Below, in pieces: positions 1 to 64,000 of a stretch of 64,000 bases of DNA. The notes under the pieces were generated by a model that was given only the letters and a program-made list of their open reading frames with translations, ran no database searches and was not told where the DNA came from. The DNA is from an uncultured candidate division Zixibacteria bacterium. Its GTDB lineage: Bacteria; Zixibacteria; MSB-5A5; UBA10806. The DNA lies in contig CAWFQL010000016.1 in assembly GCA_963817915.1 (NCBI GenBank), positions 128,171 to 192,170 on the forward strand, written 5' to 3'. The position numbers and the translations under genes are program-made. How positions within the stretch are numbered: the first letter of the stretch is position 1; the number at the start of each line of letters is the position of its first letter.

Positions 1-396
1 ACGCGGACTGCGGCGAGCACGATAGATCGCATTATCGATGTTTTCCCTTCGGTGCAGCAGCAGCAGATACGAATAATGCTGGCCGATTCAATTATCGGAG
101 TCATTTCACAACAGCTCGTCAGAAAAGCCGATAATTCCGGGCGAACTGTAGCGTTTGAGCTTCTAACGAGAGCGGCTTCCCTCTCTAATCTCATAAGAGA
201 AGCCAAGACCCATCAAATACCAACGGCGATACAAACCGGGAAAAAATTGGGAATGCAGCTACTCGATAATCATCTACGAGAGCTTATTGACAATGGGACA
301 ATAACCCCCGACGAAGCCATGCGAGTCGCTATCGATCCGGCGACCTTCAATTCATACAAAACGAGCCGAACTTCTCAGGAGTTTGTGAAAGTCTAA
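1..396 (+). CDS. pilT: Twitching-motility ATPase PilT, C-terminal fragment; the gene starts upstream of the window
   Basis: Frame 1 is open from nt 1. The translation IDRIIDVFP..QQQQIRIMLADS..TGKKLGMQLLDNHL matches the conserved PilT/PilU C-terminal region. Stop at 394-396. Confidence 0.8.
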   Translation, partial: TRTAASTIDRIIDVFPSVQQQQIRIMLADSIIGVISQQLVRKADNSGRTVAFELLTRAASLSNLIREAKTHQIPTAIQTGKKLGMQLLDNHLRELIDNGTITPDEAMRVAIDPATFNSYKTSRTSQEFVKV

Positions 397-2546
397 TGGG
401 AGCGAACACCAGAAAAATACGACTCGACGAAATCCTCATGCGTGAGGGATTTATTGATAAAAATCAAGTCGCGGAGGCGCTGCTTCGTCAAAAAGCCCAT
501 GGCGGCAAATTCGGCTCCCAGCTTCTCTATCATCGCTATATCGACGAGCCAACCCTGGTCAAAGCGCTTTCAATTCAATTCGAATGCGAAGGTATCGTGC
601 TTTCCGAAATTGAAATTCCGGATTCGGTCATTAAACTGATTCATCCGCGATTGGTGACTTCGCGAAAGATCATTCCATTCGAATATGACGCCAAGGCCAA
701 TATCCTCAAAGTGGCCTGTATTGACCCATCGGATCCGAATGTAATCAACGAAGTGAGCTTCATGGCGCCCGGCAAAAAGGTTAAATTTTATGTGGCCGCC
801 GAACTTGCAATCGAGACAGCTATCGAAAAATACTACCTTGGACGAAAAACCAAACTCGATGACAATTTGCTTATAGATATACCCGAAGTTGTTGTCGAGA
901 CAAGCGGTAAGCCGGTTCCAAACAAACAAATACAGGCACCCGATAAAGCAGGATCATCAAAATCAATTTTGATTATTACCGACGAAGAATACAATGCCTC
1001 TTTACTGCAATCCATATTTGAACGGGATAGCTATAAAGTCCATATCTGCGAAAACATTGAGAAAGCCGGCGAATACGTAGATCGAGAAAGATTTTGCGCC
1101 GTATTGATAAGAGACACATTAGAGGGCGATTTCAACAATCTGGTCGATAGAATCCGCAGAAATTCGCCTCAGACTCTAATTCAGAAATATAAGACAACAT
1201 CGTCATTGATATTGGGCGATGATGATTACGCTGGAGCCGAGGATATCCTCAAGCGCAATCTCGATCTTTTTACATCGATGCTCTCCTCAAAAGACAGTCT
1301 TCCCGAAAATCATAGCGGAATGGTCGGTCGAAATGTTGACAAGCTATGCCGCAAGCTCGGTATTCCATTGAAGGATCGCCTGACCGTGACCAATGCCGGT
1401 TATATTCACGATCTGGCCAAATATTATTACAGAGAAATCGATCCCAAGGATTACCACGCCATAATTGGATTTTCTATCAAGCTCCTGGAATCATTGGATT
1501 ATACGCCTTCGGTAATCGGAATTCTAAAAGCGATGTACAAGGACCTCAAAGGGGAATATGCCCATAATCTTCCGCTGGAAATATTAGGCGGCAATATTCT
1601 TACGATAGTCGACCTCTTCTGCGAAAATATACCATTCGATCAAAGGCTGACACTCGACAAGTTTGACGCTGTCAAGAAGAGGCTCAGAGACCTTTCGGGG
1701 AAATTATTCCTAAGCGAGGTAGTTGAAGCGTTTATCTCGATGATTCAGGAAGAGATTTTGAATATTCAGACAATCGGCAATGTCGGCCAGATAATGCTTT
1801 ATACCAATGATCCCCAGGCATCATATCCGCTCGAATTGCGATTGAAGAATGAAGGCTTCCGCAATATCACTGAAAATTCGCTGGAGGCATTCGCCGAGCT
1901 ATATCATAGATCGCGGCCTGATATTATTATTCTAAGTCTCAGGGGTGAGCCTGAAAAAATAATCGATGCTATCGATGAGCTTGCTCGCTTGGGGCTCGAA
2001 TACAAAAAGACCCCTACATTCCTGCTCGTGGATATATCTAAATCATCCAAGCTGGCGCCGCTTTTTGAAAAAGGAATCGAGGATGTTATCTCCAACGATG
2101 CCAATTATGATCTGCTGATTGTCAAAATGCGAAAGATTCAGGCCCATCTCGAAGAAGAAGCCAGACAGAGCATAGATCCGAAATCAGCCAATAATGAAGT
2201 TGTCGGGGCAAGAGGACGGCTTTCGGATATGAACCTGATCGATCTAACCCAGGCGCTTGCCCCAGGAAGACGGACCGTGAAGATAACTGTAATTAACCAG
2301 GATTCCAGTGATGATAAGCTTATAATTTATCTAAATAAAGGTAGCATTGTATTCGCCCAGCTTAATGACAAGAAAGGTCCAATGGCTATCTACGAAGGTA
2401 TGGCGTGGTCTGATGGCGCCTGGGTAGTCGAACCTATTACGCCCGATAATATTCCCGAGCCCAATAATGATCTCTCCAACGACGCTATCCTCATGGAAGG
2501 CGCCTATCAACTCGACGAAAGAGTCAGAGCCGGAAAATTAGTCTAA
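396..2546 (+). CDS. Multidomain signalling protein: N-terminal T2SSE_N/MshEN-like c-di-GMP-binding domain, receiver-like domains, HD-type domain, C-terminal DUF4388-like domain
   Basis: The ATG overlaps the pilT stop (TAATGG). The N-terminus resembles the GspE N-terminal (MshEN) fold. A central H..HS..V..LA..LG...IHDLAK segment resembles an HD/HD-GYP core. Two CheY-like segments lack the phospho-accepting Asp. The C-terminus (DLTQALAPGRRTVKITV...GSIVFAQL) resembles DUF4388. Confidence 0.55.
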   Translation: MGANTRKIRLDEILMREGFIDKNQVAEALLRQKAHGGKFGSQLLYHRYIDEPTLVKALSIQFECEGIVLSEIEIPDSVIKLIHPRLVTSRKIIPFEYDAKANILKVACIDPSDPNVINEVSFMAPGKKVKFYVAAELAIETAIEKYYLGRKTKLDDNLLIDIPEVVVETSGKPVPNKQIQAPDKAGSSKSILIITDEEYNASLLQSIFERDSYKVHICENIEKAGEYVDRERFCAVLIRDTLEGDFNNLVDRIRRNSPQTLIQKYKTTSSLILGDDDYAGAEDILKRNLDLFTSMLSSKDSLPENHSGMVGRNVDKLCRKLGIPLKDRLTVTNAGYIHDLAKYYYREIDPKDYHAIIGFSIKLLESLDYTPSVIGILKAMYKDLKGEYAHNLPLEILGGNILTIVDLFCENIPFDQRLTLDKFDAVKKRLRDLSGKLFLSEVVEAFISMIQEEILNIQTIGNVGQIMLYTNDPQASYPLELRLKNEGFRNITENSLEAFAELYHRSRPDIIILSLRGEPEKIIDAIDELARLGLEYKKTPTFLLVDISKSSKLAPLFEKGIEDVISNDANYDLLIVKMRKIQAHLEEEARQSIDPKSANNEVVGARGRLSDMNLIDLTQALAPGRRTVKITVINQDSSDDKLIIYLNKGSIVFAQLNDKKGPMAIYEGMAWSDGAWVVEPITPDNIPEPNNDLSNDAILMEGAYQLDERVRAGKLV

Positions 2547-2643
2547 ATCCGCATTTAGTTAGATTATCTCTAAATTATTTATTAATATAATACGAATCCT
2601 GGGCCTTCCGGGATGCTGAACTTGGGGAAATGGAGATTTAGCG

Positions 2644-3102
2644 GTGAGAAGAAATGATAAGGCGATAAAAGATTTTATTGAAATAGAAGATATAATCAAG
2701 CGCGCCATCGTTTGCCGCGTGGCACTGAGCGATAACAAGATTCCATATATAGTACCGGTAAATTTCGGTTATAAAAATCAAATTCTATTTTTTCACTGTG
2801 CCCGCGAAGGGAGAAAAATCGATATCATCAGGCAAAATAGCAATGTCTGTGTAGAATTCGATATCGACCACGATTTAAGTGTCACTGACACCGCTTGCGA
2901 ATGGAGTTTCAAATATCGCAGCGTTATTGGTTTTGGTAAGGCGGAAATTATTGATAACCTCGAAGAAAAAAGAGCAGCGCTTGATATTATTATGAACCAC
3001 TATTCAAATCAAAATTATCAGTATAAAGACGAAAAAATCAAAAACATCCTGATAGTAAAAATCACCTTAGATACATTAACCGGCAAGAAATCCGGGTATT
3101 GA
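2644..3102 (+). CDS. Pyridoxamine 5'-phosphate oxidase-like FMN-binding family protein
   Basis: 152 aa. Pattern R.AIVCRVAL..N..PYIVPVNF....ILFFHCA.EG.K is typical of the PNPOx split-barrel family. Confidence 0.55.
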   Translation: MRRNDKAIKDFIEIEDIIKRAIVCRVALSDNKIPYIVPVNFGYKNQILFFHCAREGRKIDIIRQNSNVCVEFDIDHDLSVTDTACEWSFKYRSVIGFGKAEIIDNLEEKRAALDIIMNHYSNQNYQYKDEKIKNILIVKITLDTLTGKKSGY

Positions 3103-3148
3103 TGACGGATTGAGAATAATTAATTTCCGCTCTCGCCCAAAAGCGCTA

Positions 3149-4102
3149 TTATTTTTTGTTCAGCAGCAGCGGATGGGCATCCGAATTTATTCCGATTATT
3201 TTGGCATCTCTGATGTCGTGGGCTAATATCACCGAAGGTCTGGCGTCGTCGAGCCCGAAGCCCCTACCGGCCAAGGTCTCTCTATAGACGATAGTATGCA
3301 GGTCGGTGAATCCCTCTGAAAACTCTATTTCTTCGCCGTCGATTGTGATAGATCGGTAGGTTCTTTTATTGTTTTCTTTTGTTTCTGCAGGCAAATCTGA
3401 TTTGTCTATCGAAAGATACCATTTCACGTTGGCATTCTCCAATTCAAGCAAACCCCCGATATGAGTAGAATCGGAAAAATGTACATCGCATTTTTGCGGT
3501 TTGCCAAAAAACCAGATTAAAAGATCGAAAAAATGAATCCCGATATTTGTCGCCAGTCCTCCCGAGCTTTCGATTTTACCTTTCCACGAAACCAAATACC
3601 AGGCGCCACGGGAAGTGATATAAGTCAGCACGACCTCTTTTTTATGGCTGCTTTTTTCCTTCCTTAGCTTTTCACGAAGAGCCACCAACGATGGATGGAC
3701 TCGCAACTGAAGGATTGTGAATATTCTATGGCCGCTTTCGCGCTCCAGTTCCTGAAGGGCATCGATATTCCAGGGATTCAACACAACCGGCTTCTCGCAA
3801 ATGGCATCGGCCTCTACCCTCAATGCGAACCTGGCGTGAGCATCGTGAAGATAATTGGGCGAGCAGATGGTCACATAATCAATCTTTTGATCTTTGTTTT
3901 GCCGTCTTAGCTTTTCGATATGTCTGTCGAATCGTTCGAACTCAGTGAAGAAACGCACATCATCAAAATAGCTATCCAGGACTCCAACGGAATCATTGGG
4001 ATCGACAGCCGCCACTAATCTATTGCCTGTTTCTTTGATTGCTTTTAAGTGTCTGGGGGCTATATAGCCGCCGACTCCAGTTAACGCGAAAATCTTTGCC
4101 AT
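3149..4102 (-). CDS. Gfo/Idh/MocA family NAD(P)-dependent oxidoreductase
   Basis: N-terminal Rossmann motif ALTGVGGYIAPRHLKAIK, then the conserved EKP motif and a C-terminal alpha/beta domain. Confidence 0.7.
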   Translation of the reverse strand: MAKIFALTGVGGYIAPRHLKAIKETGNRLVAAVDPNDSVGVLDSYFDDVRFFTEFERFDRHIEKLRRQNKDQKIDYVTICSPNYLHDAHARFALRVEADAICEKPVVLNPWNIDALQELERESGHRIFTILQLRVHPSLVALREKLRKEKSSHKKEVVLTYITSRGAWYLVSWKGKIESSGGLATNIGIHFFDLLIWFFGKPQKCDVHFSDSTHIGGLLELENANVKWYLSIDKSDLPAETKENNKRTYRSITIDGEEIEFSEGFTDLHTIVYRETLAGRGFGLDDARPSVILAHDIRDAKIIGINSDAHPLLLNKK

Positions 4103-4294
4103 TTATTTTATCCCTGCTTGTTTATCGCTCCATATTAATTTCATACGAGCTAATTATATCATCACCGGCTCGAATTCGCAAAAACTATCTCAGCATATGA
4201 ATTCCCTGATTATGCGTCTGATGGCGAGATTAGTACGCCGATAAATGCCAGAATTGCCTTGCCCGTATCTTTTCTGCGGATTATCATAAATTTG

Positions 4295-4669
4295 ATGCAT
4301 GAATTGGCGATCGCGGAATCAATTGTGAAATTCGTCCTCGAAGAGGCGGAGAAAAGGCATTTCCCCAAAATCATATCGATTAATGTCCGAATCGGCATAC
4401 TTACTGAAATCGTGCCAGATTCTTTGCAGTTTGGTTTTGAAACCATTACGAAAGAATCCCCCCTGCAGGGAGCTAATCTCAATATAGTATCGGTCCCGAT
4501 CAAGGCTGTCTGCCTGGAATGCAAGAATGAATTTGAAGTTGTCGATTTTCTATTTGTCTGTCCAAAATGCTCTTCCGGCAATATTAAGGTTCTACAGGGA
4601 AATGAAATTGAGATAACCGGTATCGAAATTGAAGATGAAGTCTACTCCAATGGAAAATCCAAAGATTGA
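4295..4669 (+). CDS. hypA: Hydrogenase nickel incorporation protein HypA
   Basis: Begins MHELAIAESIV and ends with CxxC...CPxC zinc ribbons (CLECKNEF...CPKCSS). The track ORF starts 36 nt upstream at an alternative ATG. Confidence 0.85.
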   Translation: MHELAIAESIVKFVLEEAEKRHFPKIISINVRIGILTEIVPDSLQFGFETITKESPLQGANLNIVSVPIKAVCLECKNEFEVVDFLFVCPKCSSGNIKVLQGNEIEITGIEIEDEVYSNGKSKD

Positions 4670-4695
4670 GAACTTGATGTTCTTGAGGCAATTGA

Positions 4696-5367
4696 ATGTC
4701 TGAATTAATTCCTCTCGATAAAAAAATACTTTCCGAAAACGACAGATTGGCCGCCCAAATTCGGGCAAGGCTCAATGAAAATAAAATATTAGCCTTAAAT
4801 CTGGTCAGCTCCCCCGGATCAGGGAAAACAAGCTTATTGGAAAAAACCTTAAAGGCATTGAATAAGGATTTAAGAATTGCCATTATCGCGGGAGATGTCC
4901 AAACCGAAAATGACGCCAATCGTCTGAAAAAGGCAGGCGGCAAGATTGTCAGGGCGATTGTCACGGGAAGCGCTTGTCATCTCGATGCCCGGATGATCTC
5001 AAAAGCATTAGAAGATATGGAATTAGATAAGATTGACTTGCTATTTATTGAAAATGTCGGCAATCTCGTATGCCCCTCGAATTATGATCTGGGAGAAGAT
5101 CAAAAAGTGGTGCTTATCAGTGTTACCGAGGGCGATGACAAGCCACTGAAATACCCATCAATGTTTCGCCGTTCTTCGACAATGATTATTAACAAAACGG
5201 ACCTGATAGATTATTGCGATTTCAGCATGGAAAATGTCTCTAAAAATGCGCTTCAGATCAACGCCAACCTTAATATAATATCGTTATCCTGCCGCACTGG
5301 AGATGGTCTCGACAATTGGTACTCCTGGCTGAAAACTGCTGTAGTACTTAAAAGACAATCCGACTGA
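4696..5367 (+). CDS. hypB: Hydrogenase nickel incorporation GTPase HypB
   Basis: P-loop SPGSGKTSLL and the ENVGNLVCP motif. Immediately follows hypA. Confidence 0.85.
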   Translation: MSELIPLDKKILSENDRLAAQIRARLNENKILALNLVSSPGSGKTSLLEKTLKALNKDLRIAIIAGDVQTENDANRLKKAGGKIVRAIVTGSACHLDARMISKALEDMELDKIDLLFIENVGNLVCPSNYDLGEDQKVVLISVTEGDDKPLKYPSMFRRSSTMIINKTDLIDYCDFSMENVSKNALQINANLNIISLSCRTGDGLDNWYSWLKTAVVLKRQSD

Positions 5368-5489
5368 GCTGATCACTCGATAAAATAATGGACGATTAAA
5401 GTCCATCTTGTTAGTTTGTAAAGCTATTAAACTACCCCCTAAATGGAAAAACCCCATAAAGTTTATAAAAAAGTTGTCGAAATCTATTA

Positions 5490-5525
5490 TTGTTATTGAC
5501 AATTTATGACTTTGGTCATAAAAAC
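5490..5525 (+). promoter_or_regulatory. Candidate sigma70-type promoter (TTGACA-17-TAAAAA) with an embedded palindrome ATGAC-N5-GTCAT upstream of the cytochrome operon
   Basis: ttgacaatttatgactttggtcataaaaa lies about 180 nt upstream of the decahaem cytochrome start. The palindrome overlaps the spacer in an operator-like arrangement. Confidence 0.3.
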
Positions 5526-5705
5526 GGGAATTGCATGCGATTAATGGATTAGTCGCTGCGATGCTAAAGAGGGATGAGGGGTTCTAAACAAAGGTAAAAT
5601 CTCAAAGATAAACTAATAATCTCTATAAATATGGGGAAAGCGACAGTTGAAGTGCCTAAGGTTTGTGAAAATAATAACAAATACCAGTTTAAGGACTAAA
5701 TCGTA

Positions 5706-6659
5706 ATGGACAAAACGTTAAAACTTGTCATCGGTGCGGTCACAATCCTATGCCTGTCTATTTTCTTTGCGGCATCTGCGTCTTCCAAGCAATACAGCAG
5801 ACAGGAAATGATTGAGAAATCCGCGGCTTGTTTCGATTGTCATTCGGAGCAAGTCACATCTCTGGCCGGAACGCCTCACCAAATCGGCGCCGCCACAGAT
5901 CTAAAGTCACCAGTAACGGTAGGATGTATCGGATGCCATGACGGATGGGAAAAGCATCTCGAAGGGCCGTCAACCGAGAACATCAAGAAACCATCCAACG
6001 CCAGCCAGGCTGATCAGGCCGAAATCTGCGGCCGTTGTCACGTGACAACCCATCAGCAGGCGATGGTTTCGACAGACCCTCATGTCCGAGGCAATGTCAC
6101 ATGCCTTACCTGCCATTCGATTCACGGCAACAAGACGGCCAAGCTGACAAAAGATGGCGATGATAATTATTGCGCGTCGTGTCATACTAATGTCATGCTT
6201 GAATTCAAACGCCGTTCGGCTCATCCTCTAAATTCGGGCAATATTCGCTGCACAAGCTGTCACGCTCTCTCGTCCATAAAGGACAAGACATTGGCAGTGG
6301 GCATCGACTGGACTTGCCAGAATTGCCATTCCGACAAATCGGGACCGTTCCCGTATGAGCATCCGGTGGTCAATAATCATCTGGTCAATGGCGGCGGCTG
6401 CACGGAATGTCATCAACCTCACGGCTCTAATAACGATCGTTTGTTGAACGAGCCGGATAGAAGACTTTGTCAGCAATGCCATTCGACTCCGCCCGGCCAT
6501 TTCACGAATCATGACGGTCTGGGCAGCAAGCTCGAATGTCAAAATTGTCATTCGGATATTCACGGTTCATTTGATAATAGAAAACTCCTTGATCCCAATT
6601 TGGGAACAAGGTATTTCCCGGATTGTTTCCAGTCCGGCTGTCACATATTCGGCAATTAA
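5706..6659 (+). CDS. Periplasmic decahaem c-type cytochrome (MtrA/OmaB-like)
   Basis: N-terminal signal peptide. Ten canonical CxxCH motifs plus one possible CX4CH (CFQSGCH) in 317 aa. Confidence 0.8.
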   Translation: MDKTLKLVIGAVTILCLSIFFAASASSKQYSRQEMIEKSAACFDCHSEQVTSLAGTPHQIGAATDLKSPVTVGCIGCHDGWEKHLEGPSTENIKKPSNASQADQAEICGRCHVTTHQQAMVSTDPHVRGNVTCLTCHSIHGNKTAKLTKDGDDNYCASCHTNVMLEFKRRSAHPLNSGNIRCTSCHALSSIKDKTLAVGIDWTCQNCHSDKSGPFPYEHPVVNNHLVNGGGCTECHQPHGSNNDRLLNEPDRRLCQQCHSTPPGHFTNHDGLGSKLECQNCHSDIHGSFDNRKLLDPNLGTRYFPDCFQSGCHIFGN

Positions 6660-6668
6660 GGAGGGGCG

Positions 6669-8216
6669 ATGAAAACGGTTAACAAAATCTTGATCGCCGC
6701 GATTCTGACTATTTTTACCACAAGTCTGGTATTTGCTGGTGGCAGCGGCGACCTAAAACTCGGTTATACTTATCTTTCCGATAAGGGAAATCTGGCAATG
6801 AGCCAGCCGACATTCAATGATTATAAAGGTATCGGGCTCTCTCTTGAAAATTTCAGATATCAGTGCAGCAAGGGAACGATTTTCCGCGCGGACCTGAAAA
6901 ATATCACTCTCGACAATCGCAATCTCAATCTCGGTATCGAAAAAGCGGGCCTATGGGGCCTCAACGCCAACTTGAACAAGTATCGCAGGATTTACGATTT
7001 CGAAGGTAAGGATGCGACCAAGCGCGACCAATTTGGAAGCGATCTTTGGGTAAATCTGAATAAGAGACTGAGAATATTCGGCGGATTTTCATCGATTGGA
7101 TTGAAGGGGAAAATCGACGATTCATTCAATCTCGGCGCGGATGCTCCCCGTCAGATGGAATACAGTCAAAAGAATTACAATGTCGGCGCCAGAATTAATT
7201 GCAATGGCGGCATGTTCCAGGCCGAGTATTTGAAAATAAATTACAAAGATAAAAAGATTTCCGATAGAGACCAGGACCGTCAGAATGTAAGGCTTAACGC
7301 TCTGATGCCGGTTTTGAAGAATAATCGATTGATCGCGTCCGGCGGATTCCAATCATTCGAGACAAAATACACCGCCAGCGGCTTTAAGATCAAATCGAAT
7401 ACAGTTTGGGGCGGTGGCCTTTTGAATTTGCCGCATCATTTTTCGGTTAATTATAATTTCATCTTCAATCGCGCCGGTTCCGATAGCGATATGGTCAAGA
7501 CCGACAATATCGCCAATACGGTTTATTTGAATCATGTCTGGCCAAATCTCGCCGGTTTGACAGTCGGTTATCAGAACGATATCCGCGACGATTTCGACAA
7601 GCAATTAAAATCCAATTCATATTATTTCTCCGGATGGGTTACCAAAAACCGTTGCGAATTGAGGGCAGACTACGGCTCGCGCGCCGAAGATGTAAAGAAG
7701 GGCACGAGACTGGTCGGCAACGAAGACCGCACCCGATTCAAAGTTCAGACCAAATACCGTTATACCGATGCCACCTGGCTGGGATTGTCGTACGAGGGCA
7801 AGCAACGCAAGAATGATGATATCGGAAGCAAAGCCGACTTCAATCGCTTTGGTGCTCAATGCGCCGTAAAATTTGGCGATCTGTTTAATCTCAATGGCGG
7901 CTATTTCTACGCCACCGGAAAATATAAAAATATCGAATCCGAATTCAAATTCACAGATCATGAATTATTCGGCGATATTACATTAAAAGAATTTTGCAGA
8001 TTAACACCCGGATTCGGCGCGCTTTATTATAGAAGCAAACGCGATCTTGATATTGAGCATTTCAATCTCAGATTCAGCGGCACATACAGGCTGGTCTCTG
8101 ATTTTGAATTGGAAGCGATTTACAACGTTTACAATTTCGATGATTTTCTTGTTAGCGACAGATATTATACTTCAAACATAGTTGAAATAAACTTAATTAA
8201 GGGATTTTCATTCTAA
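6669..8216 (+). CDS. Outer-membrane beta-barrel protein, putative porin component of a porin-cytochrome conduit
   Basis: Signal peptide, alternating amphipathic beta-strand pattern, terminal ...KGFSF (C-terminal Phe). Flanked by multihaem cytochromes with short intergenic gaps (9 and 16 nt). Confidence 0.55.
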   Translation: MKTVNKILIAAILTIFTTSLVFAGGSGDLKLGYTYLSDKGNLAMSQPTFNDYKGIGLSLENFRYQCSKGTIFRADLKNITLDNRNLNLGIEKAGLWGLNANLNKYRRIYDFEGKDATKRDQFGSDLWVNLNKRLRIFGGFSSIGLKGKIDDSFNLGADAPRQMEYSQKNYNVGARINCNGGMFQAEYLKINYKDKKISDRDQDRQNVRLNALMPVLKNNRLIASGGFQSFETKYTASGFKIKSNTVWGGGLLNLPHHFSVNYNFIFNRAGSDSDMVKTDNIANTVYLNHVWPNLAGLTVGYQNDIRDDFDKQLKSNSYYFSGWVTKNRCELRADYGSRAEDVKKGTRLVGNEDRTRFKVQTKYRYTDATWLGLSYEGKQRKNDDIGSKADFNRFGAQCAVKFGDLFNLNGGYFYATGKYKNIESEFKFTDHELFGDITLKEFCRLTPGFGALYYRSKRDLDIEHFNLRFSGTYRLVSDFELEAIYNVYNFDDFLVSDRYYTSNIVEINLIKGFSF

Positions 8217-8232
8217 GAAGGAGAGGGAATCT

Positions 8233-9288
8233 ATGAAGAAGATTCTACTAATCACTGCGGCCCTGGCTATCTTGCTGTTCTTGGTTTCTGGATGCGAACG
8301 GAAGGTAGTCAATCAGGCTAGCAATGACGCAAACACAACGTGTTTCATGTGCCATAACGGCGACGGCCGTATCGAGACCGCCGACGCTCAATGGCGGAAC
8401 TCACTGCACGGTTCAGGCAGATTGACATTCGACACCAACCGTTCTGGCTGCTCGGCATGCCATACTCAGCCCGGTTTTATTGAACAGGTAAATACCGGCG
8501 GAACCGCTAGCGCTCCATATGCCAATATCACGGCTATCGGATGCCATACCTGCCATATGCCGCATGAGTCTGGCAATCTTGACCTCAGGACCACAGCCGC
8601 GGTCGCGTTGCTCGATGGTTCTACATTTGACCACGGCGAGGCGAATCTTTGCGCCAGCTGCCATCATTCTCGTTTGGCAGTATCAGTTATAGCTGATGCC
8701 GGCGACAGCATTTCGCTCACAAGCAGCCGTTGGGGCCCGCATCACGGCCCGCAGGGCGACCTTATCAATGGTACTAATGCTTATGAATATGCCGGAGTCA
8801 CTTACCCGACATCGAGCCCTCACGCCGCTGCGATCACCAATGCATGCATTGGATGCCACATGGGCAGCGCAGTGATTGAAGAAGGTTACAAGGTCGGCGG
8901 TCATAGCTGGAACATGGTTGACGCGGCAGACGAATCTATTAATCTTGCTGACAATTGCGTAGCATGCCATGAAAGCATGCCTGAAGGCGCTGCAAGTTAT
9001 GACGAAATGACCGTTTCGGTTAATTGGAATGGCGCGGATACGACGGTAAATTGCCAGAGCTTCATCGTATTCCTGTCCGATTCGTTACAGACACTACTTG
9101 TCGCTGACTCTCTCTTAACCAGCAGTGGCAGCGTAATTACTCAGACGGTTGAAGCCGGCAAAGCCGGAGCAATCTATAATCTGAAATTTATCCAGGAAGA
9201 TCGTTCCGAGGGCATTCACAACTACCCATATTCATTGGCTCTCTTGACTTCAGCTATTGACTATTTGAATGATCATCCAGCACCGTAG
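8233..9288 (+). CDS. Hexahaem c-type cytochrome lipoprotein, probably cell-surface
   Basis: Lipobox LVSGC. Six CxxCH motifs. Confidence 0.75.
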   Translation: MKKILLITAALAILLFLVSGCERKVVNQASNDANTTCFMCHNGDGRIETADAQWRNSLHGSGRLTFDTNRSGCSACHTQPGFIEQVNTGGTASAPYANITAIGCHTCHMPHESGNLDLRTTAAVALLDGSTFDHGEANLCASCHHSRLAVSVIADAGDSISLTSSRWGPHHGPQGDLINGTNAYEYAGVTYPTSSPHAAAITNACIGCHMGSAVIEEGYKVGGHSWNMVDAADESINLADNCVACHESMPEGAASYDEMTVSVNWNGADTTVNCQSFIVFLSDSLQTLLVADSLLTSSGSVITQTVEAGKAGAIYNLKFIQEDRSEGIHNYPYSLALLTSAIDYLNDHPAP

Positions 9289-9304
9289 GATCATTCTCTA
9301 AGAT

Positions 9305-9340
9305 AAAAGCCCTCGTCACAATGACGGGGGCTTTTTTTAT
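9305..9340 (+). terminator. Rho-independent terminator
   Basis: aaaagccctcgtcacaatgacgggggctttttttat: a GC-rich stem followed by a T7 tract, directly after the cytochrome stop. Confidence 0.6.
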
Positions 9341-9351
9341 TGGCTGTTTTT

Positions 9352-10749
9352 CTATAATGAGTAAATTTCGTTGGGTGCCGGGAATTCAACCGATGCATAT
9401 CCGCGGGATTTAAGATTGTCTTTTAAGGGCAACGCCTGATCCTGTTCGCCATGGACTAAGAAAATATTCTTTAACCTATCCGGCGATACGTTCTTTACAT
9501 AATTAATCAATTCGTCTTTATCGGCATGAGCGCTAAAAACATCCATAGTCTTTACTTTGGATCGAACCTGATATTCCTCGCCGAATATCTTCACTATTTT
9601 TTCGCCGTCCATAATTTTGCGCGCCAAGGTATCGGGGGCGGCATATCCCACAAGCAGAATCAGGTTGCGGTGGTTTTCAATGTTATTTTTTAGGTGATGC
9701 AGGATTCGGCCGCCTTCCGCCATCCCCGAGCCGGCGATAATGATGTGCGGATATGTAAGCCCATTGAGATTTTTCGATTCCTCAACGTCCCGGATATACT
9801 TCAAACGTCCAAATCCAAAGGGATCATCGTGATTTTGCAGGAATATTCTGAAGGCTTCCCGATCGAAACATTCGGGGTGCATTCTGAAGACATCCGTAGC
9901 GTTGCAGGCCAGCGGGCTATCGACAAAAATCGGCATATCGGGAATGCGGTTTTGATCAAACAACTTATGCAGTATATAAACCAGCAATTGGGTTCTACCG
10001 ATCGCGAACGCCGGAATTATTACTTTGCCTCCGGCGCTTGCCACTTCCCTTATAGTTTCCGCAAGCTCTTCCTCGACATCGGTGAGATGGCTGTGATTGC
10101 GATTACCGTAGGTGCTTTCCATGATTAAAATATCGATATCCCAGAAATAGTTGGGATCGCGCAGTATCGGCATATTGAATCGGCCTATATCTCCTGAAAA
10201 ACCGAGACGATATTTCTTGCCCTTTTCATTAATATCGAGAAGAATCCCCGATGAGCCCAAAATATGTCCAGCATCCAGGAATGTCACCGATATGCCCGGT
10301 GTTATCGTAAAACTTTTATCGTACTGAATACCTACAAATGACGACAAGGCGGCTTCCGCGTCTTCAATGGTATATAGGGGTTCGATTAACGGTTCATGCT
10401 GTTTTCGTCGGATTTTATTGACCCATTCGGCATCCTTTTCCTGCAAATATGCAGTGTCTCTGAAGAGATATTGGCAGAGATCAACCGTTGCTGAAGTTGC
10501 GTAAATCGGCCCGGAGAATCCCGCCTTTACGAGATTTGGGATATTGCCGCTGTGGTCAATATGGGCATGCGAGAGTAGCATGGCGTCAATTTTGGTAACA
10601 TCGAATGGGAAATTTCGGTTTTTCTCGAATGTATCTTTGCGATGACCCTGGAACAACCCGCATTCCAGGAGAATTGTCTTACCATTAATTGCGATAAGGT
10701 GCTGTGACCCGGTGACGGTTTGAGCGCCACCGATAAATTGTATTTTCAT
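9352..10749 (-). CDS. MBL-fold beta-CASP family RNA-metabolising hydrolase
   Basis: Metal-binding motif HAHIDHSG, beta-CASP domain and C-terminal RNA-specificity domain. 465 aa. Confidence 0.7.
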   Translation of the reverse strand: MKIQFIGGAQTVTGSQHLIAINGKTILLECGLFQGHRKDTFEKNRNFPFDVTKIDAMLLSHAHIDHSGNIPNLVKAGFSGPIYATSATVDLCQYLFRDTAYLQEKDAEWVNKIRRKQHEPLIEPLYTIEDAEAALSSFVGIQYDKSFTITPGISVTFLDAGHILGSSGILLDINEKGKKYRLGFSGDIGRFNMPILRDPNYFWDIDILIMESTYGNRNHSHLTDVEEELAETIREVASAGGKVIIPAFAIGRTQLLVYILHKLFDQNRIPDMPIFVDSPLACNATDVFRMHPECFDREAFRIFLQNHDDPFGFGRLKYIRDVEESKNLNGLTYPHIIIAGSGMAEGGRILHHLKNNIENHRNLILLVGYAAPDTLARKIMDGEKIVKIFGEEYQVRSKVKTMDVFSAHADKDELINYVKNVSPDRLKNIFLVHGEQDQALPLKDNLKSRGYASVEFPAPNEIYSL

Positions 10750-10750
10750 C

Positions 10751-11272
10751 TTAATTTGCCTTTTGTTTGGTCTGAATCAATTGATCTATAGCATTTGCTA
10801 TAATTTCGATTGCTTTCGCGGTTTGCGGCGATTCATCGAATCCCACGAGCTTGATGTAGTATCGGTTTCGGATAAATTCACAATCTGCGGGCAAAACAAA
10901 TCCATCATCCCCTGCAGGTCTGGTATCGATATTCTCAGGTTTCACAGTAGCGAATAACGATTTAGCGTCTGCGGCGGATTTAAAATAGTAGATATCGGCG
11001 ACAATTTCGACCTTGTCGGCTTTGTAGTCAGCGGTGGAGACTTCGATAAAATTATACTTAAGAAACTCCTCCGCGCCGCCATCGATATATACCCATAACG
11101 AATCCGCGCTAAAGGTTCTGATATCCGATGATCTTTTCAATTCGCTGCCTTCAATTTCCGAAGGAAGGTAGTTCGATGGTTTTTCACCTTGCGGCTGCTT
11201 TGTCTGGGTGCATGTTAAGACAATAAGCGCAAGGCATACGGGGATAATGCTTGTAAATCTCGAATTGATCAT
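10751..11272 (-). CDS. Hypothetical lipoprotein
   Basis: Signal peptide with a Cys near the cleavage site (LTCTQ). No recognisable catalytic motifs. Confidence 0.4.
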   Translation of the reverse strand: MINSRFTSIIPVCLALIVLTCTQTKQPQGEKPSNYLPSEIEGSELKRSSDIRTFSADSLWVYIDGGAEEFLKYNFIEVSTADYKADKVEIVADIYYFKSAADAKSLFATVKPENIDTRPAGDDGFVLPADCEFIRNRYYIKLVGFDESPQTAKAIEIIANAIDQLIQTKQKAN

Positions 11273-11500
11273 GACAAATACAAATTTACGATAAAAAAAT
11301 TCGGCGGCGCAACAAGGTAACGGTTGAATTATTCAATGTGCCAGTAACCCCGCGAAACGCAAAGACACCAGGTTATGGCAGTGCTCAGGAAGTAGATTTT
11401 AATTAATACCTTGCCTAAATAGTAGGGCTTGGCTATTATATTTGCGGGTATCAAAAAATTCCTTGTTGATAAAGGATTCTTTAAATGGGAGAAATAGACC

Positions 11501-13651
11501 ATGAGAATCGTAAATAAATCTATTGTCAGGGCAATAAGAATTGTGTTTTTCGGCTTATTGCTTCTGGTTATTTTTGTTGTAAACACATTCGGACAATTCC
11601 TTGAATATTCTAATTCATCGCTATGGTCGAATGTTACTGCAATAAAAGCTTCAGGAAACTACGCATATTGTCAATTTACCGAAGGACTTGGCATACTCGA
11701 TATCTCAGATCCGGCCAATCCATCCCTCATTGGAAAATTCGCAATCCCCGGATATTCACTCGCGATCGATGTTTCGGGAAGCTATGCGTTCGTGGCGGCA
11801 TCGGACGGCTTGAGAATTTACAATGTCTATTCACCTCAGAATACTGTACTTCTATCGATATATAATGGGCATGTTTCGGTAAGGGATGTTTGTGCCAGCG
11901 GCGCTTATGCGTATTTGGCGGCGCAGGATCAATTTGAAATAGTTGATATCAGCAATCCATATTCTCCATACCGTACCGGATATATCGATCAAATTTCCGC
12001 ATCCATTGTTGCAGCTGCAGATGGCTATGCTTATATCTCAGATAATAGCCAGCCAAATTATCGCGTCAATATAATTAATGTGCAAAATGCAGCTAATCCA
12101 GATTTAATAACCCAATTTCAGGCATCGAATTTTGTTTCTGATCTGGCAGTTCAGGGTGATCGATTATATGTTTTGTTAGGCGATGCGGGCACCATGAATG
12201 GAGGCATCCAGATATTCGATATTAGCAACCCCAATAATCCAAATTCATTAGGCGAACTTGACATATTTGGATCACCACGCAATATCGAGATTGCCGGGTC
12301 TTATGCCTATATTGCAAATCTCTGGAGAGGACTCGATGTCATCGATATTTCAAATCCCGAAAGTCCAACATTGGTGGCCGAGAGAATTACTACGGCCGCA
12401 TTTGGAGTTTCGGTTTCAGGTGATTATGCATTCGTGGCCGATGAACCATTTGGAGTGATTGCATTTGATAAGAGCGATCCGCAGAACCCCGAGCAAATTG
12501 GAGGGTATCAGCCGCCGGGAGAAATTTGGAACCTGACAGTTGTAGATACACTTCTTTATGTAGCAGAACTAAATAAAGCCATGTCCATAGTGAATATCGC
12601 CGATCCGGCGCATCCGAATGTAATAGGACAACTCAGCGTTTATAATATTTGGGGCGATATCCTTGTGAATGGAGGTTATGCTTATATAAAAAACTATTCA
12701 CATCTTTTGGTAATAAATATAACTGACCCAACCAATCCATCTCTTGTCACGTCATTTTATCCTCTCGGCTGTGCCATGTGCCAGGCAATAAGAGGCAATT
12801 ATGCGTTCCTTTCAGAAGGTGATTGCTATAGTCCGAGCTTCACCGGAATGGAAATCATTGACATCACAGACCCCTCGTCCCCGATTTCAATAGGCTCGTA
12901 TGCGACCCCCGGTACGGCGATGGATTTGAAGTTAGTCGGAAATTATGCTTTTATAATATACAGATATGCCAATGAAAATCCATCAGCCGGTATGCAAGTC
13001 GTTGATATTTCTGATCTCGAAAACCCACAATTTGTTGCGGGCTATGATTTGCATTCTCCAGCATCGATGGAAATTGTCGGAAATTATGTGTTTATTGCGG
13101 ATGAAGCAAATGGGCTTAAGATTGTTGACATTTCCGATCCAGCAAATCCGACCTTTGAAGGACGCTATACGCCATATTCAGGAAATCCACAGCATGTCTC
13201 GATCAGTGGAAACTATGCGTTTCTTAGCAATAGAATTTGCCTAACAGCTGTTGACGTCTCAGATCCATCGAATCCAAGTTTCGTTGATCAATTTTGCACC
13301 CCCGGACAGCCGATGATGACAGATGTGGCAGGCCATGATATTTATCTTGCCGATAGATATGCGCTGACGGTCCTGAGATTCACCGGCAATTGCACGGGTG
13401 TATCTGGTGATGCCAATGACGACGGAGCATTCAACAGTCTTGATATCGAGTATTCCATAAATTATTTTAAGGGGTCTCAGGCGCCTCCCCCCTGTCAGTT
13501 GGATTGCTCTCCTAACGAATTGCTGTATAGCGAAGCCGATGCCAATGGCGATTGTCGTTTCAATGGATTCGATATTACTTACGGGGTAAATTATTTAAAA
13601 GGAAACGGGCCAGCACCGGAATCGTGTCCTGACTGCCATTTCTATCGATAA
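11501..13651 (+). CDS. Secreted LVIVD-repeat beta-propeller protein with C-terminal dockerin-type repeats
   Basis: Many repeats of GNYAY/GSYAF..A....GL.I.DISNP.NP. The C-terminus has two DANxDG...D calcium-binding dockerin-like repeats. Confidence 0.55.
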   Translation: MRIVNKSIVRAIRIVFFGLLLLVIFVVNTFGQFLEYSNSSLWSNVTAIKASGNYAYCQFTEGLGILDISDPANPSLIGKFAIPGYSLAIDVSGSYAFVAASDGLRIYNVYSPQNTVLLSIYNGHVSVRDVCASGAYAYLAAQDQFEIVDISNPYSPYRTGYIDQISASIVAAADGYAYISDNSQPNYRVNIINVQNAANPDLITQFQASNFVSDLAVQGDRLYVLLGDAGTMNGGIQIFDISNPNNPNSLGELDIFGSPRNIEIAGSYAYIANLWRGLDVIDISNPESPTLVAERITTAAFGVSVSGDYAFVADEPFGVIAFDKSDPQNPEQIGGYQPPGEIWNLTVVDTLLYVAELNKAMSIVNIADPAHPNVIGQLSVYNIWGDILVNGGYAYIKNYSHLLVINITDPTNPSLVTSFYPLGCAMCQAIRGNYAFLSEGDCYSPSFTGMEIIDITDPSSPISIGSYATPGTAMDLKLVGNYAFIIYRYANENPSAGMQVVDISDLENPQFVAGYDLHSPASMEIVGNYVFIADEANGLKIVDISDPANPTFEGRYTPYSGNPQHVSISGNYAFLSNRICLTAVDVSDPSNPSFVDQFCTPGQPMMTDVAGHDIYLADRYALTVLRFTGNCTGVSGDANDDGAFNSLDIEYSINYFKGSQAPPPCQLDCSPNELLYSEADANGDCRFNGFDITYGVNYLKGNGPAPESCPDCHFYR

Positions 13652-14052
13652 GCAAGGCATCCATATACATTCCATTCATGCCTATGGCCTGTATAGACTT
13701 GTAATCCAGTACTTTTAAAATCGTTGTCTACAAACGCTCATTAATATCACCTTCGATATTAAATTTTCCAGATGGACTAAATGATTATAGGTCTAATTTG
13801 TAGGAATTTGACATTGTAATTATTAAAATTGTAAAAATACTTTTGCCTTTCTAGTATTTTTATCGTATAACTATTCACGTATGAAGCTGAAGTCCTCTGA
13901 AAGCGAACTCGATTCAGAACCCGAACCCGGCAGTTCGGCTTATCGGTTAATTTACAACCCAACCATAGATAGTATTGCGATAAGATGCTTGATTGTGTTA
14001 TAGATTTGTCAATTCAGATATTATTATCTATATAATGCAGTAAGGACTAGAG

Positions 14053-14712
14053 TTGAAAAACATTGAACCGATACCATTGATCGATACAGCAATCGATCAA
14101 AAGAAAAAGCCCAACTTGATTGCCCATCTCGAAAGCGAGGACTGTCTTGTTAATCTTGCGGGCGATTATGATTATCTGACCTCCGGTTACTATCTATCGC
14201 AGGAGATGGAAAACCAGGACAAGAATATTCATCCTACCTGCAAGGAAATACTCGACGCCTATGTCACCCCGCTATCCCTGGAGAAGGCTCGATTGAATAA
14301 TATAGCGGTGCCCGAGTTCTATGTCACCAATGGTCACTTCGAGCCGCCGGTTATTATCGACACCATGAATCCATTCATGTCGCGTCATAGTGTTGTGCTG
14401 AAGACCAGCTACCAGGAACGGGCGGCGAAATCATTGACACGAAACTTCACTTATGCCATTTGTTGTCAGGAACTTCCGCCGGATTCGCGTGTTGTATATT
14501 TCCATTCGATTCTCGGCTGGTGCGCGGCATCCAAATATAGAACTATTTCTCAGCAGATCTGGGACGTTTTCAAAATTCCGATTGTCAAGGTTCGTCTGAT
14601 AGCCTTAGAAAACGGCCAGTTTCTTTTGAGTTCATTGGACCCATTACCGGTCAAGAAGCTGACACCGCGTGAAGCAATTTTTATCAATGAGAATGTAAAA
14701 TGGCAAATATAG
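14053..14712 (+). CDS. Hypothetical protein overlapping the ATP-grasp gene; possibly a RimK-like ATP-grasp N-terminal (RLAN-type) partner
   Basis: TTG start. The 3' end overlaps the ATP-grasp ORF by 13 nt. The RLAN assignment is inference from context only. Confidence 0.35.
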   Translation: MKNIEPIPLIDTAIDQKKKPNLIAHLESEDCLVNLAGDYDYLTSGYYLSQEMENQDKNIHPTCKEILDAYVTPLSLEKARLNNIAVPEFYVTNGHFEPPVIIDTMNPFMSRHSVVLKTSYQERAAKSLTRNFTYAICCQELPPDSRVVYFHSILGWCAASKYRTISQQIWDVFKIPIVKVRLIALENGQFLLSSLDPLPVKKLTPREAIFINENVKWQI

Positions 14713-15585
14713 GTGTTTTCATAGAACGATATACCATCTCCAATTCCGAGGAGATGGGCGCATTGATGAAACTAGGACAGGTCGCCCACCGTCACGGGCA
14801 CAGGCTCGATGTTTTATTCAGGCCCGATATGTACAAAATTCCTCACTATGATGCAATCTTCATAAGGGCACTAACCGACCCATTGAATACATCTTATATT
14901 GCATCAAGGTTAGCGCAGCTTCAGGGTGTCCGCGTAATCGATGATCCTGATTCGATTTTCATCTGCTGTGACAAGGTTAACATGTATCGTCATCTTATTA
15001 AGGCCAATGTCCCAATGCCGGAGACGGTTTTTCTCGAGGAATCGGACTTAACATATGAAAAAGGTTCGGAGCTACTTGATAAATTGGGAATTCCATTGGT
15101 ACTGAAGGCGCCCAACAGCAGTTTTTCTATGTATGTCGAAAGAGTAAGCACCCCCGATGAATATGTCAATGTCGGCAAACGATTTCTCCGAAGAGCGGAT
15201 ATGATCGTTGCCCAAAAATTCATTCGTTCGCAATTTGATTGGCGTGTCGGTGTACTGGCCGGTGAGCCGCTTTATATCTGCCAGTATGTAATTCCAAAAC
15301 GTCGATGGAAGATAATGACCTACACTCACAATGGCACCGCTATCCATGGTGATGTCAGGGGCTTTAGCATTGATAAGGCCAACCCGCGATCTTCTTGAAA
15401 TCGCTGTTAAGGCCGCCGCCGCTATCGGCACAGGTCTTTATGGAGTGGACCTAAAACAGGTAGATGATGATTTCACGGTTATCGAGGTCAATGATAACCC
15501 TACGATCGGCGAAGGCGAAGAAGATCAGAAGGCGCCGGATATCTATGACAGGCTGATTCATTACCTGGTCGGTGATAAGGGCTAG
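14700..15585 (+). CDS. RimK-family ATP-grasp ligase, apparently interrupted by a 1-nt frameshift near 15385-15395
   Basis: The ATP-grasp core (LVLKAPNSSFS...WRVGVLAGEPLYICQY) is in frame 3 up to 15398. The conserved C-terminus (AVKAAAAIGTGLYGVDL...VIEVNDNPTIG) continues in frame 1 from 15331. Removing one C from the CCC run at about 15388 restores a single ORF. Confidence 0.6.
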
Positions 15586-15589
15586 GCAG

Positions 15590-16042
15590 ATGGCCGAATC
15601 TGTCATTATCCGGCAAGCGACAATTGAAGACATCGACGAATTATACCGAATAGAAGAAGCCGGATTCGAACACGACCGTTTCGATAAAAAACAATTCCGT
15701 CATTTAATCACCAAAGCCAATTCCACTGTTTTAATCCTAATTCACAATAACAATATCTGCGGATATAGCATCATGCTCTGGCGCAAGAATTCCAGGCGCG
15801 CCAGGCTCTATTCCATAGCAATCGATCCCCAGGCACACGGCAGGGGGCTCGGCGGCCAGCTTCTGAGAGCCAGCGAAGAGCTGTCGTTGTCATTGGGGTG
15901 CAATGAAATCAGCCTCGAAGTACGAGTCGACAATAAACCAGCGATTCATGTTTACGAACGGCATGGCTATCATGAAATCAAGCCATTGATCGGCTATTAT
16001 TCCGATGGCGCCAACGGTATGCGGATGCTCAAGCGGCTTTAG
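15590..16042 (+). CDS. GNAT family N-acetyltransferase
   Basis: Motif A Q/RxxGxG/A (HGRGLGGQLL) and the C-terminal YERHGY motif. Alternative upstream start at 15572. Confidence 0.7.
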   Translation: MAESVIIRQATIEDIDELYRIEEAGFEHDRFDKKQFRHLITKANSTVLILIHNNNICGYSIMLWRKNSRRARLYSIAIDPQAHGRGLGGQLLRASEELSLSLGCNEISLEVRVDNKPAIHVYERHGYHEIKPLIGYYSDGANGMRMLKRL

Positions 16043-16222
16043 CTCGCGCGGCATGCGTTCCGCCTACGGCGGAATAGCATGTAAAAGGGCGTGCGGATTT
16101 TCGAATAATTTCGATTCAATTAATTTCTAACAATTCAACTATAAAATCACTAAAGTGTATATCGCTCCGTTCCCTTTTACATGCTTTCTCCCGACAAAGT
16201 CGGGAGACGCATGCCGCGCGGG
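16043..16222. mobile_element. MITE-like element with roughly 50-bp imperfect terminal inverted repeats, each containing an internal hairpin
   Basis: Left end cgcgcggcatgcgt-[hairpin ttccgcctacggcggaa]-agcatgtaaaaggg. The right end is the reverse complement cccttttacatgct-[hairpin tctcccgacaaagtcgggaga]-acgcatgccgcgcg. The core is AT-rich. Confidence 0.4.
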
Positions 16223-16287
16223 GGTGGGCGAAATAAAAAGGGGATGAGCGAGCCCATCCCCTCAAAACAATTACATAGAAATCGGAT

Positions 16288-17592
16288 TTAAAAATCGAAA
16301 TCTACCAGCGTAGTTAGAATATCTTCTTTGATCGGATTGTCTTTACCGGTTTGACGGTGAGTATATTCAGCATGCAATGCTACATTGACTGCGGTCCAGT
16401 CACCGAGATAATATCGCGCGAGCAATGAGATCGCGGATATTTTTTTGTCATTATCGTATGATGGTGGCGTGACAAAATTATAGAGCCCGGAAAGGACAAG
16501 CCTATTGTCCATCAATCCGTTATAATCAAGCTGGACAAATCCACCGGTAAATGTGTACGCCTTGGTAGTGTCTAAATCATTGAATTTCTTATTGTCGTTG
16601 CCGTTCATGATGAGGGTTGTCAGATTGAATGATTCATAATTCAGGCTTACATGTCCGCCGATTCTCATGAAGCTCTGGTTATCGGTGCCATGATCATCTC
16701 CCATATTTGGAAGATTGAGATATGCCGAATGAATTGGTTGCCAGCCGGTATAGGCAAATATCCCTATTCGTTGTCCGGCGCTTTGTCCGTCGCCTTTGCC
16801 AATTGTTTGCGAGAGGCTCAGGTAGATATCCTTGTAAGTATTATTATCCGGATTCCCCCCAGTGCCATTAACAATTCCCAGGCCATATTTGAATCCCGTC
16901 TTAAAATGGCTGGAGGCTTCCACACCAAACTGATTTTCGGAAAAACTGAATCGATTTCCTGAATAACCGAACGGATTTAGACTGCTGGGCGAATTGAAAT
17001 TGTAAATCTCATAGGGCTGGATTAGATAGAGCGAACGTTTGGCACTGATTTGCTGGTAGGCTGGCTCGAATCGTCCGATTCTCAAATTTAGCTTATCTTC
17101 GAAGATGTTGCTGAATACGATATTGGCCGATTCCAAAGCTCCAATCTGGGACGGATTATATCCCGCTTGCGATGCTGAATAATCCATTGTTGGCACATCG
17201 ACTCTTGGAGTATAGACAATAAGAAACGACACATTCTTATGCAGAACACCCGCCGCCAATAAATCAAATCCATAGTAATGAAATCCAGAAGTTGTCTCTT
17301 TGGTGGTTTCTTGTGTCGCATTATTTAATGTATGTCCTACCGATGTTCTTATTGAAATTGGCGGCATGGTTTCGAATACATTCTTTTCATTGCCTTCTTG
17401 TCCGGGAATCTGATAACCATTATCGCGGTATCTCTGCCCGAAATCATTGAGCTTGGTGAAGGCCACATGGCACATATTGCAATTAAACCCGTTCTTACGA
17501 GCGAAGGCGGGTATCGATTGTGCGGTTTTGGGAATAAACAACGTTATTCCAACGAAAACCGTCACTAATAATAGAATGATTGTTTTTCTCAT
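16288..17592 (-). CDS. Outer-membrane beta-barrel protein with an N-terminal single CxxCH haem-binding motif
   Basis: Signal peptide (MRKTIILLLVTVFVGITLF), CNMCH motif about 25 aa after the cleavage site, beta-barrel-like body ending ...LVDFDF. The start overlaps the upstream ccp stop. Confidence 0.5.
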   Translation of the reverse strand: MRKTIILLLVTVFVGITLFIPKTAQSIPAFARKNGFNCNMCHVAFTKLNDFGQRYRDNGYQIPGQEGNEKNVFETMPPISIRTSVGHTLNNATQETTKETTSGFHYYGFDLLAAGVLHKNVSFLIVYTPRVDVPTMDYSASQAGYNPSQIGALESANIVFSNIFEDKLNLRIGRFEPAYQQISAKRSLYLIQPYEIYNFNSPSSLNPFGYSGNRFSFSENQFGVEASSHFKTGFKYGLGIVNGTGGNPDNNTYKDIYLSLSQTIGKGDGQSAGQRIGIFAYTGWQPIHSAYLNLPNMGDDHGTDNQSFMRIGGHVSLNYESFNLTTLIMNGNDNKKFNDLDTTKAYTFTGGFVQLDYNGLMDNRLVLSGLYNFVTPPSYDNDKKISAISLLARYYLGDWTAVNVALHAEYTHRQTGKDNPIKEDILTTLVDFDF

Positions 17593-17602
17593 ATCCCCTC
17601 CC

Positions 17603-18673
17603 TCACTTCGGCATTTCGGATTGCGGAATAGGTTTGGCATCTCGAATTTCGGGATTCAAACTGGTTATTGAAACTTTCAGAAATGCTACCAACGCCGCAG
17701 CTTCTGATTTGGATAGCCCCAACGGCACCATCAAGGGATCGAGAGTCTCTTTATTATCCCCACCGCCCCTGTTATAGAAATTGACTACATCCTCGAGGGT
17801 TTTCTCACCGCCGGTATGCATATAAGGCGCCCGTAGCGCGGCATCTCTTACTGTCGGGGTCTTGAATGCTCCCTTATCGGCCGGATTTTTGGTTACATCG
17901 TAACGGCCATTATCGGTTTTATTCGGACCGGTTTGAGTCACTCCCAAATTATGGAATCTGCCATCGCTGAAATACGATCCCCAATGGCATGCAGTGCAAT
18001 GTCCCTTGCCGTTGAAAATTTCGAGACCCATCTTTTCCTGTTTGGTTAAGGCATTCTGGTCGCCGCGGACATATCTATCGAATGGCGAATCAGTGGTCAC
18101 TACAGTTCTCTCGTAGGCGGCAATAGCTTGAGCCACCTGATCAACTGTGATCGGGGTTGTCCCGAAAACATCCTTGAATTCCTGAACATATCCCGGAACA
18201 TCATTGAGTGTCTTTACCATTACGTCGTGGGTATTCCCCATTTCTATTGGATTCTGAACCGGGCCCTTGGCTTGTTCTTCAAGGCTTGGCGCTCTGCCAT
18301 CCCAGAATTGCAGAGGGCTGTGAGCGGCATTCGATACTGGTGGAGCTCTTCTTCCCCCAATTTGCCCACGGATACCTGTACTTGTGGGCCCCGCATCTGA
18401 CCAGCCCTTAGCTGGATCATGACATGTGGCACAGGCGACTGTGCCATCCTGTGAAAGCCTGTTGTCAAAATATAATTGTTTACCTAATTGAATTTTCGCT
18501 GTTGTCTGCGGATTGTCCGGCGGTGCGATTACCGCTGGAAGATTGCCCGGCCGTTCCGGCCCCTTCATATGCACGCCGACAGATGTTATTGGAGTCTGCG
18601 AATTTTCACCCGCCCATGCCATTAACGGCACAAGCATTACCGCAACCAACAACATCCCCAAAATCTTGTTCAT
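17603..18673 (-). CDS. Dihaem cytochrome c peroxidase (CcpA/MauG family)
   Basis: Signal peptide. Two CxxCH motifs (CATCH, CTACH) with the family-typical spacing and the conserved GRFHNLG region. Confidence 0.85.
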   Translation of the reverse strand: MNKILGMLLVAVMLVPLMAWAGENSQTPITSVGVHMKGPERPGNLPAVIAPPDNPQTTAKIQLGKQLYFDNRLSQDGTVACATCHDPAKGWSDAGPTSTGIRGQIGGRRAPPVSNAAHSPLQFWDGRAPSLEEQAKGPVQNPIEMGNTHDVMVKTLNDVPGYVQEFKDVFGTTPITVDQVAQAIAAYERTVVTTDSPFDRYVRGDQNALTKQEKMGLEIFNGKGHCTACHWGSYFSDGRFHNLGVTQTGPNKTDNGRYDVTKNPADKGAFKTPTVRDAALRAPYMHTGGEKTLEDVVNFYNRGGGDNKETLDPLMVPLGLSKSEAAALVAFLKVSITSLNPEIRDAKPIPQSEMPK

Positions 18674-18773
18674 TCAGCCTCCTTTTATGTTTTTAAGTCC
18701 AAATTGCAGGCATATAACCCTTCATGGATAATTCTATTCAGATTTGTATTCTACGTCAAGGCATTTTTGATTA

Positions 18774-19727
18774 ATGAGAATCTATTTAGATATTGAAATT
18801 GATGAGGCAATCGATTACTTTCAGCAAACTATGAATCCGCCAATACCGTATATGGGAGAAATCTTCGCGCTCATGGCGGCGATTGTCTGGGGTTTTGCTG
18901 TTATATTTTTTAAAAAGAGCGGCGAGACTGTTCATCCGATCGCTTTGAATATTTTCAAAAATATCCTGGCAGTTATTCTGCTTATTCCGACTATCTGGAT
19001 CTTCGCCCGGGATATTTCGTTTTCGGCCCCCATCAAGGATTATCTATTATTATTGCTAAGCGGTACATTGGGAATCGGAGTCTCGGATACATTATTTTTT
19101 ATTTCATTGAATATGCTTGGCGCGGAACTAATATCAATTGTTAGCTGTACTTATAGCCCGTTTATAGTGGCAATGTCGGTTTTCTGGCTTAATGATACGC
19201 TGACATTTTTGCAGATCATGGGAATTGTTCTGATTGTCATGGCTGTCCTGGGAACGACATATCAAAAAAAATCCGGCCATCTTGAAAGACGAAAAGCATT
19301 CTGGGGATTAATTTGGGGAATCCTGGCGATGGCTGTAAATGCTGTCGGCATTGTAATAATAAAACCTTTGCTTGATCGCTCTCCGTTACTCTGGGTGACA
19401 GAAACTCGTCTTATTGGAGGAGCTATCTTTCTCATAATCGTATTGCTCTTTCACCCTCAACGGAAGACAATCGTTTCTTCTATATCGGGTGCGCGATCAT
19501 GGGCTTACACGATAGCCGGATCATTTACCGGCGCATATTTATCAATGATATTTTGGCTGGCCGGTATGAAATTTACTCAGACTTCGATCGCGGCGGCGCT
19601 GAACCAAACTAACAGTATATTTGTGTTTATCCTCGCAGTAGTTTTTCTCAAAGAAAAATTAAATATACGCCGAGCAATCGGCGTAACTCTCGCGGTCGCA
19701 GGAGCGCTAATGGCGACATTTGGCTAA
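18774..19727 (+). CDS. DMT-superfamily (EamA-like) transporter
   Basis: Ten predicted TM helices in two EamA-like halves. The true start may be the internal Met at about 18846. Confidence 0.65.
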   Translation: MRIYLDIEIDEAIDYFQQTMNPPIPYMGEIFALMAAIVWGFAVIFFKKSGETVHPIALNIFKNILAVILLIPTIWIFARDISFSAPIKDYLLLLLSGTLGIGVSDTLFFISLNMLGAELISIVSCTYSPFIVAMSVFWLNDTLTFLQIMGIVLIVMAVLGTTYQKKSGHLERRKAFWGLIWGILAMAVNAVGIVIIKPLLDRSPLLWVTETRLIGGAIFLIIVLLFHPQRKTIVSSISGARSWAYTIAGSFTGAYLSMIFWLAGMKFTQTSIAAALNQTNSIFVFILAVVFLKEKLNIRRAIGVTLAVAGALMATFG

Positions 19728-19765
19728 TCGCATTATACAATCTATAGAATTAATTATAGAAACAT

Positions 19766-19800
19766 CTTGACATAAAAGTAATACAAAGTAATATTTAGCC
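19766..19800 (+). promoter_or_regulatory. Candidate promoter (TTGACA-17-AATATT) containing direct repeat aagtaata x2, upstream of the RHH regulator/znu operon
   Basis: ttgacataaaagtaatacaaagtaatattt. An additional tataga repeat lies around aattaatt just upstream. Confidence 0.3.
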
Positions 19801-19812
19801 GATACTGGTATT

Positions 19813-20109
19813 GTGGTTATGAAAAAGAAAAACACCGAAATTATAACTTTCAAGGTCGATGAGGCCACGCTGGGCGCCATGAAAGGAATAACCAACCGTT
19901 CAAAATTTATTCGCGCGGCGGTATTTTCGGCTCTCAACGGCGTCTGCCCATTATGCAGAGGGGCTGGAGTTCTAACTCCCAAGCAGATCGATCATTGGAA
20001 CACATTCGCCGAGGACCATACGCTTCGTCAATGCCCCGATTGCCATGAAACCCATCTGGCCTGCTCCAAGCCGCCGTCCCGCAAAAAAACGAATGGAAAA
20101 CGGAAATGA
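19813..20109 (+). CDS. Ribbon-helix-helix DNA-binding protein fused to a Cys4/His zinc-ribbon; putative metal-responsive regulator of the downstream ABC operon
   Basis: N-terminal RHH signature (ITFKVDEATL...NRSKFIRAAV). C-terminal CPLCRG...CPDCHETH. The stop overlaps the start of the substrate-binding protein gene. Confidence 0.45.
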   Translation: MVMKKKNTEIITFKVDEATLGAMKGITNRSKFIRAAVFSALNGVCPLCRGAGVLTPKQIDHWNTFAEDHTLRQCPDCHETHLACSKPPSRKKTNGKRK

Positions 20110-21014
20110 AAACGTACCGTACGAGAGACTTCACTATATCGATATTATTGGCGGCAATCTTTTCAGTATTCTCAATTTCGAATTCTCTAGCGACTCAACC
20201 TAAAGTTAAAGTCGTTGTCAGTATTTTGCCGCAAGCATACTTTGTCGAGCGAGTCGGCGGAGCCTTGGTCGATGTCTCCGTATTAGTCGGCCCGGGCCAG
20301 TCTCCGCATACCTACGAACCAACTCCACAACAAATCGCCCGAATCGCCGAAGCCGATATATATTTCACTATCGGGGTACCTATGGAAATCCAACTTGTTG
20401 AACGAATCAAGGCCATGCGCGAAATCCCCATCGTGGATATTCACGAAGGGGCAAAGATTCGCTATACATCTTCTGATGAAACCGATTCGGATGAAAAGGC
20501 CGGCGAGCCCGATCCTCATACCTGGCTTTCGCCATCCAACGCCATAATTGAAGCTCAAAATATCTGCAATGCTCTAAAGAAAATATATCCGGATTCGGCC
20601 GGCTTTTTCGATAGCAATATGAAATCATTTCAAACCGATCTCGTTAAAATCAGCGAACGCATTGCCAGGATTCTGGCGCCATTTAAGGGAAATCAGTTTT
20701 TTGTCTATCATCCAGCATTCGGATATTTTGGCGACTCCTACGGATTGAAGCAAGTGCCGGTAGAAATCGATGGTAAAGAACCTAGCGCGAAGCAAGTGGC
20801 GGAATTGATAACTAAGGCCAAAGCCGCGGGCGTGAAAGTTATATTCGTCCAGGCGCAGTTTTCATCGAAAGGTGCCGAGGCTATTGCCAATGATATCGGT
20901 GGAACCGTAATACCTATCAATGATCTCGCGAAAGATTATTTGAAAAATTTGGAAGATATCGCCGATAAACTCGAAAAAGGCCTATCACAAGAGAAGCATT
21001 CTAATGGAAAATAA
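20106..21014 (+). CDS. Metal (Zn/Mn) ABC transporter substrate-binding protein, ZnuA/TroA family
   Basis: Signal peptide. Cluster 9 fold with an acidic/His-containing loop (SSDETDSDEKAGEPDPHTW). Confidence 0.75.
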   Translation: MKTYRTRDFTISILLAAIFSVFSISNSLATQPKVKVVVSILPQAYFVERVGGALVDVSVLVGPGQSPHTYEPTPQQIARIAEADIYFTIGVPMEIQLVERIKAMREIPIVDIHEGAKIRYTSSDETDSDEKAGEPDPHTWLSPSNAIIEAQNICNALKKIYPDSAGFFDSNMKSFQTDLVKISERIARILAPFKGNQFFVYHPAFGYFGDSYGLKQVPVEIDGKEPSAKQVAELITKAKAAGVKVIFVQAQFSSKGAEAIANDIGGTVIPINDLAKDYLKNLEDIADKLEKGLSQEKHSNGK

Positions 21015-21765
21015 CGAAGTAATCAAAATAGAAAATCTATCATTCGCCTACAATGGCAGTTTGATTTTAGAGAATGTCAATCTCGCCATTGACAGAAATG
21101 ATTTTGCAAGTATTCTCGGTCCCAATGGCGGCGGTAAGACTACTCTTCTAAAAATCATGCTTGGCTTGCTTAGACCCAATAAGGGTACGATAAAAATTCT
21201 CGGATTATCTCCGGAACAGGCACATTCAAAAATCGGTTATGTGCCGCAAAGTTTTCAATTCGACAGGCAATTCCCCGTAAGAGTAAATGATGTTGTCCTA
21301 ATGGGACGGCTTGGAAGACCGGGCGGATTGGGGCCATTTAAGAAATCAGATAAGTCCGCCGCTATCGACGCTCTACATGAAGTTGGCCTTTCCGAATTAG
21401 TGACGCGGCCATTCTCGGAGCTCTCCGGGGGCCAAAGGCAACGAGTTTTGGTCGCCCGCGCGCTCGTGACCGATCCTGAAATCCTGCTGCTTGATGAGCC
21501 TGCCGCTGGAATGGATGTCGCAATTCAGGAAGAATTCTACGCGCTTTTGAAAATGCTCACACAACGTTTGACGGTAGTTTTGGTAACTCATGATATTGGC
21601 TTTGTTTCGACATTTGTGAATAGAGTAGTCTGTGTTAATCGTGAGGTGGTTGTTCATCCCACCAGCGAGATTACCGGCGAGATGATCTATCAGCTATACG
21701 GCAGCGATGTCCGTCTGGTGCGTCACGACCATCGCTGTGCCGAGGGAGGGCATGAGAGTGGCTGA
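21004..21765 (+). CDS. Metal ABC transporter ATP-binding protein (ZnuC-like)
   Basis: Walker A GPNGGGKTT, signature LSGGQRQR, Walker B LLLDEP. Confidence 0.8.
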   Translation: MENNEVIKIENLSFAYNGSLILENVNLAIDRNDFASILGPNGGGKTTLLKIMLGLLRPNKGTIKILGLSPEQAHSKIGYVPQSFQFDRQFPVRVNDVVLMGRLGRPGGLGPFKKSDKSAAIDALHEVGLSELVTRPFSELSGGQRQRVLVARALVTDPEILLLDEPAAGMDVAIQEEFYALLKMLTQRLTVVLVTHDIGFVSTFVNRVVCVNREVVVHPTSEITGEMIYQLYGSDVRLVRHDHRCAEGGHESG

Positions 21766-22603
21766 GTTTTTCAGTGCCCTACATAATTATTCATTTATCC
21801 AGTATGCGCTGTTAACCGGGCTTCTGGCCAGTATCGCCTGCGGCGTGGTGGGAAGCTATGTTGTCACCCGCAGAATAACCTATGTCGCTGGCGGCATATC
21901 TCATTTTATTCTCGGCGGCATGGGCGCGGCGCGCTACCTGAATGTTGTCTATGGCTGGGAAAAGCTGACTCCCCTGCATGGCGCGATTGTGTCGGCTCTT
22001 TTGGCGGCAATAATTATCGGTATGGTCAGCATGCGCGCCAGACAGCGGGAAGATACGGTTATCGGGGCTCTCTGGGCGATCGGTATGGCGGTTGGAATTC
22101 TCTTTATATCTAAGACACCCGGATATAATCAAGACCTCATGAGTTATCTCTTTGGCAATATTCTCATGGTGACATCAAGCGATCTCTGGCTGATTATCGG
22201 CCTCGACGCTTTAGTAGTGCTTGTTGGAATATTCTTTTACAACCAGTTATTGGCGGTTTGCTTCGATGAAGAGTTCGCCCGTCTGCGCGGCGTCAATGTA
22301 GAATTTTTCTATCTTCTGCTCTTATGCCTGACAGCGTTAACAGTGGTATTACTCGTGACTGTCGTGGGAATAGTCATGGTTATAGCGTTGTTGACATTGC
22401 CGGCGGCGATTGCCGGTCATTTCTCCAAGACGCTCCGTCAGATGATGGTCGTGTCGACTATTCTCAGCGCCTTTTTTACGACATTAGGCCTGGGGCTCAG
22501 CTACAGCCCAAATTTACCTGCCGGAGCCACAATCATTGTCCTGGCTGGCGCGGCCTATCTGATAGTAGCCGTAGCTTCCAGATTAATTAAGACCCATCGT
22601 TGA
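21752..22603 (+). CDS. Metal ABC transporter permease (ZnuB-like)
   Basis: Polytopic membrane protein of the ABC-3 family. Overlaps the ATPase gene by 14 nt. Confidence 0.75.
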   Translation: MRVAEFFSALHNYSFIQYALLTGLLASIACGVVGSYVVTRRITYVAGGISHFILGGMGAARYLNVVYGWEKLTPLHGAIVSALLAAIIIGMVSMRARQREDTVIGALWAIGMAVGILFISKTPGYNQDLMSYLFGNILMVTSSDLWLIIGLDALVVLVGIFFYNQLLAVCFDEEFARLRGVNVEFFYLLLLCLTALTVVLLVTVVGIVMVIALLTLPAAIAGHFSKTLRQMMVVSTILSAFFTTLGLGLSYSPNLPAGATIIVLAGAAYLIVAVASRLIKTHR

Positions 22604-22635
22604 ATAATTAATTTCAAAATTTGAATATAAAAAAA

Positions 22636-22668
22636 TCAAAGCCGAAGCGGGGAGCTCCGGCTTGATTT
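22636..22668. terminator. Bidirectional stem-loop between convergent genes
   Basis: tcaaagccgaagcggggagctccggcttgattt: an imperfect GC-rich hairpin flanked by A/T runs. Confidence 0.4.
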
Positions 22669-22699
22669 GGGCGGGCCGATATTTTCTTCGGTGTAAATC

Positions 22700-23254
22700 C
22701 TAAGAGAATGCTGATTTCAAACTGTCTAAGATAATCTTGCCTGTGGAATTTTTCTTTTCATGTCGGCCATATACTGTGGAGTTTTTCTTCTGAGATTTGA
22801 CCGACGGCAGGTTAGCAATGTATGTCATCTGGCCTATATGATGAGTTTCATGCATGTAGCTATAAGCTAAATTCTGTCCTATTGTTTTAAACTGACCCCA
22901 GCTTGGTCTATCCAAAATTTCTCCCGCATTTCGAAGCAAGAAGCTATCAGTGATTCCAGACATTTTGGCTAAGCGAGCAATGAGCTGCGAAGGATCGGGA
23001 TAATGCGACGGGTTATTCTCGGGACGAGTGCCCCTCGCGAATAAATCTCCCAAATCCCCGGTTCGTGGATCACCTCCTAAGATTTCGATAATCTCCCCGC
23101 GGTTTAACACTATATGCCCCAATATCCATATCAATGGATTTCCGCGGTTTTCAGGCCGTGTAAAATACGCCTCAGGGGCCAGCCCTTCCACCAACTTCCC
23201 GACATAACCAACATTAAATCTTAATAATTCAGCGAACATTTCTACTGCTTTCAT
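22700..23254 (-). CDS. DinB/YfiT-like (DinB_2) putative metal-dependent hydrolase
   Basis: His triad context (ILGHIV...MHETHHIGQM) typical of the DinB_2 four-helix bundle. Start assigned to MKAVEMF. Confidence 0.55.
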   Translation of the reverse strand: MKAVEMFAELLRFNVGYVGKLVEGLAPEAYFTRPENRGNPLIWILGHIVLNRGEIIEILGGDPRTGDLGDLFARGTRPENNPSHYPDPSQLIARLAKMSGITDSFLLRNAGEILDRPSWGQFKTIGQNLAYSYMHETHHIGQMTYIANLPSVKSQKKNSTVYGRHEKKNSTGKIILDSLKSAFS

Positions 23255-23616
23255 TTTATGCCTCACATTTCGACGATTCAACCAGGATACATGAAATAAT
23301 CGTGCCAAATCGTTGCAAAATGAAAAACGTTGCATAACGCCTTATCTACCAACGCGTTGCCGCGGTCGACGATTGGCCGCAAATATCCCATTTTGCAAAA
23401 ATTAAGTTCAGTTTTCGATCAATGAGAATATTATAGAACAGTATCCGGAATCAGGAAAGACAGCAAATTCCATTATCGATAACCAATTTTTAAAAAAACT
23501 TGCTACTCACCATCCACGATGGTATTTTGCTTATAGGGCCGTCGATGGCATTACTTGGATTAAGAGAATGATGATTTGGTTGATGATAAGAGAATCAATA
23601 ATCGCGGGGTAATATT

Positions 23617-24741
23617 ATGAATATAAGTATTGCCAGAGAAGAACACCATCTTGAAAATCGCGCGGCGCTGACACCGGCGGCAGTTAATCTGCTCGCGCGC
23701 GCCGGCCATCATGTTTACATTCAGAGCGGCGCCGGTAAGGGCGCGGGCTTTTCGGATTCCAGATATAGCGATGCCGGCGGCAAAATAGTCTTTTCCAAGG
23801 ATGAAGCGTTCAAACGATGCGACATTCTTCTGAAAGTTTTCCCTCCGACACTCGATGAATATAATCTGCTCAATGACGATCAAATCATAATGTCGGCCCT
23901 GCATCTTGTCTCGACACACGCGGATGTCATAAATGTACTAATCGAAAAAAGAATTACCGCGATCGGATTCGAAGTTATCGAAGATCAATATGGCAGCTTG
24001 CCTGTTCTGACACCGATGTCCGAACTAGCGGGACAGATGGCATTGCCGATTGCCAGCTATTATTTATCGAATATCGGCGGCGGACGGGGTATTCTCCTTG
24101 GTGGAGGAGCCGGAATACCACCTGCTATTGTCGTTGTCTTAGGCGCGGGAACAGTCGGTATTAATGCAGTCAGGATTGCCAAGGGACTTGGCTGTAATGT
24201 TATCCTTATGGATAACAGCCTCGAACGGCTTCGCAGCGCCAACGACCTTTTCTCAAAACAGCTCATCACATATTTGCCATATCAGTATAACCTCGAACGA
24301 GTAATTCCGATAGCCGATGTTGTAATCGGGGCGATCCTGATTCATGGCGAAGAAACGCCGAAGCTGATAACCGAACAACTTGTCGGCAAGATGAAGCCCG
24401 GCTCGGTCATATTGGATATTTCGATTGACCAGGGCGGATGCTTCGAGACTTCGCGGCCGACAAGCTGGGCGGGCCCGACTTATGTGGTGCATGGCGTGAC
24501 TCATTTCTGTGTCCCGAATATGCCATCGAATGTAGGCCGAACCGCTACTTATGCCTTAGCTAATGCTGTATTACCATATATAAAACAAATCGCGGATATT
24601 GGTTTGGATAACGCTTTAACTAAAGATAAAGGACTTGCCAAAGGGGTTTATACTTACAAGGGCGAATTAACTCACGCCTCGGTTGCCAAACGGTTTGGCA
24701 TGAAATTCAGGCCCCTTTCAGAAATATTGACGGGGAGGTAG
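23617..24741 (+). CDS. ald: Alanine dehydrogenase
   Basis: N-terminal IAREEHH.ENR..LTP and NAD-binding VVVLGAGTVG. Length 374 aa. Confidence 0.85.
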   Translation: MNISIAREEHHLENRAALTPAAVNLLARAGHHVYIQSGAGKGAGFSDSRYSDAGGKIVFSKDEAFKRCDILLKVFPPTLDEYNLLNDDQIIMSALHLVSTHADVINVLIEKRITAIGFEVIEDQYGSLPVLTPMSELAGQMALPIASYYLSNIGGGRGILLGGGAGIPPAIVVVLGAGTVGINAVRIAKGLGCNVILMDNSLERLRSANDLFSKQLITYLPYQYNLERVIPIADVVIGAILIHGEETPKLITEQLVGKMKPGSVILDISIDQGGCFETSRPTSWAGPTYVVHGVTHFCVPNMPSNVGRTATYALANAVLPYIKQIADIGLDNALTKDKGLAKGVYTYKGELTHASVAKRFGMKFRPLSEILTGR

Positions 24742-24746
24742 GGGTA

Positions 24747-26042
24747 GTGAATTGGATAGATTCTTACGAGCGAAAACGGACAACCGCTGAAGTAGCTGTC
24801 AAAAAAATAAAATCAGGCGACAGGGTTTATATCCATCCCGGATGCTGTACTCCGCAGTATCTGGTTGAGGCTATGGTCGCCCGCAAAAATGAGCTCGAGA
24901 ATGTCGAGGTCTGCCATGTCCTGACTCAGGGCAAGGCGGGATATACCGATCCCGGCTGCGAGGGCCACTTCAGACATCGTTCGTTTTTTACGGGCGCGAA
25001 TGTCCGTCAGGCAATCAACGAAGGCCGGGCCGATCAGATGCATATTTTCCTGCATGAGATCGAGGATCTATTTCTCTCCGGTCAGTTGCCGATCGATGTC
25101 GCCTTGATTCAGGTTAGTCCGCCTGACGAGCATGGCTTTTGCTCATTCGGGGTTGGTATTGATATCACAATGGCGGCCGCGCAGGTCGCGAAAACAGTCA
25201 TCGCTCAGGTCAATACTGAGATGCCGCGAGTGCATGGCGATTGTTTTATTCATGTCAGTAAATTGACACATGTTGTCGAGCATAGCTCTCCCCTGCTTGA
25301 AATGCCCCAGGGGACTCCCGATGAAATCTCGATGAAAATCGGCCAATCGATCGCTGATATTATCGAGGATGGCTCTACGCTTCAGCTGGGAATCGGCGCG
25401 ATACCTGACGCTTTCCTGGTGGCCTTGCAGGATCGGCGCGATATGGGGATTCATAGCGAGATGTTTTCCGATGGCATCATACCATTGGTTGAGAGCGGCG
25501 TAATCAATAACTCGAAGAAGACGCTTCATCCGGGCAAGATCGTGGCGGCATTCACGCTCGGTACACGAAAGATTTTCGATTTCTGTCACGAGAATCCGTT
25601 TATAGAATTACACCCTTGCAAATACACCAATAATCCGTTCGTGATCGCCCAGAATGACCGCATGGTGGCGGTGAATTCGGCGTTGGGAATTGACCTCACC
25701 GGCCAGATATTCGCCGATTCATTGGGATACTCATTTTATTCTGGCTTTGGCGGGCAGGTAGATTTTATTCGCGGGGCCGCAAAATCCAAAGGCGGCAAAC
25801 CGATATTCGCATTCCCGGCCACCGCCAAGAACGGCACGATTTCGCGTATTACACCATTCTTACTGCAGGGCACGGGTGTAACAACCACGCGTGCCGATGT
25901 TCATTGGGTGGTCACCGAATTCGGCGCAGTGAATCTACATGGCCGGGCTGTCGGCGAACGAGCCAAATTGCTTATCAGTATCGCCGCGCCTCAATTCCGC
26001 GAGGAGCTCGAACGATTTGCCAAAGAACATAAGTATTTTTAG
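24747..26042 (+). CDS. Acetyl-CoA hydrolase/transferase family protein (4-hydroxybutyrate CoA-transferase-like)
   Basis: GTG start. Conserved N- and C-terminal CoA-transferase family III halves. 431 aa. Confidence 0.8.
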   Translation: MNWIDSYERKRTTAEVAVKKIKSGDRVYIHPGCCTPQYLVEAMVARKNELENVEVCHVLTQGKAGYTDPGCEGHFRHRSFFTGANVRQAINEGRADQMHIFLHEIEDLFLSGQLPIDVALIQVSPPDEHGFCSFGVGIDITMAAAQVAKTVIAQVNTEMPRVHGDCFIHVSKLTHVVEHSSPLLEMPQGTPDEISMKIGQSIADIIEDGSTLQLGIGAIPDAFLVALQDRRDMGIHSEMFSDGIIPLVESGVINNSKKTLHPGKIVAAFTLGTRKIFDFCHENPFIELHPCKYTNNPFVIAQNDRMVAVNSALGIDLTGQIFADSLGYSFYSGFGGQVDFIRGAAKSKGGKPIFAFPATAKNGTISRITPFLLQGTGVTTTRADVHWVVTEFGAVNLHGRAVGERAKLLISIAAPQFREELERFAKEHKYF

Positions 26043-26065
26043 ATAATTATTATAATCCGAAAATA

Positions 26066-26275
26066 TAACCGGTGCTGCCGGGTCCCCCGACCCCTACAGA
26101 AAACACCCGAAGTAGGTCGGGTTTCTCATCCGGCAGCTGCCGGATGAGAAACCCGACAACATATTTTGTAGGTCATTTCCCCTGGGAAATGACATCTTGC
26201 ATGTCAGGTCGCAGGCGACCGGACCTACGGCTATTTGTGTCGTATGAGGGCATCCGACACCACTCATTGTTATGA
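26066..26275. repeat. Composite palindromic intergenic repeat (REP/MITE-like), copy 1
   Basis: Perfect 20+20 hairpin gtcgggtttctcatccggcagc/tgccggatgagaaacccgac. Shared modules gtaggtcatttcccctgggaaatgacatc, caggtcgcaggcgacc, gagggcatccgac. Confidence 0.65.
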
Positions 26276-26277
26276 AG

Positions 26278-26961
26278 TTAATCCTTATTGCCTTTAGGCC
26301 CATTTCTTCTGAATCGAATTACAAATGCCGAAAGCCCTGCTCCAAACAAGAGCAACGTGGACGGTTCAGGGACTGGACCCGGAATAGGATCGATAGGGAG
26401 ACCATTGTCATCGACAGCCTGCACGCCATCAACTCTAACCACCATGTCTTCATAATCCCAATCACCATATGCCCAATCTTCCCAAGCCAGAATATACGAA
26501 TTGGGAACATACTGCCCATTTACTTCCGTGCGATATACATAAAGGTGATCAGCTCCATCGCGATTTAGCGCTCGTTCTGAATACCAATGCTCATCCATCT
26601 CTGGTCTTTCCTGCCCGTTGTAGTTTGTCCATATATTAAATCCGAAAACTCCGTCAAGGTCAGGTAGGTAAGCTGATGGTTGAAGTCCAGTAAGGATTCC
26701 TCCAATTAACCAATTTTCCATGCTTGTGCCGTCATACCACCCAAAGGCTGTGCCTCTGCTAAGTGAACTATATTGGTTTATGATAGTTGCATTACTCTGA
26801 TTAATTTGAAAAAACAATTCACCACTCATAATATCGTTGTTGGCATTAATTGAATATCCGAGTGCATTCATAACAATCTGCAATGATCCCAAGTTCTGAC
26901 AGAGAGATATTTCACTTATTGGACCTAAAACAATCAAAAACGTTATGAACATTTTCTTCAT
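26278..26961 (-). CDS. PEP-CTERM sorting-domain secreted protein with a DUF4114-like motif
   Basis: Signal peptide. C-terminal VPEPSTLLLFGAGLSAFVIRFRR (PEP motif, TM helix, basic tail). DWDYEDMVVRV just upstream. Confidence 0.7.
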   Translation of the reverse strand: MKKMFITFLIVLGPISEISLCQNLGSLQIVMNALGYSINANNDIMSGELFFQINQSNATIINQYSSLSRGTAFGWYDGTSMENWLIGGILTGLQPSAYLPDLDGVFGFNIWTNYNGQERPEMDEHWYSERALNRDGADHLYVYRTEVNGQYVPNSYILAWEDWAYGDWDYEDMVVRVDGVQAVDDNGLPIDPIPGPVPEPSTLLLFGAGLSAFVIRFRRNGPKGNKD

Positions 26962-27269
26962 AATTCATCCTTTGTGAATTTTAATTATTTCTTATCAAGA
27001 ATAATATTAATCACTCATTTATATCTTTATAAAAGCCTTCGCCATCGAATCCAAGCATTGATTTAAGCTATTTTCCAGGATTTTGCACACTAATTATTGC
27101 CTTACCCAATACGTTTAGGATTTAAGTTATCCCCAAAAGAATATCCCGACTAGACAAGATTGAAAACAATAGCTTGCAAATTTATATAACTTTTTATATT
27201 ATAAAAGTCAAGGGCAAAACTAACTTTTTCAGCGCGCCACGGGCAACACTTTCCTTACTGCATCACCGT

Positions 27270-27460
27270 AGAATTTGCGCGTGCTGCCGGATCCCCCGAC
27301 CCGACAGAAAACTCCAGACGTAGGGCAGGAGTCGAAGACTCCTGCCAAACTTGCATAGATTTGTAGGTCATTTCCCGTGGGAAATGACGTCTTGATTCCT
27401 CGTCAGGTCGCAGGCGACCTGACCTACTGCTGCTTGTGTCGGAATGAGGGCATTTGACTG
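27270..27460. repeat. Composite palindromic intergenic repeat, copy 2
   Basis: Same 5' end as copy 1 (gtgctgccgg.tcccccgaccc). Modules gtaggtcatttcccgtgggaaatgacgtc and gtcaggtcgcaggcgacctgacctac. Ends ...aatgagggcatttgac. Confidence 0.65.
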
Positions 27461-27741
27461 GGCGGCAGGCATCCTTGACTGCCCCAATAGAATCCGAATC
27501 GAAGGGGCAGCTGTGGACAGCTGCCACCCAATGTGTAAAGGATGTCATGATACACCGTGTTACCCATGTCCCGGTACACTCGCGCGCCGACCCGAACCGC
27601 AAAATATTTATTGACGTCCATGATAAAATGATTATCTTGAGATTAATTGTTGGATGTGAAGTGATTTTTCCATGATAGGTCGAATTGTCGTCAGTAAAAA
27701 ATTACCGGCTACGCTCAAATAACGAATCAAGGAGCTCGATA

Positions 27742-29043
27742 ATGCGCAACAAATCAAACAAAATCATCTTATCAGCTTTGGCGATATGTATTTTGCTTTT
27801 GGTCTTCTCATGCTCAAAGGACGAGCCAACCGATCCCAATATGCCGGGGCCACCAAGCTTGACAACCGCTGCCGTCAGTGCAATTACACAATCTACGGCA
27901 GAATGCGGCGGCACTATTACTTCCGATGGCCGTAGAACTGTAACCTCACGGGGAGTCTGCTGGAGTACAAACCCGACACCGACAATAGCTGATAGCCTTA
28001 CAATTGACGGCGCGGGCGTAGGAAGTTTTGTTAGTTCCATCGCCGGTTTGTCTGCCAATACTCTTTATTACGTCAGGGCCTATGCTACCAATGAAATTGG
28101 CACCAGCTATGGCGACTCTATATCGTTTTCGACTTTGTCTTCTGCGCCGGTGCCTGTATTAAGTACGGCCGAAGTCACGGGAGTAACGCACGCGGCAGCC
28201 CAGTGCGGCGGGAATATTACATCGGATGGCGGGGCAACCGTAACCGCTCGCGGCGTATGCTGGAGTACAAATCTGACACCTACTGTGGCCGATAGCAAAA
28301 CTACTGATGGTACCGGAGCAGGCAGTTTTACCAGTTCCATAACAGGATTGACAGACAGCACTGCTTATTATGTCAGGGCTTATGCCACTAATAGCAACGG
28401 CACTGGTTATGGCAATACTTCATCATTCACAACGACTGATTCAATGGGAACAGTAACGGATATAGACGGCAATATTTATCAAACGGTAAAGATAGGTAAT
28501 CAATGGTGGATGGCAGAGAATCTGAAAGTAACTCATTACCGCAATGGCGATGCCATACCCAATGTAACCGACAATACCGCATGGGAAGGTCTTACTACAG
28601 GAGCATATTGCAACTATAATAACGATACTGCCCAATGTTGCTATTTATGGCAGACTGTATAACTGGTATGCCGTAAATGACAGCCGCAATATAGCGCCAG
28701 CAGGCTGGCATGTGCCGAGTGATGCTGAGTGGCAGACATTAGTTGATTATCTTGGCGGCAATGCAGTTGCAGGCGGGAAGATGAAAGAAACGGAACCACA
28801 CATTGGAGCAGCCCCAATACTGGAGCCACCAACGAAAGCGGTTTTTCCGCGTTGCCCGGCGGCTACCGTAGCAGCAATGGGACTTATGTACGATATGGGT
28901 AACTACGCCTACTTTTGGTCTTCTACGGAGAACGATAGTAACGACGCATGGTACCGTAGTCTGAGTTACATAATTCAGAAGTCTTCCGGCATAACACTAC
29001 AACTATGCAAGACGGTTTCTCGGTTCGTTGTGTTAAGGATTAA
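27742..29043 (+). pseudogene. Decayed lipoprotein gene: two fibronectin-III-like repeats plus a Fibrobacter succinogenes major paralogous (FISUMP) domain, at least 4 frameshifts
   Basis: Lipobox LLVFSC. Tandem ~90-aa repeats (CGG.ITSDGG.TVT.RGVCWST...YYVRAYATN). The FISUMP motifs are scattered over frames 1 and 2: IGNQWWMAENL (f1), LYNWYAV..PSDAEWQTLVDYLGG..AGGKMKE (f2), GTTHWSSPNTGATNESGFSALPGGYR (f1), AYFWSSTE..AWYR (f2), GFSVRCVKD-stop (f1). Confidence 0.6.
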
Positions 29044-29312
29044 TTTGGTACCGTTCTACCACCTGACTTGAAAAAAGCGGGAGTAAATTTTGTCGGATAA
29101 GAGCAACCGACACCGCAAGAAACACTATTTCGTTTTGCTATGATTGCATTATGCAGCTATTTTAAAGTATTATCAACGGTTTTATTTTAATGTCTAATAA
29201 TGTATTACAACATTTCTTGACAGTTCTGGAAATGTTTCCTATAATCATGGAGTATCGGCATGCATTTGAGTGAAGCAATCATTAATTTAATTAATTTGAG
29301 GAGGTGATAAAA

Positions 29313-29501
29313 TTGACAAAGCCAAAGCCCAATCGGACAATATACCGTCGATCAGATAATGGGGAGATTACAACAAAAAAATATGCAGAAGAACATCTTC
29401 ACAACAACCGAGAAGGAAAAAATATATGTTCCACCACCCAAGAAACGGGGACGTTAATACGAGCTTTTCAGGATTATCATAGTATTGCCTTACCATACTA
29501 A
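29313..29501 (+). CDS. Small basic hypothetical protein (62 aa) with a strong Shine-Dalgarno sequence
   Basis: gaggaggtg lies 7 nt upstream of a TTG start. Lys/Arg-rich N-terminus. No homologue recognised. Confidence 0.3.
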   Translation: MTKPKPNRTIYRRSDNGEITTKKYAEEHLHNNREGKNICSTTQETGTLIRAFQDYHSIALPY

Positions 29502-29734
29502 GTTTGGCAATTTAAAATATTATCTAATGCCCGAATTTAGTAGACAACGCTCCTAAAATCTACGATTCACCTATTCCTCATAAAATAACGGACTTAACCT
29601 GATTGGTGATTATCGTAATATTTATTAGGTCGGGCTCTTTTTTTGCGTGCTGTTTGTTCCCCGGCCTGTCAAAAAATGCGGGCTAAATTTTATCGGATGA
29701 GGGCATCCGACTTCACGAGTAATTAATTACTTAA

Positions 29735-30031
29735 TTAAGGTAGCACTGTTGGAAGCCATCCCGTTTCAAGTTCTCCGCTTTTGTTAAGATTGGAATGAAA
29801 CTTCCAGACCGTGCCGGTTTGGGTATCAATCTTAAAAACCTCATCATTGCTAACCTTTACTCGAAGGTTTTCATCAAAGTGACTGTAATGGCCCTGAAAA
29901 AGCTGATATCTTTCTATTTCTCCTCTTGCGCCTGATTGTGCACTTGAGGGCTTATCCAATAACAGTTGAACAAGAATTACAGCGATAGCCGATACCAGCA
30001 GAATCGTCTTGATTTTTTCAATCTTAAACAT
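29735..30031 (-). CDS. Small secreted hypothetical protein
   Basis: 98 aa with an N-terminal hydrophobic signal-like segment. Confidence 0.35.
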   Translation of the reverse strand: MFKIEKIKTILLVSAIAVILVQLLLDKPSSAQSGARGEIERYQLFQGHYSHFDENLRVKVSNDEVFKIDTQTGTVWKFHSNLNKSGELETGWLPTVLP

Positions 30032-30316
30032 AGTATTTTCGCCTTTCTTTTAAGCGTTTTCAGGATCATTCATATATCGCGTATAAGCGTGCCCCATGTT
30101 TTTCGCCTGTAAAATCTAATTTGCTTCCTGACTTACAGTTGCTTCTCCTACCTCCCCAGCACCTCCAGGCTCGCGTATTTGACCATCAGCTTTTTGGTGC
30201 CGGCTCGTTCGAAACGGACTGTTACCATCAGATTATCGCCGGAGCCCTCGCGCGCCATCACTATCCCATGACCGAATTTATCATGCATCACCGCCGTGCC
30301 GATTGCTAACATATCG

Positions 30317-32363
30317 TTAACGACAGATTCGAATGTTACTTCCGTCTGCTTGCGGCTTGGTTTTGGCGTGCGGTTTTACATACTGCCCGCGCGGCTGGGG
30401 TTTGTAGACATCATTCCAGTAGTTGAATCGTTCCACTTCGAGCATTTCTTCGGGTATATCCTGCAAAAATTCCGACGGCCCGCCGGTGAAATCGCCCCAG
30501 CGCCGCCTGAATCCCGCCATCGCCATGTAAAGCTTATTCTTGGCGCGCGTGATACCGACATAGCAGAGCCGCCGTTCCTCTTCCATATCGCCCGGCTCGC
30601 CGTAATTCCGTCTCAATGGAAACAGGCCATCCTCCATTCCGGCCATGAAGACCGAATCGAATTCCAGCCCCTTGGCCGAATGAAGCGTCATCAATGTCAC
30701 CGCCTGAGCCTCGCTATCCAATGTATCGATATCGCTGATCAGCGCCACCTCTTCGAGGAACCCCGCCAACGTCGGCGCTTCGGTCCGTTCGCAATACTCC
30801 TCGATACCCGACACCAATTCGCGCACGTTGTCGGCTCGAACATCGGCCTCGGGCGTGGCCTCTTCTTCGAGCATTCGCAAATATTTGATATCCTCGATTA
30901 TGCGCGCGGCGATATCATGCGGTTCCAGAGCTCTCCAATTTCTCCGAGAGATTATTCATAATGCCGATAAATTTCTGTATCTCCAATTTCGCCTTGCCGC
31001 CGATCTCAAGCTCATTCATCGATTTCAACAAAACCTGCATCAACGGCATTCCCTGCTTGGCCGCGTGGCTTTCGAGTTTTTCGATACTGGTCTTGCCGAT
31101 GCCCCGTTTGGGCATATTGATTATTCTCAATAGCGCGATATCATCGGCGGGATTGATCAGCAGGCGCAAATAGGCGAGAATATCCTTAACCTCGGCTCGT
31201 TCATAAAATCTGATACCGCCGACAATCTTGTAAGGGAGCCCCTTGTAACGAAGCGAATCCTCGATCACACGCGACTGGGCGTTGGTGCGATACAAAATCG
31301 CGAAATCCGACGGCGACTTATCGTATGTAATGCCAAGTCTGATTTTTTCGGCAATCGCCTCGCCCTCGTTGACCTCGTCCCCGCATAGGAGCAATGTTAT
31401 CTTATCGCCGCCCTTTTTCTCGGTGAAGAGTTTCTTGGCTTTTCGTCCGAGATTTTTCGAGACCACTTCGCCCGCGGCGTCCAATATGATCTGTGTCGAA
31501 CGGTAATTCTGTTCGAGCTTGATCTCCTTGCATTCGGGATAATCCTTCTCGAAATCGAGAATATTGCTGATATCCGCCCCGCGCCAGGCGTAGATCGATT
31601 GATCATCATCGCCGACAACACAGAGATTATGGCTGGCCGACGCCAGTAATTTCACCAAACGATACTGGCAATGATTGGTATCTTGATACTCATCTACCAT
31701 CAAATATTTAAAGCGATCATGAAATATCTTCAAAATATCCGGCCGTTTTTCGAAAAGTTCGACCGTCTTCATCAAGAGGTCATCGAAATCCATGGCCTGA
31801 TTTTTGGCCAAGCGTTTTTGATACTCATCATAAATTTTCGCCACATTTTCTTCGAGAAAATCCGACGCGGCCGAAGCATATTCCGATGGCGTCAATAATT
31901 TGTCTTTGGCCTTTGATATTTTGGATTTGGCCGCCCCGAACGTCGGCTGAGTATCCGATAGCCCCTTATCCTTGTAAATCCGCTTGAGCAACGCCAGCGA
32001 TTCGGATTCATCATATATGGAGAAGCTCTTGATATACCCCAGCGCCGCACCATGGTCCCGCAATGTCCTCGCGCAAAATGAGTGGAATGTCGAAACCCAG
32101 ACCTTGCCGCCATCCGGCCCCATGATATCGATCACCCGTTGCTTCATCTCGCCCGCGGCTTTGTTGGTGAATGTCACCGCCAATATCTGCCACGGCTTGG
32201 CCGTCCCGGTCGCGATTAGATGCGCGATACGATGAGTGATGACTCGTGTTTTGCCAGAACCGGCTCCAGCAAGTATCAGCAACGGGCCATCGAGTTGCTC
32301 TACGGCCTGCCTTTGACGATCATTCAGCCCATCGAGATGCTTGTACTTTTCCATCGCCGCCAA
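30317..32363 (-). CDS. UvrD/PcrA-type ATP-dependent DNA helicase, split by a frameshift around 30915-30935
   Basis: Walker A AGAGSGKTRV, motifs Ia through VI across the 482-aa ORF. The 187-aa downstream ORF carries the TLMTLHSAKGLEF and YVGITRA motifs. In a third frame IAARIIEDIKYLRML reads through the junction. Confidence 0.75.
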
Positions 32364-32403
32364 TATATAAATTTGATTTTGCTTAACAAGCGGTAAAAAG
32401 CTG

Positions 32404-32620
32404 TTTGCGTGTCAAAGCTTGCTTTGACCGCAAGATATTGCCGCGATTATCGTGTCGTGGGGTCCGCGCACCCACGATTAGGCAAATTTTGTAGGGGTTT
32501 GATTTATCAAACCCTAATACTTGTCATTCCGCACTCGATGCGGAATCTATCATGCTTTTCAGTTATGCGTCAGGATGGAATAAAATTTATTTGCGTGTCA
32601 AAGCTTGCTTTGACCGCAAT
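32404..32620. repeat. Repeat block: two 30-bp direct repeats (tttgcgtgtcaaagcttgctttgaccgcaa), each holding the 18-bp perfect palindrome gtcaaagcttgctttgac, flanking three hairpins
   Basis: Direct repeats at 32404-32433 and 32591-32620. Internal hairpins ttgtaggggtttgatttatcaaaccctaa and gtcattccgcactcgatgcggaatc. Confidence 0.55.
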
Positions 32621-32692
32621 ATGCTGTTGCGGTCGCAGTAAACTGCGACGCGCATGAGAACACAATTTAATATTTGACATATGAAATGTTAA

Positions 32693-32914
32693 ATGATTAA
32701 AATGGCGGCATCTATGATTATCAATCTTGAAAAATACAATGATGACTTGATGGCCATTCCTGGTGTTGTCGGGACAGGCAAAACCATGATAAACTGCAAA
32801 CCGGTAATTATGATTAAGGCTCGGCAAGATAACAATGAAATCAGGACTAAAGTCAACTCTGTATTGCGCGGCCTACCTTTCAAAATAGAAGTTGTCGGTG
32901 ATATCAAAGCATAG
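32693..32914 (+). CDS. Small hypothetical protein (about 70 aa)
   Basis: ORF directly downstream of a TTGACA-17-TTAAAAT promoter-like sequence. Possible alternative start at 32702. No confident homology. Confidence 0.3.
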   Translation: MIKMAASMIINLEKYNDDLMAIPGVVGTGKTMINCKPVIMIKARQDNNEIRTKVNSVLRGLPFKIEVVGDIKA

Positions 32915-33407
32915 TCCTGAGAAAGATTTCAAGCCGCAAATTCGCGCATATTTTGAATAATTTTAATTGACATAATGTCCAGTCCCTATTACAGTAATGC
33001 CCCAATAGATATGAATGACAACAGGAACGGGCAACTTGAAGAAAATATTATTTAAGACAGCTTTTGGGGTTATGATTCTCGCGGTAATCATTATTATTTC
33101 CATTTTCCTTTATGATAATGAAAGGGCAATTTCCAATACACGCAATAACTCGCCGGAAAAAGCTCTCAGTATCGATGATAAATAGGACTTAGCGTTTACA
33201 TTTGACCATTCAAAATTCAAATATCCAAATATCGCTTTAAAACTTCCATTGTTTGCTTGTATAATTCGTTCATGAAGGCATTTTCTATGAGTATTGATGA
33301 TCTTATCATTCGGCGCCAAACCGATTATTCATACTACCCTAATCATTCCCTAACGATCTTGGAGTTTGTTCCTAAGTAAAAACTAACCAAACCATGGATG
33401 ACGAAAG

Positions 33408-34097
33408 ATGCCTAAGGAAAAAATACTAATCGTAGAAGATGATAAGAATATTGTAGAATTGATCAGGTATAATCTGGCCCGGGAAGGCTATCGCCCCGAA
33501 ATCGCGCTGACCGGCGAGGATGCGATCAAATCAGCAAAAAGCAATATGCCCGATCTCATTCTACTTGATCTTATGCTCCCTGGTATGGATGGTCTCGAAA
33601 TCTGCAAAATTCTGAAAAATGATCATAAAACATCCAATATGCCGATCATAATGGTCACAGCCAAAGGCGAAGAATCGGATATAATTACCGGCCTCGAATT
33701 GGGGGCGGATGATTATATCACCAAACCATTCAGCCCCAAAATCCTGATCGCACGAATCAGGGCTGTCTTGCGCCGAAAAGCCGCCGAAAAATTGAAAGAG
33801 GACGCACCCGTAAATATCAGGGAGTTGACTATAGACCCATTGCGGCATGAAGTGAAAGTAGCTGGACAGACAATCGATTTTACCAATACCGAATTCAGAA
33901 TTATCCATTTTCTGGCGTCGAAACCGGGCAGGGTTTTCACTCGTTATCAAATCGTGAATAATATTAAGGGAGAAGATTACCCGGTCACGGACCGTTCAGT
34001 CGATGTCCAAATAGTCGGAATCCGAAAAAAATCGCCGCATCTGGCTGATTATATAGAGACAGTCCGGGGCGTGGGGTATAGATTTAAAGAAGAATAG
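33408..34097 (+). CDS. phoB: OmpR/PhoB-family response regulator
   Basis: Receiver with D-D-K residues (EDD...DLMLPGMDG...K) and a winged-helix C-terminus. Heads the phoR-porin-pstSCAB-phoU array. Confidence 0.75.
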   Translation: MPKEKILIVEDDKNIVELIRYNLAREGYRPEIALTGEDAIKSAKSNMPDLILLDLMLPGMDGLEICKILKNDHKTSNMPIIMVTAKGEESDIITGLELGADDYITKPFSPKILIARIRAVLRRKAAEKLKEDAPVNIRELTIDPLRHEVKVAGQTIDFTNTEFRIIHFLASKPGRVFTRYQIVNNIKGEDYPVTDRSVDVQIVGIRKKSPHLADYIETVRGVGYRFKEE

Positions 34098-35516
34098 ATG
34101 AGATCACAACGATTATTCTGGCATATTTATCCGGCATATTTGGTGCTGATAACCTTTCTGATATTCGCCTTCGCGCTTATTATTTCCGGATTAGTAACCG
34201 AGGGCCTGAAAGATCATGTTGTCAGTTCTCCGCTTGTCATCCAGATTTATCAAGTCGCCTTTATAATAGATTTGATATTCGCCATTATTGGCGCCTTTAT
34301 TTGCGATATTGCGGCCAAGAAGATCTCCGGCCCAATCAACGATATCTATCGAGCCATCTCGCATTATGCCAGAAATGATTTCGATGCCAGAATCCAGGAA
34401 TCATCCATACGAGAGATTAATAACCTAATCGCGACAGTGAAAGATATGTCATCCAAGTTGGAATTGAAATCCAACGAATCCAATGGGCTATCCAATGAGC
34501 AGATTGCGATGCTCGAATGTATGACTGAAGGTGTTTTAGCTGTCGATAATACCGAAAAAATAATCAAGCTCAATCAAGCCGCCTCAACTATGCTCAATAT
34601 AGATATCGCCGCGGCAAACGGCCGCCAAGTGCAGGAAATTGTTCGAAATAGCGATATACAAAAATTCATCAGCAAAACCTTATCCGGAGGTCGTCCGGTA
34701 GAGGGTCAATTCATCGTTAACCTGAAATCAGCGCGATATTTCCAGGCACATGGCACTGTCCTGCGCGATTCCTTCCAAAAGAAGCTCGGTGCCTTAATCG
34801 TGCTGAATGATATCACCGAGCTGAAAAGACTCGAAAATATACGTAAAGACTTCGTTGCCAATGTATCCCATGAATTGAAGACGCCGGTTACATCAATAAA
34901 GGGTTTTGTCGAAACCCTCCTCGACGGGGCGATCGATAATGTCAAAGAAGCCAGACAATTCCTCGATATTATATTAAAACAATCCGACAGGCTTAACGCC
35001 ATTATTGAGGATTTGCTGAATCTTTCGAGAATTGAACGAGATATCGAAGGGGATGCCATAGCACTGGAAAAGAAAATGCTATCTGAAATCGTAAAATCCG
35101 CAGTCGAAAATGCTGAATCCAAGGCCACCGATAAAAGGATCATAATTGAATCACGGATTACAAATGACATAGTATTGCGGGTTAATCCCATCTTGTTGGA
35201 GCAGGCGATCTTCAATCTGCTGGACAATGCCATTAAATACAGCGATCCAACTGGAAAAATAATGGTATCCTTGATTTGTACATCCCACGAAGCCATTATC
35301 TCTGTTGAGGATCATGGCCGCGGGATACCCGCCGAGCACCTTTCCCGAATTTTCGAGCGATTCTATAGAGTTGATAATTCCAGGAGCGATTCCGAGGGCG
35401 GAACCGGTTTAGGGCTGGCGATAGCCAAGCATATCGCCATCGCGCATAAGGGCGACATCGAAGTTGAGAGTGCCATCGGTAAGGGAAGTGTTTTTCGTAT
35501 ACTCCTGCCAATTTAA
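34098..35516 (+). CDS. phoR: PAS-domain sensor histidine kinase (PhoR-like)
   Basis: Two TM segments, PAS, H-box HELKTPVTSIKGF, and N/G1/G2 boxes in the HATPase domain. Confidence 0.7.
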   Translation: MRSQRLFWHIYPAYLVLITFLIFAFALIISGLVTEGLKDHVVSSPLVIQIYQVAFIIDLIFAIIGAFICDIAAKKISGPINDIYRAISHYARNDFDARIQESSIREINNLIATVKDMSSKLELKSNESNGLSNEQIAMLECMTEGVLAVDNTEKIIKLNQAASTMLNIDIAAANGRQVQEIVRNSDIQKFISKTLSGGRPVEGQFIVNLKSARYFQAHGTVLRDSFQKKLGALIVLNDITELKRLENIRKDFVANVSHELKTPVTSIKGFVETLLDGAIDNVKEARQFLDIILKQSDRLNAIIEDLLNLSRIERDIEGDAIALEKKMLSEIVKSAVENAESKATDKRIIIESRITNDIVLRVNPILLEQAIFNLLDNAIKYSDPTGKIMVSLICTSHEAIISVEDHGRGIPAEHLSRIFERFYRVDNSRSDSEGGTGLGLAIAKHIAIAHKGDIEVESAIGKGSVFRILLPI

Positions 35517-35938
35517 AGTACTTTTGTGTTTGCACCGCGTTTCGCAAAATAGTCCATGTCAGGATGTTTGCTTGGAATAGTTGTTCCATTTTGAAACGCC
35601 ACCACAGAGATGACTCAACTGCCACTATCCACAACCGATTGAAATTCATAGAGTTTGCAATTTTATAGGCTAATAATTTGACAATGGCCGCCGATATAGT
35701 GTAATGAATTGCAACATCGGGCAACCGTTTCGAAAGTTTATCGTATAGAGATATTCTCAGAAAGGGCAGCCTGAGCAGGAGGGGACTTCAAATTTGCTTT
35801 CGTTCGTTTTACATATATCTAACATTCGCCTAATTATTCTCTAACACTGTGAATGTTTATAGGAGGTGATTGAAGAACAAAAAACTGGTTTTGTTGAAGG
35901 GAGTAGGACTAACATTGAACTTTAGACAAGGAATTAAG

Positions 35939-37060
35939 ATGAAAAAAGTCATTTTCGCAATAGCAATGACATTGGTAGTAATAAGCTTCGCAACGGCTTT
36001 TGCGGCTGAGACCACAATTGAAGGTCGTATTTATGCCACATGGGCAATGCGCATGAGCGAAGGTTACACTACTATTGATGGTAATGTTGTCGACTTAAAG
36101 GGATTTAGCAAGTTTTCCGTTGACCGTTCATATGTCACCGTGAAATCCAAACTCAGCGATTATGTCAGTCTGGCAATTACTTCTGATATGAGAGATTTCA
36201 CGACAGAAAATACCAGCTTCAAGGGTTATGACATTATTCTCAAAAACGCTTACGTCGACTGGCGTCTGAATTTCGCTCCCGATCTTCTCACTCTCAGACT
36301 CGGTCTACAGGCCAATAAATATGCCGATTTTTCTGATAACACAATTTGGGGCCGCCGCTATATGGAAAAATCCGCCTACGATTTGAATGATATGCTCACT
36401 ACGGCCGACTTAGGCGCCAATCTGAATTTTAATATCGGAGATAAGGGCAAATGGGGCACGGCTGGCGTAGCCCTCTGGAATGGAACAAAATATACCGCCC
36501 TTGCCGAGAAAAATGCCAATAAAGACATCAGTATTTATGGCATTTTCAAACCGTTGGTCAATAATCCCGATTTTGACAAGACAATGGTAGGCGCCCAGAT
36601 TTATCTCGGTACCCAGAACGAATCATTTGATACCTCTGCTGTTGAAAAAGCCAGCGACAGGAAACATCAGGTAATTTCATTCGGCGGCAAGTTCAACTAC
36701 AAGAGCTACTTCGATATCGGCCTCGATTATTTCATGAATACTCTTGGACAGGGACCCTCCCCCGAAAAGGATAAGAAGCAAACTTCACTTTCAATTATAG
36801 CCGCGCTTTACGCCAAACCGTTCGTGACGGAAACATCACCGATAAGAACGCTCAATCTCGTTATTCGCTACGACATGTGGAATCCTAATACCGAACCTCC
36901 AGCTGGTGAAAAAGTAAAAGAAAACTACATGATTGTCGGTATCGAATGTGTTCCGATCAAGGGCGTGACCTCATCGCTCAATTATAAATCAAGAAGCTAC
37001 GAAGATTCAGCGATTAAATCGGTAAATTATCTCTATCTAAATACCGAGTTCAGATTCTAA
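35939..37060 (+). CDS. Outer-membrane porin, probably phosphate-selective (OprO/P-like)
   Basis: Signal peptide MKKVIFAIAMTLVVISFATAFA, beta-barrel body, C-terminal ...NTEFRF. Sits between phoR and pstS. Confidence 0.5.
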   Translation: MKKVIFAIAMTLVVISFATAFAAETTIEGRIYATWAMRMSEGYTTIDGNVVDLKGFSKFSVDRSYVTVKSKLSDYVSLAITSDMRDFTTENTSFKGYDIILKNAYVDWRLNFAPDLLTLRLGLQANKYADFSDNTIWGRRYMEKSAYDLNDMLTTADLGANLNFNIGDKGKWGTAGVALWNGTKYTALAEKNANKDISIYGIFKPLVNNPDFDKTMVGAQIYLGTQNESFDTSAVEKASDRKHQVISFGGKFNYKSYFDIGLDYFMNTLGQGPSPEKDKKQTSLSIIAALYAKPFVTETSPIRTLNLVIRYDMWNPNTEPPAGEKVKENYMIVGIECVPIKGVTSSLNYKSRSYEDSAIKSVNYLYLNTEFRF

Positions 37061-37087
37061 TAAAATTTTTAGCAACGGAGATTTGCC

Positions 37088-37933
37088 ATGAAAAAAATCC
37101 TAATCCCGCTGGTTCTTTTGACGAGCTTCGTAATCGCGCAAGCGGGAACGATCAACGTCAAGGGTTCCGACACAATGGTGATTCTCGGTCAGCGTTTGGC
37201 CGAGCAGTACATGAAACTCAACAAAGGGACAACTATTGCCGTATCGGGTGGCGGATCGGGCGTAGGTATATCAGCTCTGATTAATAAGACTACCGATATT
37301 TGCCAAGCGTCCCGGGACATGAAACCGAAAGAGACTCAGGATGCCACTGCCAATGGCGTAAAGCCATATAGGGCGGCAATCGCGCTTGACGGCATCGCGG
37401 TTTTCGTGAATACCGGCAATCCCGTGAAAACATTTACGCTCGCTCAATTGAAGGGCATCTATACGGGCAAAATCACAAACTGGAAAGAAGTGGGCGGACC
37501 CGATAAGCCAATTATTCTCTACGGCAGGGAAAATAGCTCCGGCACTTATGCATTCTTCAAAGAGCACGTGATGACAAACGAAGATTACGCGGCCACAATG
37601 CAGGCTATGGCTGGCACCGCGGCTTTAGTCAACGCTGTATCAAAAGATGCTAATGGAATCGGCTATAGCGGTGTTGCATGGGATAAGGGTGTTCATGTCG
37701 TCTCTATCAAGAAAGATGAGAAATCCGCGGCAATTGCGCCGATAATGGAGACTATCACTAATGGCACTTATCCTATAACCCGGGCCCTCTATTGGTTCAC
37801 CAATGGCACCCCGACCGGAGAAATGAAAAGCCTGCTAAACTGGGTGATTTCAGCCGACGGTCAGGAAATTGTCAAGGCAGCCGAATATATCCCGCTTCCG
37901 AAGGATATGGCCCTTGAAGAGTTAATTCCCTAA
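37088..37933 (+). CDS. pstS: Phosphate ABC transporter substrate-binding protein
   Basis: Signal peptide. GSDTM...SGGGSG and the PBP-like_2 fold. Confidence 0.8.
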   Translation: MKKILIPLVLLTSFVIAQAGTINVKGSDTMVILGQRLAEQYMKLNKGTTIAVSGGGSGVGISALINKTTDICQASRDMKPKETQDATANGVKPYRAAIALDGIAVFVNTGNPVKTFTLAQLKGIYTGKITNWKEVGGPDKPIILYGRENSSGTYAFFKEHVMTNEDYAATMQAMAGTAALVNAVSKDANGIGYSGVAWDKGVHVVSIKKDEKSAAIAPIMETITNGTYPITRALYWFTNGTPTGEMKSLLNWVISADGQEIVKAAEYIPLPKDMALEELIP

Positions 37934-37944
37934 ATTTAGTAGCT

Positions 37945-38952
37945 TTGTGGGCGGAGAAACCTTCTCCGCCCACAAATAGTTTTACTGCAATGTCACACAA
38001 TTACGGATTTAAACCCAAATCAAAAATCAAAGAATTTCTTGGCGAAAAATTAATCGCCATTACAGCATTTTCAGCGCTGATAGCCATCTCATTGATTTTC
38101 ATATTTATATTCAAGGAGGCTCTTCCTATTTTAACTGATAAGAAAGTTCAGGAAGAGGCCAGCCTCGATAAAATGGTATTTAAACAACAATATTATGAAA
38201 ACCAGGATGCCAAATGGTCCTGGCAGCCGAATTCAGACATACCCAAATATTCTCTATTCCCGTTATTCCTTGGCACTTTAAAGGCGGCGTTGGTGGCAAT
38301 GCTTTTTGCGGCCCCGTTAGGAGTTGGAGCGGCTATATATTCATCGGAATTTGCGGGCAAACGTCTCCGCGAAATAATTAAGCCAACAATCGAGCTTTTA
38401 GCCAGCATTCCATCGGTCGTACTTGGATTCTTTGCCCTGATAGTACTGGCAAGCGCCCTGCAAAGTATCTTTGGATTCACATACAGGCTTAACGCTATCA
38501 ATGCTGGCATAGCCCTGGGGATCGCCATCATTCCGATTATTTTTACGATTTCAGAGGATGCCATGACGGCGGTGCCGCAGTCATTGAGAGATGCCGCACT
38601 GGCCTTAGGAGCCAATAAATGGCAGGTATCGTTTACGATGGTCCTCCCAGCCGCGTTACCGGGAATCGCGGCAGGCATCGTGCTTGGGTTTGGACGCGCA
38701 ATTGGCGAGACAATGATTGTTTTGATGGCCTCTGGCAACGCGGCCATTATTTCAGCGAGTTTTGTACAGCCGATTCGCACTTTGTCCGCGACAATCGCCG
38801 CCGAACTCGCCGAAGTGGTATTCAATAGCGCTCATTATAATGTTTTATTCTTTATAGGCACCATCCTGTTCGTATTTACATTCTTAATTAATCTCGGCGG
38901 AGAAATGGTCCTTTCGAGACTTAAGATTAGGCTTCAGGGTAAGTTGAAATGA
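37945..38952 (+). CDS. pstC: Phosphate ABC transporter permease PstC
   Basis: BPD transport domain with the EAA-like motif. Likely true start at about 37990. Confidence 0.75.
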   Translation: MWAEKPSPPTNSFTAMSHNYGFKPKSKIKEFLGEKLIAITAFSALIAISLIFIFIFKEALPILTDKKVQEEASLDKMVFKQQYYENQDAKWSWQPNSDIPKYSLFPLFLGTLKAALVAMLFAAPLGVGAAIYSSEFAGKRLREIIKPTIELLASIPSVVLGFFALIVLASALQSIFGFTYRLNAINAGIALGIAIIPIIFTISEDAMTAVPQSLRDAALALGANKWQVSFTMVLPAALPGIAAGIVLGFGRAIGETMIVLMASGNAAIISASFVQPIRTLSATIAAELAEVVFNSAHYNVLFFIGTILFVFTFLINLGGEMVLSRLKIRLQGKLK

Positions 38953-39911
38953 TAGACGCAAAAAATGTCTCTATTGATACGATAGTCGAAACGACTATTC
39001 ATCATCATTTCAGACCCAAATCGTCGGGGCTGATTCCGAGAGGACTCACTTTATCGGCAGTGCTGATAATTGTCGCCATGCTGGCGGTGATACTCATAAA
39101 TGTCATTTATGGCGGTTTAAGCACCATAAGCTGGGAATTTTTAAGTCATCCACCAGAGAATGGCATGGAAGCAGGGGGCATCTTCCCACCGATTTTCGGC
39201 ACTGTATTTCTGGTGCTCTTGATGGTGATATGTGTAGTGCCGATTGGAGTTTTAACCGCGATCTACTTACATGAATATACCAGCCAGGATTCGAAGATTA
39301 CGAAACTGATTCGGGTCGCTATAAATAATCTCGCAGGCGTGCCATCGATTGTCTTCGGCCTATTTGGACTTGGATTTTTCGTAGGCTTTATTGGATCTGG
39401 AATGGACAAGATAATGGGGTACTCCGGTCATCCGATCTGGGGACAACCCGCAATTATCTGGGCAGCTTTGACATTATCGCTTCTGACGTTGCCGGTAGTC
39501 ATAATTTCCACCGAAGAAGCGATAAGAACTATTCCGCGCGAGCTCAAGGATGCCAGCTATGCCCTTGGCGCGACAAAATTGCAAACTATCGTCAGAATAA
39601 TAATTCCTCAGGCTCTCCCCGGCATATTTACCGGCGCTATACTGGCAATCAGCAGAGGGGCTGGTGAAGTGGCTCCTATAATGTTTACCGGGGTCGCGTA
39701 TTATCTCCCTTATCTGCCGACAAAATTGCATGACCAATTTATGGAGCTGGGTTATCATATCTATGTCATGGCGACACAGTCTCCCGATGTCGAAAAGACA
39801 AAACCGATTCTTTACGGGACAGTCCTGGTCCTGTTGTTTTTGACATTTCTTTTGAATTTAGTCGCAATTTTAATCCGTTCAAAAATTAGAATGAGAAGAG
39901 TAAATGCCTGA
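38949..39911 (+). CDS. pstA: Phosphate ABC transporter permease PstA
   Basis: Second permease with 6 TM helices. Overlaps the pstC stop. Confidence 0.75.
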
Positions 39912-40732
39912 TAAATTATTTAATACACAATTCGAAAATTCAGATTCTAAATTTGATTCTAATAATAATGGTAAGTCGTCATTGAAAATGACTATCCGGG
40001 ATTTGAATTTTTATTACGGCAAAGTCCAGGCTTTGAAAAATATATCAATGGATATCGAGATAAATAAAGTGACCGCCCTGATCGGACCATCGGGATGCGG
40101 CAAATCTACCTTCTTGCGAACCTTAAATAGGATGAACGATACCATACCCGGCACCAAAATGCGAAGGGACTATCAAATTGGATGATGTTGATATCTATCG
40201 AGATATCACCGATGTATCGACTGTCAGAACCAGAATCGGGATGGTCTTCCAAAAGTCGAATCCATTCCCTAAATCGATTTTTGAAAATGTCGCGTACGGC
40301 CTGAAAGTTAATGGTGTAAGCGATAAAAATATTATAAGCGCGGCGGTGGAAGAAACTCTGAAAAAAGCATTCTTGTGGGACGAGGTCAAAGATAAGCTCG
40401 ACAACAACGCCTATCTGCTATCCGGCGGCCAACAGCAAAGACTATGCATAGCCAGAGCATTGGCGGTAAGGCCCGAGGTTTTATTGATGGATGAGCCCGC
40501 GTCGGCGCTCGATCCGATTTCGACTTCGAAGATCGAGGATTTAATAGGTGAACTGAAAAAGAATTATACAATTGTCATAGTTACCCATAATATGCAGCAG
40601 GCGGCGCGAATTTCGGATTATACCGGATTCTTTTTCGAGGGTTATTTGATAGAGTTTGGCGACACCCGGAAAATATTTACTAAGCCGAACGAAAAGAAAA
40701 CCGAAGACTATATCACCGGCCGTTTCGGATGA
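39904..40732 (+). CDS. pstB: Phosphate ABC transporter ATP-binding protein PstB, with an apparent 1-nt frameshift at about 40150-40160
   Basis: Walker [10 protein letters not shown] lies in frame 1. From 40157 the sequence [12 protein letters not shown]...[14 protein letters not shown]...LLMDEP continues in the next frame. The shift maps to an AAAA run (accaaaatgcg). Confidence 0.75.
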
Positions 40733-40746
40733 TATCGGGAGTATAT

Positions 40747-41442
40747 ATGTCAAGACATCTGCAGAGAGAAATAGATAGATTGAAAAAGAAAATTCTTTCC
40801 TTGAGCACTTTGGTCGAGGAGAGCGTCCAGAATGCTATTTATTCTATAATGAAAAGGGACGCCAAAATGTCGCAACGGGTAATCGAAAAAGACAATGAAA
40901 TCGACCAGCTGGAAGTGGATCTGGAGGAGGACTGCCTCAAGATATTAGCGCTTCATCAGCCGGTCGCCATCGATTTGCGTTTTATAATTGCAGTATTGAA
41001 GATTAACAATGATCTCGAACGGATTGGCGATCTCGCCGTCAATATCGCCCAGCGCGCGGGATATCTGGCGTCTCATCCGAAGGTCGAAATCGCCTTGGAT
41101 TTTCCATTAATGGTAGAAAAAACACAGGTTATGTTGCGCAAAAGCCTCGATTCACTCGTAAATCTCGATGATGTTACAGCCAAGCAGGTTTGCGAAGCCG
41201 ATGATGAGATCGATCGTATGCATCAGGAAATGTATCAGGCCGTGCAAGATGGTATTCGCAAAAATCCCGAAAACATGGAAAGCTTGATTCAGCATCTTTC
41301 GGTCTCACGCCAATTGGAACGAATTGCCGATCATGCTACGAATATAGCTGAGGATGTTATTTATATGGTCGATGGAGTTATTACCCGCCACAGAATGAAT
41401 GACTACTTCCCGAAAAGCGGAGATTTCGCCAAAGGGGATTAA
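40747..41442 (+). CDS. phoU: Phosphate signalling complex protein PhoU
   Basis: Two PhoU repeats with conserved E/DxxxD motifs. Confidence 0.8.
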   Translation: MSRHLQREIDRLKKKILSLSTLVEESVQNAIYSIMKRDAKMSQRVIEKDNEIDQLEVDLEEDCLKILALHQPVAIDLRFIIAVLKINNDLERIGDLAVNIAQRAGYLASHPKVEIALDFPLMVEKTQVMLRKSLDSLVNLDDVTAKQVCEADDEIDRMHQEMYQAVQDGIRKNPENMESLIQHLSVSRQLERIADHATNIAEDVIYMVDGVITRHRMNDYFPKSGDFAKGD

Positions 41443-41516
41443 AACCTGTCTGCTTTCCTCAATTTCATAATTCTCATTCTGCCAAAAAATCTCGCCAGAT
41501 TATCATTAACAATAGA

Positions 41517-42329
41517 TTATTTCTTATTATAGTAAGTCATGGCTTCGGGGATTAATCCCCTGATTTTATCTATTCTGGTTTGATCAGATGGATGCGTGCT
41601 TAAAAATTCCGGCGGGGCATTACCGCCCGATTGGCTTGCCATTCTCTGCCAGAATTCGAGCGCCCCATTGGGATTATATCCGGCCAACGCCATAAATATG
41701 AGCCCGAGATGGTCCGCCTCGGATTCCTGGAGCCTGCTATACGGAAGCAGCACACCTACTTGCGAACCAAGCCCATATGCCCCTAAAAAGAGGGCTTTAG
41801 TTTCCTGCGGCTTATTCTGCAGGGCCGTCTCCAACGCCATTCCGCCAAGCTGTGTAAGCAACCCCTGGCTCATGCGCTCGTCCCCATGATTGGCAACTGC
41901 ATGGGCGATTTCATGGCCCAGAACAACCGCAAGGCCGTCTTCATTTTTTACAACGGGCATGATCCCGGAATAAACAACTACTTTCCCGCCGGGCATGCAC
42001 CACGCATTGACCTGGGAATCGACAACTAAGTTGAATTCCCAGACATATCCCTGCAAACTCGAGCTCATGTTTCGCTGGGCAAAATATTGCTCGACCGCCC
42101 TTTGAATTTTCGTTCCGACATTCTTGACCATTTCGGTCTGCGCCTTATTGTCACTCAATTTGTGCGATTTGATAAAGTCGCCATATTGTTGAAAACTCAT
42201 TGAAGTTATTGTCGCCGTAGGGATTATGTTAAGCTGCCTTCGCCCCGTGACAGGCACAGTCGCGCATGCTATTGCAATAATCAAAGCGATGATCAAACAT
42301 AGCCCATTGAATCTTTTGGTTTTGCTCAT
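41517..42329 (-). CDS. M48-family zinc metallopeptidase lipoprotein
   Basis: HEIAHAVANH (HExxH), a downstream ESEADHLG third ligand, and an N-terminal lipoprotein signal. Confidence 0.7.
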   Translation of the reverse strand: MSKTKRFNGLCLIIALIIAIACATVPVTGRRQLNIIPTATITSMSFQQYGDFIKSHKLSDNKAQTEMVKNVGTKIQRAVEQYFAQRNMSSSLQGYVWEFNLVVDSQVNAWCMPGGKVVVYSGIMPVVKNEDGLAVVLGHEIAHAVANHGDERMSQGLLTQLGGMALETALQNKPQETKALFLGAYGLGSQVGVLLPYSRLQESEADHLGLIFMALAGYNPNGALEFWQRMASQSGGNAPPEFLSTHPSDQTRIDKIRGLIPEAMTYYNKK

Positions 42330-42764
42330 TATGCCCTCCTTCAAACCGTCTCGATCCGGCATTTCAAGTACCATTCTCAAGTTGATTATATCCTAATATC
42401 GCTGTAATGAAAATGCAAGCATATCCAACTTTGAAGATCTCGATAATAAGCTATTTTAGTTAATTTTCAGAAATAGAAGTTTTACATGAAAGAAAATGTC
42501 TTCGTTTTGCCGCGACGTTTCACTTATCTGAAACAACCTGTTTCATTATGAAACTTGATATTATAGACCGCAATTCTTTTAACGATAATAATCACGGGGC
42601 TGATAATTAGATTTACGACAATGCAGGTAGAGGGGGGCGTTACTCGCCAATAAGCTATGTTCTGTATCGCATTGGATAATTAGTACTGACATCTTTTGGG
42701 CAAAAATATGCTTACATTTTATTCGTGGCGATACCGCTTGAGAAATTTTTGTGGCTAATTTGGG

Positions 42765-45700
42765 ATGGCCGTTAGGGTAATGCCAATGAATATTTTTTCC
42801 TTATTAAGAGCCAATAATGTTCAAACCAGAATTATTATCATATTATTATTTATTATTTCTGCTTCTATCATAGGTTCCATCCTTCTAAAAATTTCCCAGA
42901 ATAACGAAGTTAGCCGATTTTTTGCCGAAGAGGCCAAAGATCAACAACGGCATCTCGATGAATATATCAAGCTCGATGGGGCGGCCTTGCAGGCGTATGC
43001 ATATGATTATTCTTACTGGGATGAAATGGTGAATTTGGTAAGAAACAAAGATTACGAATGGGCCCGAATAAATATCGATGCGAGTTTTAGCACCTACAAA
43101 GCCAATGCCGCATGGGTATTTGATACGGCGCTTAATATTGTATATTTCTCGAGCAATCTTGAAGATAGTAATGCATATTCTGAAGTTCTGCAAAAAAAGG
43201 AAATTGAAACTCTCTTGCGACAGGGATATTTTAGCCATTTTTATAAATGGTATTCCGGGGGGCTTATGGAAATCAGCTGCGCCCCGATTCAGCCAAGCTC
43301 CGATGACGAACGCAAAACCCCTCCGAATGGATTTCTTTTTGTCGGAAGGCTTTGGAATAATAATCATATTAATGATTTTTCCAATAATACCGGCACGAAA
43401 ATAGAACTTTTTCACGTTGCGAATATAGCAGAGCGCCAGTTGACATTCGACAGCAAAAAAGGATTAATACAAATAGATAAATGCTTAAACGGGTGGGATG
43501 GAAAAACAATCGCCTGCCTGATATCGACCTCATCGCATCCGTTCGTCATGTACTTTAACAATTCATCCAATGCCGAGTTTGAGCTTTACATTATTTTTGC
43601 GCTTATAATAATAATTATCACATCATTTTCGCTGGTGTATATGGTGGGGACACCGCTCAAGACCATCTCACAAAGCTTGGATTCAAACGACAGCAGTGTT
43701 ATCGCCGATTTACGCAATTCGAGCTCCGAATTCGGAAGAATCGCGTCTCTAATCGAAAATTCATTTAAACAAAAGACGGTGCTTGAAAATGAGATCAAAG
43801 AAAGAGAAAAAGCGGAGAATGCGTTAACCGAACAACTGAATATGATGCAGTCGATAATCGATTCCATTCCGACGCCAATATACTATAAGGATATCGATGG
43901 TATTTTCAGAGGGTGCAATAAAGCGACCTTAACCTTTTGGGGAATTAGCAAATCGAATTTTATCGGTAAAACCCATTTTGATCTCACCTCCAAAGAAATC
44001 GCGGATAAAAACTGCGATGTCGATCAATTACTTCTTGCCAATCCCGGTACGCATTCTTTCGAAACCCAGCTTACTTCGGCGGATAAGTCGTTGAAAGATG
44101 TAATGGTAATCACCGCGACCTATAACAACGCGGATGGTACACCCACGGGGCTGGTAGGAGCTATTATTGATATTACCGAGCGCAAAAAGGCGGAGAAGTC
44201 CCTTAAGCAATCTTTATCGCTGCTTGAAGCCACCCTCAATTCAACCGCCGATGGCATACTCGTGGTTGATGGACAAGGCAAGGTCGTTAGCTATAATGAG
44301 CGATTTATCGAATTATGGAAAATCCCGAAACCGTTGGCTGCCGCCGGAAATGACAATGATTTGATAAGCTATGTGTTAGATCAATTGCTTGACTCTAATC
44401 AATTCGTCCATAAAGTCATGGAATTGTATTCGCACCCGGAAAATGAAAGCAATGACCAATTGGAATTCAAGGATGGCAGAGTGTTTGAGCGATATTCTTG
44501 CCCACAAATAATCTCCGGCGAGGTAGTTGGAAGGGTCTGGAGCTTTCGCGATATCACCGAACGAAAACGTACGGAAAAGGCGTTGATACTTTCAGAGAAA
44601 AAATATCGCCGTGTGATCGACGCCTCGCCTGTGGCTTTCTGGAGCCAATCGGCTATCACGAATGAGCTTTTCATGATAAGCGACGCGATTAAAAATATTA
44701 CCGGATACGCGGCAGACGATTTTATCAAAACACCGTCGCTGATCAAATCTATTACTCATCAAGAAGACCGGGAAATTTGGGATAAACATTTGGAAGCGCT
44801 ATTAACCGAAAAGGATTCGAAGAATTTTGAGATACGGCTAATCCATAAAAATGGCTCGGCCAGAATGGTATCGGTATGGTTGACTCCTATAATTGAGAAC
44901 GACGGTAAATTGGGCAGGATTGATGGAATCGGAATGGATATTACCGAGAAAAAAATGCTCGAACAAAAAATTGTCCAGACCGAGAAAATGGCCGCGATCG
45001 GTCTTTTGGCCGCCGGGGTCGCCCATGAATTCAATAACCTTCTTTGCGGCATCACCGGCAATCTATCATTTGTTCAATCCAATATTTCCGATTCGGAGAT
45101 ATCGCGAAAAGGAATTTCCGAGGCTATCAACGCTTCCGACAGAGCCGCCGAACTAATCAGATCATTGCTTTCATATTCCCGCGCCAATGTCAATGAGATG
45201 ACCGAAGTGCGAATTGATGAAATTATCAAAAATCTCCTAAAGCTTGTTGATAAAGAGATAGTCAAAGCCAATATCAATTTAACTACGGATTTCAGAGATG
45301 TGCCTGTAATAAGAGGAGTGCCCGGTCAATTGCAGCAGGTCTTTCTAAATATTTTAATAAATTCAATCCACGCCGTGAAGGAATCCGGAATTATCTCAAT
45401 CAGTGTCTGGAGCTGCGGCGAGAGAGTTTATGTCGAAATATCCGATAACGGTGTGGGAATAAAGAAGGAATTTATGGACAAGATATTCGATCCCTTCTTT
45501 TCGAAAAATCAAATTTCCAACGACAAAAAGGTCGAGGGCACCGGTCTCGGACTTTCGATTTGCTATAATATCGTAAAAAATCATAGCGGTGAAATACTTG
45601 TCAAGAGCGAACCCGGAATTGGCACCGAATTTACCGTTATCCTCCCCATAAGGTCATTGCCCAAATTGAATGAATATGATATCGCCTTCTTTAAAGATAC

Positions 45701-46073
45701 TACCACGCTGATCGTGGAATTCGATAATTCACATGGGAGGAAAGCCGAGGAAATGATCGCGACTCTTGGTGGCGAGAGTGTTCTATGCGACTGGAGCGAA
45801 ACCGCTATTTCACATCTGGCAAAGGAAGACTTTGATTTTGTCATTATGGATGCCAGCCATCCGGCTATGATTGATTTCGTAAGATTATTCGATTTTATCA
45901 GAGAAAACTATCCGTCATTGCCGATTATCCTGGCGAGTTCCGGCCCTCTCCGCTACCAGTATGATGAATATGCCAAGAAGGCAGATGGATTGATATTCAA
46001 ACCATACTCTCGCGATATCTTCGCCAAGACTGTTAGCAAATTGCATTTCTCTCGTATCGAATCATTATCCTAA
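42765..46073 (+). CDS. Hybrid sensor histidine kinase with periplasmic sensor, multiple PAS domains and a C-terminal receiver-like domain
   Basis: TM-flanked N-terminal sensor region, three PAS-like segments, H-box HEFNNLLCGITG, HATPase N/G boxes, C-terminal CheY-like fold. Confidence 0.7.
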   Translation: MAVRVMPMNIFSLLRANNVQTRIIIILLFIISASIIGSILLKISQNNEVSRFFAEEAKDQQRHLDEYIKLDGAALQAYAYDYSYWDEMVNLVRNKDYEWARINIDASFSTYKANAAWVFDTALNIVYFSSNLEDSNAYSEVLQKKEIETLLRQGYFSHFYKWYSGGLMEISCAPIQPSSDDERKTPPNGFLFVGRLWNNNHINDFSNNTGTKIELFHVANIAERQLTFDSKKGLIQIDKCLNGWDGKTIACLISTSSHPFVMYFNNSSNAEFELYIIFALIIIIITSFSLVYMVGTPLKTISQSLDSNDSSVIADLRNSSSEFGRIASLIENSFKQKTVLENEIKEREKAENALTEQLNMMQSIIDSIPTPIYYKDIDGIFRGCNKATLTFWGISKSNFIGKTHFDLTSKEIADKNCDVDQLLLANPGTHSFETQLTSADKSLKDVMVITATYNNADGTPTGLVGAIIDITERKKAEKSLKQSLSLLEATLNSTADGILVVDGQGKVVSYNERFIELWKIPKPLAAAGNDNDLISYVLDQLLDSNQFVHKVMELYSHPENESNDQLEFKDGRVFERYSCPQIISGEVVGRVWSFRDITERKRTEKALILSEKKYRRVIDASPVAFWSQSAITNELFMISDAIKNITGYAADDFIKTPSLIKSITHQEDREIWDKHLEALLTEKDSKNFEIRLIHKNGSARMVSVWLTPIIENDGKLGRIDGIGMDITEKKMLEQKIVQTEKMAAIGLLAAGVAHEFNNLLCGITGNLSFVQSNISDSEISRKGISEAINASDRAAELIRSLLSYSRANVNEMTEVRIDEIIKNLLKLVDKEIVKANINLTTDFRDVPVIRGVPGQLQQVFLNILINSIHAVKESGIISISVWSCGERVYVEISDNGVGIKKEFMDKIFDPFFSKNQISNDKKVEGTGLGLSICYNIVKNHSGEILVKSEPGIGTEFTVILPIRSLPKLNEYDIAFFKDTTTLIVEFDNSHGRKAEEMIATLGGESVLCDWSETAISHLAKEDFDFVIMDASHPAMIDFVRLFDFIRENYPSLPIILASSGPLRYQYDEYAKKADGLIFKPYSRDIFAKTVSKLHFSRIESLS

Positions 46074-46089
46074 AATCAATATATATTTA

Positions 46090-46122
46090 AAAAAGGGGCA
46101 TTGCCTGAGCCCTGCCCCTTTT
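46090..46122. terminator. Stem-loop between convergent genes
   Basis: aaaaggggcattgcctgagccctgccccttttgg. Confidence 0.4.
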
Positions 46123-46137
46123 GGTCGAATAATAATC

Positions 46138-48348
46138 TCAATTTGGGAATAAGGTCCTAATCTCGCTATCGGTTAATAGTGTCTTGCCGGAACCGGATAC
46201 TTGTACGACCTGCGAACCAATCTTTAATCTCACCGTTTCGCCAAGAGCTAAATATTTCCCCAGTTTCGGGTCTTTATCGAGAATCTGATAATAGGCCCTG
46301 GAATACCGTTCTATCTCAATATCGAATTTGTCTCCAACCAGATCGCCCTGAATCCAATTTTCGCCTGCCTGGAAAAACGCCTGTGAACCAATCTGTGCGA
46401 TCTTATTCGAATTCGATTTTCCTTCACCCTCCGATATTGTCGGCGATGGCATCGTAACAGCGAATTTCTGAGCTTCCAGCGCCTTCGATTGCATTACCGC
46501 CGATTTGCCGGACTGCTCCGATGATAGTCTGTCAGTGGCGTCGGCCAATGATCTCATGGCGGCGGGATTATCCATCAAAAATGGCGCTGGAGAATTTCGG
46601 CTGCCATTGGCCGCGATGTATTCATCCCCGGCAATCAGGAACGATGTGAATTCAGTAATTATTCCGTATCTTTTGGAAAGAAACACAACCTCGTTCAAAA
46701 GCTCATCCGACTTGCCGTGAAGTCTGATTTGCTGCAAAAGATATCCAATGCGTCTGTTGGCCCAAAGCATGGAGACCAATTCATCATCCGAATTACCTCT
46801 CTGAAATGATACAGGGAATTCATACGTAACTTCTTTCCCGTTTATTTTGCCACTTATTATGGCTTGTGAATTGCCTAATTGATGAAACCTGCCTGTAATA
46901 ATTATTTCCGATCCAAAGAAAAGATCGGGTAACGGGGCAGGATAAATCAAATCCGTTTTCATCGAGCCGAACGATAGCGACAAATCGGTAAGGGCGGGGC
47001 TGTTTATTTTGGCTGCCAGTCTTGAAACTTTGACTTCGATATTCTCGTTCGGCTGGACATACTCAGACGTACCTTTATTGTCCTGGGCTAATCTATCAAG
47101 TAGGTGTGCGTTGACATCATATCCTGCCCCAAAGACGAATAACCGCGCCCTGTTATGATTTAGAGAAGTAGTATTTTTGATGATGTCATCAATATTGGTA
47201 TTTCCGACAGTCGGCACGCCATCGGTAAGGAAAATAAGATATGTCGGATTGCTGTTATCGGGGATTAGATCGCACGCGAAGCGAAGGACGTCGTAAATAT
47301 CTGTCCCTCCCCCCGCGCTGATATTATCAATAAAATTTTTAGCGTCTTTGATATTGGTGTCGTTTGCCTCTACGACCCCTGACTTGAATTCTTTTATATT
47401 GTCATCGTAATCGATTATGTCGAAACGGTCGCCCGGATTAAGATTTTGAAGACCGAAATTCAACGCCTCTATTACCTGGCGAATTTTCTCACCGGCCATG
47501 CTTCCCGATGAATCGAGGATGAAGATCAAATTTTTGTTCGATTTCTGCAGACGGCTTTGTAATGGCGGCGAAAGTATTCCAAGGAAAAATCCATCTTCGG
47601 AGGTCGTTCGTTTATAGCTAATCAGATGAAATCCGAAATCCTTATTTTGCCGGGTAAAATATATAATCATGTCCTTATCCGGCCTGATATCTCGTTCGCT
47701 ATAATACGCGGTCATTGATTTGTCATTGATACGCTCGGTAGCAATATTATGCGTAGGACAATAAACCGAACCGATATTCTCGAATGAATTTATTTTTATA
47801 TTTACTCTGCAATCTTCGAGATTCGAACGAGAATATTTCTCGGTATTGAGCGGATAAAGATATTCGACCGTGCCGTTATCGGATTGCAGGGTTTGTTCGT
47901 ATTGTATCTTAATCCGTACCTCGCCATGCGGAGGAATAGGATAAATCCTCATTCGATACATGCCTCTGCCAGCGTACTCCAGTAAAGCCGGATCTTTTCT
48001 TCTGGCCACAATATCTTCGTATATTCGTCTTGCTTGTACAGCATCCAGAAGCTCCGCCTGCATCTGCTTTCCGCCAAGCCAGGCGGTGAAATTGCTGATA
48101 GCCGCGTTATCGGGTATAGGGAATATATAGTCGGCTTCGATTTCTCTATCAAATGGATTAGCGAAGACCTGGTCGACCTTCGTAATCGCGATAGGGTCGT
48201 TGATCTCCGTATCGACATGATGATATTTGATATCAATCCTGGGATGTGGCGGCATCCATGGCTGCGGTACCGGCAACGGAAAGCCATCGGCTAATGATAT
48301 CGCGGGCAATATCGCCAGAATCATTACGGTCAGCAAAAATCTTCTCAT
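46138..48348 (-). CDS. Secreted VIT-domain plus von Willebrand factor A domain protein
   Basis: Signal peptide. The N-terminal region resembles the vault inter-alpha-trypsin domain. MIDAS motif DSSGSM...T..G in the vWA domain. Confidence 0.65.
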   Translation of the reverse strand: MRRFLLTVMILAILPAISLADGFPLPVPQPWMPPHPRIDIKYHHVDTEINDPIAITKVDQVFANPFDREIEADYIFPIPDNAAISNFTAWLGGKQMQAELLDAVQARRIYEDIVARRKDPALLEYAGRGMYRMRIYPIPPHGEVRIKIQYEQTLQSDNGTVEYLYPLNTEKYSRSNLEDCRVNIKINSFENIGSVYCPTHNIATERINDKSMTAYYSERDIRPDKDMIIYFTRQNKDFGFHLISYKRTTSEDGFFLGILSPPLQSRLQKSNKNLIFILDSSGSMAGEKIRQVIEALNFGLQNLNPGDRFDIIDYDDNIKEFKSGVVEANDTNIKDAKNFIDNISAGGGTDIYDVLRFACDLIPDNSNPTYLIFLTDGVPTVGNTNIDDIIKNTTSLNHNRARLFVFGAGYDVNAHLLDRLAQDNKGTSEYVQPNENIEVKVSRLAAKINSPALTDLSLSFGSMKTDLIYPAPLPDLFFGSEIIITGRFHQLGNSQAIISGKINGKEVTYEFPVSFQRGNSDDELVSMLWANRRIGYLLQQIRLHGKSDELLNEVVFLSKRYGIITEFTSFLIAGDEYIAANGSRNSPAPFLMDNPAAMRSLADATDRLSSEQSGKSAVMQSKALEAQKFAVTMPSPTISEGEGKSNSNKIAQIGSQAFFQAGENWIQGDLVGDKFDIEIERYSRAYYQILDKDPKLGKYLALGETVRLKIGSQVVQVSGSGKTLLTDSEIRTLFPN

Positions 48349-48567
48349 CGTAGCCTCCAATTTAGTTTCGAATCCTCTATCCTCATTTCTGCATTGAATA
48401 CGTATGTGTTGTTATTTTATTCCACATCTTTTCGGATGGAATTGAAAGCCCTTGTAACAATAGGACTTGAGACACAATCGAAATAGGCTATGTGGACGTA
48501 TGCCGAACCAAAATGGGGTTAATCAGCATTTGTTTTGAAATCGGCTAATTAGTGGAAGGAGGTTTAT

Positions 48568-49155
48568 ATGAAAAAACAGATTGGGATTCAATTATCGCTA
48601 TTTGAATATAATGATATTTCGGCTGATGAGATGGCAGTTGCCACTAAATACAAAAGCATTGTAATGACCGCGTGTGATAAATTCGCATTATCCCCATCAA
48701 TAATTGCAGCTATCATTTCCCGCGAATCGCGATGGGGATTGGCCCTTACAGCGCCCGGCCCTGAAGGAACCGGTGATTTCATCGAAAGAGATTTTCCAAC
48801 AAAGTATCGTACGGGGCCGTTGCCTCCGGATGATCTGGGTTTTGGACGAGGACTGATGCAAATTGATTATGATTATCACGAATTCGCGCGCACAGGCAAC
48901 TGGAAAGACCCTGAGGAAAATATTTTATATGGCTGTTCGATACTGGCTGAAAATTTTAAGATACTCAGCAAACGAATTAAATTAAGCGATATAGATTTAA
49001 TGCGGGCCGCAATCGCATCATACAATTGCGGCGTGAATCGCGTTCTAAGGGCTATCAAGAATAAGAAGGATATGGATTACTATACGTCATCTAGAAATTA
49101 CTCTAAAGATGTCCTCGATAGAGCAAGCTTTTTCGCTGAGAATAATTGGATATGA
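48568..49155 (+). CDS. GH23-like lytic transglycosylase/goose-type lysozyme-like protein
   Basis: Catalytic-type SRESRWG and a GLMQID motif spaced as in the lysozyme-like fold. Confidence 0.5.
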   Translation: MKKQIGIQLSLFEYNDISADEMAVATKYKSIVMTACDKFALSPSIIAAIISRESRWGLALTAPGPEGTGDFIERDFPTKYRTGPLPPDDLGFGRGLMQIDYDYHEFARTGNWKDPEENILYGCSILAENFKILSKRIKLSDIDLMRAAIASYNCGVNRVLRAIKNKKDMDYYTSSRNYSKDVLDRASFFAENNWI

Positions 49156-49170
49156 ATTGGGCTATCAGGC

Positions 49171-51131
49171 TCAGCTTTCCTCGTACTCGTCCTTCAATGA
49201 TTTGACGACATTCGGATCGGCCAGTGTCGTGATATTTCCCAGAATTCTACCTTCGGCGATATCTCTTAACAATCTTCGCATGATTTTCCCCGAACGAGTC
49301 TTAGGTAAATCTCCCGCGAATATGATTCTCTCCGGCGTGGCAAATTTGCCGATTTTCTTAGCGACCCATTGGATAAGCTCTTTTTCCAAGAATGGATCCG
49401 CCTGATTGCCATCACGAAGACTCACGAAAGCCACCAACCCCTGCCCTTTTACCTCATGTTTGACACCGATTACAGCGGCTTCGGAAACGGCCTTATGTTC
49501 GACAAAAACACTTTCCAGCTCCGCCGTACCGATTCTATGACCGGATACATTAACGACATCATCGACCCGTCCCAAAATCCAGTAATAGCCGTCATCATCT
49601 TTTCGGGCGCCATCGCCGGGGAAATATATGCCGGGCCATTTAGACCAATAAGTTTGTTTGAATCGTTCGGGATCGCCATAGATACCGCGAGTAATTCCTG
49701 GCCATGGCTTTTTAATCGCCAGCAATCCGGCATTCGTTGGTTTCCCCTCTTCGGTAAGCACGTCGGCATCGATACCGAAAAATGGAAGAGTAGCGCTGCC
49801 GGGCTTAGTTGTAATGCATCCGGGCAATGGCGTAATTACAATCCCGCCAGTTTCGGTCTGCCAGTAAGTATCGACAATCGGGCAATTTTCATGGCCGATA
49901 TTTTCATGATACCACATCCAGGCTTCGGGATTGATCGGCTCACCGACCGTGCCTAAAAGTCTAAGCGATGATAAGTTGTATTTGTTCGGCCAGCTCTCTC
50001 CCCAACGCATGAAAGTTCTGATCGCGGTCGGGGCGGTGTAGAGTATTGTTATGCCATATCGTTCTATCATCTGCCAGAAACGGCCTCGATCCGGCCAATC
50101 AGCCGCGCCTTCATACATCACCACAGTAGAGCCATTGGCCAGGGGCCCATAGACTACATAACTGTGACCAGTGACCCATCCGATATCGGCAGTACACCAG
50201 AAGACATCCTCCGGCCTGAGATCGAAAACATATTTCGAGGTGGCATAAGTATAGACCATATAGCCGCCGGTCGTATGAATTATCCCCTTGGGCTTGCCGG
50301 TCGTGCCGCTGGTATAGAGCAGGAAAGAGCATATCTTCGCTGTCTATCTCTTCGGCGGGGCATTCCATCGACGCGTTATCCATGACTCTATGATACCAAT
50401 GATCTCTACCCTCGACAATCTTGCACGGGAAATTCGCCGCTTCCGAACGTTTTATCACAATGACATCTTTGACAGTCGGGCTGGTTTCGAGAGCCTCATC
50501 GACAATATTCTTCAATGGCATTATATTGCCGCGGCGCCAGGAGCCATCGGCGGTAATTACCAGTCTGGCCTGACAATCATTGACCCGGTCGCTGATTGAT
50601 TCCGATGAAAACCCGGCGAATATCACCGAATGAATCGCGCCAATTCGGGCACAAGCCAGCATGCTGATTGCCAATTCGGGAATCATGGGCAGATAAATTG
50701 CGATCCTATCGCCTTTTTTTACGCCGAGCGATTTTAAAACATTGGCGAATTTATTTACTTCGCGGGCCAGATCCCAATATGTGAGTACTCTACGATCACC
50801 CGGCTCGCCTTCCCAGATAATCGCGGCCTTATTGCGAATATGGCTATCGAGATGACGATCGAGGCAGTTATAGCAAAGATTGGTTTTGCCATTTTCAAAC
50901 CATTTGAAGAACGGAGCATCGTCGGAATTCAGGGTTTTATCCCATTTTTTATACCAGATAAAGCTCCTCGGCAATCTCGGCCCAAAATGATTCAGGATTA
51001 TCAATGCTTTTGTCGTAAAGCTTTTTATATTCCTCGATACTTGAAATATGGCTTTTCTTCTTGAATATTTCCGCCGGTTCGAATTCTCGACATTCCTGCG
51101 AAATAGTCTCGAGTTTCATTGAATCTGCCAT
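49171..51131 (-). pseudogene. acs: Acetyl-CoA synthetase (AMP-forming) gene carrying at least two 1-nt frameshifts
   Basis: Three collinear ORFs cover the N-terminus (FWAEIAEEL), middle (WDKTLNSDDAPFFKWF...EDMLF) and C-terminus ([11 protein letters not shown]...[11 protein letters not shown]). At about 50322 the reading [24 protein letters not shown] is restored by removing one C. Confidence 0.75.
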
Positions 51132-51376
51132 AATGCTAACCGTCCTTTATTTAATAGGCTATTATTTTCGAAATTTGCCACCCACCGGAATCCATGGACA
51201 AGCATGCTATTCAGCTTCTTGTATAACAATGGAGCTTATTGACCAGTTTCCAAATAACTAGAATTATTATTGTTTTTTAAAAATAAATAAAGGGGCTCAA
51301 ATCGACCAAAATCGCCGAAATCTCGTCCCTTAAACCATATTGGATAATAATAAAAATTTATGGATAAAGATAGTAG

Positions 51377-51694
51377 TTATTCTTTGAAATTCTCCACGAG
51401 GCTGAAAAGATAATCGGTATGGATTTGGGTGGCCTCGGTGATTCCATCGGGCGTCTTCAATGACAAACGGTCATTGTTTAATTCGTTAAACTGCCGGACA
51501 TGGTCTTCATCGAAGTCGCTTTGCAAAAACTTTTTTGTGTCTTCCATCCACTCGTTATAGAGCTTTACTGTTTTATCGGGTCCGTATTCATCGTATTTCG
51601 AAACGATCAAAGAAAGATTCACCAATTTATCGGTGACTTTCATGGTCAGATTTAATTTCTTTCTGCCTTCGCTCATATCCCCTCTTTTTTTCAA
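51377..51694 (-). CDS. Hypothetical protein
   Basis: 105-aa ORF in an otherwise non-coding stretch. No recognisable motifs. Confidence 0.3.
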   Translation of the reverse strand: MKKRGDMSEGRKKLNLTMKVTDKLVNLSLIVSKYDEYGPDKTVKLYNEWMEDTKKFLQSDFDEDHVRQFNELNNDRLSLKTPDGITEATQIHTDYLFSLVENFKE

Positions 51695-51972
51695 GAATTA
51701 TTTATGAAGCATTTTCTAAATTTCAATTCCATCAATAGAATTATCGGAATTATTGGGGCAGGGTATAGGTAAATGTCTATTATTTTCGAATAAATTTCTA
51801 CGCGACATAGATTGTTGCGCGTCAGGGCTTGCCCTGACTGCGAACTGAGTAGGATGCGGTCACGTCAAGATCCGCCACAGGCGGATAGACTGTGACTCGC
51901 TGGAAAATAGTTCGAGCCATAGGTTACTGTTTGCAATTTTCGATTAAATTTTTGTGTGATAAAAATTCGAAG

Positions 51973-52533
51973 TTATCGTTTAAGTCGCCATTTGGCGGCA
52001 AATGAATCCGGGGTTTCGCCGCCGACAAGATATTCGGCTATTTTCAGCGCAAATTGCAGAGCGGCACCCGGGCCCATGCCGGTGATAATATTGCCATCCT
52101 GTGTTACCAGCTCATCGGTAATGATCGCTCCGCCGCGGGCGAGCTTGTCATTGAATACAGGATCGCCGGTGGCACGTTTGCCTGTTAGAATATTAGCCGC
52201 TTCGGCCAGAACATGGCCGGGGGAAGCGCATATGGCCGCCACCAATTTGCCCTCAAAATAATTTTTCTTTGTTAATTCGATTACTTTTTCGCTGAAGGCC
52301 AGATTTTCGGCGTTTTTTCGTCCGCCGGGAAATATGATAGCGTCATATTGCCCCTTGACCGAATTCAAGTCGGTATCCGGGATTATCGTAGTCCCATAGG
52401 CGCCCTTGATTGTGCCGGGGATCAGGTTGGCTATAGTCAGGTCGACCTGGACGCGATTCAAAATGTCAATTATGGCGATGCCCTCGATGTCCTCAAATCC
52501 ATCGGACAATACCAGCAGGGCTTTCTTCTTCAT
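51973..52533 (-). CDS. DJ-1/PfpI family protein
   Basis: Nucleophile elbow AAICASPG and the flavodoxin-like class I glutamine amidotransferase-type fold. Confidence 0.75.
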   Translation of the reverse strand: MKKKALLVLSDGFEDIEGIAIIDILNRVQVDLTIANLIPGTIKGAYGTTIIPDTDLNSVKGQYDAIIFPGGRKNAENLAFSEKVIELTKKNYFEGKLVAAICASPGHVLAEAANILTGKRATGDPVFNDKLARGGAIITDELVTQDGNIITGMGPGAALQFALKIAEYLVGGETPDSFAAKWRLKR

Positions 52534-52639
52534 GCTATCTCAAACGATAAATTAAGGGAAGGGGTTCCACGGGCGATTATGATTAATTTGTCGGGTTTTC
52601 TCTTGGCGCGAGCAAGATTCCGCATCAAGCTCTCTTGAG

Positions 52640-52760
52640 TCCGGCGACCGACGGATGCGGAATGACAGGTCTAAAGTAGGTCAGGTCGCCTGCGACCTGA
52701 CTATAAATTTAGGACGTCATTTCCCAGGGGAAATGACCTACAAAGATATGTTTTTTGATC
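52640..52760. repeat. Composite palindromic intergenic repeat, copy 3 (inverted relative to copies 1 and 2)
   Basis: gatgcggaatgac, gtaggtcaggtcgcctgcgacctgac and gacgtcatttcccaggggaaatgacctac. The following ~70 bp are near-identical to 54330-54400. Confidence 0.65.
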
Positions 52761-52824
52761 GGCATTGACTACTTCGATATATTTATTGTCGATTTCTTGA
52801 TAAACACGAAGGGCTGTAACATTA

Positions 52825-54235
52825 TTATTTTAGATATATAAGCTTTATGGCCTTTTCGTTCTGGGGCGTCGATGCTTTGGCAAAGTATATCCCTGTAGAT
52901 AGCCTTTTGCCGGAAGCGTCAGTGGCGTCCCATATTATTTGTCCCTCCTCCTTTGAATCGGTCCCCAATTTAGTGATCAATTGGCCATTGATGTTGTATA
53001 TCTCGATCTCACCTCCTTCAAGATTTGTATAAGTTAGAATTGTCGAGGAATTAAATGGATTGGGATAAGCACTTCAGCAGAAATATCCTCAGGCAAAGTT
53101 GGTTCGTCTATCCTCAACTTCAGAACCGCCCGAAATCGTCCCCCGGCGATAGTACAAGCATTTGTGGTTGCCCCATAAGGTATCATCTCGGGCATCGCAG
53201 TAAGCTACATGGATGTGATCTGCCGTCAATTGCGACTGCCGGCTCTACAGTTTTCCAGGGGGAATAAGTCACGCGAACCGGCTCCCCCCAAGTGACTCCT
53301 CCGTCGGGTGAGAGATTGAAAAAGACCTCTTCTGAATTCGTCTCGCCATCAAGAACGATTTCATCATAGATCATGAATAAGGAATCGTTTCTCTGCGTGA
53401 TATTCTTGCCAAATGCGAGGTGATTGAAGGTCAGTTGCTGTTCAGGGAGCCAGAATTCCCCATTATCAGTCGAGCGTCGCATCAAAATGTCCCCAGTCCA
53501 ACCATAAGGAGAATACTTATAATCCAGCCAAATGACTGCGAGATTGGAATCCCCCCAGGCCGTCATCTCGGGATTAAAGGAGTTGTCTTCAAGATAATCA
53601 GAGATACGAACCGTATCGCTCCATCCGGGCTGAGAAAAGAGATACTTGCAATAATATATCTCTTCGTTACCCCTTTCCACGATCATATGCAGAGCCGAAG
53701 GAGTCGCCCCTAAGGCCGATTCACCCTCAAGATAACGCTTTGTGGAGTGATAATACCAGCGATAGCCATGATTAATGCTGTAATAGCATTCCATATTATG
53801 TGCATACGTGTAGAAAATGGCATAAAGCGTTGAATCCATAGAGGTTACGGAAAGTTCAAAGCCTTGAATATAGGTTCTCCTCCAATCGCTCCAAGTCTGG
53901 CCAAAATCGCTTGAATATATACTTCGAAAAATGCCATTACCAATGAAAGGAAAACTGATATAATTTGAATTAGAAAATAAATAGTTAAATATCGCAGAGA
54001 CTCCAGGAGTGTCTATTAGGCAGACCTGCTCACTCCATGCATCGCCATTATTTAAACTCCTTATATAATAAGGTTCGAATGCGGAAGCATTGCTTGCAGT
54101 TGCATGGACATAGCCATTATAAGCAGAGACAGTCGGGAAAAAGGTATTGAGGCCATGCGTCAGCCTTATTTCGGGGTCCCAGTCTATAGAGAGTATCTCA
54201 TCGCGGCTATCCGGCGCTCTTGCCTGGGCCGGCAT
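52825..54235 (-). pseudogene. BNR/Asp-box repeat surface protein with T9SS C-terminal sorting domain, paralogue A. The 5' end is replaced by a palindromic repeat element and the 3' half has multiple frameshifts
   Basis: Homology to paralogue B begins exactly at PGMPAQA, directly abutting repeat copy 4, so there is no signal peptide. After VAIDG the reading frame is lost, but an intact T9SS C-terminal domain (YPNPFNSSTILTYTNLEGGEIEIYNINGQLITKLG...KLIYLK-stop) is present in a third frame. Confidence 0.65.
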
Positions 54236-54330
54236 GCCCGGGGGCGGGAAAGTAGGTCAGGTCGCCTGCGACCTGACTATAAATTTAGGACGTCATTTCC
54301 CAGGGGAAATGACCTACAAAGATATGTTTT
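54236..54330. repeat. Composite palindromic intergenic repeat, copy 4
   Basis: Near-identical to 52676-52760. Abuts the truncated 5' end of paralogue A. Confidence 0.65.
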
Positions 54331-54399
54331 TTGATCGGCATTGACTACTTCGATATATTTATTGTCGATTTATTGATAAAATAAGGCGCTGTAACATTA

Positions 54400-55945
54400 T
54401 TATTTTAGATATAGAAGTTTGATAGCCTTTTCGTTTTGGGACGCTCTTGCTCTGGCGAAATAGATGCCTGAAGAGACTTTATTTCCCATAGCATCCCGGG
54501 CGTCCCATATTATTTGTCCCTCCTCATTTGAATCGGTCCCCAATTTAGTGATCAATTGACCATTGATGTTGTAAATCTCGATCTCACCTCCTTCCAGATT
54601 AGAATAAGTGATTATTGTTGACGAATTAAATGGGTTTGGATATGCCCTAATAGAAATACCGTCAGGCTTTGTTTGTCTATCCGGCTCGACATTAGAACTG
54701 CCTGAAATTGTCCCTCTACGGTAATACAAGCATTTATGGTTGCCCCATAAGGTATCATCCCGGGCATCGCAGTAAACGACATGGGTATAGCTGCCATCAA
54801 TCGCGACTGATGGATAGACCGATCTCCAGGGGGAATGAGTCACCCTTAATGGCTCACCCCAGGTGACCCCACCATCAGGAGAGAGATTGAAAAAGACCTC
54901 TTCTGAATTTGTTTCTCCATCGAGTACAATCTCATCATAAACCATGAATAAGGAGTCGTTTCTCTGAGTGATATTCTTGCCGAAGGCCAGATGATTGAAT
55001 GTCAATTGTTGCTCGGGCAGCCAGGAATCGCCGTTATTAGTGGAGCGGCGCATGAGAATGTCGCCAGTCCAGGCATAAGGGGAATATTTATAATCGACCC
55101 AAATTACGACAAGATTGGAATCCCCCCAGGCCGTCATCTCGGGGTCAAAGGATGCGTGCGTGGGATCGTCGGAGATTCTCAAAGTATCGCTCCATCCGGG
55201 CTGTGCAAAGAGATACCTGCAATAATATATCTCTTCATTACCCGCCTCAACGACCAAGTGAAGAGCCGATGGAGTCGCTCCTAAGGCCGATTCCCCCTCA
55301 AGATAGCGCTTCGTAGAATGATGATACCAGCGGTATCCGTGGTCAGGACTATAATAGCACTCCATATTATGAACGCTGACAGATAGAACAGTATAAAATA
55401 CTGTATCCAAGCGTACAGTGGAAAATTGGTTCCCCGAAATATAGGTTCTTCTCCAGCTACTCCAGGTTTCACCAAAATCGCTCGAATAAACCGAGCGAAA
55501 AACTCCATTCCCGCTAAATGGAGCAGTAATAAAATTGGAGTCTGCAAAAATTAAAGCCCCCCCCCCTTACTCCAGGATCTACTAAACATACCTGATCGCT
55601 CCAGTTTGCGCCATTATCCGAGCTTCTAACGTAGTATGGTTCAACAGTATAATTGCTGGTGATAGCGTGCACATAACCTTCATCTGCGGCAACTGCGCTA
55701 AAAAAGGTGTTAAGGCCATACGTCAGCCTGACTTCAGGCCCCCAGTCTATGGAGAGAATTTGATTGCGATTATCGGGCTCGCTGGCCTGGGCCGGCATGC
55801 CCGGAGATGGATCGGGCAAAGTGGCATGCATATTCCGCGGTTGCCAAGAGCCATCCGGGAAGTAGCGTCCGGACCTATCAGGCGTTTGGCCAATAGCCAT
55901 AGAAAAGAGAATCATTATATTTGCTATTATTGTGATTGAGCGCAT
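54400..55945 (-). CDS. BNR/Asp-box repeat surface protein with T9SS C-terminal sorting domain, paralogue B, frameshifted at a poly-G tract
   Basis: Signal peptide MRSITIIANIMILFSMAIG. Asp-box repeats S.D.G.TW. C-terminal YPNPFNSSTIITYSNLEGGEIEIYNINGQL...SGIYFARA...LLYLK. With G9 instead of G10 at 55556-55565 the two ORFs fuse into one (about 515 aa). Confidence 0.7.
55556..55565. repeat. Homopolymeric C10 (G10 on the coding strand) tract inside paralogue B
   Basis: ccccc ccccc at 55556-55565. It encodes VRGGG, and the frameshift maps here. Confidence 0.8.
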
Positions 55946-56232
55946 AGAGTAATTCCCCTTTAAATTCCCCTTTTTCACGCTATTAAAATAAGCTGTCTTA
56001 CCATTTAAATATGCAATTTTATCCATTTTGTCAAGAATTATTTTAAGTTTATTTTGTATTTTCAGGGCTCGCGCAATCAATGTTATGTCTTTTTTTTCTA
56101 TTTAACCCATTATGATAAATCAATGGATTGATAGAGTATGATAACGTCGAGGCTATAAAACATCTAAAATATTATATTGCAATATTAGAAAGCTATTGTA
56201 TATTAATCACAGATATTTAAATCTGAATTATT

Positions 56233-57723
56233 ATGAGGCACCTCATGCGCAAGACCTTAGCCTTAATAATATTAATAATAGCCTTGACCGCCACGGCCGC
56301 CTTTGCCGGCTGGTCGGAGCCGAGGCTTGTATCTCCCCCGGGCGGGTGCGATGCCCCCCAGATATTAGCTATTCGAGATACATTACACATTGTATATGAA
56401 ACTACACGATATTATGATAAGATAGTTTATCAAAGGAGCACGGATGGGGGGCTAACCTGGAGCGCTCAACATATACTTTCGGATCGCTTATATGAAACAC
56501 TCTTCCCAAAGATAATAGCTAGAGGTGACAGACTAATGGCGCTTTGGAAGAAAGGGCTTACTGGTTATTATAGAAATACTATCGCTTTTAGTGTTTCGAC
56601 GAATAATGGAATCACCTGGTCAACCCCCGGCGTGGTTATTAATCCGGGTTGCCCTGATAATCTTTATTTTGCCGCTTCCGTGGGAAACGGATTGAATATA
56701 AATGTAGTAAATCGGACTTTCGTCGATAGCGATCTTATATTTTACAGTATTCGAAGCACTAATTTCGGGCAAACATGGACTGATCCGCAAGAAATATTCG
56801 GTTGTACTGAGGCCGGATTGCCCGATCAGACAAGTTATGGTAATAGCATACATCTTACTTGGCAAGGTCGCTTTAACTTAAATGAGCCCTGGGATATTTA
56901 TTATTGCCGAAGTACTGATGGAGGACAAACATGGTCCCCAAACACAATGCTCAGCACCATGGACAATCATGGGGCTTTAAGCCCCGCAATTTGCGTGAGC
57001 GATTCTGATAAAGTCAATGTTAGTTGGATGGATGGCAAGTACTCGCCGTATTTGGTTACCGGTGACATACTCATGCGACATAGCGGAGATTCAGGGCAGG
57101 ATTGGGAATCTGAAAATCAAGTATCGTTTAACCATTTCGCGTTGGGGGCAAGCGACATTGTCTCTGAAGGGGATACTATTAATATCGTTTGGGAAGACGC
57201 GATCATGGGGTTGGCCAATAGAAGCATTTATTATGTCAAAAGCACCGATGATGGGGCTACATGGAGCGAACCTTATTGGATAGACGGGACATTCGACGAT
57301 TCATCAAATCCAGCTCTGGCTGTATCCAATGGTAAAGTATATTGTATTTGGACTGATGGTAGGCCCATACCGGATACCAATATAATAGGCGGGGTATATA
57401 TCAGCCGTTGGGATCCTGAACCGAGCGGTATCAAAAATGTAAATAACAATAATGTTCCAGATGAGATAAATTTATCGGCCTATCCCAATCCATTCAATTC
57501 AACAACCGTTATCAATTATACGAACATGAAAGGAGGTGATATTGAGATATTCAACAGCAACGGACAGTTGGTAACGATATTGGGGATCGAATTGAGTAAT
57601 GAAGGGCAAATAAAATGGGACGCCCGGGATGCAATGGGAAATAGAGTCTCTTCAGGCATTTATTTCGCCAGAGCAAGAGCGTCCCAGCATACTCTTTCAC
57701 TTAAACTAATGTATCTGAAATAA
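56233..57723 (+). CDS. BNR/Asp-box repeat surface protein with T9SS C-terminal sorting domain, paralogue C (intact)
   Basis: Signal peptide. At least 6 Asp-box repeats (STDGGLTWS, STNNGITWS, STNFGQTWTD, STDGGQTWS, SGDSGQDW, STDDGATWS). C-terminal YPNPFNSTTVINYTNMKGGDIEIFNSNGQLV...SGIYFARA...LMYLK. Confidence 0.75.
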   Translation: MRHLMRKTLALIILIIALTATAAFAGWSEPRLVSPPGGCDAPQILAIRDTLHIVYETTRYYDKIVYQRSTDGGLTWSAQHILSDRLYETLFPKIIARGDRLMALWKKGLTGYYRNTIAFSVSTNNGITWSTPGVVINPGCPDNLYFAASVGNGLNINVVNRTFVDSDLIFYSIRSTNFGQTWTDPQEIFGCTEAGLPDQTSYGNSIHLTWQGRFNLNEPWDIYYCRSTDGGQTWSPNTMLSTMDNHGALSPAICVSDSDKVNVSWMDGKYSPYLVTGDILMRHSGDSGQDWESENQVSFNHFALGASDIVSEGDTINIVWEDAIMGLANRSIYYVKSTDDGATWSEPYWIDGTFDDSSNPALAVSNGKVYCIWTDGRPIPDTNIIGGVYISRWDPEPSGIKNVNNNNVPDEINLSAYPNPFNSTTVINYTNMKGGDIEIFNSNGQLVTILGIELSNEGQIKWDARDAMGNRVSSGIYFARARASQHTLSLKLMYLK

Positions 57724-57732
57724 TATATATTC

Positions 57733-58130
57733 TTGGGTTATCGTCGGGTGCGGAGACCCGACGACACGGGGAGCGGGTTTAGATTGCTTCGTCCGCCTGC
57801 GACTGAACTTCGATATACGGCTGTCGGGTCAGGCGACCCGACAGCACATATTAATCGGTTACTGCGACCCGACAGCACCGAATGTAATTGTAGGGGCGGG
57901 TTTGAAACCCGCCCCTACCGCGGATTCGTTATAACAATTGAATTATCGTCGGGTGCGAAGACCTGGCGATGCAAGGAAGAGCCCGAACCGCAGGGGTTCG
58001 GGCCTACCCATAAATTAAATTTCTTCGTAGAGACGCAAAATCTTGCGTCTCTACATTGCTAACTTTGTTATCGGGTGGGGTCACCCGGCACCACTAAAAT
58101 TGCCCGAACCACGGGGGTTCGGGCCTACAA
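57733..58130. repeat. Dense array of at least 8 GC-rich hairpins/palindromes in a 400-bp convergent intergenic region
   Basis: tcgtcgggtgcggagacccgacga; gctgtcgggtcaggcgacccgacagc; tgtaggggcgggtttgaaacccgcccctac; gcccgaaccgcaggggttcgggc; tagagacgcaaaatcttgcgtctcta; cgggtggggtcacccg; gcccgaaccacgggggttcgggc. Confidence 0.6.
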
Positions 58131-58133
58131 AAA

Positions 58134-58799
58134 TTATTTTTTTTCGGCTGGCGCGGCAGGGGATTTGGCTGTAACCGCTTTTTCCATTTCGGCTGGTGTC
58201 GGCGGCATCAGGACTTTGTCGATTTCATGAATGACACCGTTGGAGCAGGCGATATCGGCCTTAACAACATTGGCGTCTTCAACCATCAAGGCATTATCGC
58301 CCATCGGCATGAATCTTAATTCCGTACTATGCATAGATCTGGCGCTCTTCATGTCCTTAATTGCCGCAGCCATATACTTTGTGTGAATGGTATGATTATG
58401 AACCAGATACATCAATTCGCTTTTGTTCTTCATCATGGCGTCGAGTTTATCTTTGGGCAATTTGCTGAACGCGTCATCGTTGGGCGCGAAAACCGTGAAC
58501 GGCCCCTGTCCCTTATACGAGTCGGATAGTCCAGCGTTTTTGATTGCGGCTACAAACATCTTGAAATTTGGCATTTCCTCGAGGGTTTGCATGATGTCCT
58601 TGCCCGCCATCACGCTTTTGAGAGCATTAACTGCCGGTTTTTGTGCTTTCATATCCATTTGTGGTGCTTGCTTGGCGGTCATAGTCGGCGGTGTCGATTG
58701 GCTCTTGGGGTCGGGTTTGGCTCCCTGAGTAGCCGTAGCCTGCTGGGCCGATACCGAAATAACCATGCCCGATACGAAAATGGCAATCAGGACTGCCAT
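58134..58799 (-). CDS. Fasciclin (FAS1) domain protein, membrane-anchored or secreted
   Basis: N-terminal hydrophobic segment, Q/P/A-rich linker, FAS1 H1/H2 motifs (TVFAPNDDAF...NGVIHEIDKVLMPP). Confidence 0.7.
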   Translation of the reverse strand: MAVLIAIFVSGMVISVSAQQATATQGAKPDPKSQSTPPTMTAKQAPQMDMKAQKPAVNALKSVMAGKDIMQTLEEMPNFKMFVAAIKNAGLSDSYKGQGPFTVFAPNDDAFSKLPKDKLDAMMKNKSELMYLVHNHTIHTKYMAAAIKDMKSARSMHSTELRFMPMGDNALMVEDANVVKADIACSNGVIHEIDKVLMPPTPAEMEKAVTAKSPAAPAEKK

Positions 58800-59348
58800 G
58801 CTGATTCTTTTAGTTTTCACGGTATCACTCCTTTTTTTAGGGTTCGAATTAAGAAATAAAAACAACTATCCTTATAAATTTTCTGTCTTCATCCAAAATC
58901 GCGATAGCAATTAGCATGGTATTTCCCAAACTGTAATTCATTATCGATATGTTGACTTTGCATATTATATTTTGACCCGAAATTATGCTTATAATTTACC
59001 GCGAATATTTCTCCTGATTTCGTGGGAAAGTATGCCCATAATGTACCCGTCAGGACAATAACTATCATTCGCTGGGAATAGTTTTATTCGAATGAATAAA
59101 AAATGTTCCTTTTGAGAGTTCCAAAATCGGGAAATTAAATTACCTAAGCTGTCCATTTAAAAGTCTCGGTTTGGCTCGATATCCGCAAAAACCCCTAACC
59201 GTCCCAAATACAGGCGATTATAGAAACTCAACCGGGATTTTAGGCCAAAAAATCGTTGAATGAAAGATATTGACATTATATTAACTATGAGTATATTGAC
59301 GGTCTGTATTTGTTAACGGGTCAGATAAGACTTTTTGGGAGTTAAAGG

Positions 59349-61010
59349 ATGAAAAGAGGACAAATTACCTGGATTATCGTAATCGGATTGGCTACGATTG
59401 CATCGATTTTTCTGCTTTACCCATCCGTGCAATTCTACAACCAGAATCCGGCGGAGCTTAAAAAGAATAATCCCTCAGAATATTATTCATTGAAAAGCAA
59501 GGCCTTGAGACTGGGACTTGACCTCCAGGGTGGCGTACACATGGTGTTACAAGTCAAGAATGCGCGCGGTGGTGCGATTACACCGGATGTTCAAGATCAG
59601 GTATTGGAAAAAATTAGAATCAGGGTCGATAAATACGGCATCGCCGAACCCGAAATAGTCAAATCGGGTCCGGATCAGATTGTTGTTGACCTTCCAGGCT
59701 ATACCGATATCGATACTGCCAAGGCATTAATAGGTAGTACAGCGCAATTACAATTCAAGCTCTTAAGGTCAACCGATGAATGCCAGGCATTATTGAAGTC
59801 AATAGACTCCGTGCTGGTGATTTCATTGAAGAAAGAGACACCGGGCGCCTTATCTGCCCCAACCGAAAAGACTGCGCAATCAGATACCGCTTCCAAGGCC
59901 ATAAAGAGCCTATTCGGAGCCGAGACCAAGGATACAACCCAGACGGCTCTGAATGAAGAAGATATCGCCGCGAAGCAGCCATTTTCATCATTGCTAGAGT
60001 CGAACGGCCGTTGGTGGTTCCTCACTATGCAGGATTTTTATAAAGCGCAGCAATATCTGGCTCTCCCGGAAGTACAGGCAATTATCCCGCCCAATTATCA
60101 GCTGGCATGGGGAACCCGTCCGGAAAAAAGAGGAGACAGAGATTTTCAGACACTATATATCCTCAATAAGAATATCGAGATGACCGGCGAATATCTGGTT
60201 AGTGTCAAAGAGGGTTATGATCAGATGAGAGTTCCGGAAGTCTCATTTGATCTCAATGCCGATGGCGCCAGGATATTTTCCAGAATAACCGGCAATCATA
60301 TAAATGAGCCGTTGGCAATATTGATAGATGATCGAGTCGAATCAGCGCCGAACATCCAATCGAGAATTTCCAAGAGCGGCAAAATCACCATGGGCCAGGA
60401 CGCTACGATCAGCGACGCTTATCTGCTGGCGGTGCTCTTGAAATCAGGAGCTCTTCCTGCCCAGGTTGATATTTTACAAAGTACAATTATCGGACCTTCT
60501 TTAGGACAGGATTCGATCAACAAGGGTAAGACAGCGTCACTAATAGGAATAATTCTGGTCGTGTTATTCATGGCATTTTACTATAAAATTTCAGGGCTGA
60601 TAGCCGACCTCGCTGTGATTTTAAATACATTCTTTATATTGGCATTCATGGTTTTGCCCGGAGTGAATTCCACTCTAACGATGCCGGGTATAGCGGGGAT
60701 AATTTTGACCGTAGGTATGTCGGTGGATTCTAACGTGCTGATATTTGAAAGAATCAGGGAGGAGCTGCGAACAGGCAAGACAGTTCGAGCGGCGATCGAT
60801 GCCGGATATGACAGAGCGTTATTGACGGTTATCGATTCACACGTTACGACTCTTATTACGGCGTTGTTCTTGTTTGTTTTCGGATCGGGACCGGTAAGAG
60901 GATTCGCGGTTACCCTGTCTGTAGGAATTCTGCTTTCGCTTTTTACAGCAATATTCGTAACCAAGACGGTTTTCGATTTGCGTAAGCAATATAAGACCCT
61001 TTCGATTTAA
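59349..61010 (+). CDS. secD: Protein translocase subunit SecD
   Basis: N-terminal TM, large periplasmic domain, C-terminal 6-TM SecD/SecF module. Confidence 0.85.
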   Translation: MKRGQITWIIVIGLATIASIFLLYPSVQFYNQNPAELKKNNPSEYYSLKSKALRLGLDLQGGVHMVLQVKNARGGAITPDVQDQVLEKIRIRVDKYGIAEPEIVKSGPDQIVVDLPGYTDIDTAKALIGSTAQLQFKLLRSTDECQALLKSIDSVLVISLKKETPGALSAPTEKTAQSDTASKAIKSLFGAETKDTTQTALNEEDIAAKQPFSSLLESNGRWWFLTMQDFYKAQQYLALPEVQAIIPPNYQLAWGTRPEKRGDRDFQTLYILNKNIEMTGEYLVSVKEGYDQMRVPEVSFDLNADGARIFSRITGNHINEPLAILIDDRVESAPNIQSRISKSGKITMGQDATISDAYLLAVLLKSGALPAQVDILQSTIIGPSLGQDSINKGKTASLIGIILVVLFMAFYYKISGLIADLAVILNTFFILAFMVLPGVNSTLTMPGIAGIILTVGMSVDSNVLIFERIREELRTGKTVRAAIDAGYDRALLTVIDSHVTTLITALFLFVFGSGPVRGFAVTLSVGILLSLFTAIFVTKTVFDLRKQYKTLSI

Positions 61011-61024
61011 TGGAGTAGGATACA

Positions 61025-62011
61025 ATGATACAGATATTAAAACAGACGAATATCCACTTTATTGAGAAACGGCATTATGCCTTCATTCTTTCGAGCATCA
61101 TGGTAGGGCTGGGAATATTAGCATTTATTCTCATTCTCACCGGCAAAGCCAATCTCGGAATGGATTTTACAGGTGGTGCCGAAATTACCGGCAATTTCGA
61201 TCAGCCGGTTACCGCTCAGGAATTGAGAAACGCTCTCAATGAAGTCGGATACGGACAGGCGGTTATTCAATCGGTAGCCGGAAAGGGTTTTCAGAATTCA
61301 TTCATTATTCGAGTACAAGGGAAGATCGAAAATGCTCTGCCTGAGACAACATTCGCTGAAGACGGCAAAATGGTAGTCAATATGGTGGCATTGGAAGGCG
61401 ACAAGCTGGCGACAGTGATGAAAAACGCCATCAATGAGCATTTTGGCAATAATAAATTCAAGCTCGATTCCACCAATAATATCAGCGGTAAAGTCGGGAA
61501 GCAATTGGCTCATGACGCTACCTGGGCAGTGATATTCGCATTCCTGGGCATACTTGTTTACATCTGGATTCGATTCGATTTCAGGTTCGGAGTGGCGGCG
61601 ACAGTCGCGACTTTCCATGATGTCCTGGCGATGTTGGGAATTTATTTCATCCTGAATCGAGAAATATCGCTTTTGTTGATAACAGCCTTGCTGACTGTTG
61701 CGGGTTACTCATTGACCGATACGGTCGTTGTGTTCGATAGAATCCGCGAAAACTTGAAGCAATTCAGAAAACGTTCTGATTTTTCCGGTACTGTAAATCT
61801 TTCAATAAACGAAGTATTATCGAGAACAATCATTACGTCATTGACCACCGAACTGGCCGTAATCGCGATCTTGACATTCGGCGGAAAGGTGCTGTTTGAT
61901 TTCGCGCTGGCCCTGACGATAGGGATTGTAATCGGAACATATAGTTCGGTTTTTGTGGCTAGCCCGATTATTGTCGAATGGGAAAACCGTTCTCCGAGAC
62001 GAGTAAAATAA
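61025..62011 (+). CDS. secF: Protein translocase subunit SecF
   Basis: Follows secD directly. Conserved SecF TM core. Confidence 0.85.
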   Translation: MIQILKQTNIHFIEKRHYAFILSSIMVGLGILAFILILTGKANLGMDFTGGAEITGNFDQPVTAQELRNALNEVGYGQAVIQSVAGKGFQNSFIIRVQGKIENALPETTFAEDGKMVVNMVALEGDKLATVMKNAINEHFGNNKFKLDSTNNISGKVGKQLAHDATWAVIFAFLGILVYIWIRFDFRFGVAATVATFHDVLAMLGIYFILNREISLLLITALLTVAGYSLTDTVVVFDRIRENLKQFRKRSDFSGTVNLSINEVLSRTIITSLTTELAVIAILTFGGKVLFDFALALTIGIVIGTYSSVFVASPIIVEWENRSPRRVK

Positions 62012-62020
62012 TCTGACCAT

Positions 62021-62048
62021 AAATAGTTTTTTGAGGCGGGCTTGTCCC
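62021..62048 (+). terminator. Rho-independent terminator after secF
   Basis: gaggcgggcttgtcccgcctttttttat. Confidence 0.6.
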
Positions 62049-62197
62049 GCCTTTTTTTATGTCTTTTTTCCCTGGCATATGAGCATTGAGAAATTTTTTC
62101 TTGACCCTGCAGTGTCATGGCCTATATTAGCCCCAGCCTATTTGTAGTTGGATAGACTTTTTTGGCAATAATTTTATAAACCAGCAAGGGGAAAATA

Positions 62198-62659
62198 GTG
62201 GAAAATAAAAAAATGCCTCGGCGAGATGTCATCAACTATCTTCTTGGTGCAGGGGTGGGCGCGTTGGGTGCGGCTACTATATATCCCATAATCAGGTATA
62301 TTCTTCCTCCACCGGCGTCCGAAAGCGGAACATCCTCGGTTTCGGCGGCGAAGGTCGGAGAGCTGCAGCCCAATCAAGGGAAGATTTTCAAATTCGGCAA
62401 TCTGCCCGCGATACTTGTTTTAAAGCAAGGGGGCGATCCTAAGAGCGCGTTAAGCTATGTGGCTTTCACAGCGGTCTGCACTCATCTCAATTGTACGGTT
62501 CAATATCGCGCCGAAGGCGGGGATATCTGGTGCGCCTGCCATAATGGCCATTACGATCTAAACGGAAATGTTATCTCAGGGCCTCCACCTGCACCATTGA
62601 CTCAATACGATGTCTCGATCAAGGGTGAAGACATATTCGTCTCGGCGAAGGGGGCATGA
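62198..62659 (+). CDS. Rieske [2Fe-2S] iron-sulphur subunit of a cytochrome bc-type complex
   Basis: Tat-like [17 protein letters not shown]. Rieske boxes CTHLNC and CACHNGHY. Confidence 0.8.
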
Positions 62660-63729
62660 TGGATAATCGCAATTGGTTATATCGCTGGTTTGACGAACGA
62701 GTTGATCTTCAGAGTCTCGAAGATCTTCTCCATCATAAGAAGGTTCCGTATCATCGACATTCACTCTGGTACTATATAGGTGGAATGTCGCTTTTTCTTT
62801 TTATAGTCCAGGTAGTGACAGGAATTCTGCTTCTGCTCTATTATAAACCGACTGCGGAAGCGGCCTATGAATCGGTTCAGTATATCATGACCGGCGTGCC
62901 GTTCGGATGGCTAGTGCGGTCAATTCATTCATATTCAGCAAATTTATTTATCGGCTTTGCGTTTCTGCATATGTTTTCGGTTTTCTTTATGAAGGCCTAT
63001 AGAAGGCCGCGAGAATTGACCTGGATTTCGGGAGCTTTGCTCTTATTTCTGGCGCTGGGTTTTGGATTTTCCGGCTACCTTCTCCCCTGGAATCAACTCG
63101 CTTATCTGGCCACCAATGTCGGAACCGAGTTCTCGGTCATGGTGCCATTCGTGGGCAAATGGATTCTGCAATTCCTACGCGGAGGCGATCAGGTTACAGG
63201 AGCGACATTAACAAGATTTTTTGGATTCCACGTGGCGGTGCTTCCCGGTATAACAACGACGATTCTGACAATACATTTGTTGTTCGTTCAACGGCAGGGA
63301 ATGAGCGTGCCGATTTCTATCGAAAAAGAAATAGCGGCCGGTAAAGCCAAAAAACGCGAGATTCCATTTTTGCCAAACTTCCTATATCGCGATGTTATGG
63401 GCTGGACATTGGCGCTGGGTCTGATCGTGCTTTTATCATCGCTGTTTCCATGGGAATTGGGAGACAAGGCGGATATGCTTAAGCCTGCCCCACCGCATAT
63501 CAAACCTGAATGGTATTTTGTCTTTATGTATCAGACTTTAAAGTATGTGCCGAAATTAGTGGGAGTCTTTGGATTTGCCATTTTAGGAGGAATCTGGGTG
63601 CTGCTGCCATTTTTCGATTCAAAATCCAATCGCGGACAACACAACAGGCTATATACCATAATTGGGATTGTAGTAGTCGCCTATATGGTGGTAATGACTG
63701 CAGTCGGTTATCTGGCGCCGGGGGAATAA
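62656..63729 (+). CDS. Cytochrome b subunit (fused N- and C-terminal b/b6 domains)
   Basis: Conserved haem-ligating His in helices B and D ([13 protein letters not shown]...R; FHVAVLPG). The ATG overlaps the Rieske stop. Confidence 0.8.
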
Positions 63730-63730
63730 G

Positions 63731-64000
63731 ATGAAAAAAATATTAATATTTACATTCGCGATAGTATCGGCATATTCAATTTCTCTAACGGCAAAAGAAT
63801 CAAGCTGCATCAAATGCCATCTTTCCAAAGAACAGGTATCCGAGACATCGATCGCGACAGCGTTCATGGCCGGCGATATTCATCGAAGCATGGGATTGGA
63901 TTGCTCGGACTGTCACGGCGGCGATCCCAAGATCGGGTTTGTCGAAAAAGATATGTCGATTTCCATGGATGAGGCAAAAGGATATAAGGCACCACCGGAT
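63731..64000 (+). CDS. c-type cytochrome of the bc complex, N-terminal fragment; runs off the window
   Basis: Signal peptide. CIKCH and CSDCH motifs. Open to the window end. Confidence 0.6.
   Translation, partial: MKKILIFTFAIVSAYSISLTAKESSCIKCHLSKEQVSETSIATAFMAGDIHRSMGLDCSDCHGGDPKIGFVEKDMSISMDEAKGYKAPPD

Follow-up and report, generated by a model that had tools for sequence, protein, structure and literature searches.

What might a 716-aa protein with signalling domains do when its gene overlaps that of PilT, the retraction ATPase of the type IV pilus? Second-messenger control of type IV pili is well documented for PilB, where it acts via MshEN, FimX, and PilZ. Dedicated regulators of PilT are, to our knowledge, scarce. 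We addressed this question in a window of 64,000 nt (the whole stretch of DNA that was analysed) of the Zixibacteria contig CAWFQL010000016.1 (GCA_963817915.1, positions 128,171-192,170, forward strand). The features discussed below are the following:

1 to 396, plus strand: 3' end of pilT, i.e. its last 131 codons followed by TAA; the start of the gene lies outside the window, on the upstream side.
394 to 398, plus strand: stop/start overlap TAATG, with the pilT TAA at 394-396, the downstream ATG at 396-398, and one base in common.
396 to 2546, plus strand: MshEN – REC1 – degenerate HD-GYP – pseudo-REC2 – PATAN protein of 716 aa, taken from the list of open reading frames; stop codon at 2544-2546.
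396 to 869, plus strand: MshEN domain resembling the PilB N-terminus, residues 1-158, made of a four-helix MshEN_N and an MshEN_C/N1 subdomain.
420 to 578, plus strand: putative dinucleotide-binding motif region (NF053729), 53 residues (9-61).
957 to 1223, plus strand: REC1, an atypical receiver, residues 188-276, which retains D196/E197, D240, and S/T267-A268.
1293 to 1781, plus strand: degenerate HD domain of the HD-GYP type, residues 300-462, with M380-Y381-K382 in place of HHE and the GYP loop deleted.
1782 to 2180, plus strand: REC2 pseudo-receiver, residues 463-595, with a (βα)5 fold in the AF2 model.
2205 to 2543, plus strand: PATAN / DUF4388 (PatA_N), the presumed output domain, residues 604-716.

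The upstream gene is of the pilT family. The 131 C-terminal residues present in the window match the PilT/PilU profile TIGR01420 (residues 1-113 on profile positions 229-341 of 343, E 5.5e-34). Their score of 117.9 bits lies under the whole-protein cut-off of 319 because the gene is truncated by the window edge, and the full-length orthologues of related loci range from 444 bits (L001) to 463 bits (L086). The translation contains LSNLIREAK, a PilT-type motif, and it is by such an AIRNLIRE-like motif that PilT is distinguished from PilU here. The stop codon of pilT does overlap the next start, as stated in the preliminary description. A scan for promoters and terminators gave nothing meaningful in the junction or 3' of the downstream ORF. 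There is no other MshEN, PATAN, or PilT-like ORF in the 64-kb window, and no kinase, cyclase, or further pil gene near the locus within it.

The 716-aa protein belongs to a family of about 700 aa that is present throughout the Zixibacteria. Full-length homologues, with identities of 46-55%, number no fewer than 213 and bear the name Zixibacteria DUF4388 proteins. The cluster representative P0001 is 100% identical to the protein of the window. The AF2 model has a mean pLDDT of 81.6, and the residue counts given hereafter refer to an alignment of 87 family sequences. Profile and fold searches confirm that the MshEN, the HD, the two receiver-like domains, and the DUF4388 previously proposed for this polypeptide are all real. 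The suggestion that such an architecture was undescribed had to be abandoned: MXAN_2809 of Myxococcus xanthus is listed as MshEN–HD-GYP–REC–DUF4388 (Wang et al. 2016, Nat Commun 7:12481, Suppl. Table 4), and the co-occurrence of PATAN and GspE_N in proteins has been remarked upon (Han et al. 2021, bioRxiv 10.1101/2021.06.11.447907). We found no experiment on any family member in the literature, where the only further mention of MXAN_2809 that came up is in a transcriptome paper. The protein is a conserved, probably non-enzymatic signalling protein whose domain layout is catalogued and functionally uncharacterised.

The family profile retrieves proteins of 700-840 aa with MshEN, HD_5, Response_reg, and DUF4388 domains as single full-length stretches, and the annotation places more than 900 clusters of this MXAN_2809-type architecture in the Myxococcota, Polyangiaceae, or "Deltaproteobacteria". 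The domain order is common to both groups, MXAN_2809 itself being compared by its listed architecture only. These relatives pass the Pfam thresholds for HD_5 and Response_reg and keep both DGxG[YLF]P and the canonical Gly11, whereas the window protein has lost the GYP loop, has a far more degenerate REC2, and carries a fixed Asp11 and Arg47. On the basis of its sequence, the Zixibacteria protein is hence a variant of the MXAN_2809-type architecture, set apart by Asp11, Arg47, the deletion of the GYP loop, and the coupling to pilT.

How general is this coupling? A pilT gene lies directly upstream in 37-38 of the 77 species-level Zixibacteria loci, the linked loci making up one major clade, and 39 of the 77 have no pilT within 6 kb. 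The co-occurrence with pilT thus holds for a large Zixibacteria clade (38/77 loci), and breaks down in the other half as well as in all three Myxococcota loci examined, where an adjacent pilT is absent. An in-frame fusion of the two genes seemed conceivable at L030 and was rejected, since the TAA of pilT is directly followed by a GTG. Likewise, P0121 (1003 aa) has an N-terminal extension of 290 aa without T2SSE match, and is therefore no PilT fusion.

These distributions would be expected if the adjacency of pilT were a lineage-specific accident, and the protein a general regulator of polarity or development acting through PATAN and MglA/MglB-like GTPases. We consider this unlikely. Many unlinked loci have the same downstream synteny (an ECF sigma block) as the pilT-linked locus L003, and several also share its upstream DivIC-RecO-aaRS block, which is compatible with an accident. 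Yet, the junction with pilT is tight across the 37 linked loci, with a spacing of -4 (n=10), -1 (n=12), 0 (n=9), +1 to +10 (n=5), or -35 nt (n=1). In 31 of them the two genes overlap or abut (-4 to 0 nt) even though the flanking genes vary. In the Myxococcota, relatives adjoin rplM-rpsI, and MXAN_2809 is strongly up-regulated in the developmental mutants fruA and mrpC (transcriptome paper), which would fit a developmental role. However, pilT adjacency recurs in a separate clade of distant relatives of about 830 aa, where it is found in 3 of 5 distinct loci: a block made of a cNMP-binding gene, pilT, and an MshEN/HD_5/REC/PATAN gene is present in L086, L092, and L093, and the encoded proteins are only ~22-25% identical to that of the window. 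The genes of 190 and 95 aa downstream in these distant pilT-linked loci were considered as MglA and MglB; they have no Pfam match and are therefore not recognisable as either. The two ends of the protein also speak against an accident, because the N-terminal domain is specifically PilB-like (see below) and, as regards the C-terminal one, the single PATAN domain tested (that of PixE) binds PilB1, and full-length PatA-type regulators bind parts of the pilus motor.

This C-terminal domain matches PF14332 with 45.6 bits (GA 25; residues 607-709, profile positions 2-121 of 122), in agreement with the DUF4388-like end described earlier, and 27 of its 113 columns reach a conservation of 95% or more. 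In the cyanobacterium Synechocystis, the PATAN domain of PixE binds PilB1, full-length PatA-type regulators also bind the N-terminal domain of PilC, and none of the tested PATAN regulators binds PilT1 or PilT2 (Han et al. 2021). The same study reports genes for MglA/MglB in the vicinity of PATAN genes, an observation that would suit a general polarity regulator. The association of DUF4388 with MglA and polarity, made in the preliminary description, is consequently in line with the literature, in which PATAN has been connected with the motor of type IV pili as well as with MglA neighbourhoods. The proposed input to retraction fared less well: since the tested regulators bind PilB1 and PilC and not PilT, it is gene order, and nothing else, that points to retraction. 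The PatA-type regulators (PixE, PixG, LsiR, PilG; PATAN–REC) resemble the window protein in combining PATAN with a receiver-like domain, and in them PATAN is the output that contacts the motor (PilB1, N-terminal domain of PilC). They differ in that the window protein has its PATAN at the C-terminus (the order is reversed) and has additional MshEN and HD modules. Furthermore, PatA-type regulators are members of chemotaxis-like systems and are not encoded beside pilT.

The start of the protein is, as had been noted, a domain of the GspE-N/MshEN type. PF05157 matches residues 67-151 with 41.1 bits (GA 23.1), positions 2-146 of the PilB profile TIGR02538 match the domain, and the family profile matches PilB and PilF with E between 1e-24 and 1e-27. 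The top Foldseek match is 5HTL, the structure of MshE with c-di-GMP (E 1e-7, TM(target) 0.68), and the fold also resembles the N-terminal domain of PilB in the PilB–PilZ complex 7LKM. The domain shares with those of VcMshE, PilB, and Thermus thermophilus PilF (GSPII) the fold and the two motifs with their 5-residue spacer, the numbering (R9…Q32, 38…Q61) being that of VcMshE. In contrast to these proteins, the one studied here lacks the T2SSE ATPase domain and has Asp11 and Arg47 instead of Gly.

Two tandem motifs of 24 residues are present, the first being R9-L-D11…Q32 and the second K38-F-G40…R47…Q61, with KAHGG (33-37) as the spacer. The NCBIfam c-di-GMP motif NF053729 recognises them over residues 9-61 with 39.6 bits, marginally over its cut-off of 38. 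This is the best-conserved segment of the family (mean column conservation 0.82). Its ligand-contact residues are nearly all fixed (R9 and L10 in 86/87 sequences; L29, Q32, L54, and L58 in 87/87; Q61 in 85/87), position 25 is I/V, position 38 is K/R, G40 is invariant, and G18 is kept in 77/87. The window protein has K38 and F39 in place of R and L; PilF GSPII-B, which binds c-di-GMP, likewise has a Lys as the first residue of the motif (K167, according to the titles of structure entries). Two positions depart from the canonical Gly. Position 11 is Asp in 85/87 sequences and in all Zixibacteria loci, and position 47, at the turn between helices 3 and 4, is occupied by Arg in all aligned sequences (87/87). 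Every pilT-linked locus has R47, as does a minority of the unlinked ones; the canonical G47 survives only in basal clades without pilT linkage.

These substitutions matter for the c-di-GMP input that was previously put forward. In VcMshE, the Gly at motif position 3 (G11, G40) binds guanine through its backbone NH, and the changes G11L, G11I, and G40I abolish c-di-GMP binding (Wang et al. 2016). The input can thus not be regarded as secure, the family having Asp where VcMshE needs Gly11. Moreover, PilF GSPII-A has a near-consensus MshEN motif and yet fails to bind, a precedent showing that sequence alone does not predict c-di-GMP binding. Given the fixed, non-canonical G11D, and the G47R of the pilT-linked clade, binding by the family MshEN is uncertain. 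The near-invariance of R9, L10, Q32, G40, L54, L58, and Q61 nevertheless argues for a maintained ligand site.

One may ask whether the domain binds any nucleotide at all. It could be a mimic of the PilB N-terminus that serves for docking (e.g. to PilM, PilZ, or PilC), which would make the protein a scaffold or decoy independent of messengers, with phosphorylation of REC1 as its sole input, if any. We find this improbable. The fold it shares with PilB in 7LKM, the signature residues kept in REC1, the presence of Asp at a position where Leu and Ile abolish binding, the Arg at the helix 3/4 turn, and the case of PilF GSPII-A all leave room for it, but a domain kept for docking would not readily account for near-invariant residues that in MshE contact only the ligand (R9, Q32, Q61), for the equally conserved Leu clusters, or for a score, even if marginal, over the NF053729 threshold. 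A different departure, to which we attach still less credence, is that the family-wide half-site R-[LI]-D, perhaps together with Arg47, defines an MshEN variant of changed specificity or binding mode, with for example one guanine and one adenine half-site (for a mixed dinucleotide such as 3',3'-cGAMP). In that case the protein would serve PilT as a regulatory N-domain acting in trans, and no dedicated second-messenger receptor of the pilus retraction ATPase would have been described before it.

The two receiver-like domains have diverged to different degrees. Both were first described as lacking the acceptor Asp, which is right for the second and wrong for the first. REC1 covers only positions 1-48 of PF00072 and scores 25.5 bits, below GA 30.2, and the AF2 model gives it four strands and then a long helix, the fifth strand being absent. 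When aligned with the NtrC4 receiver 1ZIT, D240 falls on the acceptor Asp and TDEE on VDDEE. The corresponding residues are largely conserved (D196 86/87, E197 84/87, D/E240 76/87, S/T267 69/87, K/R287 70/87). As far as sequence can tell, REC1 is therefore an atypical receiver that has kept its acidic pocket, acceptor Asp included, and not a pseudo-receiver devoid of it. The alignments of REC2 are with VicR and a REC-like chain: Ser514 takes the place of the acceptor Asp of VicR-type receivers, and the equivalents of T87 and K109 are lost. Across the family the acceptor position is A, L, V, or M, and the K109 equivalent N, L, or I; distant relatives have a Glu at the acceptor position. REC2, the least conserved domain (0.52), is by its residues a clear pseudo-receiver.

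The HD domain is more cryptic. It reaches 17.1 bits with PF01966, below GA 22, and the Pfam search of the protein returned no HD_5 match. A PDB search with the single sequence of the region gave only spurious matches to designed repeat proteins, and an HD-GYP structure was reached only with the family profile. This profile matches the solved HD-GYP domain of DvhD (9rc0) with E 5.5e-6, and Foldseek agrees. The HD-type core initially recognised from IHDLAK (H338-D339) is thus present. Its residues H306 (84/87), H338 (87/87), D339 (79/87), and D406 (87/87) are kept, so that the protein has both the REC–HD order and the H…HD…D pattern of RpfG-type REC–HD-GYP proteins (solved HD-GYP domains: DvhD 9rc0/9rbz and V-cGAP3 5z7c). 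It differs from them in that the signature HHExxDGxGYP is not intact. The two His are replaced by M380 (86/87) and Y381 (87/87), the Glu of HHE corresponds to K382, and 65/87 sequences have an Arg in place of the His that would be the fourth ligand. In an alignment with the HD_5-bearing relatives, eight residues are deleted over DGxG[YLF]P. Because both the HHE and the GYP signatures are missing, we would expect no hydrolysis of c-di-GMP by this protein. An active RpfG-type response-regulator phosphodiesterase lowering c-di-GMP locally at the pilus motor, as suggested by the JGI names of P0023, P0026, P0066, and others, by a partial match of residues 287-342 to a NosR-family REC/HD-GYP phosphodiesterase model, and by the conserved core residues and REC1 pocket, is extremely unlikely and was rejected on the residue evidence, the sub-threshold Pfam result and the family-wide losses being joined by the QY, RF, or SM that even the HD_5-bearing relatives have in place of HH.

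[quoted passage not shown] Its input would come through the four-helix bundle of the MshEN, which may bind a cyclic dinucleotide in a modified way, and possibly also at D196/E197/D240 of REC1, by phosphorylation or metal binding. The degenerate HD-GYP and the pseudo-REC2 would act as a conformational relay or a dimerisation scaffold, with no phosphodiesterase activity. PATAN would then dock on the base of the motor, as the tested cyanobacterial PATAN regulators do on PilB1 and the PilC N-terminal domain. Because it would be produced stoichiometrically with PilT, the adaptor would shift the shared platform away from extension and towards retraction, which it could do by occupying PilB/PilC contacts. 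Alternatively, it may provide in trans the N-terminal domain for docking and regulation that PilT lacks. There is a parallel with FimX–PilZ–PilB and other c-di-GMP inputs to the extension motor, where degenerate domains of c-di-GMP metabolism also serve as motor adaptors, and the N-terminal domain studied here resembles the very PilB N-terminus that PilZ binds (7LKM). Those systems, however, use the GGDEF/EAL and PilZ families and have PilB as their target, while the gene described here is coupled to pilT.

The Zixibacteria are uncultured, and the functional statements made here on the family are all inferred. A conserved protein with a PilB-like sensor joined to a PATAN domain, translationally coupled to pilT, is a concrete candidate for a regulator of PilT. 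The replacement of Gly11 by a fixed Asp in an otherwise strictly conserved motif puts the strictness of the published c-di-GMP motif to a natural test. Finally, the family may provide an entry to the uncharacterised MXAN_2809 family of the Myxococcota, in a genetically tractable organism.

A partial pilT opens the window and matches the PilT/PilU model TIGR01420 (E 5.5e-34, over 131 codons only). The final base of its stop codon TAA (394-396) is the first base of the ATG (396-398) of the next reading frame.

Ending at the stop TAA 394-396, + strand, 3' end of pilT, last 131 codons (TIGR01420 positions 229-341 of 343)
396-2546, + strand, 716-codon open reading frame (ORF list)

The 716-codon frame is a genuine gene: the 716-aa protein matches one database entry exactly and has at least 213 full-length homologues at 46-55% identity, those with names being Zixibacteria DUF4388 proteins. 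Downstream, it is separated from the hydrogenase nickel-insertion genes hypA and hypB (4259-5367, + strand) by two genes, one PNPOx-like (2644-3102) and one for a GFO/IDH/MocA oxidoreductase on the minus strand (3149-4102); none of these is pilus-related. Further on lie three genes in series (5706-9288, + strand). The first encodes an NrfB-like multihaem cytochrome c (Paired_CXXCH_1) with about 10 CxxCH motifs, the second a 515-aa protein without Pfam match whose sequence is β-barrel-like, and the third an MtrC/MtrF-like multihaem cytochrome. Their order is reminiscent of extracellular electron-transfer modules of the porin-cytochrome (Mtr/Pcc) type. Another ORF, at 11501-13651 (+ strand), also encodes exactly 716 aa, an LVIVD-repeat β-propeller whose C-terminus is weakly dockerin-like, and is unrelated to the MshEN–PATAN protein; large dockerin-bearing proteins also border L001, a homologous locus.

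We searched the protein with profiles and modelled it in AlphaFold2 from a family alignment of 87 sequences (mean pLDDT 81.6).

Residues 9-61, MshE-type c-di-GMP motif (NF053729, 39.6 bits, cut-off 38)
Residues 67-151, MshEN (PF05157, 41.1 bits, Pfam curated threshold 23.1); model, 1-158
Residues 160-186, disordered linker (model)
Residues 191-238, Response_reg (25.5 bits, under threshold); model, four-stranded receiver-like domain (REC1) at 188-276, then a long helix at 277-299
Residues 305-359, HD (17.1 bits, under threshold); model, all-helical HD domain at 300-462
Residues 463-595, complete (βα)5 receiver-like domain (REC2; model)
Residues 607-709, DUF4388/PatA_N, here PATAN (45.6 bits, curated threshold 25); model, 604-711

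The top Foldseek match of the model in the PDB is Vibrio cholerae MshE with c-di-GMP (5HTL), followed lower down by Thermus thermophilus PilF GSPII, the PilB N-terminal domain (PilB–PilZ complex), receivers, and the HD-GYP protein DvhD. Against PDB sequences, the family profile matches the N-termini of PilF and PilB (E 1e-24 to 1e-27) and the HD-GYP of DvhD (profile positions 257-446, E 5.5e-6). Together with the Pfam and NCBIfam calls, these matches support all five modules proposed in the preliminary description.

Scanning a single genome for each GTDB species gave 106 relatives. We retained 80; almost all are Zixibacteria MAGs. Many of the records are titled "uncultured Ignavibacteriales/Ignavibacteria bacterium" and a few Eisenbacteria, Calditrichota, Acidoferrum or Deferrimicrobium; such titles probably reflect placeholders or mis-binning and not real taxonomic spread. 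At 38 of the 77 testable loci, the family gene is preceded on the same strand by a pilT homologue whose end lies no more than 300 nt away; at the other 39, none lies within about 6 kb, so the linkage holds at about half of these loci. In a neighbour-joining tree, one large clade unites 37 linked loci with about 14 unlinked ones scattered among them, and approximately 27 basal sequences are unlinked. The pilT-linked locus L003 has flanking genes in common with many unlinked loci, most often a downstream ECF-sigma block; several of these also have DivIC-RecO-aaRS directly upstream, as L003 does. This suggests that pilT was gained or lost at one site. The junctions in linked loci are tight (-4 nt, n=10; -1, n=12; 0, n=9; +1 to +10, n=5; -35, n=1) and the outer flanks vary from locus to locus, a pattern that marks a conserved two-gene unit with translational coupling. 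One genome (CAYQDB01) carries two paralogues, a pilT-linked one (52% identity, R47 in the MshEN motif) and an unlinked one (37% identity, "RID", Ser at position 47); hence both clades can coexist in one organism. At L041, only a 58-residue N-terminal pilT remnant (5738-5911) lies upstream of the family gene, suggesting that pilT is decaying in this lineage or that the assembly is faulty there.

A profile search over 1.84 billion cluster representatives returned 436 matches (E ≤ 1e-30). Besides the Zixibacteria type of ~700 aa, there are short MshEN-x-PATAN proteins and proteins of 717-842 aa with MshEN, HD_5 (78-95 bits in three, 28 bits in P0237), Response_reg (84-91 bits) and DUF4388. One member, P0121 (1003 aa), has a 290-residue N-terminal extension without Pfam match, which may be a mis-called start or an additional domain. 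Three distant loci (L086, L092, L093) carry a block of a cNMP-binding protein (~190 aa), pilT (463 bits against TIGR01420 in L086) and the MshEN/HD_5/REC/PATAN gene. The block is absent from the distant relatives L087/L088 and L091 and from all three Myxococcota loci inspected, two of which adjoin rplM-rpsI. Hence, pilT adjacency recurs in two widely separated branches and is not universal. Two small conserved genes without Pfam matches (~190 and ~95 aa) follow the block, and L092 (1147-5891) additionally has a 691-aa MshEN-only protein and a TPR protein 5' of pilT. In the Myxococcota-like L089 (4749-7823, minus strand), the family gene is divergent to a 1024-aa REC–PATAN gene and close to an FHA-GAF sigma-54 activator.

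Searching from one HD_5-type relative gave more than 900 clusters of the same architecture, the named ones being Myxococcota, Polyangiaceae or "Deltaproteobacteria". Since Wang et al. 2016 (Supplementary Table 4) already list a matching architecture, MshEN–HD-GYP–REC–DUF4388 for MXAN_2809, and Han et al. 2021 remarked that some PATAN proteins bear GspE_N, a domain typical of PilB, the combination is already catalogued. We found no functional study of such proteins in the literature. The catalogued Myxococcus xanthus protein MXAN_2809, tied to the Zixibacteria family by shared architecture and by homology to Myxococcota proteins of that architecture, is mentioned only for its strong up-regulation in fruA and mrpC mutants. 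One rival explanation is a general polarity or development regulator whose linkage to pilT is incidental.

In PilB/MshE-type ATPases, MshEN is the N-terminal part that senses c-di-GMP. Its 53-residue motif (VcMshE numbering: R9-L10-D11…G18…Q32, spacer KAHGG, K38-F39-G40…R47…L54…L58…Q61) is the best-conserved stretch of the family (mean column conservation 0.82; 23 of 53 columns at 95% or more). R9, Q32, Q61 and the Leu clusters, ligand-only contacts in MshE (Wang et al. 2016), are near-invariant. The canonical Gly is replaced at positions 11 (Asp in 85/87 aligned sequences and all Zixibacteria loci; Gly in the HD_5-bearing relatives) and 47 (Arg in 87/87). Arg47 occurs in all pilT-linked loci and a minority of unlinked ones; the basal unlinked clades keep Gly47. 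Given these replacements, the loss of c-di-GMP binding in VcMshE G11L/G11I (and G40I) mutants, and the precedent of PilF GSPII-A, by which an MshEN domain close to consensus may still not bind, ligand binding is plausible but should not be assumed. A nucleotide-blind mimic of the PilB N-terminus is a second rival.

The HD domain conserves H306, H338-D339 and D406, the HHE triad position reads M380-Y381-x, and an 8-residue deletion, seen in alignment with relatives passing HD_5, takes out DGxG[Y/L/F]P. The catalytic residues are thus not intact, and the domain is a degenerate HD-GYP from which no catalysis is expected; this residue evidence makes an active phosphodiesterase unlikely. In the HD_5-bearing relatives the HH pair is already gone and the receiver acceptor position is Glu; a GYP-like loop is present in P0209, P0245 and P0263 and absent in P0237. 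Both receivers had been described as lacking the acceptor Asp. This stands for REC2, whose acceptor position is Ser514 (A, L, V or M elsewhere in the family), which lacks the Thr and Lys signatures, is the least conserved domain (0.52), and by these residues is a true pseudo-receiver. REC1 keeps the acidic pair D196/E197, S/T267-A268, K/R287 and D240 (D/E in 76/87); alignment to the NtrC4 receiver (1ZIT) places D240 at the acceptor Asp. On this evidence, REC1 is atypical yet not an Asp-less pseudo-receiver.

PixE binds PilB1 through its PATAN domain, which suffices to change the direction of phototaxis; PatA-type regulators at full length bind the N-terminal domain of PilC as well, and none of those tested bound PilT1/PilT2 (Han et al. 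2021). [quoted passage not shown] A nucleotide signal would enter through MshEN, and possibly a phosphorylation signal through REC1; the degenerate HD-GYP and pseudo-REC2 would form a scaffold that relays the input to PATAN, by which the adaptor would act on the motor. Its co-production with PilT suggests a bias towards retraction. The adaptor might compete with PilB at the PilC platform or supply PilT in trans with a PilB-like docking/regulatory domain; either specific mode is much less likely than the general statement.

The architecture, as a catalogue entry, and the link of PATAN to type IV pili are already published. As far as we found, the Zixibacteria-wide degenerate variant (GYP-deleted, with pseudo-REC2), the fixed Asp11 and Arg47 in the ligand motif, and the conserved translational coupling to pilT, recurring in a distant branch, are new. 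The protein is a candidate regulator, open to testing, that would work on the pilus motor from the PilT side, but all functional steps are inferred and the host lineage is uncultured.

What the first reader, a model, noticed from the sequence alone, without database searches (positions are those of the whole stretch)
5706..9288. Compact porin-cytochrome module: periplasmic decahaem, 515-aa outer-membrane barrel and hexahaem lipoprotein in one operon
Three co-directional genes with 9- and 16-nt gaps encode: a signal-peptide decahaem cytochrome (10 CxxCH plus a possible CX4CH); a beta-barrel with a C-terminal Phe; and a lipobox-anchored hexahaem cytochrome. This is the gene logic of extracellular electron conduits (Shewanella MtrA-MtrB-MtrC, Geobacter OmaB-OmbB-OmcB) that move electrons across the outer membrane to minerals or partner cells. 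The barrel is shorter than MtrB and the surface cytochrome has only six haems, so this may be an undescribed conduit variant in an FCB-group organism. hypAB lie immediately upstream with no hydrogenase structural genes in the window.
Basis: partly seen in the sequence, partly recalled or inferred. Interest (0 to 1): 0.6.

Follow-up and report, generated by a model that had tools for sequence, protein, structure and literature searches.

The report
Mtr-like conduit with OcwA-type cap
This three-gene operon from a Zixibacteria-like bacterium encodes an outer-membrane "electron wire" related to the Shewanella MtrAB system, but with an extra eleventh haem site, an unusually compact barrel, and a surface-type cytochrome related to OcwA of Gram-positive bacteria instead of MtrC, which bears on how iron cycling is inferred for this uncultured group.

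Summary

- **Protein A** is an MtrA/DmsE homologue (6R2Q chain A, E=3e-30). Its C-terminal CX4CH is conserved in 113 of 120 homologues and replaced by CxxCH in the other 7. Eleven invariant distal His match eleven motifs, so it is probably an undecahaem.
- **Protein B** has no Pfam hit. A confident model (pLDDT 90) is a 26-strand, plug-less barrel whose best solved match is MtrB (TM 0.78). Its family is small (175 representatives, 505-557 aa) and confined to FCB-group phyla.
- **Protein C** is not MtrC-like. It is the C-terminal six-haem module of an OcwA/NrfA-type cytochrome, has no CxxCK, and carries an OcwA-like His-His motif.

The triad is present in 13 of 13 loci examined. The cap varies (6, 8 or 13 haems) but keeps a lipidated "C-ERKV" N-terminus.

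MtrAB homologues in Zixibacteria were reported in 2013 with no outer cytochrome recognised. I rate this a new variant of a known kind. Function and the direction of electron flow are untested.

The parts
5368..5705 (+). 338-nt AT-rich intergenic region upstream of gene A, the presumed promoter region. A hairpin at 5388-5406 follows hypB.
   Evidence: Sigma-70-like matches at 5462 and 5647 are no more frequent than in shuffled sequence, so the promoter itself is not established.
5706..6659 (+). Gene A: secreted MtrA/DmsE-type multihaem cytochrome, 317 aa, with 10 CxxCH plus a C-terminal CX4CH (predicted undecahaem).
   Evidence: TIGR03508 E=1e-49 (169 bits, below the 192 cutoff). PDB 6R2Q chain A E=3e-30 over residues 38-289. 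Eleven invariant motif His and eleven invariant other His in 118 homologues.
6624..6644 (+). Codons for CFQSGCH (residues 307-313 of A): the predicted eleventh haem-attachment site at the outward end of the wire.
   Evidence: CX4CH in 113 of 120 homologues, canonical CxxCH at the same position in the other 7. Present in most related loci.
6669..8216 (+). Gene B: compact 26-strand outer-membrane beta-barrel, 515 aa, with a signal peptide and C-terminal Phe. MtrB-like fold.
   Evidence: AF2 model pLDDT 89.7 with 26 strands by DSSP and no plug. Foldseek top hit 6R2Q_B, E=6e-17, TM 0.78, against about 0.5 for TonB-dependent receptors. No Pfam hit for this protein; weak PF11854 in 6 of 37 relatives.
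8233..9288 (+). Gene C: hexahaem lipoprotein, 351 aa, equivalent to the C-terminal (NrfA-like) module of OcwA-type cytochromes.
   Evidence: Six conserved haem motifs and no CxxCK. Profile hits to NrfA, ONR, OcwA, MccA and OmhA. Foldseek top hit OcwA 6I5B, no MtrC-family hit. 47% identical to the C-terminal half of the 13-haem L003 cap, which aligns collinearly to OcwA.
8284..8310 (+). Lipobox and conserved lipidated N-terminal peptide (V-S-G-C21-E-R-K-V-V).
   Evidence: C-ERK[VIT] or C-DRE follows the lipobox Cys in most of 120 homologues. It is kept even where the cytochrome body is replaced (L009) or doubled (L003).
8734..8754 (+). Codons for G-P-H170-H171-G-P-Q: a His-His motif predicted to sit over the distal face of haem 2, the position of OcwA haem 5 and NrfA haem 1.
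   Evidence: GPHHGPQ occurs in 88 of 120 homologues, with close variants in most others. Register. The OcwA HH380/381 description is from PMC6703420. The placement is inferred, not seen in a structure.
9305..9345 (+). Intrinsic terminator closing the operon.
   Evidence: 14-bp stem (7 G-C pairs), 3-nt loop and T-run.
62198..64000 (+). Rieske (62198-62659), cytochrome b (62656-63729) and a NapC/NirT-like multihaem cytochrome (63698 to the window end). Candidate inner-membrane partner, 53 kb from the operon.
   Evidence: Pfam hits for cytochrome b and the multihaem ORF. The Rieske call rests on its translation, a twin-Arg leader and CTH...CxCH motifs; I did not scan this ORF. The cytochrome b is 73% identical to the one about 1.8 kb downstream of the L008 module. 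Similar gene sets adjoin the module in L005, L007 and L008. The functional link is inferred from neighbourhood only.

Best explanation
The operon encodes a three-part electron conduit across the outer membrane.

**Predicted assembly**
- Protein A, an MtrA-type haem wire with an added eleventh haem at its C-terminal (outward) end, is threaded through protein B.
- Protein B is a minimal-loop, 26-strand MtrB-like barrel.
- On the cell surface the wire contacts protein C. C is a lipid-anchored six-haem cytochrome equivalent to haems 4-9 of the Gram-positive surface reductase OcwA. It is held at the barrel by a conserved lipidated C-ERKV peptide.
- Five of C's haems are predicted bis-His relay centres. 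Haem 2 is predicted to have an open or weakly ligated distal site under a His-His motif, as in OcwA haem 5.

**Predicted electron path**
Electrons from the quinone pool probably pass through a Rieske/cytochrome b complex with multihaem partners and periplasmic cytochromes, then through A to C, and on to extracellular acceptors such as Fe(III)/Mn(IV) minerals, humics, flavins or small oxyanions. The same hardware could run inward.

**Shown versus inferred**
- Shown: homology of A to MtrA; the fold and strand count of B; homology of C to the OcwA/NrfA group; strict synteny.
- Inferred: threading, surface location of C, haem 11 occupancy, the open-site haem, the direction of flow and the substrate.
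For: - **A:** end-to-end alignment to MtrA in the solved MtrCAB complex; TIGR03508 E=1e-49.
- **Eleventh haem site:** universal in 120 homologues, with CX4CH and CxxCH interchanging; matched by exactly 11 invariant non-motif His.
- **B:** 26 strands at pLDDT 90. MtrB is the best and outlying structural match. MtrB is a 26-strand barrel (PMC12133095).
- **C:** lipobox; six conserved haem sites plus six invariant other His; OcwA is the top fold match and no MtrC-family match appears.
- **Cap variants:** the L009 cap hits OcwA at E=9e-19. The L003 cap is collinear with OcwA and 47% identical to C.
- **Synteny:** 13 of 13 loci, including three chosen through C alone.
- **Operon structure:** 9- and 16-nt gaps and a terminator.
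- **Quinone link:** a Rieske/cytochrome b/NapC-like set lies next to the module in 3 loci and is present in this window.
- **OcwA biochemistry:** a surface terminal reductase with open-site CxxCH haems capped by HH motifs (PMC6703420).
Against: - There is no experimental evidence for any member of this module.
- A scores below NCBIfam's curated cutoff. B has no PF11854 hit, and its profile does not reach canonical MtrB by sequence.
- The N-terminal half of the C model has low confidence (pLDDT about 50-60), and the Foldseek E-value to OcwA is only 1e-3.
- Surface exposure of C is inferred. Lipoproteins can also face the periplasm, and no multimer model could be run.
- The HH-motif and open-haem assignment rests on weak alignments and on ligand counting.
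- Castelle et al. 2013 favoured Fe(II) oxidation for the homologous RBG-1 cluster. Direction cannot be read from sequence.
Confidence: 0.68

Rival explanations
1. Same machine, opposite direction. The conduit takes electrons up from Fe(II), reduced minerals or partner cells, as in MtoAB/PioAB, and passes them to the Rieske/cytochrome b complex and terminal oxidases or nitrate reductases.
For: - Castelle et al. 2013 proposed Fe(II) oxidation for the homologous RBG-1 cluster.
- MtoA/PioA do not separate from MtrA in trees, and MtrCAB can run in reverse (PMC8805035).
- A bc-type complex adjoins the module in several loci.
- Cytochrome bd oxidase genes adjoin it in L011.
Against: - Castelle's argument rested on the absence of an outer cytochrome, and a conserved OcwA-type cap is in fact present.
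- OcwA is characterised as a terminal reductase.
- Neither point is decisive, because direction is not encoded in the sequence.
Confidence: 0.3
2. C is a periplasm-facing lipoprotein enzyme, an NrfA/ONR-like reductase of nitrite, hydroxylamine or sulfur oxyanions. It merely shares an operon with an MtoAB-like two-component conduit.
For: - The C-terminal half matches NrfA, ONR and MccA.
- Some database entries name homologues 'nitrite reductase c552'.
- A probable open-site haem.
- OcwA itself reduces nitrite and hydroxylamine slowly.
Against: - No CxxCK in any of 120 homologues.
- The NrfA 'CH-V-E-Y-Y' segment after the haem-3 motif reads 'CH-H-S-R' in C. That this segment supplies NrfA's catalytic Tyr is my recollection, not a tool result.
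- C is only 351 aa, with shortened helices.
- Strict adjacency to the barrel in 13 of 13 loci.
- The cap can be swapped for an OcwA N-module lacking the NrfA-like part while keeping the same lipid-anchor peptide.
- The extra haem on A's outward end suggests a partner on the outside.
Confidence: 0.12
3. The barrel is an ordinary solute porin or receptor, and the cytochrome genes are unrelated neighbours.
For: No Pfam family matches B. Foldseek also lists TonB-dependent receptors with significant E-values.
Against: - B has 26 strands and no plug domain.
- MtrB is a clear outlier as the top hit (TM 0.78 against about 0.5).
- 6 of 37 relatives give weak PF11854 hits.
- B is invariably flanked by the two cytochromes.
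Confidence: 0.03

Closest known systems
Shewanella MtrCAB (PDB 6R2Q) and its two-component relatives MtoAB, PioAB and DmsEF
   Same: - A periplasmic MtrA-type haem wire encoded next to a 26-strand barrel.
- A aligns with MtrA over all ten shared haem motifs.
- B's best structural match is MtrB.
- A lipoprotein cytochrome as third component, as in MtrCAB.
   Different: - Gene order is A-B-C, not C-A-B.
- A carries an eleventh C-terminal haem motif.
- B is about 25% shorter, with minimal loops, lacks the N-terminal CXXC motif and falls outside PF11854.
- The third protein is not an MtrC/OmcA/UndA homologue.
- The host is FCB-group, whereas mtrCAB was found only in Proteobacteria, Acidobacteria and Gemmatimonadetes (PMC8805035).
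OcwA of Thermincola potens (PDB 6I5B) and OmhA of Carboxydothermus ferrireducens (6QVM): Gram-positive cell-surface terminal reductases of the NrfA/ONR/MccA superfamily
   Same: - C and the alternative caps are sequence and fold relatives of OcwA.
- The NrfA-like haem order, the C-terminal helices with the xxSxGxHN motif, and CxxCH (not CxxCK) at the catalytic-haem position.
- A His-His motif between the motifs equivalent to OcwA haems 7 and 8.
   Different: - C has six haems (OcwA haems 4-9), not nine.
- C is lipidated and encoded in a diderm porin-cytochrome operon.
- OcwA is in a monoderm and is not paired with a barrel.
MtrA/MtrB-homologue cluster of Zixibacteria RBG-1 (Castelle et al. 2013, PMC3903129) and the MtrB-like PCC of Ignavibacteria (Arbour et al. 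2020, PMC7399161)
   Same: Probably the same module family. It lies in the same phylum group, has a decahaem-type cytochrome plus barrel, and often sits near a Rieske/cytochrome b (PetAB) pair and other multihaem cytochromes.
   Different: - Those reports describe two components and state that no extracellular cytochrome homologue is present.
- They do not note the eleventh haem motif, the compact barrel family or the OcwA-type cap.
- I could not retrieve the RBG-1 locus itself to confirm identity.
Geobacter Pcc complexes (OmaB-OmbB-OmcB; ExtABCD)
   Same: Same three-part logic: periplasmic multihaem, porin and lipoprotein multihaem. FeGenie flags Zixibacteria as having Geobacter-like PCC operons (PMC7005843).
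   Different: - A is MtrA-like, not an octahaem OmaB.
- The barrel is MtrB-like with 26 strands.
- The cap is OcwA-like, not a dodecahaem OmcB.
- NF041028 (GSU2203 family) scores 160 bits against a cutoff of 325.
Divergent Mtr-like EET clusters of peat Acidobacteriota and Verrucomicrobiota (bioRxiv 10.64898/2026.05.27.727921)
   Same: Sequence-divergent porin-cytochrome clusters. Some have 'OwcA-like' multihaem cytochromes, with modelled Mtr-like assemblies.
   Different: - Different phyla.
- Cytochromes of 8-13 haems.
- No mention of an undecahaem MtrA type, a lipidated ERKV peptide or FCB lineages.

Membership tests
MtrA/DmsE/MtoA/PioA decahaem cytochromes (TIGR03508) | Full-length sequence homology to MtrA with ten collinear CxxCH motifs and a Sec signal peptide | tested here: met
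   6R2Q_A E=3e-30, residues 38-289 against 62-324. Ten CxxCH.
MtrA/DmsE/MtoA/PioA decahaem cytochromes (TIGR03508) | Score above the curated NCBIfam cutoff (192.2 bits) | tested here: not met
   169.1 bits, E=1.2e-49. JGI nevertheless names many close homologues 'DmsE family decaheme'.
MtrA/DmsE/MtoA/PioA decahaem cytochromes (TIGR03508) | Exactly ten haems | tested here: not met
   An eleventh motif is universal in 120 homologues, as CX4CH or CxxCH, with 11 invariant distal-type His. Occupancy by haem cannot be tested here.
MtrB/PioB outer-membrane barrels (PF11854) | 26-strand beta-barrel without a plug, structurally closest to MtrB | tested here: met
   AF2 pLDDT 89.7, 26 strands. 6R2Q_B is the top hit at TM 0.78.
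MtrB/PioB outer-membrane barrels (PF11854) | Match to the Pfam model at the gathering threshold | tested here: not met
   No hit for the window protein. Weak hits (best E=1e-4) in 6 of 37 relatives. The family profile finds no canonical-length MtrB among 1.84 billion representatives and no PDB sequence.
MtrB/PioB outer-membrane barrels (PF11854) | N-terminal CXXC motif of metal-reducing gammaproteobacterial MtrB (recalled from the literature, not checked here) | tested here: not met
   B has five isolated Cys and no CxxC (sequence).
MtrB/PioB outer-membrane barrels (PF11854) | Encoded adjacent to an MtrA-type cytochrome gene | tested here: met
   A 9-nt gap in the window. Adjacent in 13 of 13 loci.
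MtrC/OmcA/MtrF/UndA outer-membrane cytochromes | Ten or eleven haems in two pentahaem domains alternating with two beta-barrel domains; structural similarity to 4LM8-type folds | tested here: not met
   C has six haems, 351 aa and a mostly helical model. No MtrC-family chain appears among the Foldseek PDB hits.
MtrC/OmcA/MtrF/UndA outer-membrane cytochromes | PF22113 (domains II/IV) match | tested here: inconclusive
   31.3 bits against a cutoff of 30. The same model hits unrelated neighbouring cytochromes at 30-37 bits, so it is not specific here.
OcwA / NrfA / ONR / MccA multihaem superfamily | NrfA-type order of the last five haem motifs plus C-terminal helices carrying the xxSxGxHN distal-His motif | tested here: met
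   Profile hits to NrfA (E=9e-6), ONR, OcwA, MccA and OmhA. Motif-by-motif register to NrfA 3UBR. Collinear OcwA alignment through the L003 fusion.
OcwA / NrfA / ONR / MccA multihaem superfamily | CxxCK catalytic haem (NrfA and ONR in the strict sense) | tested here: not met
   No CxxCK in C or in 120 homologues. The equivalent site is CxxCH, as in OcwA.
OcwA / NrfA / ONR / MccA multihaem superfamily | OcwA-type open-site haem capped by a His-His motif | tested here: inconclusive
   An invariant WGPHHGPQ lies at the expected place, and the His count fits five ligands plus a pocket. Haem coordination cannot be seen without a haem-containing structure or spectroscopy.
OcwA / NrfA / ONR / MccA multihaem superfamily | Nine haems (OcwA proper) | tested here: not met
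   C has six. Relatives have 8 (L009) or 13 (L003).
Geobacter Pcc (OmaB/OmbB/OmcB) | Octahaem periplasmic cytochrome, an OmbB-type porin of about 20 strands, and a dodecahaem lipoprotein | tested here: not met
   A is MtrA-like with 10+1 motifs. NF041028 scores 160 bits against 325. B has 26 strands. C has six haems.

The most novel reading that the evidence does not exclude
The triad defines an unrecognised class of outer-membrane electron conduit shared by several FCB-group phyla.

- An eleven-haem MtrA-type wire sits in a minimal 26-strand barrel.
- It is capped by interchangeable OcwA-type lipoprotein modules (6, 8 or 13 haems).
- The caps dock through a conserved lipidated C-ERKV peptide.
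- The cap carries an open-coordination haem, which would make the complex an extracellular catalytic reductase or oxidase rather than a passive wire.

This would link the 'Gram-positive' OcwA solution and the 'Gram-negative' MtrAB solution in one machine. It would also overturn the reasoning that Zixibacteria lack an outer cytochrome and so must oxidise iron.
Probability: 0.35. Interest if true: 0.75.

Novelty: new variant of a known kind. Interest (0 to 1): 0.55.

Why it matters
- **Uncultured iron cyclers.** Zixibacteria and allied FCB phyla are abundant in sediments and aquifers. Surveys repeatedly flag them as iron cyclers through MtrA/MtoA-type hits (PMC3903129, PMC7005843, PMC8478452). 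The founding analysis favoured Fe(II) oxidation because no outer cytochrome was seen. A conserved OcwA-type cap removes that argument and leaves iron, manganese or humic reduction as a serious possibility.
- **Mechanism.** An eleventh haem at the outward tip of an MtrA-type wire, a barrel with the same 26 strands but almost no loops, and swappable caps with a shared anchor peptide together form a natural experiment in how Mtr-type conduits are built. That could guide engineering of shorter synthetic conduits.
- **Annotation.** B is missed by Pfam, and C is sometimes mislabelled as nitrite reductase. HMM-based iron-gene surveys therefore describe this system incompletely.

Tried and rejected
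- **Barrel by sequence:** the single sequence and the family profile found nothing meaningful in the PDB. The link to MtrB is structural, plus weak Pfam hits.
- **The search for related loci with the barrel alignment** failed for lack of a conserved stretch. The single-protein query worked.
- **The look-up of encoding contigs for the window's own barrel:** not on record. The listing of cluster members gave no names or accessions, so the source organism is inferred only from relatives.
- **Model coordinates** are not exposed, so haem-pocket geometry could not be measured.
- **MtrC membership of C** was considered because of PF22113 and rejected.
- **NrfA-type nitrite reductase** was considered and judged unlikely.
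- **The Uet 'undecahaem' system of Tenderiales** was checked as a precedent for 11 haems and found unrelated, because UetJ is an extracellular protein of another type.
- **P0083 as the RBG-1 protein:** suspected from its source tag, but its contigs come from other samples. The RBG-1 locus itself was not examined.
- **An N-terminal sub-alignment of C (A3)** did not recover OcwA by sequence. The OcwA register was obtained through the L003 fusion protein instead.

Full report
**1. Observation**

The gaps are 9 and 16 nt and hold GGAGG-type ribosome-binding sequences. A has ten CxxCH motifs plus a CX4CH (CFQSGCH, residues 307-313). B has no haem motif and ends in Phe. C has six CxxCH, no CxxCK, and a lipobox with Cys21.

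A 338-nt AT-rich gap separates the unit from hypB. A strong intrinsic terminator (14-bp stem plus T-run, 9305-9335) follows C. HypA and HypB are confirmed upstream. No hydrogenase structural gene appeared among the 41 ORFs I scanned.

**2. Protein A is an MtrA-type wire, probably with eleven haems**

- A matches NCBIfam TIGR03508 (DmsE family decahaem) at E=1e-49. The score of 169 bits is below the curated cutoff of 192.
- It aligns from residue 38 to 289 with chain A of 6R2Q, the solved Mtr complex, at E=3e-30, with all ten motifs in register.
- Close homologues are routinely named 'DmsE family decaheme c-type cytochrome'.
- A continues for 28 residues beyond the aligned region and carries the CX4CH there.
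- Of the 120 retrieved homologues, 113 have CX4CH (mostly CYQSGCH) a few residues from the C-terminus. The other 7 have a canonical CxxCH at the same position. That interchange is hard to explain unless the site binds haem.
- In a 118-sequence alignment there are 11 invariant motif His and exactly 11 invariant non-motif His. This is the number needed for eleven bis-His haems.
- In the MtrCAB structure the C-terminal end of MtrA is, as I recall from the structure paper, the end that meets MtrC outside the cell. An added haem there would extend the wire outward. That step is an inference.

**3. Protein B is a compact MtrB-like barrel from a small family of its own**

- B has no Pfam or NCBIfam match and no PDB relative by sequence, even with a family profile.
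- Its homologues are all 'hypothetical' proteins of about 505-557 aa, mostly from Zixibacteria.
- An exhaustive profile search of 1.84 billion representatives found only 175 hits and never reached canonical-length MtrB/PioB.
- Six of 37 relatives give weak PF11854 (MtrB_PioB) hits.
- An AlphaFold2 model built on the family alignment is confident (pLDDT 89.7). It shows 26 beta-strands starting right after the signal peptide, with no plug domain. About 366 of roughly 490 mature residues are in strands.
- Foldseek against the PDB puts MtrB (6R2Q_B) first at E=6e-17 and TM 0.78. It stands clear of the 22-strand TonB-dependent receptors at TM about 0.5. MtrB is a 26-strand barrel (PMC12133095).
- So B has the MtrB architecture in about three quarters of the length, and lies outside the current Pfam definition.

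**4. Protein C is not MtrC-like; it is an OcwA/NrfA-type module**

- The marginal PF22113 hit (31.3 bits against a cutoff of 30) is not specific. The same model hits unrelated neighbouring cytochromes.
- A family profile of C matches NrfA (E=9e-6), octahaem nitrite reductases, MccA, 6I5B and 6QVM, mainly over residues 200-342.
- Soares et al. 2022 (PMC9250108) identify 6I5B as OcwA, the nine-haem cell-surface terminal reductase of Thermincola potens, and 6QVM as OmhA. Both belong to the NrfA/ONR/MccA homologous group.
- The AF2 model of C (pLDDT 74, weak in the N-terminal half) has OcwA as its top PDB match: probability 1.0, about 310 aligned columns, TM 0.48. NrfA enzymes follow, and no MtrC/OmcA/UndA/MtrF chain appears.

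*Independent evidence from the related loci.*
- The third gene of L009 encodes a different, 8-haem lipoprotein. It hits OcwA directly at E=9e-19 over OcwA's N-terminal module.
- The 13-haem, 703-aa cap of the Calditrichota locus L003 is a fusion. Residues 20-366 are 57% identical to the L009 cap. Residues 377-683 are 47% identical to the window's C (E=7e-91).
- The whole L003 protein aligns collinearly with OcwA, at 14-198, 257-318 and 463-484.
- The window's C is therefore the C-terminal six-haem module of an OcwA-like protein, consistent with the 'grafting and pruning' evolution described for this superfamily (PMC9250108).

*Register and coordination.*
- Through NrfA and OcwA, C haems 3-6 correspond to NrfA haems 2-5 and OcwA haems 6-9. 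C haem 2 (C73xxCH) occupies the position of NrfA's catalytic haem and of OcwA haem 5.
- OcwA haem 5 is a CxxCH haem with an open distal site under a His-His motif (PMC6703420).
- C has an invariant WGPHHGPQ (H170/H171) between the motifs equivalent to OcwA haems 7 and 8.
- Its six invariant non-motif His fit five distal ligands plus one pocket His. No homologue has CxxCK.
- I infer, without proof, that C keeps one OcwA-like open-site haem.

**5. The triad is a conserved module**

The order A-B-cap is present in all 13 loci examined:
- the window;
- eight genome loci from Zixibacteria, 'Ignavibacteria'-labelled MAGs, Calditrichota, Krumholzibacteriia and Latescibacteria;
- one locus found through a distant barrel homologue;
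- three loci found through C homologues chosen only for contig length.

All caps begin with a lipobox followed by C-ERK[VIT], or C-DR[ET] in some lineages (C-DRT in Krumholzibacteriia and Latescibacteria). This holds even when the cytochrome body differs. That suggests the peptide is a docking or sorting element specific to the module.

In three loci a Rieske/cytochrome b pair with NapC/NirT-like and other multihaem cytochromes adjoins the module, as Castelle et al. described for RBG-1. In this window the same set lies at 62198-64000. Its cytochrome b is 73% identical to the L008 copy. It is a plausible link to the quinone pool, inferred from neighbourhood only.

**6. Mechanism**

Best explanation (confidence about 0.68): an MtrAB-type trans-outer-membrane conduit capped by an OcwA-type lipoprotein that acts as the extracellular redox interface.

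- Direction is unresolved. I lean towards outward flow, meaning reduction of minerals, humics, shuttles or small oxyanions. The reason is that the cap's closest characterised relative is a terminal reductase.
- Inward flow (Fe(II) or mineral oxidation) remains a strong rival at about 0.3.
- A periplasm-facing enzymatic role for C is less likely (about 0.12). It has no CxxCK, adjacency to the barrel is strict, caps are swappable, and the extra haem sits on A's outward end.
- A plain porin role for B is effectively excluded.

**7. Comparison with the literature and novelty**

- MtrA/MtrB homologues in Zixibacteria were reported in 2013 (PMC3903129), with the explicit statement that extracellular cytochrome homologues were lacking. 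Fe(II) oxidation was therefore favoured.
- FeGenie-based surveys flag Zixibacteria for iron genes (PMC7005843, PMC8478452).
- Arbour et al. [quoted passage not shown]
- Baker et al. 2022 found mtrCAB in only three phyla, none of them FCB (PMC8805035).
- A 2026 preprint notes OcwA-like cytochromes in divergent Mtr-like clusters of Acidobacteriota and Verrucomicrobiota.
- None of the literature I could search describes the eleventh haem motif, the compact barrel family, the OcwA-type modular caps or the shared anchor peptide in FCB lineages.

I classify the finding as a new variant of a known kind, of moderate to good interest (0.55). It is a dissectable and apparently unrecognised architecture. 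It removes an argument used to infer the metabolism of an uncultured phylum. All functional statements remain computational.

Noticed in passing
window 62198-64000 (+): Rieske (62198-62659), cytochrome b (62656-63729) and a NapC/NirT-like multihaem cytochrome that runs off the window end. The cytochrome b is 73% identical to the one next to the conduit module in L008. This may be the inner-membrane partner, unlinked here by 53 kb.
   Followed up: partly
L009 10766-11875; L003 5944-8055: The cap gene is modular. L009 has an 8-haem lipoprotein matching OcwA's N-terminal module. L003 has a 13-haem fusion of that module with the window-type module. All share the lipidated C-ERK[VT] N-terminus.
   Followed up: yes
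L005 7995-9550; L007 6978-9089; L013 2516-3250 and 4879-5930: In some MAG loci the module genes are interrupted or run together: a stop inside the L005 barrel, the A frame running into B in L007, and truncated A and split C in L013. These could be assembly errors or decaying copies.
   Followed up: no
window 11501-13651 (+): A 716-aa LVIVD-repeat beta-propeller protein with a Cys-rich, dockerin-like C-terminus lies 2.2 kb downstream of the operon. LVIVD proteins were proposed as surface-attachment factors in the Tenderiales EET cluster (bioRxiv 10.1101/2022.05.06.490989).
   Followed up: no
window 16288-18673 (-): A di-haem cytochrome c peroxidase (CCP/MauG family, 17603-18673) overlaps the start of a 450-aa ORF with no Pfam match (16288-17640).
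   Followed up: no
window 54400-55410 (-) and 56233-57723 (+): Two BNR-repeat proteins carry T9SS C-terminal sorting domains (Por_Secre_tail). This fits an FCB-group organism with type IX secretion. There is also a PEP-CTERM protein at 26278-26961 (-).
   Followed up: no
window 49171-51004 (-): An acetyl-CoA synthetase-like gene is split into two overlapping ORFs, with the N-terminal part at 50111-51004 and the C-terminal part at 49171-50259. This suggests a frameshift, a pseudogene or a sequencing error.
   Followed up: no
window 30000-32400: Local composition anomaly: GC 0.496 and GC skew -0.14, against about 0.44 and about 0 elsewhere. It lies around a UvrD-type helicase ORF (30915-32363, -) whose UvrD_C domain match is partial, and a pair of overlapping ORFs at 30296-30961.
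   Followed up: no
window 52-2546 (+): A 716-aa protein with MshEN and DUF4388 domains follows a short ORF (52-396). By eye the short ORF resembles the C-terminal end of a PilT-type ATPase, but I did not scan it. This may be a type IV pilus or secretion regulatory locus.
   Followed up: no
L011 1-1502 and 8653-11092: In a 4.46-Mb Zixibacteriota contig the module is flanked upstream by cytochrome bd oxidase subunits I and II, and downstream by further multihaem cytochromes, one of them with a Geobacter-type C4xC/C2xCH domain.
   Followed up: no

Follow-up and report, generated by a model that had tools for sequence, protein, structure and literature searches.

Two co-directional genes on the minus strand of the window (the whole 64,000-nt stretch of Zixibacteria DNA that was analysed), a dihaem CCP_MauG-family gene (17603..18673) followed by a gene for a cytochrome-bearing outer-membrane barrel (16288..17592), form a strictly conserved cassette that pairs a Cyc2-type protein with an unusual, peroxidase-like dihaem enzyme predicted to be Tyr ligated. 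The Cyc2 family itself is already known; the pairing is the new element, and we found no published description of a Cyc2 together with a Tyr-ligated dihaem enzyme. The initial annotation had read the architecture correctly as a dihaem gene followed by a signal-peptide-bearing CxxCH barrel, as borne out by Pfam, AlphaFold2, and Foldseek. Its idea of a minimal conduit, carrying electrons from outside the cell to periplasmic peroxide reduction, gains real support by sequence and analogy, because the pairing is invariant and because a c4-type cytochrome gene lies beside cyc2 in other clades.

The cassette is a self-contained two-gene operon (16238..18759, minus strand) that runs from a promoter-like site to a terminator-like hairpin. 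The promoter candidate, a Sigma-70-like TTGACG-17-TAGAAT (18731..18759, minus strand), matches 10 of 12 consensus positions and falls 5' of the dihaem gene within the 100-nt gap towards a divergent EamA gene; promoter-like sites in the region are no commoner than in shuffles, which makes this candidate weak evidence. At the other end, an intrinsic-terminator-like hairpin (16238..16263, minus strand; an 11-bp stem with 6 G-C pairs, and a T tract) lies 25 nt past the stop codon of the barrel gene (16288..16290, minus strand), and the next gene, a GNAT ending at 16042, is convergent on it. Since terminator-like sites, too, are no commoner in the region than in shuffles, the suggestive part is the position of this hairpin. 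An Rfam scan found no RNA genes in the window, which also holds a separate porin-multihaem cluster. A T9SS sorting domain and the nearest homologues point, loosely, to a host that is probably a member of the FCB group.

Within the operon, a ribosome-binding site (AAAGGAGG) precedes the ATG of the dihaem gene, and the 10-nt intergenic spacer (GGGAGGGGAT; 17593..17602, minus strand) contains the Shine-Dalgarno (SD) site of the barrel gene, GGGAGGGG, 6 nt upstream of the best-supported start, ATG 17592. The two genes had initially been described as overlapping and the barrel protein as 435 aa long; from this start, they are separated by those 10 nt and the product has 434 aa, an overlap arising only for a 450-aa open reading frame (ORF) from ATG 17640. 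We rejected this longer ORF as the true barrel gene: it is without signal-peptide logic, the SD site sits before ATG 17592, and the extension is a shadow of the conserved peroxidase C terminus in another frame. A dihaem-to-barrel spacing of 10 to 14 nt recurs in 63 of 73 orthologous pairs and an SD-like site before the barrel gene in 69 of the 73, making translational coupling plausible; in the sister clades, the two genes overlap by 4 nt.

The barrel protein starts with a signal peptide (MRKTIILLLVTVFVGITLFIPKTAQS; residues 1 to 26, 17515..17592, minus strand), as first noticed, consisting of MRK, a 17-residue hydrophobic core, and A-Q-S. It was read by eye, with the cleavage site set by eye from the A-x-S rule; in homologues, this stretch mostly ends in A-x-A or A-x-S immediately before IPAFARK. 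There follows a monohaem cytochrome domain (residues 27 to 78, 17359..17514, minus strand) that reads SIPAFARKN...CNMCH...TKLNDFG, compared here with the signature in PMC8406198. Its CNMCH haem motif (residues 38 to 42, 17467..17481, minus strand) holds the only two Cys of the protein and is indeed close to the mature N terminus, starting 12 residues into the mature chain rather than the 25 or so initially given. The proposed check of its conservation came out clearly: CxxCH occurs exactly once and at the same position in all 120 closest homologues, and the same holds for all 129 representatives of the wider family with a complete N terminus; the motif is not a chance one. The remainder of the protein (residues 79 to 434, 16291..17358, minus strand) is the long beta-barrel ending in DFDF that had been recognized from the sequence, and it is modelled by AlphaFold2 with 16 strands (pLDDT 77.8, pTM 0.78), the cytochrome domain appearing as three short helices of low confidence, as expected without haem. 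Foldseek, the comparison suggested for the barrel, matched the model to the 16-strand porins PorB, Omp32, OprP (2o4v, E 1.3e-10), and OprO (4rjw, E 1.2e-9), at probability 1.00 and with E values down to 6e-13. Pfam and NCBIfam scans of the barrel protein gave no matching model, and a sequence search of the PDB returned only a chance serpin match.

By sequence and modelled fold, the barrel protein belongs to the known Cyc2 fused cytochrome-porin family and is not a new kind of protein. This family, for which Keffer et al. (2021, PMC8406198) assembled 1,593 homologues and reported Fe(II) oxidase activity of one member, is defined by a signal peptide, one N-terminal CxxCH, and a 16-strand porin, and its published signature is PxFAR-K-x...CxxCH...xKL. 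We base the assignment on the signal peptide, the single CxxCH, the PxFAR motif, the 16-strand porin fold, and the length (434 aa, the family criterion being at least 365 aa). The architecture, which the initial annotation had expected to be unusual, matches the definition of the family, and the "haem-loaded porin" offered there as an alternative is another wording for this same family.

The protein departs from the family motifs at two points. Screening in PMC8406198 used (A)xPxFAR[Q/K][T/Y], with five residues between its Arg and CxxCH; the barrel protein reads S-I-P-A-F-A-R-K-N, with the PxFARK core and the spacing correct and an Asn where the motif has [T/Y]. A strict PxFAR[QK][TY] pattern would reject it, whereas 74 of its 120 close homologues (55 to 66% identical) pass and the clade consensus is AIPAFARKY. 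Because the Asn fails the strict position, membership rests on homology to the passing sequences. The second motif, PxL, counted from the fourth residue after CxxCH, is a consensus feature and no filter, and it is common to other cytochromes rather than specific to Cyc2 (PMC8406198). The barrel protein has T-K-L here and does not match: the Leu is invariant, the Pro occurs in 26% of the clade versus 87% of the wider family representatives, and Thr replaces it in 61% of close homologues, the barrel protein included. An indirect link to the biochemically characterized Cyc2 proteins (PV-1, A. ferrooxidans, and Cyt572) is provided by a clade profile search, which found 3,111 representatives with the same signature. 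Two proteins found in this way, P0210 and P0144, show a layout of cyc2 plus a c4-type cytochrome; a homologue search with P0210 gave 18 proteins, none of them named, and distant family representatives are annotated as "hypothetical protein" at best in a cluster look-up. The clade probably belongs to cluster 3, the Cyc2 homologues least certain in function (PMC8406198).

The upstream gene (17603..18673, minus strand) encodes a dihaem enzyme of 356 aa that belongs to the bCCP/MauG superfamily and is predicted to be periplasmic, with a signal peptide (MNKILGMLLVAVMLVPLMAWA), a match to Pfam PF03150 (E 1e-60), and two CxxCH motifs. Its closest solved structures are the canonical bCCPs 2c1u and 1iqc (E 1e-62), with MbnH (6e1c, 3e-39) and MauG (about 1e-30) behind them; its C-terminal region is most similar to MbnH. 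The enzyme scores below the NCBIfam cut-offs for both MauG (TIGR03791; 240.1 bits, cut-off 443.85) and MbnH (TIGR04039; 222.2 bits, cut-off 362.85), and to judge from its sequence it is a separate subfamily, orthologous to neither. Haem 1, the peroxide-binding haem, would be attached at CATCH (18419..18433, minus strand; invariant in 70 of 70 orthologues), and the spacing from there to Ile101, Arg109, Trp124, Gln134, and Glu144 matches what we take to be the corresponding residues His71, Asn79, Trp94, Gln104, and Glu114 of Pseudomonas CCP. Ile101 (18371..18373, minus strand), at the distal His position of canonical CCPs, aligns opposite the His in "SIGHGWQ" of 2c1u and is Ile in 68 of the 70 orthologues. 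Because Ile replaces the distal His, the peroxide-binding haem is probably permanently five-coordinate and would need no reductive activation. Arg109 (18347..18349, minus strand), at the Ca2+-ligating Asn position of bCCPs and MauG, is Arg in all 70 orthologues of the clade; the sister-clade enzymes retain Asn, and BthA is a precedent for a basic residue in place of the Ca site (PMC6405878).

Haem 2, the electron-transfer haem, would be bound at CTACH (17984..17998, minus strand), followed by Trp231, which is kept in 69 of the 70 orthologues. Its predicted axial ligand is Tyr300 (17774..17776, minus strand), replacing the canonical Met. This residue is invariant in 70 of 70 orthologues and aligns with Met258 of N. 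europaea CCP, with Tyr294 of MauG (3l4m residues 270 to 298, "...ILFYNK"; profile position Y25), and with a Tyr of MbnH 6e1c; a Tyr is also present in both full-length sister-clade enzymes that were aligned. Beyond residue 152, there is no conserved Met in the 70 orthologues. Met315, within an insertion, was rejected as an alternative ligand, being Met in 40 of 70 as against the invariant Tyr300. C81/C84/H85, C226/C229/H230, W124, Q134, and E144 are likewise invariant in all 70, and since the inter-haem Trp124 and the catalytic residues Gln134 and Glu144 are among these, peroxide chemistry appears to be retained. The label "dihaem peroxidase" therefore holds for the superfamily but not in the sense of a canonical peroxidase: the enzyme has the predicted Tyr ligand that defines MauG-type enzymes, for which His/Tyr ligation of the six-coordinate haem is the criterion (PMC11892367), a ligation that the alignment predicts here, and its chemistry may thus differ from plain peroxide detoxification.

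The search for the same gene pair in other genomes, also proposed initially, gave a uniform result. In all 77 testable loci (those with upstream DNA), spanning ten or so phyla by the labels of metagenome-assembled genomes (MAGs), the dihaem gene lies directly upstream of the barrel gene; the upstream orthologues are 63 to 74% identical, and the two proteins co-vary in pairwise identity (r 0.74, Mantel p 0.001). The pairing recurs in three sister clades in which the barrel is only 31 to 36% identical. After shadow ORFs over both genes were masked, no other family was found in more than 7 of 80 loci; with no other neighbour recurring, the cassette appears to need no other dedicated partner. Record titles give sediments, peat, permafrost, and soils as habitats. 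In the other Cyc2 clades sampled, cyc2 stands alone or before a c4-type dihaem cytochrome gene, which in two clades lies immediately 3' of cyc2. This arrangement is the cyc2-cyc1 layout of iron oxidizers, as in the rus operon, and in characterized iron oxidizers the c4-type dihaem cytochrome is the proposed periplasmic electron acceptor of Cyc2. Cyc1 has been named as a Cyc2 partner (PMC7914226).

The reading we favour, tentatively and at a little under even chances, is that the cassette is a self-contained conduit in which Cyc2 would draw electrons from Fe(II) outside the cell and pass them to the dihaem enzyme for the reduction of H2O2. What the analysis shows is how the two proteins are built, the families they belong to, the changed ligand positions, and the invariance of the pairing; which way the electrons run, what donates them, that H2O2 accepts them, and that the two proteins touch are our inference. 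The barrel product would carry one c-type haem on an N-terminal domain of ~50 residues joined to the 16-strand outer-membrane barrel, and the upstream product would be soluble in the periplasm. Periplasmic H2O2 would first oxidize the dihaem enzyme straight from its diferric state, reductive activation being unnecessary because the distal His is missing; a high-valent form would then arise, probably bis-Fe(IV)-like in view of the His/Tyr ligation predicted for the second haem; and finally, the Cyc2 haem would discharge the two oxidizing equivalents with electrons drawn, either in the pore or outside the cell, from Fe(II) or some other reductant. The net reaction, 2 Fe(II) + H2O2 + 2 H+ -> 2 Fe(III) + 2 H2O, would be catalysed at the cell boundary, would avoid Fenton chemistry, and would cost the cell no reductant. 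This conduit draws on the analogy with cyc2-cyc1, a periplasmic dihaem protein again being encoded beside cyc2, and on BthA, which is also His/Tyr ligated and turns over H2O2 with an external donor (PMC6405878). However, His/Tyr ligation is a hallmark of MauG-type enzymes, which are generally poor peroxidases and oxidize a protein substrate (PMC11892367). Also counting against the conduit are the low confidence of the modelled cytochrome domain and the probable place of the clade in the cluster of least certain function (PMC8406198). Moreover, since the reaction as drawn conserves no energy, its selective value would have to come from protection alone.

Alternatively, the cassette might be a MauG-type oxidant wired across the outer membrane, acting either as an outward relay or in the modification of Cyc2; taking both versions jointly, we regard this as possible but doubtful. 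In the relay version, H2O2 (or O2) would generate bis-Fe(IV), relayed via the single porin haem to substrates outside, and the cassette would amount to an extracellular oxidase of two proteins, driven by peroxide and unconnected to the respiratory chain. In the modification version, the enzyme would equip Cyc2 with a modified haem or a protein-derived cofactor, which could explain odd chromophores such as that of Cyt572.

Considered by itself, an enzyme-substrate relationship seems to us rather unlikely. Here, the MauG-type enzyme would be driven by H2O2 (or O2 plus reductant) to bis-Fe(IV) and would modify the Cyc2-type protein before or during assembly, candidate products being oxidized or cross-linked Trp/Tyr or an altered haem, after which it would stand outside the electron path. 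The target of MauG-type H2O2 oxidation is often the product of a neighbouring gene, and preMADH, the substrate of MauG, and MbnP, that of MbnH, are encoded in the same operon as their enzymes. The invariant adjacency and co-variation of our two proteins point the same way, as do the alignment of Tyr300 with MauG Tyr294 and the MbnH-like C-terminal region. MauG-type enzymes use H2O2 as oxidant, proteins are the established or presumed targets of MauG and MbnH (PMC11892367, PMC6405878), and Cyt572 of Leptospirillum, a Cyc2 homologue, was reported with an unusual haem group (PMC8406198). Yet the enzyme is overall far closer to canonical peroxidases (1e-62 versus 1e-30 for MauG and 3e-39 for MbnH) and falls short of both NCBIfam cut-offs, sampled Cyc2 clades exist without such a partner, and Cyc2 of PV-1 is active in E. 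coli with only a haem-maturation plasmid added (PMC8406198). A weaker argument is that the tight, SD-coupled spacing suggests that both proteins are made in near-equal amounts, something an enzyme-substrate pair would not require.

It is distinctly unlikely, in our view, that the same electron path serves to oxidize a demanding substrate outside the cell (for example Mn(II), a mineral, or humic or phenolic matter) through the strongly oxidizing bis-Fe(IV) state relayed via the porin haem or, in a variant, with O2 instead of H2O2 as the oxidant. MauG can also run on O2 plus reductant, and the hosts, mostly sediment and soil heterotrophs and not known iron lithotrophs, would suit such a function; the substrates just named, however, are no more than candidates, and a high-valent oxidant beside an outer-membrane protein risks self-damage. 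His/Tyr haem is associated with bis-Fe(IV) formation (PMC11892367, PMC6405878), and a role of Cyc2 in Mn(II) oxidation has been suggested for Ca. Manganitrophus, but one haem enclosed in a small pore should be limited to reactions with dissolved species (PMC9040806). Finally, that the two genes are independent neighbours, Cyc2 feeding Fe(II) electrons to the respiratory chain and the dihaem enzyme being an ordinary peroxide scavenger that shares its promoter, is very unlikely: stand-alone roles are well known for both families, metagenome studies call Cyc2 of Aminicenantes and Krumholzibacteria an iron oxidase (PMC7005843, PMC7914226), and the porin-multihaem cluster elsewhere in the window suggests a host that handles extracellular electrons, but the pairing in 77 of 77 loci from ten or so phyla (MAG labels) with no other shared neighbour, the fixed 10- to 14-nt spacing, the co-variation, the sister clades at 31 to 36% identity, an enzyme that lacks the Met, His, and Asn found in ordinary CCP scavengers, and the fact that no periplasmic carrier or oxidase travels with the cassette all argue against it.

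No marker gene for microbial iron oxidation is more widely used than Cyc2; FeGenie-type tools count every homologue as a sign of iron-oxidation potential, and it is openly uncertain what the non-classical (cluster 3) homologues do. Here, a large and unusually uniform Cyc2 clade is always packaged with a predicted Tyr-ligated dihaem enzyme and nothing else, which offers a concrete, testable function for such homologues, with the cell surface as the site of MauG-like chemistry or of iron oxidation linked to peroxide, not of energy-yielding lithotrophy. This may change how Cyc2 genes are read in metagenomes. If the MauG-type reading were true, "Cyc2 iron-oxidation" calls in metagenomes of Aminicenantes, Zixibacteria, Ignavibacteria, Bacteroidota, and Krumholzibacteria would not mean lithotrophic iron oxidation. 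The small His/Tyr dihaem set (MauG, MbnH, and BthA) would also gain a new subfamily, together with a partner of a new kind, and the two-gene system is small enough for reconstitution in E. coli.

The cassette combines features of several known systems. With known Cyc2 proteins (Mariprofundus Cyc2PV-1, Acidithiobacillus ferrooxidans Cyc2, and Leptospirillum Cyt572; PMC8406198; McAllister et al. 2020, PMC7029218), the barrel protein shares the signal peptide, the single N-terminal CxxCH, PxFAR[K] before the haem site and xKL-N-D-F-G after it, a length of ~420 to 435 aa, a 16-strand barrel whose nearest solved folds include OprP/OprO, a C-terminal aromatic residue, and evidence of horizontal spread. 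In contrast to Cyc2 at large, with published between-cluster identities of 17 to 30% (Fig. S7, PMC8406198), the present clade is 50 to 66% identical over ten or so phyla (MAG labels); a CCP/MauG-family gene always precedes it, whereas known Cyc2 genes stand alone or before cyc1, and its hosts are mostly not known iron oxidizers. The dihaem enzyme, in turn, has its best overall match (E about 1e-62) among canonical bCCPs (Paracoccus 2c1u, Nitrosomonas 1iqc, Geobacter CcpA and MacA, and Pseudomonas 1eb7) and shares with them the domain, the catalytic Glu and Gln, the inter-haem Trp, and the predicted periplasmic location. It differs in Tyr for the Met ligand, Ile for the distal His, and Arg for the Ca-site Asn, all essentially invariant in the clade, and in a gene context that implies an outer-membrane cytochrome-porin as donor rather than a soluble cytochrome or cupredoxin.

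With MauG, MbnH, and BthA (PMC6405878, PMC11892367), the enzyme has in common a pair of c-type haems separated by a Trp, Tyr as the residue in the axial position of the second haem, a first haem without distal His, and a gene adjoining that of a periplasm-routed protein, its possible substrate or partner. A basic residue stands in for part of the Ca2+ site, as it does in BthA. Unlike MauG and MbnH, to which it is not orthologous, it is closer overall to canonical peroxidases, and its partner would be a haem protein of the outer membrane, where theirs is a copper protein or an amine dehydrogenase precursor. Finally, as in cyc2-cyc1 modules and in MtoAB, PioAB, MtrCAB, and Pcc, the gene for a haem-bearing outer-membrane barrel adjoins one for a periplasmic haem protein that would exchange electrons with the barrel protein. 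In contrast to the cyc2-cyc1 and Mtr systems, the periplasmic partner would be an enzyme with a terminal substrate of its own, not a carrier leading to the inner membrane, so that two genes could make up the complete module. The barrel here has one haem and 16 strands, compared with ten haems and 26 strands in the Mtr type.

The dihaem gene (17603..18673) and the barrel gene (16288..17592) are co-directional on the minus strand of the window annotation, between two plus-strand genes, one for an EamA transporter (18774..19727) that diverges from the pair and one for a GNAT acetyltransferase (15572..16042) that converges on it. This bears out the two-gene arrangement proposed in the initial annotation, with the dihaem gene encoding a 356-amino-acid (aa) protein that holds a signal peptide, two CxxCH motifs, and a CCP_MauG domain (Pfam, E value of 1e-60). 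The claimed overlap of the two genes did not survive, since the best-supported start of the barrel gene, ATG 17592, is preceded 6 nt upstream by GGGAGGGG and leaves a 10-nt gap after the dihaem stop codon. Read from this start, the barrel protein is therefore 434 aa long rather than 435 aa. A 450-aa open reading frame from ATG 17640, overlapping the dihaem gene, was also considered; its extension follows no signal-peptide logic and shadows the conserved peroxidase C terminus in another frame, so this start was rejected. The pair is bracketed by a promoter-like site upstream (18759-18731) and a strong terminator-like hairpin downstream (16263-16238), both on the minus strand; shuffled sequence has such sites at least as often, so it is only where they lie that is suggestive.

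Residues 1 to 26 of the barrel protein form a classical signal peptide, its only Cys residues are those of a single CNMCH motif (residues 38 to 42), and the chain ends in DFDF, with signal peptide, motif, and C terminus as first described, except that the motif stands ~12 rather than ~25 residues into the mature chain. A database search yielded 585 barrel homologues, and among the best 120 of them (54 to 66% identical) every one (120/120) carries exactly one CxxCH, at the same position after IPAFARKYGFN; judged from this alignment, the motif is not a chance occurrence. In an AlphaFold2 model (40-sequence alignment; pLDDT 77.8, pTM 0.78), residues 79 to 434 form 16 beta strands, and the N-terminal domain consists of three short helices of low confidence. 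When compared with the PDB by Foldseek, the barrel matched only 16-strand porins at a probability of 1.00, including PorB, BpsOmp38, Omp32, OmpF, OprP (2o4v), and OprO (4rjw), which upholds the outer-membrane-type barrel.

According to Keffer et al. (2021; PMC8406198), a Cyc2 protein is at least 365 aa long, starts with a signal peptide, and has a single CxxCH, with the motifs AxPxFAR[Q/K][T/Y] upstream and PxL downstream of the haem site; its barrel is a porin of 16 strands, with OprO/OprP as modelling templates. The clade of close barrel homologues has the consensus A-I-P-A-F-A-R-K-Y-G-F-N-C-N-M-C-H-T-A-F-T-K-L-N-D-F-G, and the protein of the window departs from consensus and signature at three positions outside the core, with Ser in place of Ala, Asn in place of Tyr, and Thr where PxL has Pro. 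When this clade was turned into a profile and searched against 1.84 billion representatives, it retrieved 3,111 proteins at an E value of ≤1e-3; among the best 150 of these, all N-terminally complete proteins hold the Cyc2 signature, and 87% of them have Pro at the PxL position. By homology to proteins that carry the published signature, and by length and modelled fold, we assign the barrel protein as a Cyc2-type fused cytochrome-porin. The initial suggestion that a haem-carrying barrel would be unusual falls because this protein type is already known, with the features of the established family (PMC8406198), and FeGenie scans have found Cyc2 homologues in Aminicenantes and Krumholzibacteria (PMC7005843, PMC7914226).

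The pairing of the two genes was then followed in other genomes, taking one genome per species. The resulting 80 loci, all from MAGs, are labelled as Acidobacteriota or Aminicenantes (22), Bacteroidota (18), Ignavibacteriota or Chlorobiaceae (12), Zixibacteria (10), unclassified (7), and, with one or two loci each, Planctomycetota, Krumholzibacteria, Calditrichota, Eisenbacteria, Desulfobacterota, Bdellovibrionota, and “Eubacteriales.” A dihaem orthologue (63 to 74% identical) ends just before the barrel gene in 77/77 loci with upstream DNA, the other three beginning at a contig edge and lying outside this count. The stop-to-start gap is 10 to 14 nt in 63 of the 73 measured pairs, and a Shine-Dalgarno-like site precedes the barrel gene in 69 of them. 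After masking of the pair, no other gene family neighbours it in more than 7 of the 80 loci, and the commonest one (7/80) comes exclusively from closely related Aminicenantes genomes. Pairwise identities of barrel and enzyme co-vary (Pearson 0.74, Mantel p 0.001). Three sister-clade representatives, with barrels 36%, 33%, and 31% identical, also have a CCP_MauG gene directly upstream (enzymes 51 to 57% identical), which overlaps the barrel gene by 4 nt in two of the three. The peroxidase-barrel pairing thus recurs in every testable locus, and the evidence shows that the two genes move as a unit, apparently with no need of another dedicated partner.

Farther out, two Cyc2 representatives stand alone, while in two others cyc2 is followed by a c4-type dihaem cytochrome gene, the classical cyc2-cyc1 layout. 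In both clades with this layout, a gene for a CarboxypepD_reg-domain protein lies upstream of cyc2, adjoining it in one clade and one gene away in the other (one of them at 297..995 of locus L089); this gene may belong to the module as a third conserved component. Some genomes hold the cassette of the window more than once: an Ignavibacteriaceae MAG (L052) has two copies with identical scores ~3.9 kb apart on one contig (4217..6564 and 8094..10441 of the locus), and in a Bacteroidales MAG the copies lie on two separate contigs (L079 and L080). In an Ignavibacteriales locus (L072), a further CCP-family gene that is only distantly related (33% identical; 3646..4629 of the locus) lies directly upstream of the dihaem gene.

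Residue conservation was counted over 70 aligned dihaem enzyme sequences. Tyr300 occupies the position of the Met ligand of the electron-transfer haem (70/70), and no Met beyond residue 152 is conserved across the alignment. At the peroxide-binding haem, Ile101 stands at the distal-His position (68/70), and Arg109 is found at the position of the Ca-site Asn (70/70). Catalytic Glu144 and Gln134 as well as the inter-haem Trp124 are kept. A profile of the last 81 residues matched MbnH best (6e1c; E value of 2e-10), and its invariant Tyr aligns with the Tyr of “ILFYNK” in residues 270 to 298 of MauG (3l4m), that is, Tyr294, the known axial haem ligand; in 1iqc, the same position is a Met (residue 258). 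The MauG numbering was checked against Thr275 and Pro277, which are Ca ligands (PMC6405878). Canonical enzymes are His/Met ligated and MauG-type enzymes His/Tyr ligated (PMC11892367); by its predicted ligands, the dihaem enzyme is MauG-type. In the two full-length sister-clade enzymes that were aligned, the Tyr is likewise present and the distal His missing, but the Asn is retained. Directly after the His ligand of haem 2 (CTACHW), Trp231 (17981..17983) is present in 69/70 clade orthologues and absent from both of these sister-clade enzymes and from the aligned canonical peroxidases of Paracoccus (2c1u) and Nitrosomonas (1iqc); it might serve electron entry or hole hopping specifically in this clade.

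The c4-type dihaem cytochromes are of the kind proposed as periplasmic electron acceptors of Cyc2. As such a cytochrome adjoins cyc2 in other clades, the simplest reading, which we hold tentatively and by analogy, at somewhat less than an even chance, is that the dihaem enzyme takes its place as acceptor of Cyc2 electrons and would itself end the chain by reducing H2O2. Absence of the distal His is consistent with a reaction from the diferric state, and the Tyr ligand would lead to a predicted bis-Fe(IV)-like intermediate, to be re-reduced by the Cyc2 haem. No energy would be conserved; the benefit would lie in clearing peroxide at the cell boundary, with external Fe(II) as the donor and Fenton chemistry avoided. 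Members of the Cyc2 family have demonstrated Fe(II) oxidase activity (PMC8406198), and peroxide removal with abundant external Fe(II) would suit hosts living in sediments, peat, and soils whose redox conditions fluctuate. A MauG-like role, to which the Tyr ligand points as well, would have the enzyme modify its neighbour's product, Cyc2, during maturation, although we regard this as unlikely. That the same wiring works as an outward oxidase of a hard-to-oxidize substrate outside the cell, or takes O2 instead, seems more doubtful still, and independent functions of the two proteins, hard to reconcile with the invariance of the pairing, are improbable.

About 7 kb from the cassette, the window holds a classical porin-multihaem cytochrome cluster of three plus-strand genes (5706..9288), encoding a 317-aa protein with 10 CxxCH motifs (Paired_CXXCH, c7/c3-like), a 515-aa protein, probably the barrel, that has a signal peptide and a C-terminal GFSF and matches no Pfam family, and a 351-aa lipoprotein-like protein (LVSGC) with 6 CxxCH motifs and an MtrC/MtrF-like domain. 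The host thus has a second, Mtr/Pcc-type extracellular electron-transfer system. Other cell-surface features are a large LVIVD-repeat beta-propeller protein (11501..13651, plus strand), a BNR-repeat protein that ends in a T9SS sorting domain (56233..57723, plus strand), and a PEP-CTERM protein (26278..26961, minus strand). The T9SS domain suggests that the host belongs to the FCB group (Zixibacteria, Ignavibacteriota, or Bacteroidota-like). Just beyond the EamA gene lies a ZnuA/ZnuC/ZnuB-type metal ABC uptake operon (19813..22603, plus strand), which is not conserved beside the cassette in the other genomes compared; it is preceded by a gene whose 98-aa product, possibly a small metal-sensing regulator, has two Cys pairs (CPLC...CPDC). 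At 14053..15585 (plus strand), a RimK-like ATP-grasp gene seems split into two overlapping open reading frames (14700..15398 and 15331..15585) in different frames that both match PF08443 and follow an RLAN-domain gene; a frameshift, pseudogenization, or misassembly accounts for the split.

The Cyc2 protein type itself being known, the new part is its pairing with a tyrosine-ligated dihaem enzyme. We found no description of Cyc2 paired with a peroxidase/MauG gene in the searched literature, which left most subscription-journal papers out of reach, nor in McAllister et al. 2020, looked through for neighbourhood and peroxidase terms; this coupling and the extent of the cassette appear to be undescribed in the searchable literature. 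For a large set of Cyc2 homologues that currently count as markers of iron oxidation, the cassette gives a directly testable function. Sequences within the clade are unusually alike, with median pairwise identities of 69% for the enzyme and 58% for the barrel, compared with published identities of 17 to 30% between Cyc2 clusters (PMC8406198). As for the enzyme, the label “dihaem peroxidase” stands for its CCP_MauG domain, two CxxCH motifs, and catalytic residues, and canonical dihaem peroxidases are its closest relatives overall (2c1u and 1iqc, E value of ~1e-62), sharing the Glu/Gln pair and the Trp; yet it is not a canonical one, having Tyr300 for Met, Ile101 for His, and Arg109 for Asn. With MbnH (3e-39) and MauG (~1e-30) it shares the Tyr ligand position, but it scores below the NCBIfam cut-offs for both.

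Follow-up and report, generated by a model that had tools for sequence, protein, structure and literature searches.

The 64-kb stretch of DNA analysed here (the window) carries a PEP-CTERM gene, a tandemly duplicated BNR gene and, between the genes, short palindromic elements. Twenty perfect hairpins with a stem of at least 9 bp were found in the window, compared with a mean of 2.55 and a maximum of 6 in 20 dinucleotide shuffles, and six short intergenic patches hold 16 of the 20. Stems are 9-14 bp long (one has 21 bp) and loops are 0-5 nt. A feature overlooked in the initial annotation is the position of the tetranucleotide GTAG, which immediately precedes the stem on its 5' side in 12 of the 20 hairpins and opens the stem itself in two others, against about 0.07 expected by chance (GTAG background 0.0019 per position); no other 4-mer occurs more than twice at the foot of these 20 hairpins. 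With all families counted there are about 30 elements in the 64 kb, every one of them placed between genes with Pfam support, and the ORFs that overlap elements (27255-27602 and 57733-58062) had no Pfam match. The GC content of the arrays is 0.55-0.56 versus 0.32-0.36 for other intergenic DNA, and the fold of three arrays consists of separate small hairpins (z-scores -8.6, -3.4 and -10.7). Clusters lie at 26072-26263, 27281-27458, 32404-32653 and 57740-58128, the last two, of six and nine hairpins, having gone unmentioned in the initial annotation. The window carries at least four families: GTAG-tagged REPs (A, B, C, D, E, F, G and H), K-type hairpins with the consensus GCG-GTCAnnGC-TT-GCnnTGAC-CGC, J-type palindromes with the consensus YGTCGGGT...ACCCGACR plus a CAC tail, and I-type hairpins (TGTC-ATTCCGCA, the format of the CGTC superfamily). 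The first two clusters, copies 1 and 2 of the initial annotation, are composed as follows, with the strand given where one applies:

26072-26099: J-type imperfect palindrome, left end of cluster 1, GTGCTGCCGGGTC-cccc-GACCCCTACAG; the same element is found at 27281
26112-26157, plus strand: GTAG REP C, perfect 21-bp stem (21+21 hairpin at 26116-26157), no loop
26168-26193, plus strand: GTAG REP A, left half of a heterodimer, GTAG-GTCATTTCCC-ct-GGGAAATGAC, 42.6 bits with the covariance model
26203-26228, minus strand: GTAG REP B, right half of the heterodimer, GTAG-GTCCGGTCGC-ct-GCGACCTGAC, one mismatch
26237-26263: J'-type palindrome, right end of cluster 1, TGTCGtATG-aggg-CATCCGACA plus a CCAC tail; it includes the module first reported as gagggcatccgac
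27281-27307: J-type palindrome, left end of cluster 2
27320-27346, plus strand: GTAG REP D, GTAG-GGCAGGAGTC-gaa-GACTCCTGCC, in the slot that C has in cluster 1
27363-27388, plus strand: GTAG REP A of cluster 2
27402-27427, minus strand: GTAG REP B of cluster 2
27436-27458: J'-type palindrome (degenerate), right end of cluster 2

The modules quoted in the initial annotation were all recovered where it had located them. Module A, GTAG-GTCATTTCCC-nn-GGGAAATGAC, is found at 26168, 27363, 52741 (minus strand) and 54317 (minus strand), and module B, GTAG-GTCAGGTCGC-ct-GCGACCTGAC, at 26228 (minus strand, one mismatch), 27427 (minus strand), 52676 and 54252. Both stems have an invariant GTCA/TGAC foot. 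The pattern search gave 10 matches versus 0.00 expected; two of these arise, with 2 mismatches, from reading the palindromic A stem on the opposite strand, which leaves eight true A/B copies, and an unfiltered search of the window with covariance model R1 returned no A/B copies beyond these eight. Each A+B unit, of which there are four in the window with spacers of 9-14 nt, is a head-to-head heterodimer with GTAG outward. In the predicted fold A and B remain separate hairpins, and only the 7-nt outer ends GTAGGTC/GACCTAC pair.

Copies 1 and 2 can be aligned over about 190 nt and lie 1.2 kb apart, with one hairpin swapped (C versus D), and the DNA flanking them is not duplicated. The perfect hairpin first described in copy 1 as 20+20 bp is present and measures 21+21, while the 5' end said to be identical in the two copies is shared at 21 of 22 positions. 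The initial annotation called the elements REP/MITE-like, and the composites could be regarded as MITEs with J/J' terminal inverted repeats (TIRs) moved by a classical DDE transposase: their ends are imperfect inverted repeats (GTGCTGCCGGGT... / ...ATCCGACACCAC) and they are alignable throughout apart from the swapped hairpin. However, J and J' also occur alone (29090 and 29691) or recombined (57740-58128, and L037), the internal modules are found independently, and each unit is a single hairpin, not an element bounded by TIRs. No transposase gene was detected with Pfam among 34 ORFs of the window, nor a gene for a RAYT (a domesticated HUH/Y1 transposase, alias TnpA-REP) by tblastn with RAYT queries. 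No direct repeats or target-site duplications flank the composites or the dimers, a check of the copy boundaries that had been proposed with the initial annotation; on this ground the MITE reading was rejected, and we consider it very unlikely.

The two other copies lie at a BNR gene:

52676-52741: heterodimer of B (plus strand, 52676-52701) and A (minus strand, 52716-52741), 14-nt spacer
52742-52804: AT-rich 63-nt tail after the first dimer, near-identical to the tail after the second
54252-54317: heterodimer of B (plus strand, 54252-54277) and A (minus strand, 54292-54317), located where the tandem BNR units meet
54318-54380: second copy of the 63-nt tail

The units of this tandem duplication, 52673-54241 and 54249-55804, are about 1.57 kb long and show 77.7% identity over 1580 nt. 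Dimer plus 63-nt tail are identical between the units at 131 of 132 nt, compared with about 78% for the rest of the unit, and the duplication junction is located 3 nt from the GTAG of the second dimer. All four copies of the initial annotation were located, but copies 3 and 4 are not independent, since both are part of the one tandem duplication. The second dimer adjoins a 5'-truncated paralogue. One copy had been described as demonstrably inserted into a coding region here; the site is instead the junction of the tandem duplication, and the coding sequence does not resume beyond the dimer.

Elements of the same and of other families are found elsewhere in the window:

29090-29116: solitary J'-type palindrome, TGTCGGATAAGAGCAACCGACA
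29691-29716: solitary J'-type palindrome, TCGGATG-aggg-CATCCGA
32404-32433, plus strand: K-type hairpin, TTGCGT-GTCAAAGC-tt-GCTTTGAC-CGCAA, the kind of hairpin found on both sides of RAYT genes in relatives
32449-32478: J-type palindrome (degenerate)
32491-32514, plus strand: GTAG REP E, GTAG-GGGTTTGAT-tt-ATCAAACCC
32522-32547, plus strand: I-type hairpin, TGTC-ATTCCGCA-ctcga-TGCGGAAT, in the format of CGTC/TGTC-tagged REPs
32590-32653, plus strand: second K-type hairpin (32590-32619), then overlapping hairpins GACCGCAA/TTGCGGTC and GTCGCAGT-aa-ACTGCGAC
51814-51845, plus strand: K-type hairpin, GTTGCGC-GTCAGGGC-tt-GCCCTGAC-TGCGAAC, with a stem identical to the RAYT-flanking hairpins of L178 and L182
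52616-52668, minus strand: I-type arms with a 29-nt loop, ATTCCGCA ... TGCGGAAT-GACA
57740-57878: three J-type palindromes (57740-57767, 57819-57847 and 57854-57878)
57890-57918: GTAG REP F, fully palindromic, GTAGGGGCGGGTTT-g-AAACCCGCCCCTAC
57945-58007: J-type palindrome (57945-57971) plus GTAG REP G (57981-58007, minus strand), G being GTAG-GCCCGAACC-cctgc-GGTTCGGGC
58027-58054: GTAG REP H, fully palindromic, GTAGAGACGCAA-aatc-TTGCGTCTCTAC
58070-58128: J-type palindrome (58070-58094) plus a second GTAG REP G (58102-58128, minus strand)

Two fragments first reported at 32530-32545 and 52655-52667 lie within the I-type hairpin at 32522-32547 and the I-type arms at 52616-52668, respectively.

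The elements had been proposed to be lineage-specific, which does not hold. Element B with its 2-nt loop was found in at least four other Zixibacteria-type MAGs (MFD05942.bin.2.45, RBG_16_53_22, MAG50 and GN15), and the B stem with longer loops also in Lysobacterales/Ahniellaceae MAGs. There are 5-11 exact B copies per related MAG, located on different contigs, and relatives of the J-type and G-type elements are present in the same MAGs. These copy numbers are low relative to the hundreds found in classical REP genomes. Head-to-head heterodimers are repeated in the related MAGs with GTAG and GTCA invariant, while the distal stem covaries (GTCAGGTGCC, GTCAGGCGCC, GTCAGGCCGC and GTCAGTTCCC). Both-sided changes were observed in 5 of 10 stem pairs among these MAGs, in a set preselected for at least 9 of 10 pairs, for which the percentage paired is therefore built in. 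Module A gave no match among GTDB species representatives, and JGI metagenomes scanned for the exact pattern of element A yielded 0 matches. Window proteins matched short Logan contigs at most; the ends of these contigs, of which some but not all are in REP arrays, were left out of the evidence.

These matches bear on an explanation in which the repeats are local segmental duplications only, with neither a dispersed family nor a dedicated mechanism. It would account for copies 3 and 4, both within the 1.57-kb tandem duplication, and perhaps for copies 1 and 2, which are close together and alignable. However, element B and the dimer layout recur on many contigs of at least 4 other MAGs, the K-type copies of the window match RAYT-flanking hairpins of unrelated contigs, the eight different GTAG-tagged stems have the tag alone in common, and the outer flanks of copies 1 and 2 are not duplicated. 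Judged from the cross-genome sequence matches, this explanation appears largely refuted, and we regard it as highly improbable.

The association with a RAYT suggested in the initial annotation was found in relatives, which encode a RAYT flanked by K-type hairpins, but the 64-kb window itself contains none. In RBG_16_53_22 a Y1 transposase adjoins a B element. The Y1 transposase of the relatives has the HUH motif and a catalytic Tyr that aligns with that of E. coli RayT; it passes the NCBIfam model REP_Tyr_transpos (NF047646) with 105.7, 83.8 and 97.6 bits (cutoff 80) and fails the IS200 model. Inverted K-type hairpins bracket the RAYT in 7 of the 8 lineages of the clade, overlapping or abutting the gene ends, with one RAYT each. 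The surroundings are housekeeping genes: three lineages have the RAYT upstream of dnaB, and one has it between folE and folP. Over 180 fetched loci the K pattern was found only at RAYT flanks; in the window there are three K copies versus 0.02 expected, all away from any RAYT. A RAYT profile scan of metagenomes gave mostly distant Y1 transposases (25-30% identity) and one close relative, L098. The RAYT-flanking hairpins are K-type and do not carry GTAG, so that the putative link of the RAYT to the GTAG families would consist only of the GTCA/TGAC foot common to both kinds of hairpin and of a single B element beside the gene (L093, 812-837). The source genome probably encodes such a RAYT, which may also act on the GTAG families.

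A different possibility is that the hairpins are terminators or mRNA-stabilising 3' stem-loops under selection at the RNA level, their likeness being due to convergence or ordinary duplication with no transposase-mediated spread. The arrays at 26066-26263, 52676-52741, 54252-54317 and 57740-58128 are indeed located just downstream of convergent or co-directional genes, two hairpins (26116-26157 and, on the minus strand, 58124-58102) are followed by T-rich tracts, and such roles of REPs have been published (PMC3733652). On the other hand, a T-rich tail follows only 2-3 of the approximately 30 elements, the clusters at 27281-27458 and 32404-32653 sit in divergent promoter regions, and in the inverted dimers a single partner would be able to act per transcript. 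There are also no G-U intermediates among the stem variants, and neither the conserved unpaired GTAG nor the K-type copies bracketing the RAYT would be explained. With so few T tracts the terminator reading was rejected as unlikely, although a role at the RNA level can coexist with the REP explanation as a secondary function.

The positions of some elements relative to genes allow further speculation. A low-GC PEP-CTERM gene sits between the two same-orientation 190-nt composites, a small gene in L023 between two same-orientation dimers, and in the comparison of L093 with L094 the divergence starts exactly at a K hairpin. The BNR junction beside the second dimer belongs here as well, together with the far closer match of dimer plus tail than of the rest of the unit. 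These cases point to a model, in our view a doubtful one, in which REP dimers or composites bound gene-sized units that are duplicated, deleted or moved, either via the RAYT or by hairpin-provoked recombination between same-orientation arrays carrying the intervening gene. It may be likened to an IS200/IS605-type element excised between its two hairpin ends. Imperfect palindromes flanking single genes (the PEP-CTERM gene, the BNR paralogue and the small L023 gene) could also be expected if the elements served for site-specific recombination, be it as attC sites of integrons or as attachment sequences of phage or tRNA origin. However, the tag and the geometry are those of REPs, the whole window gave 0 Rfam matches at gathering thresholds, and the A/B pattern had 0 matches in IMG/VR viral contigs. 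The attC reading was rejected on the absence of attC core sites (RYYYAAC/GTTRRRY) and of an integrase in the window, and the probability left to recombination sites in general is in our opinion negligible.

Most probably, then, the elements are REP sequences in the strict sense (GTAG REP/BIME, presumably with a RAYT), present as singletons, head-to-head heterodimers and BIME-like mosaic clusters. They are stem-loops of 20-46 nt, perfect or near-perfect, most of them with the canonical GTAG directly 5'. Their structure, tag and clustering, their conservation with compensatory changes in related MAGs and the K-flanked RAYT of relatives are direct observations, and no mobility event is among them. 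By analogy with the systems of E. coli, Stenotrophomonas and Marinomonas, from which the mechanism is carried over, hairpins formed on transiently single-stranded DNA would be bound by the RAYT, which would read the tag and the foot of the stem and would cleave and rejoin beside the hairpin. Such cleavage and rejoining could spread and maintain the repeats in intergenic DNA, and the hairpins may additionally act on transcripts or on DNA topology.

GTAG REPs, head-to-head heterodimers and the RAYT 'REPtron' are now placed in a Zixibacteria-type lineage, and a known kind of system (GTAG REP/BIME with RAYT) is thereby extended to a phylum for which we found no prior description in the literature; Zixibacteria do not figure in the 2013 survey (PMC3733652) among the phyla with GTAG REPs. 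The source of the window is probably Zixibacteria-like, judged by the REP types in common; tblastn of window ORFs against the fetched loci yielded no firm placement. The view of REP/RAYT systems as old and widespread gains support from this extension. For annotation, the rule would be that GC-rich intergenic clusters of GTAG hairpins are REPs, not novel RNAs, terminators or MITEs. The RAYT clade with its K-type flanks devoid of GTAG, as well as the many low-copy stem families built on one stem foot, could serve to study the relation between a single domesticated transposase and several REP families. Apart from the extension to this phylum and the question of the RAYT and the K-type hairpins, the finding is an ordinary one.

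The REP/BIME-like reading of the initial annotation is well borne out by the short extragenic palindromes, the inverted pairs and the mosaic clusters. Its view that the sequences are unrelated to known REPs has to be abandoned, given the canonical 5' GTAG and the head-to-head heterodimer formed by A and B (PMC3733652). The GTAG-tagged REP superfamily was described by Nunvar et al. (2010, PMC2817692) and Di Nocera et al. (2013, PMC3733652), and the organisation described here for the window and its relatives fits GTAG REPs, head-to-head heterodimers, clusters and REPtrons as defined in PMC3733652 and PMC8266576. The window elements are in line with palindromes of 20-50 nt in which a short loop closes a stem of about 6-13 bp. 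Features in common with GTAG REPs are the unpaired 5' GTAG, the perfect stem and short loop, the extragenic position, the GTAG-outward head-to-head dimers including heterodimers of different stems, the several families per genome, the clustering and the GC-richness against the surroundings. In the known systems a single family, or a small number of them, reaches hundreds of copies, whereas the window has many stem families at apparently low copy number, and its stems are new, except the B stem shared with Lysobacterales/Ahniellaceae MAGs.

E. coli BIMEs are mosaics of Y/Z REPs in alternating orientation. The window clusters resemble them in being mosaics of alternating orientation with short, partly conserved spacers, and in the reuse of clusters with a module swap (C versus D in the same slot), but beyond GTAG the sequence is unrelated and the organisation only analogous. 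No equivalents of IHF or L motifs were identified in the window clusters. E. coli TnpA-REP requires a bulged stem (PMC8266576), whereas the stems in the window are perfect, with no bulge; short perfect-palindrome REPs served by group 3 RAYTs, to which the window elements come nearest, include the SMAG of Stenotrophomonas and the REPs of Pseudomonas (PMC8266576).

As in REPINs (Bertels and Rainey 2011, PMC3116915), an inverted REP pair with a short spacer recurs as a unit, here the A+B unit, but the stems of A and B differ, so that no long REPIN hairpin is formed and the unit does not qualify as a REPIN. The I-type hairpin at 32522-32547, compared by description, combines the tag with a 5-nt loop and a stem of 8 bp that begins with AT, and thus bears similarities to CGTC/TGTC-tagged REPs such as Neisseria dRS3, which have an 8-9-bp stem starting with AT, a 4-5-nt loop and a CCA-like tail (PMC3733652); it differs in its tail, CTA instead of CCA, and in the presence of only two I-type copies. 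The opposite strand of element A also agrees with YGTC-ATTTCCC. Finally, the RAYT of the relatives has a short palindrome at either end, in inverted copies, as in REPtrons and TIRtrons. Unlike in a REPtron, the flanking palindrome is of K-type (GCG-GTCAnnGC-TT-...) instead of GTAG-tagged, and the window itself is without a RAYT; the described variant with inverted repeats lacking GTAG on both sides of the RAYT is the 'TIRtron' (PMC3733652).

The repeats in the window are structure-constrained, tagged, extragenic palindromes that form REP dimers and clusters. Related genomes carry these families too, with compensatory changes, and encode a bona fide REP-associated tyrosine transposase (RAYT) whose gene has one of the window's families on its flanks. 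Direct reading of 25900-27600 and 52500-54500 recovered all the modules quoted in the initial annotation. A degenerate pattern for modules A and B matched the window 10 times, where shuffles gave an expectation of 0.00; eight matches are true copies, and two are readings of the palindromic stem of A from the other strand, with two mismatches. Perfect hairpins whose stems reach 9 bp or more number 20, while twenty dinucleotide-preserving shuffles averaged 2.55 and never exceeded 6. Of the 20, 16 are confined to six short intergenic patches, two of which were absent from the earlier list of copies.

Hairpin patches in the window
26072-26263
27281-27458
32404-32653, six hairpins, not listed earlier
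52616-52741
54252-54317
57740-58128, nine hairpins, not listed earlier

GC content is 0.55-0.56 in the arrays, 0.45 over the window as a whole and 0.32-0.36 in adjacent intergenic DNA. Single-strand folds of three arrays consist of separate small hairpins (z-scores -8.6, -3.4 and -10.7), the whole window had no match in Rfam, and a T tract follows the stem on its 3' side in a few elements only. A perfect 15-bp hairpin at 37944-37976 (TTTGTGGGCGGAGAA-acc-TTCTCCGCCCACAAA), at the junction of two plus-strand genes and overlapping the predicted start of the second, carries no GTAG tag and lies outside the REP families.

The tetranucleotide GTAG, a feature missed in the first reading, directly abuts the 5' side of the stem, on one strand, in 12 of the 20 strong hairpins; about 0.07 such flanks are expected from background frequency, and any other flanking 4-mer was found at most twice. 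Two more of the 20, the palindromes at 57890-57918 and 58027-58054, start with GTAG and end with CTAC, and a tag-anchored scan allowing one mismatch added an imperfect B copy at 26203-26228. The tagged stems are diverse, with eight types in the window.

GTAG-tagged REP stem types in the window
A, stem GTCATTTCCC, 4 copies
B, stem GTCAGGTCGC, 4 copies
C, 21-bp stem at 26116, 1 copy
D, stem GGCAGGAGTC, 1 copy
E, stem GGGTTTGAT, 1 copy
F, stem GGGCGGGTTT, 1 copy
G, stem GCCCGAACC with loop CCYGC, 2 copies
H, stem AGACGCAA, 1 copy

On the opposite strand element A reads (C/T)GTC-ATTTCCC-nn-GGGAAAT-GAC (26175-26194, 27370-27389, 52715-52734 and 54291-54310), so that one and the same element suits the GTAG-tag format as well as the CGTC-tag format.

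The recurring unit is GTAG-[A]-spacer-[B]-CTAC, a pair of unlike REPs, inverted relative to each other and with GTAG outermost, an arrangement described as a head-to-head (HH) heterodimer (Di Nocera et al.). There are four A+B heterodimers, two per orientation, and their spacers measure 9, 13, 14 and 14 nt. Copies 1 and 2 (26066-26275 and 27270-27460) are homologous composites of about 190 nt with the order J - (C or D) - A(+) - B(-) - J', in which the spacers can be aligned and the middle GTAG hairpin, C or D, has been exchanged. J and J' are imperfect palindromes, YGTCGG(G/A)T...A(C/T)CCGACR with a CAC tail, which are also found as solitary elements (29090 and 29691), with five more in the 57.7-58.1 kb cluster. 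The terminal module gagggcat..gac proposed earlier corresponds to the loop of J' together with its 3' arm. The third module of that description is TGTC-ATTCCGCA-ctcga-TGCGGAAT at 32522-32547, and with its tag, 8-bp stem beginning with AT and 5-nt loop it follows the format of the CGTC/TGTC-tagged REP superfamily. A further family, the K-type (TTGCG(T/C)-GTCA(A/G)(A/G)GC-TT-GC(T/C)(T/C)TGAC-(C/T)GC), has three copies in the window (32411, 32597 and 51821) against 0.02 expected. The suggested check for target-site duplications gave a negative answer, with no direct repeats at the borders of dimers or composites.

Copies 3 and 4 (52640-52760 and 54236-54330) are not independent; both sit in one tandem duplication with units 52673-54241 and 54249-55804 (77.7% identity over 1580 nt), the second dimer being at its junction. 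The units begin 3 nt ahead of the GTAG of B and extend as far as the 5' part of a BNR/T9SS gene, so that the paralogue in the left unit is missing its first ~47 codons. The proposed insertion of a copy into a coding region is not borne out, since the coding sequence does not resume past the dimer; what lies at the REP edge is a junction of the duplication, or the endpoint of a deletion. The first 132 nt of the units (52673-52804 and 54249-54380), comprising the REP dimer and a 63-nt AT-rich tail and wholly non-coding, are identical at 131 of 132 positions while the remainder averages ~78%, which suggests gene conversion or recent co-mobilisation of dimer and tail. Three adjacent BNR/type-IX-secretion-tail paralogues occupy 52813-57723, one 5'-truncated, one split, and one intact and inverted, each with a REP array past its 3' end, and the zones rich in REPs (26-33 kb and 52-58 kb) are also those with accessory surface-protein genes. 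Four genes are split into two adjacent or overlapping ORFs each.

Split genes in the window
27685-29071, plus strand, FISUMP protein
30317-32363, minus strand, UvrD helicase (uvrD), both halves matching one gene at locus L150
49171-51004, minus strand, acetyl-CoA synthetase (acs)
54400-56080, minus strand, BNR paralogue 2

That the frameshifted genes include the housekeeping genes acs and uvrD suggests indel errors of long-read assembly rather than real gene decay. The earlier reading of FISUMP as a decayed gene and of BNR as a pseudogene is thereby weakened, and the apparent decay may be partly an artefact.

Related repeats were sought by exact pattern in a collection with one genome for each GTDB species. 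Four Zixibacteria-type MAGs carry element B with 2-nt loops, and two further MAGs carry B variants.

MAGs carrying element B
MFD05942.bin.2.45, CAWDFP01, 5 loci matched
RBG_16_53_22, MEWP01, 6 loci matched
MAG50, JAHLKV01, 9 loci matched
GN15 Bin_052, WJMS01, 2 loci matched

In the Zixibacteria-type loci GTAG flanks 8-14 of 11-27 strong hairpins per MAG, the same HH heterodimers are formed with other partner stems (GTCAGGTGCC, GTCAGGCGCC, GTCAGGCGG, GTCAGGCCGC and GTCAGTTCCC), and relatives of the J-type and G-type adjoin them. In a set of 15 different sequences of the A/B type, GTAG and the GTCA/TGAC foot hardly vary, and 5 of 10 stem pairs are altered on both sides with pairing kept; as the set was preselected for at least 9 of 10 pairs, its percentage paired is uninformative and only the pattern of compensatory changes counts. 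At locus L023, HH heterodimers of the same orientation (7254-7322 and 7740-7804) flank one small secreted-protein gene, repeating the layout around the PEP-CTERM gene of the window. Element A was not found, as an exact pattern, in the GTDB one-per-species genomes or in JGI metagenomes. The 10-bp stem of B (GTAG-GTCAGGTCGC...GCGACCTGAC) with 3-4-nt loops is abundant in Lysobacterales/Ahniellaceae MAGs, mostly as HH homodimers (e.g. L008 3003-3093 and L013 4056-4131, among loci L001-L091), reflecting either convergence or transfer between phyla.

The proposed association with a RAYT was found in relatives but not in the window, where tblastn detected no encoded Y1 transposase. In RBG_16_53_22 a RAYT gene truncated at the contig end lies ~45 nt from a B element; the complete gene is L093:116-769, and its product matches Pfam Y1_Tnp and aligns with E. 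coli RayT at the HUH motif and catalytic Tyr. It passes the NCBIfam REP-associated tyrosine transposase model (105.7 bits, cutoff 80) and fails the IS200 model (29.9 bits, cutoff 55), as do the clade members P0002 and P0027. By profile search the clade has about 55 members with 40-60% identity, one labelled Candidatus Zixiibacteriota. Inverted K-type hairpins bracket the gene in 7 of 8 lineages examined (L094/95, L096/97, L098, L178, L180, L181 and L182; L179 is the exception), the first lying 10-70 nt before the start codon and the second at or just past the 3' end. Their stems covary among lineages (GAGC, CAGC, GGGC, CGGC, GCCC), and in about 1 Mb of sequence from 180 fetched loci no K pattern lies outside these RAYT flanks. 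The window copy at 51821 has a stem identical to that of L178 and L182 (GTCAGGGC-tt-GCCCTGAC). L093 (1-110) and L094/L095 (1-28) share an identical RAYT gene and diverge exactly at the upstream K hairpin, which L094 and L095 keep while L093 has unrelated AT-rich DNA up to its 3' foot, so that either the hairpin was a site of rearrangement or the assembly is broken there. The surroundings of the gene are housekeeping genes.

Housekeeping context of RAYT genes
L093 116-769, directly upstream of dnaB
L096 10001-10663, directly upstream of dnaB
L178 195-767, directly upstream of dnaB
L180 3961-4539, between folE and folP

The three dnaB-adjacent lineages share just 55-60% RAYT protein identity, and other lineages have other housekeeping contexts, a setting in line with published accounts of RAYTs as single-copy, domesticated genes (PMC5581495). 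The DnaB of RBG_16_53_22 contains an intein (Hom_end/LAGLIDADG matches).

By analogy with the systems studied in E. coli, Stenotrophomonas and Marinomonas, the hairpins would form on single-stranded DNA and be bound by the RAYT, the tag and stem foot would direct cleavage at a nearby site, and strand transfer would spread or maintain the repeats. The short perfect stems of the window are like those of REPs served by group 3 RAYTs. The GTCA/TGAC foot is common to the K-type and the GTAG families, and the latter may be served by the K-flanked RAYT too, or by another RAYT. For arrays 3' of genes, secondary roles in transcript 3'-end protection or DNA topology are plausible predictions.

Every organisational feature of these repeats has a published counterpart. 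The GTAG tag, the perfect short stems and the clusters are those of published REPs, and the earlier impression that the sequences appear unrelated to known REPs must be given up on account of the tag. Counterparts also exist for HH heterodimers and hybrid dimers of different families, for the coexistence of GTAG- and CGTC-type families, and for RAYT genes with REPs or unrelated inverted repeats on their flanks. A 2013 survey placed GTAG REPs in Proteobacteria, Cyanobacteria, Chloroflexi and the PVC group, and a full-text literature search returned no paper on Zixibacteria together with REP, RAYT or REPIN. New here are the host lineage, for which shared REP types point to Zixibacteria, the particular stem families, the RAYT clade with K-type flanks, and a repertoire of many stem families, each apparently low in copy number, instead of one abundant family.
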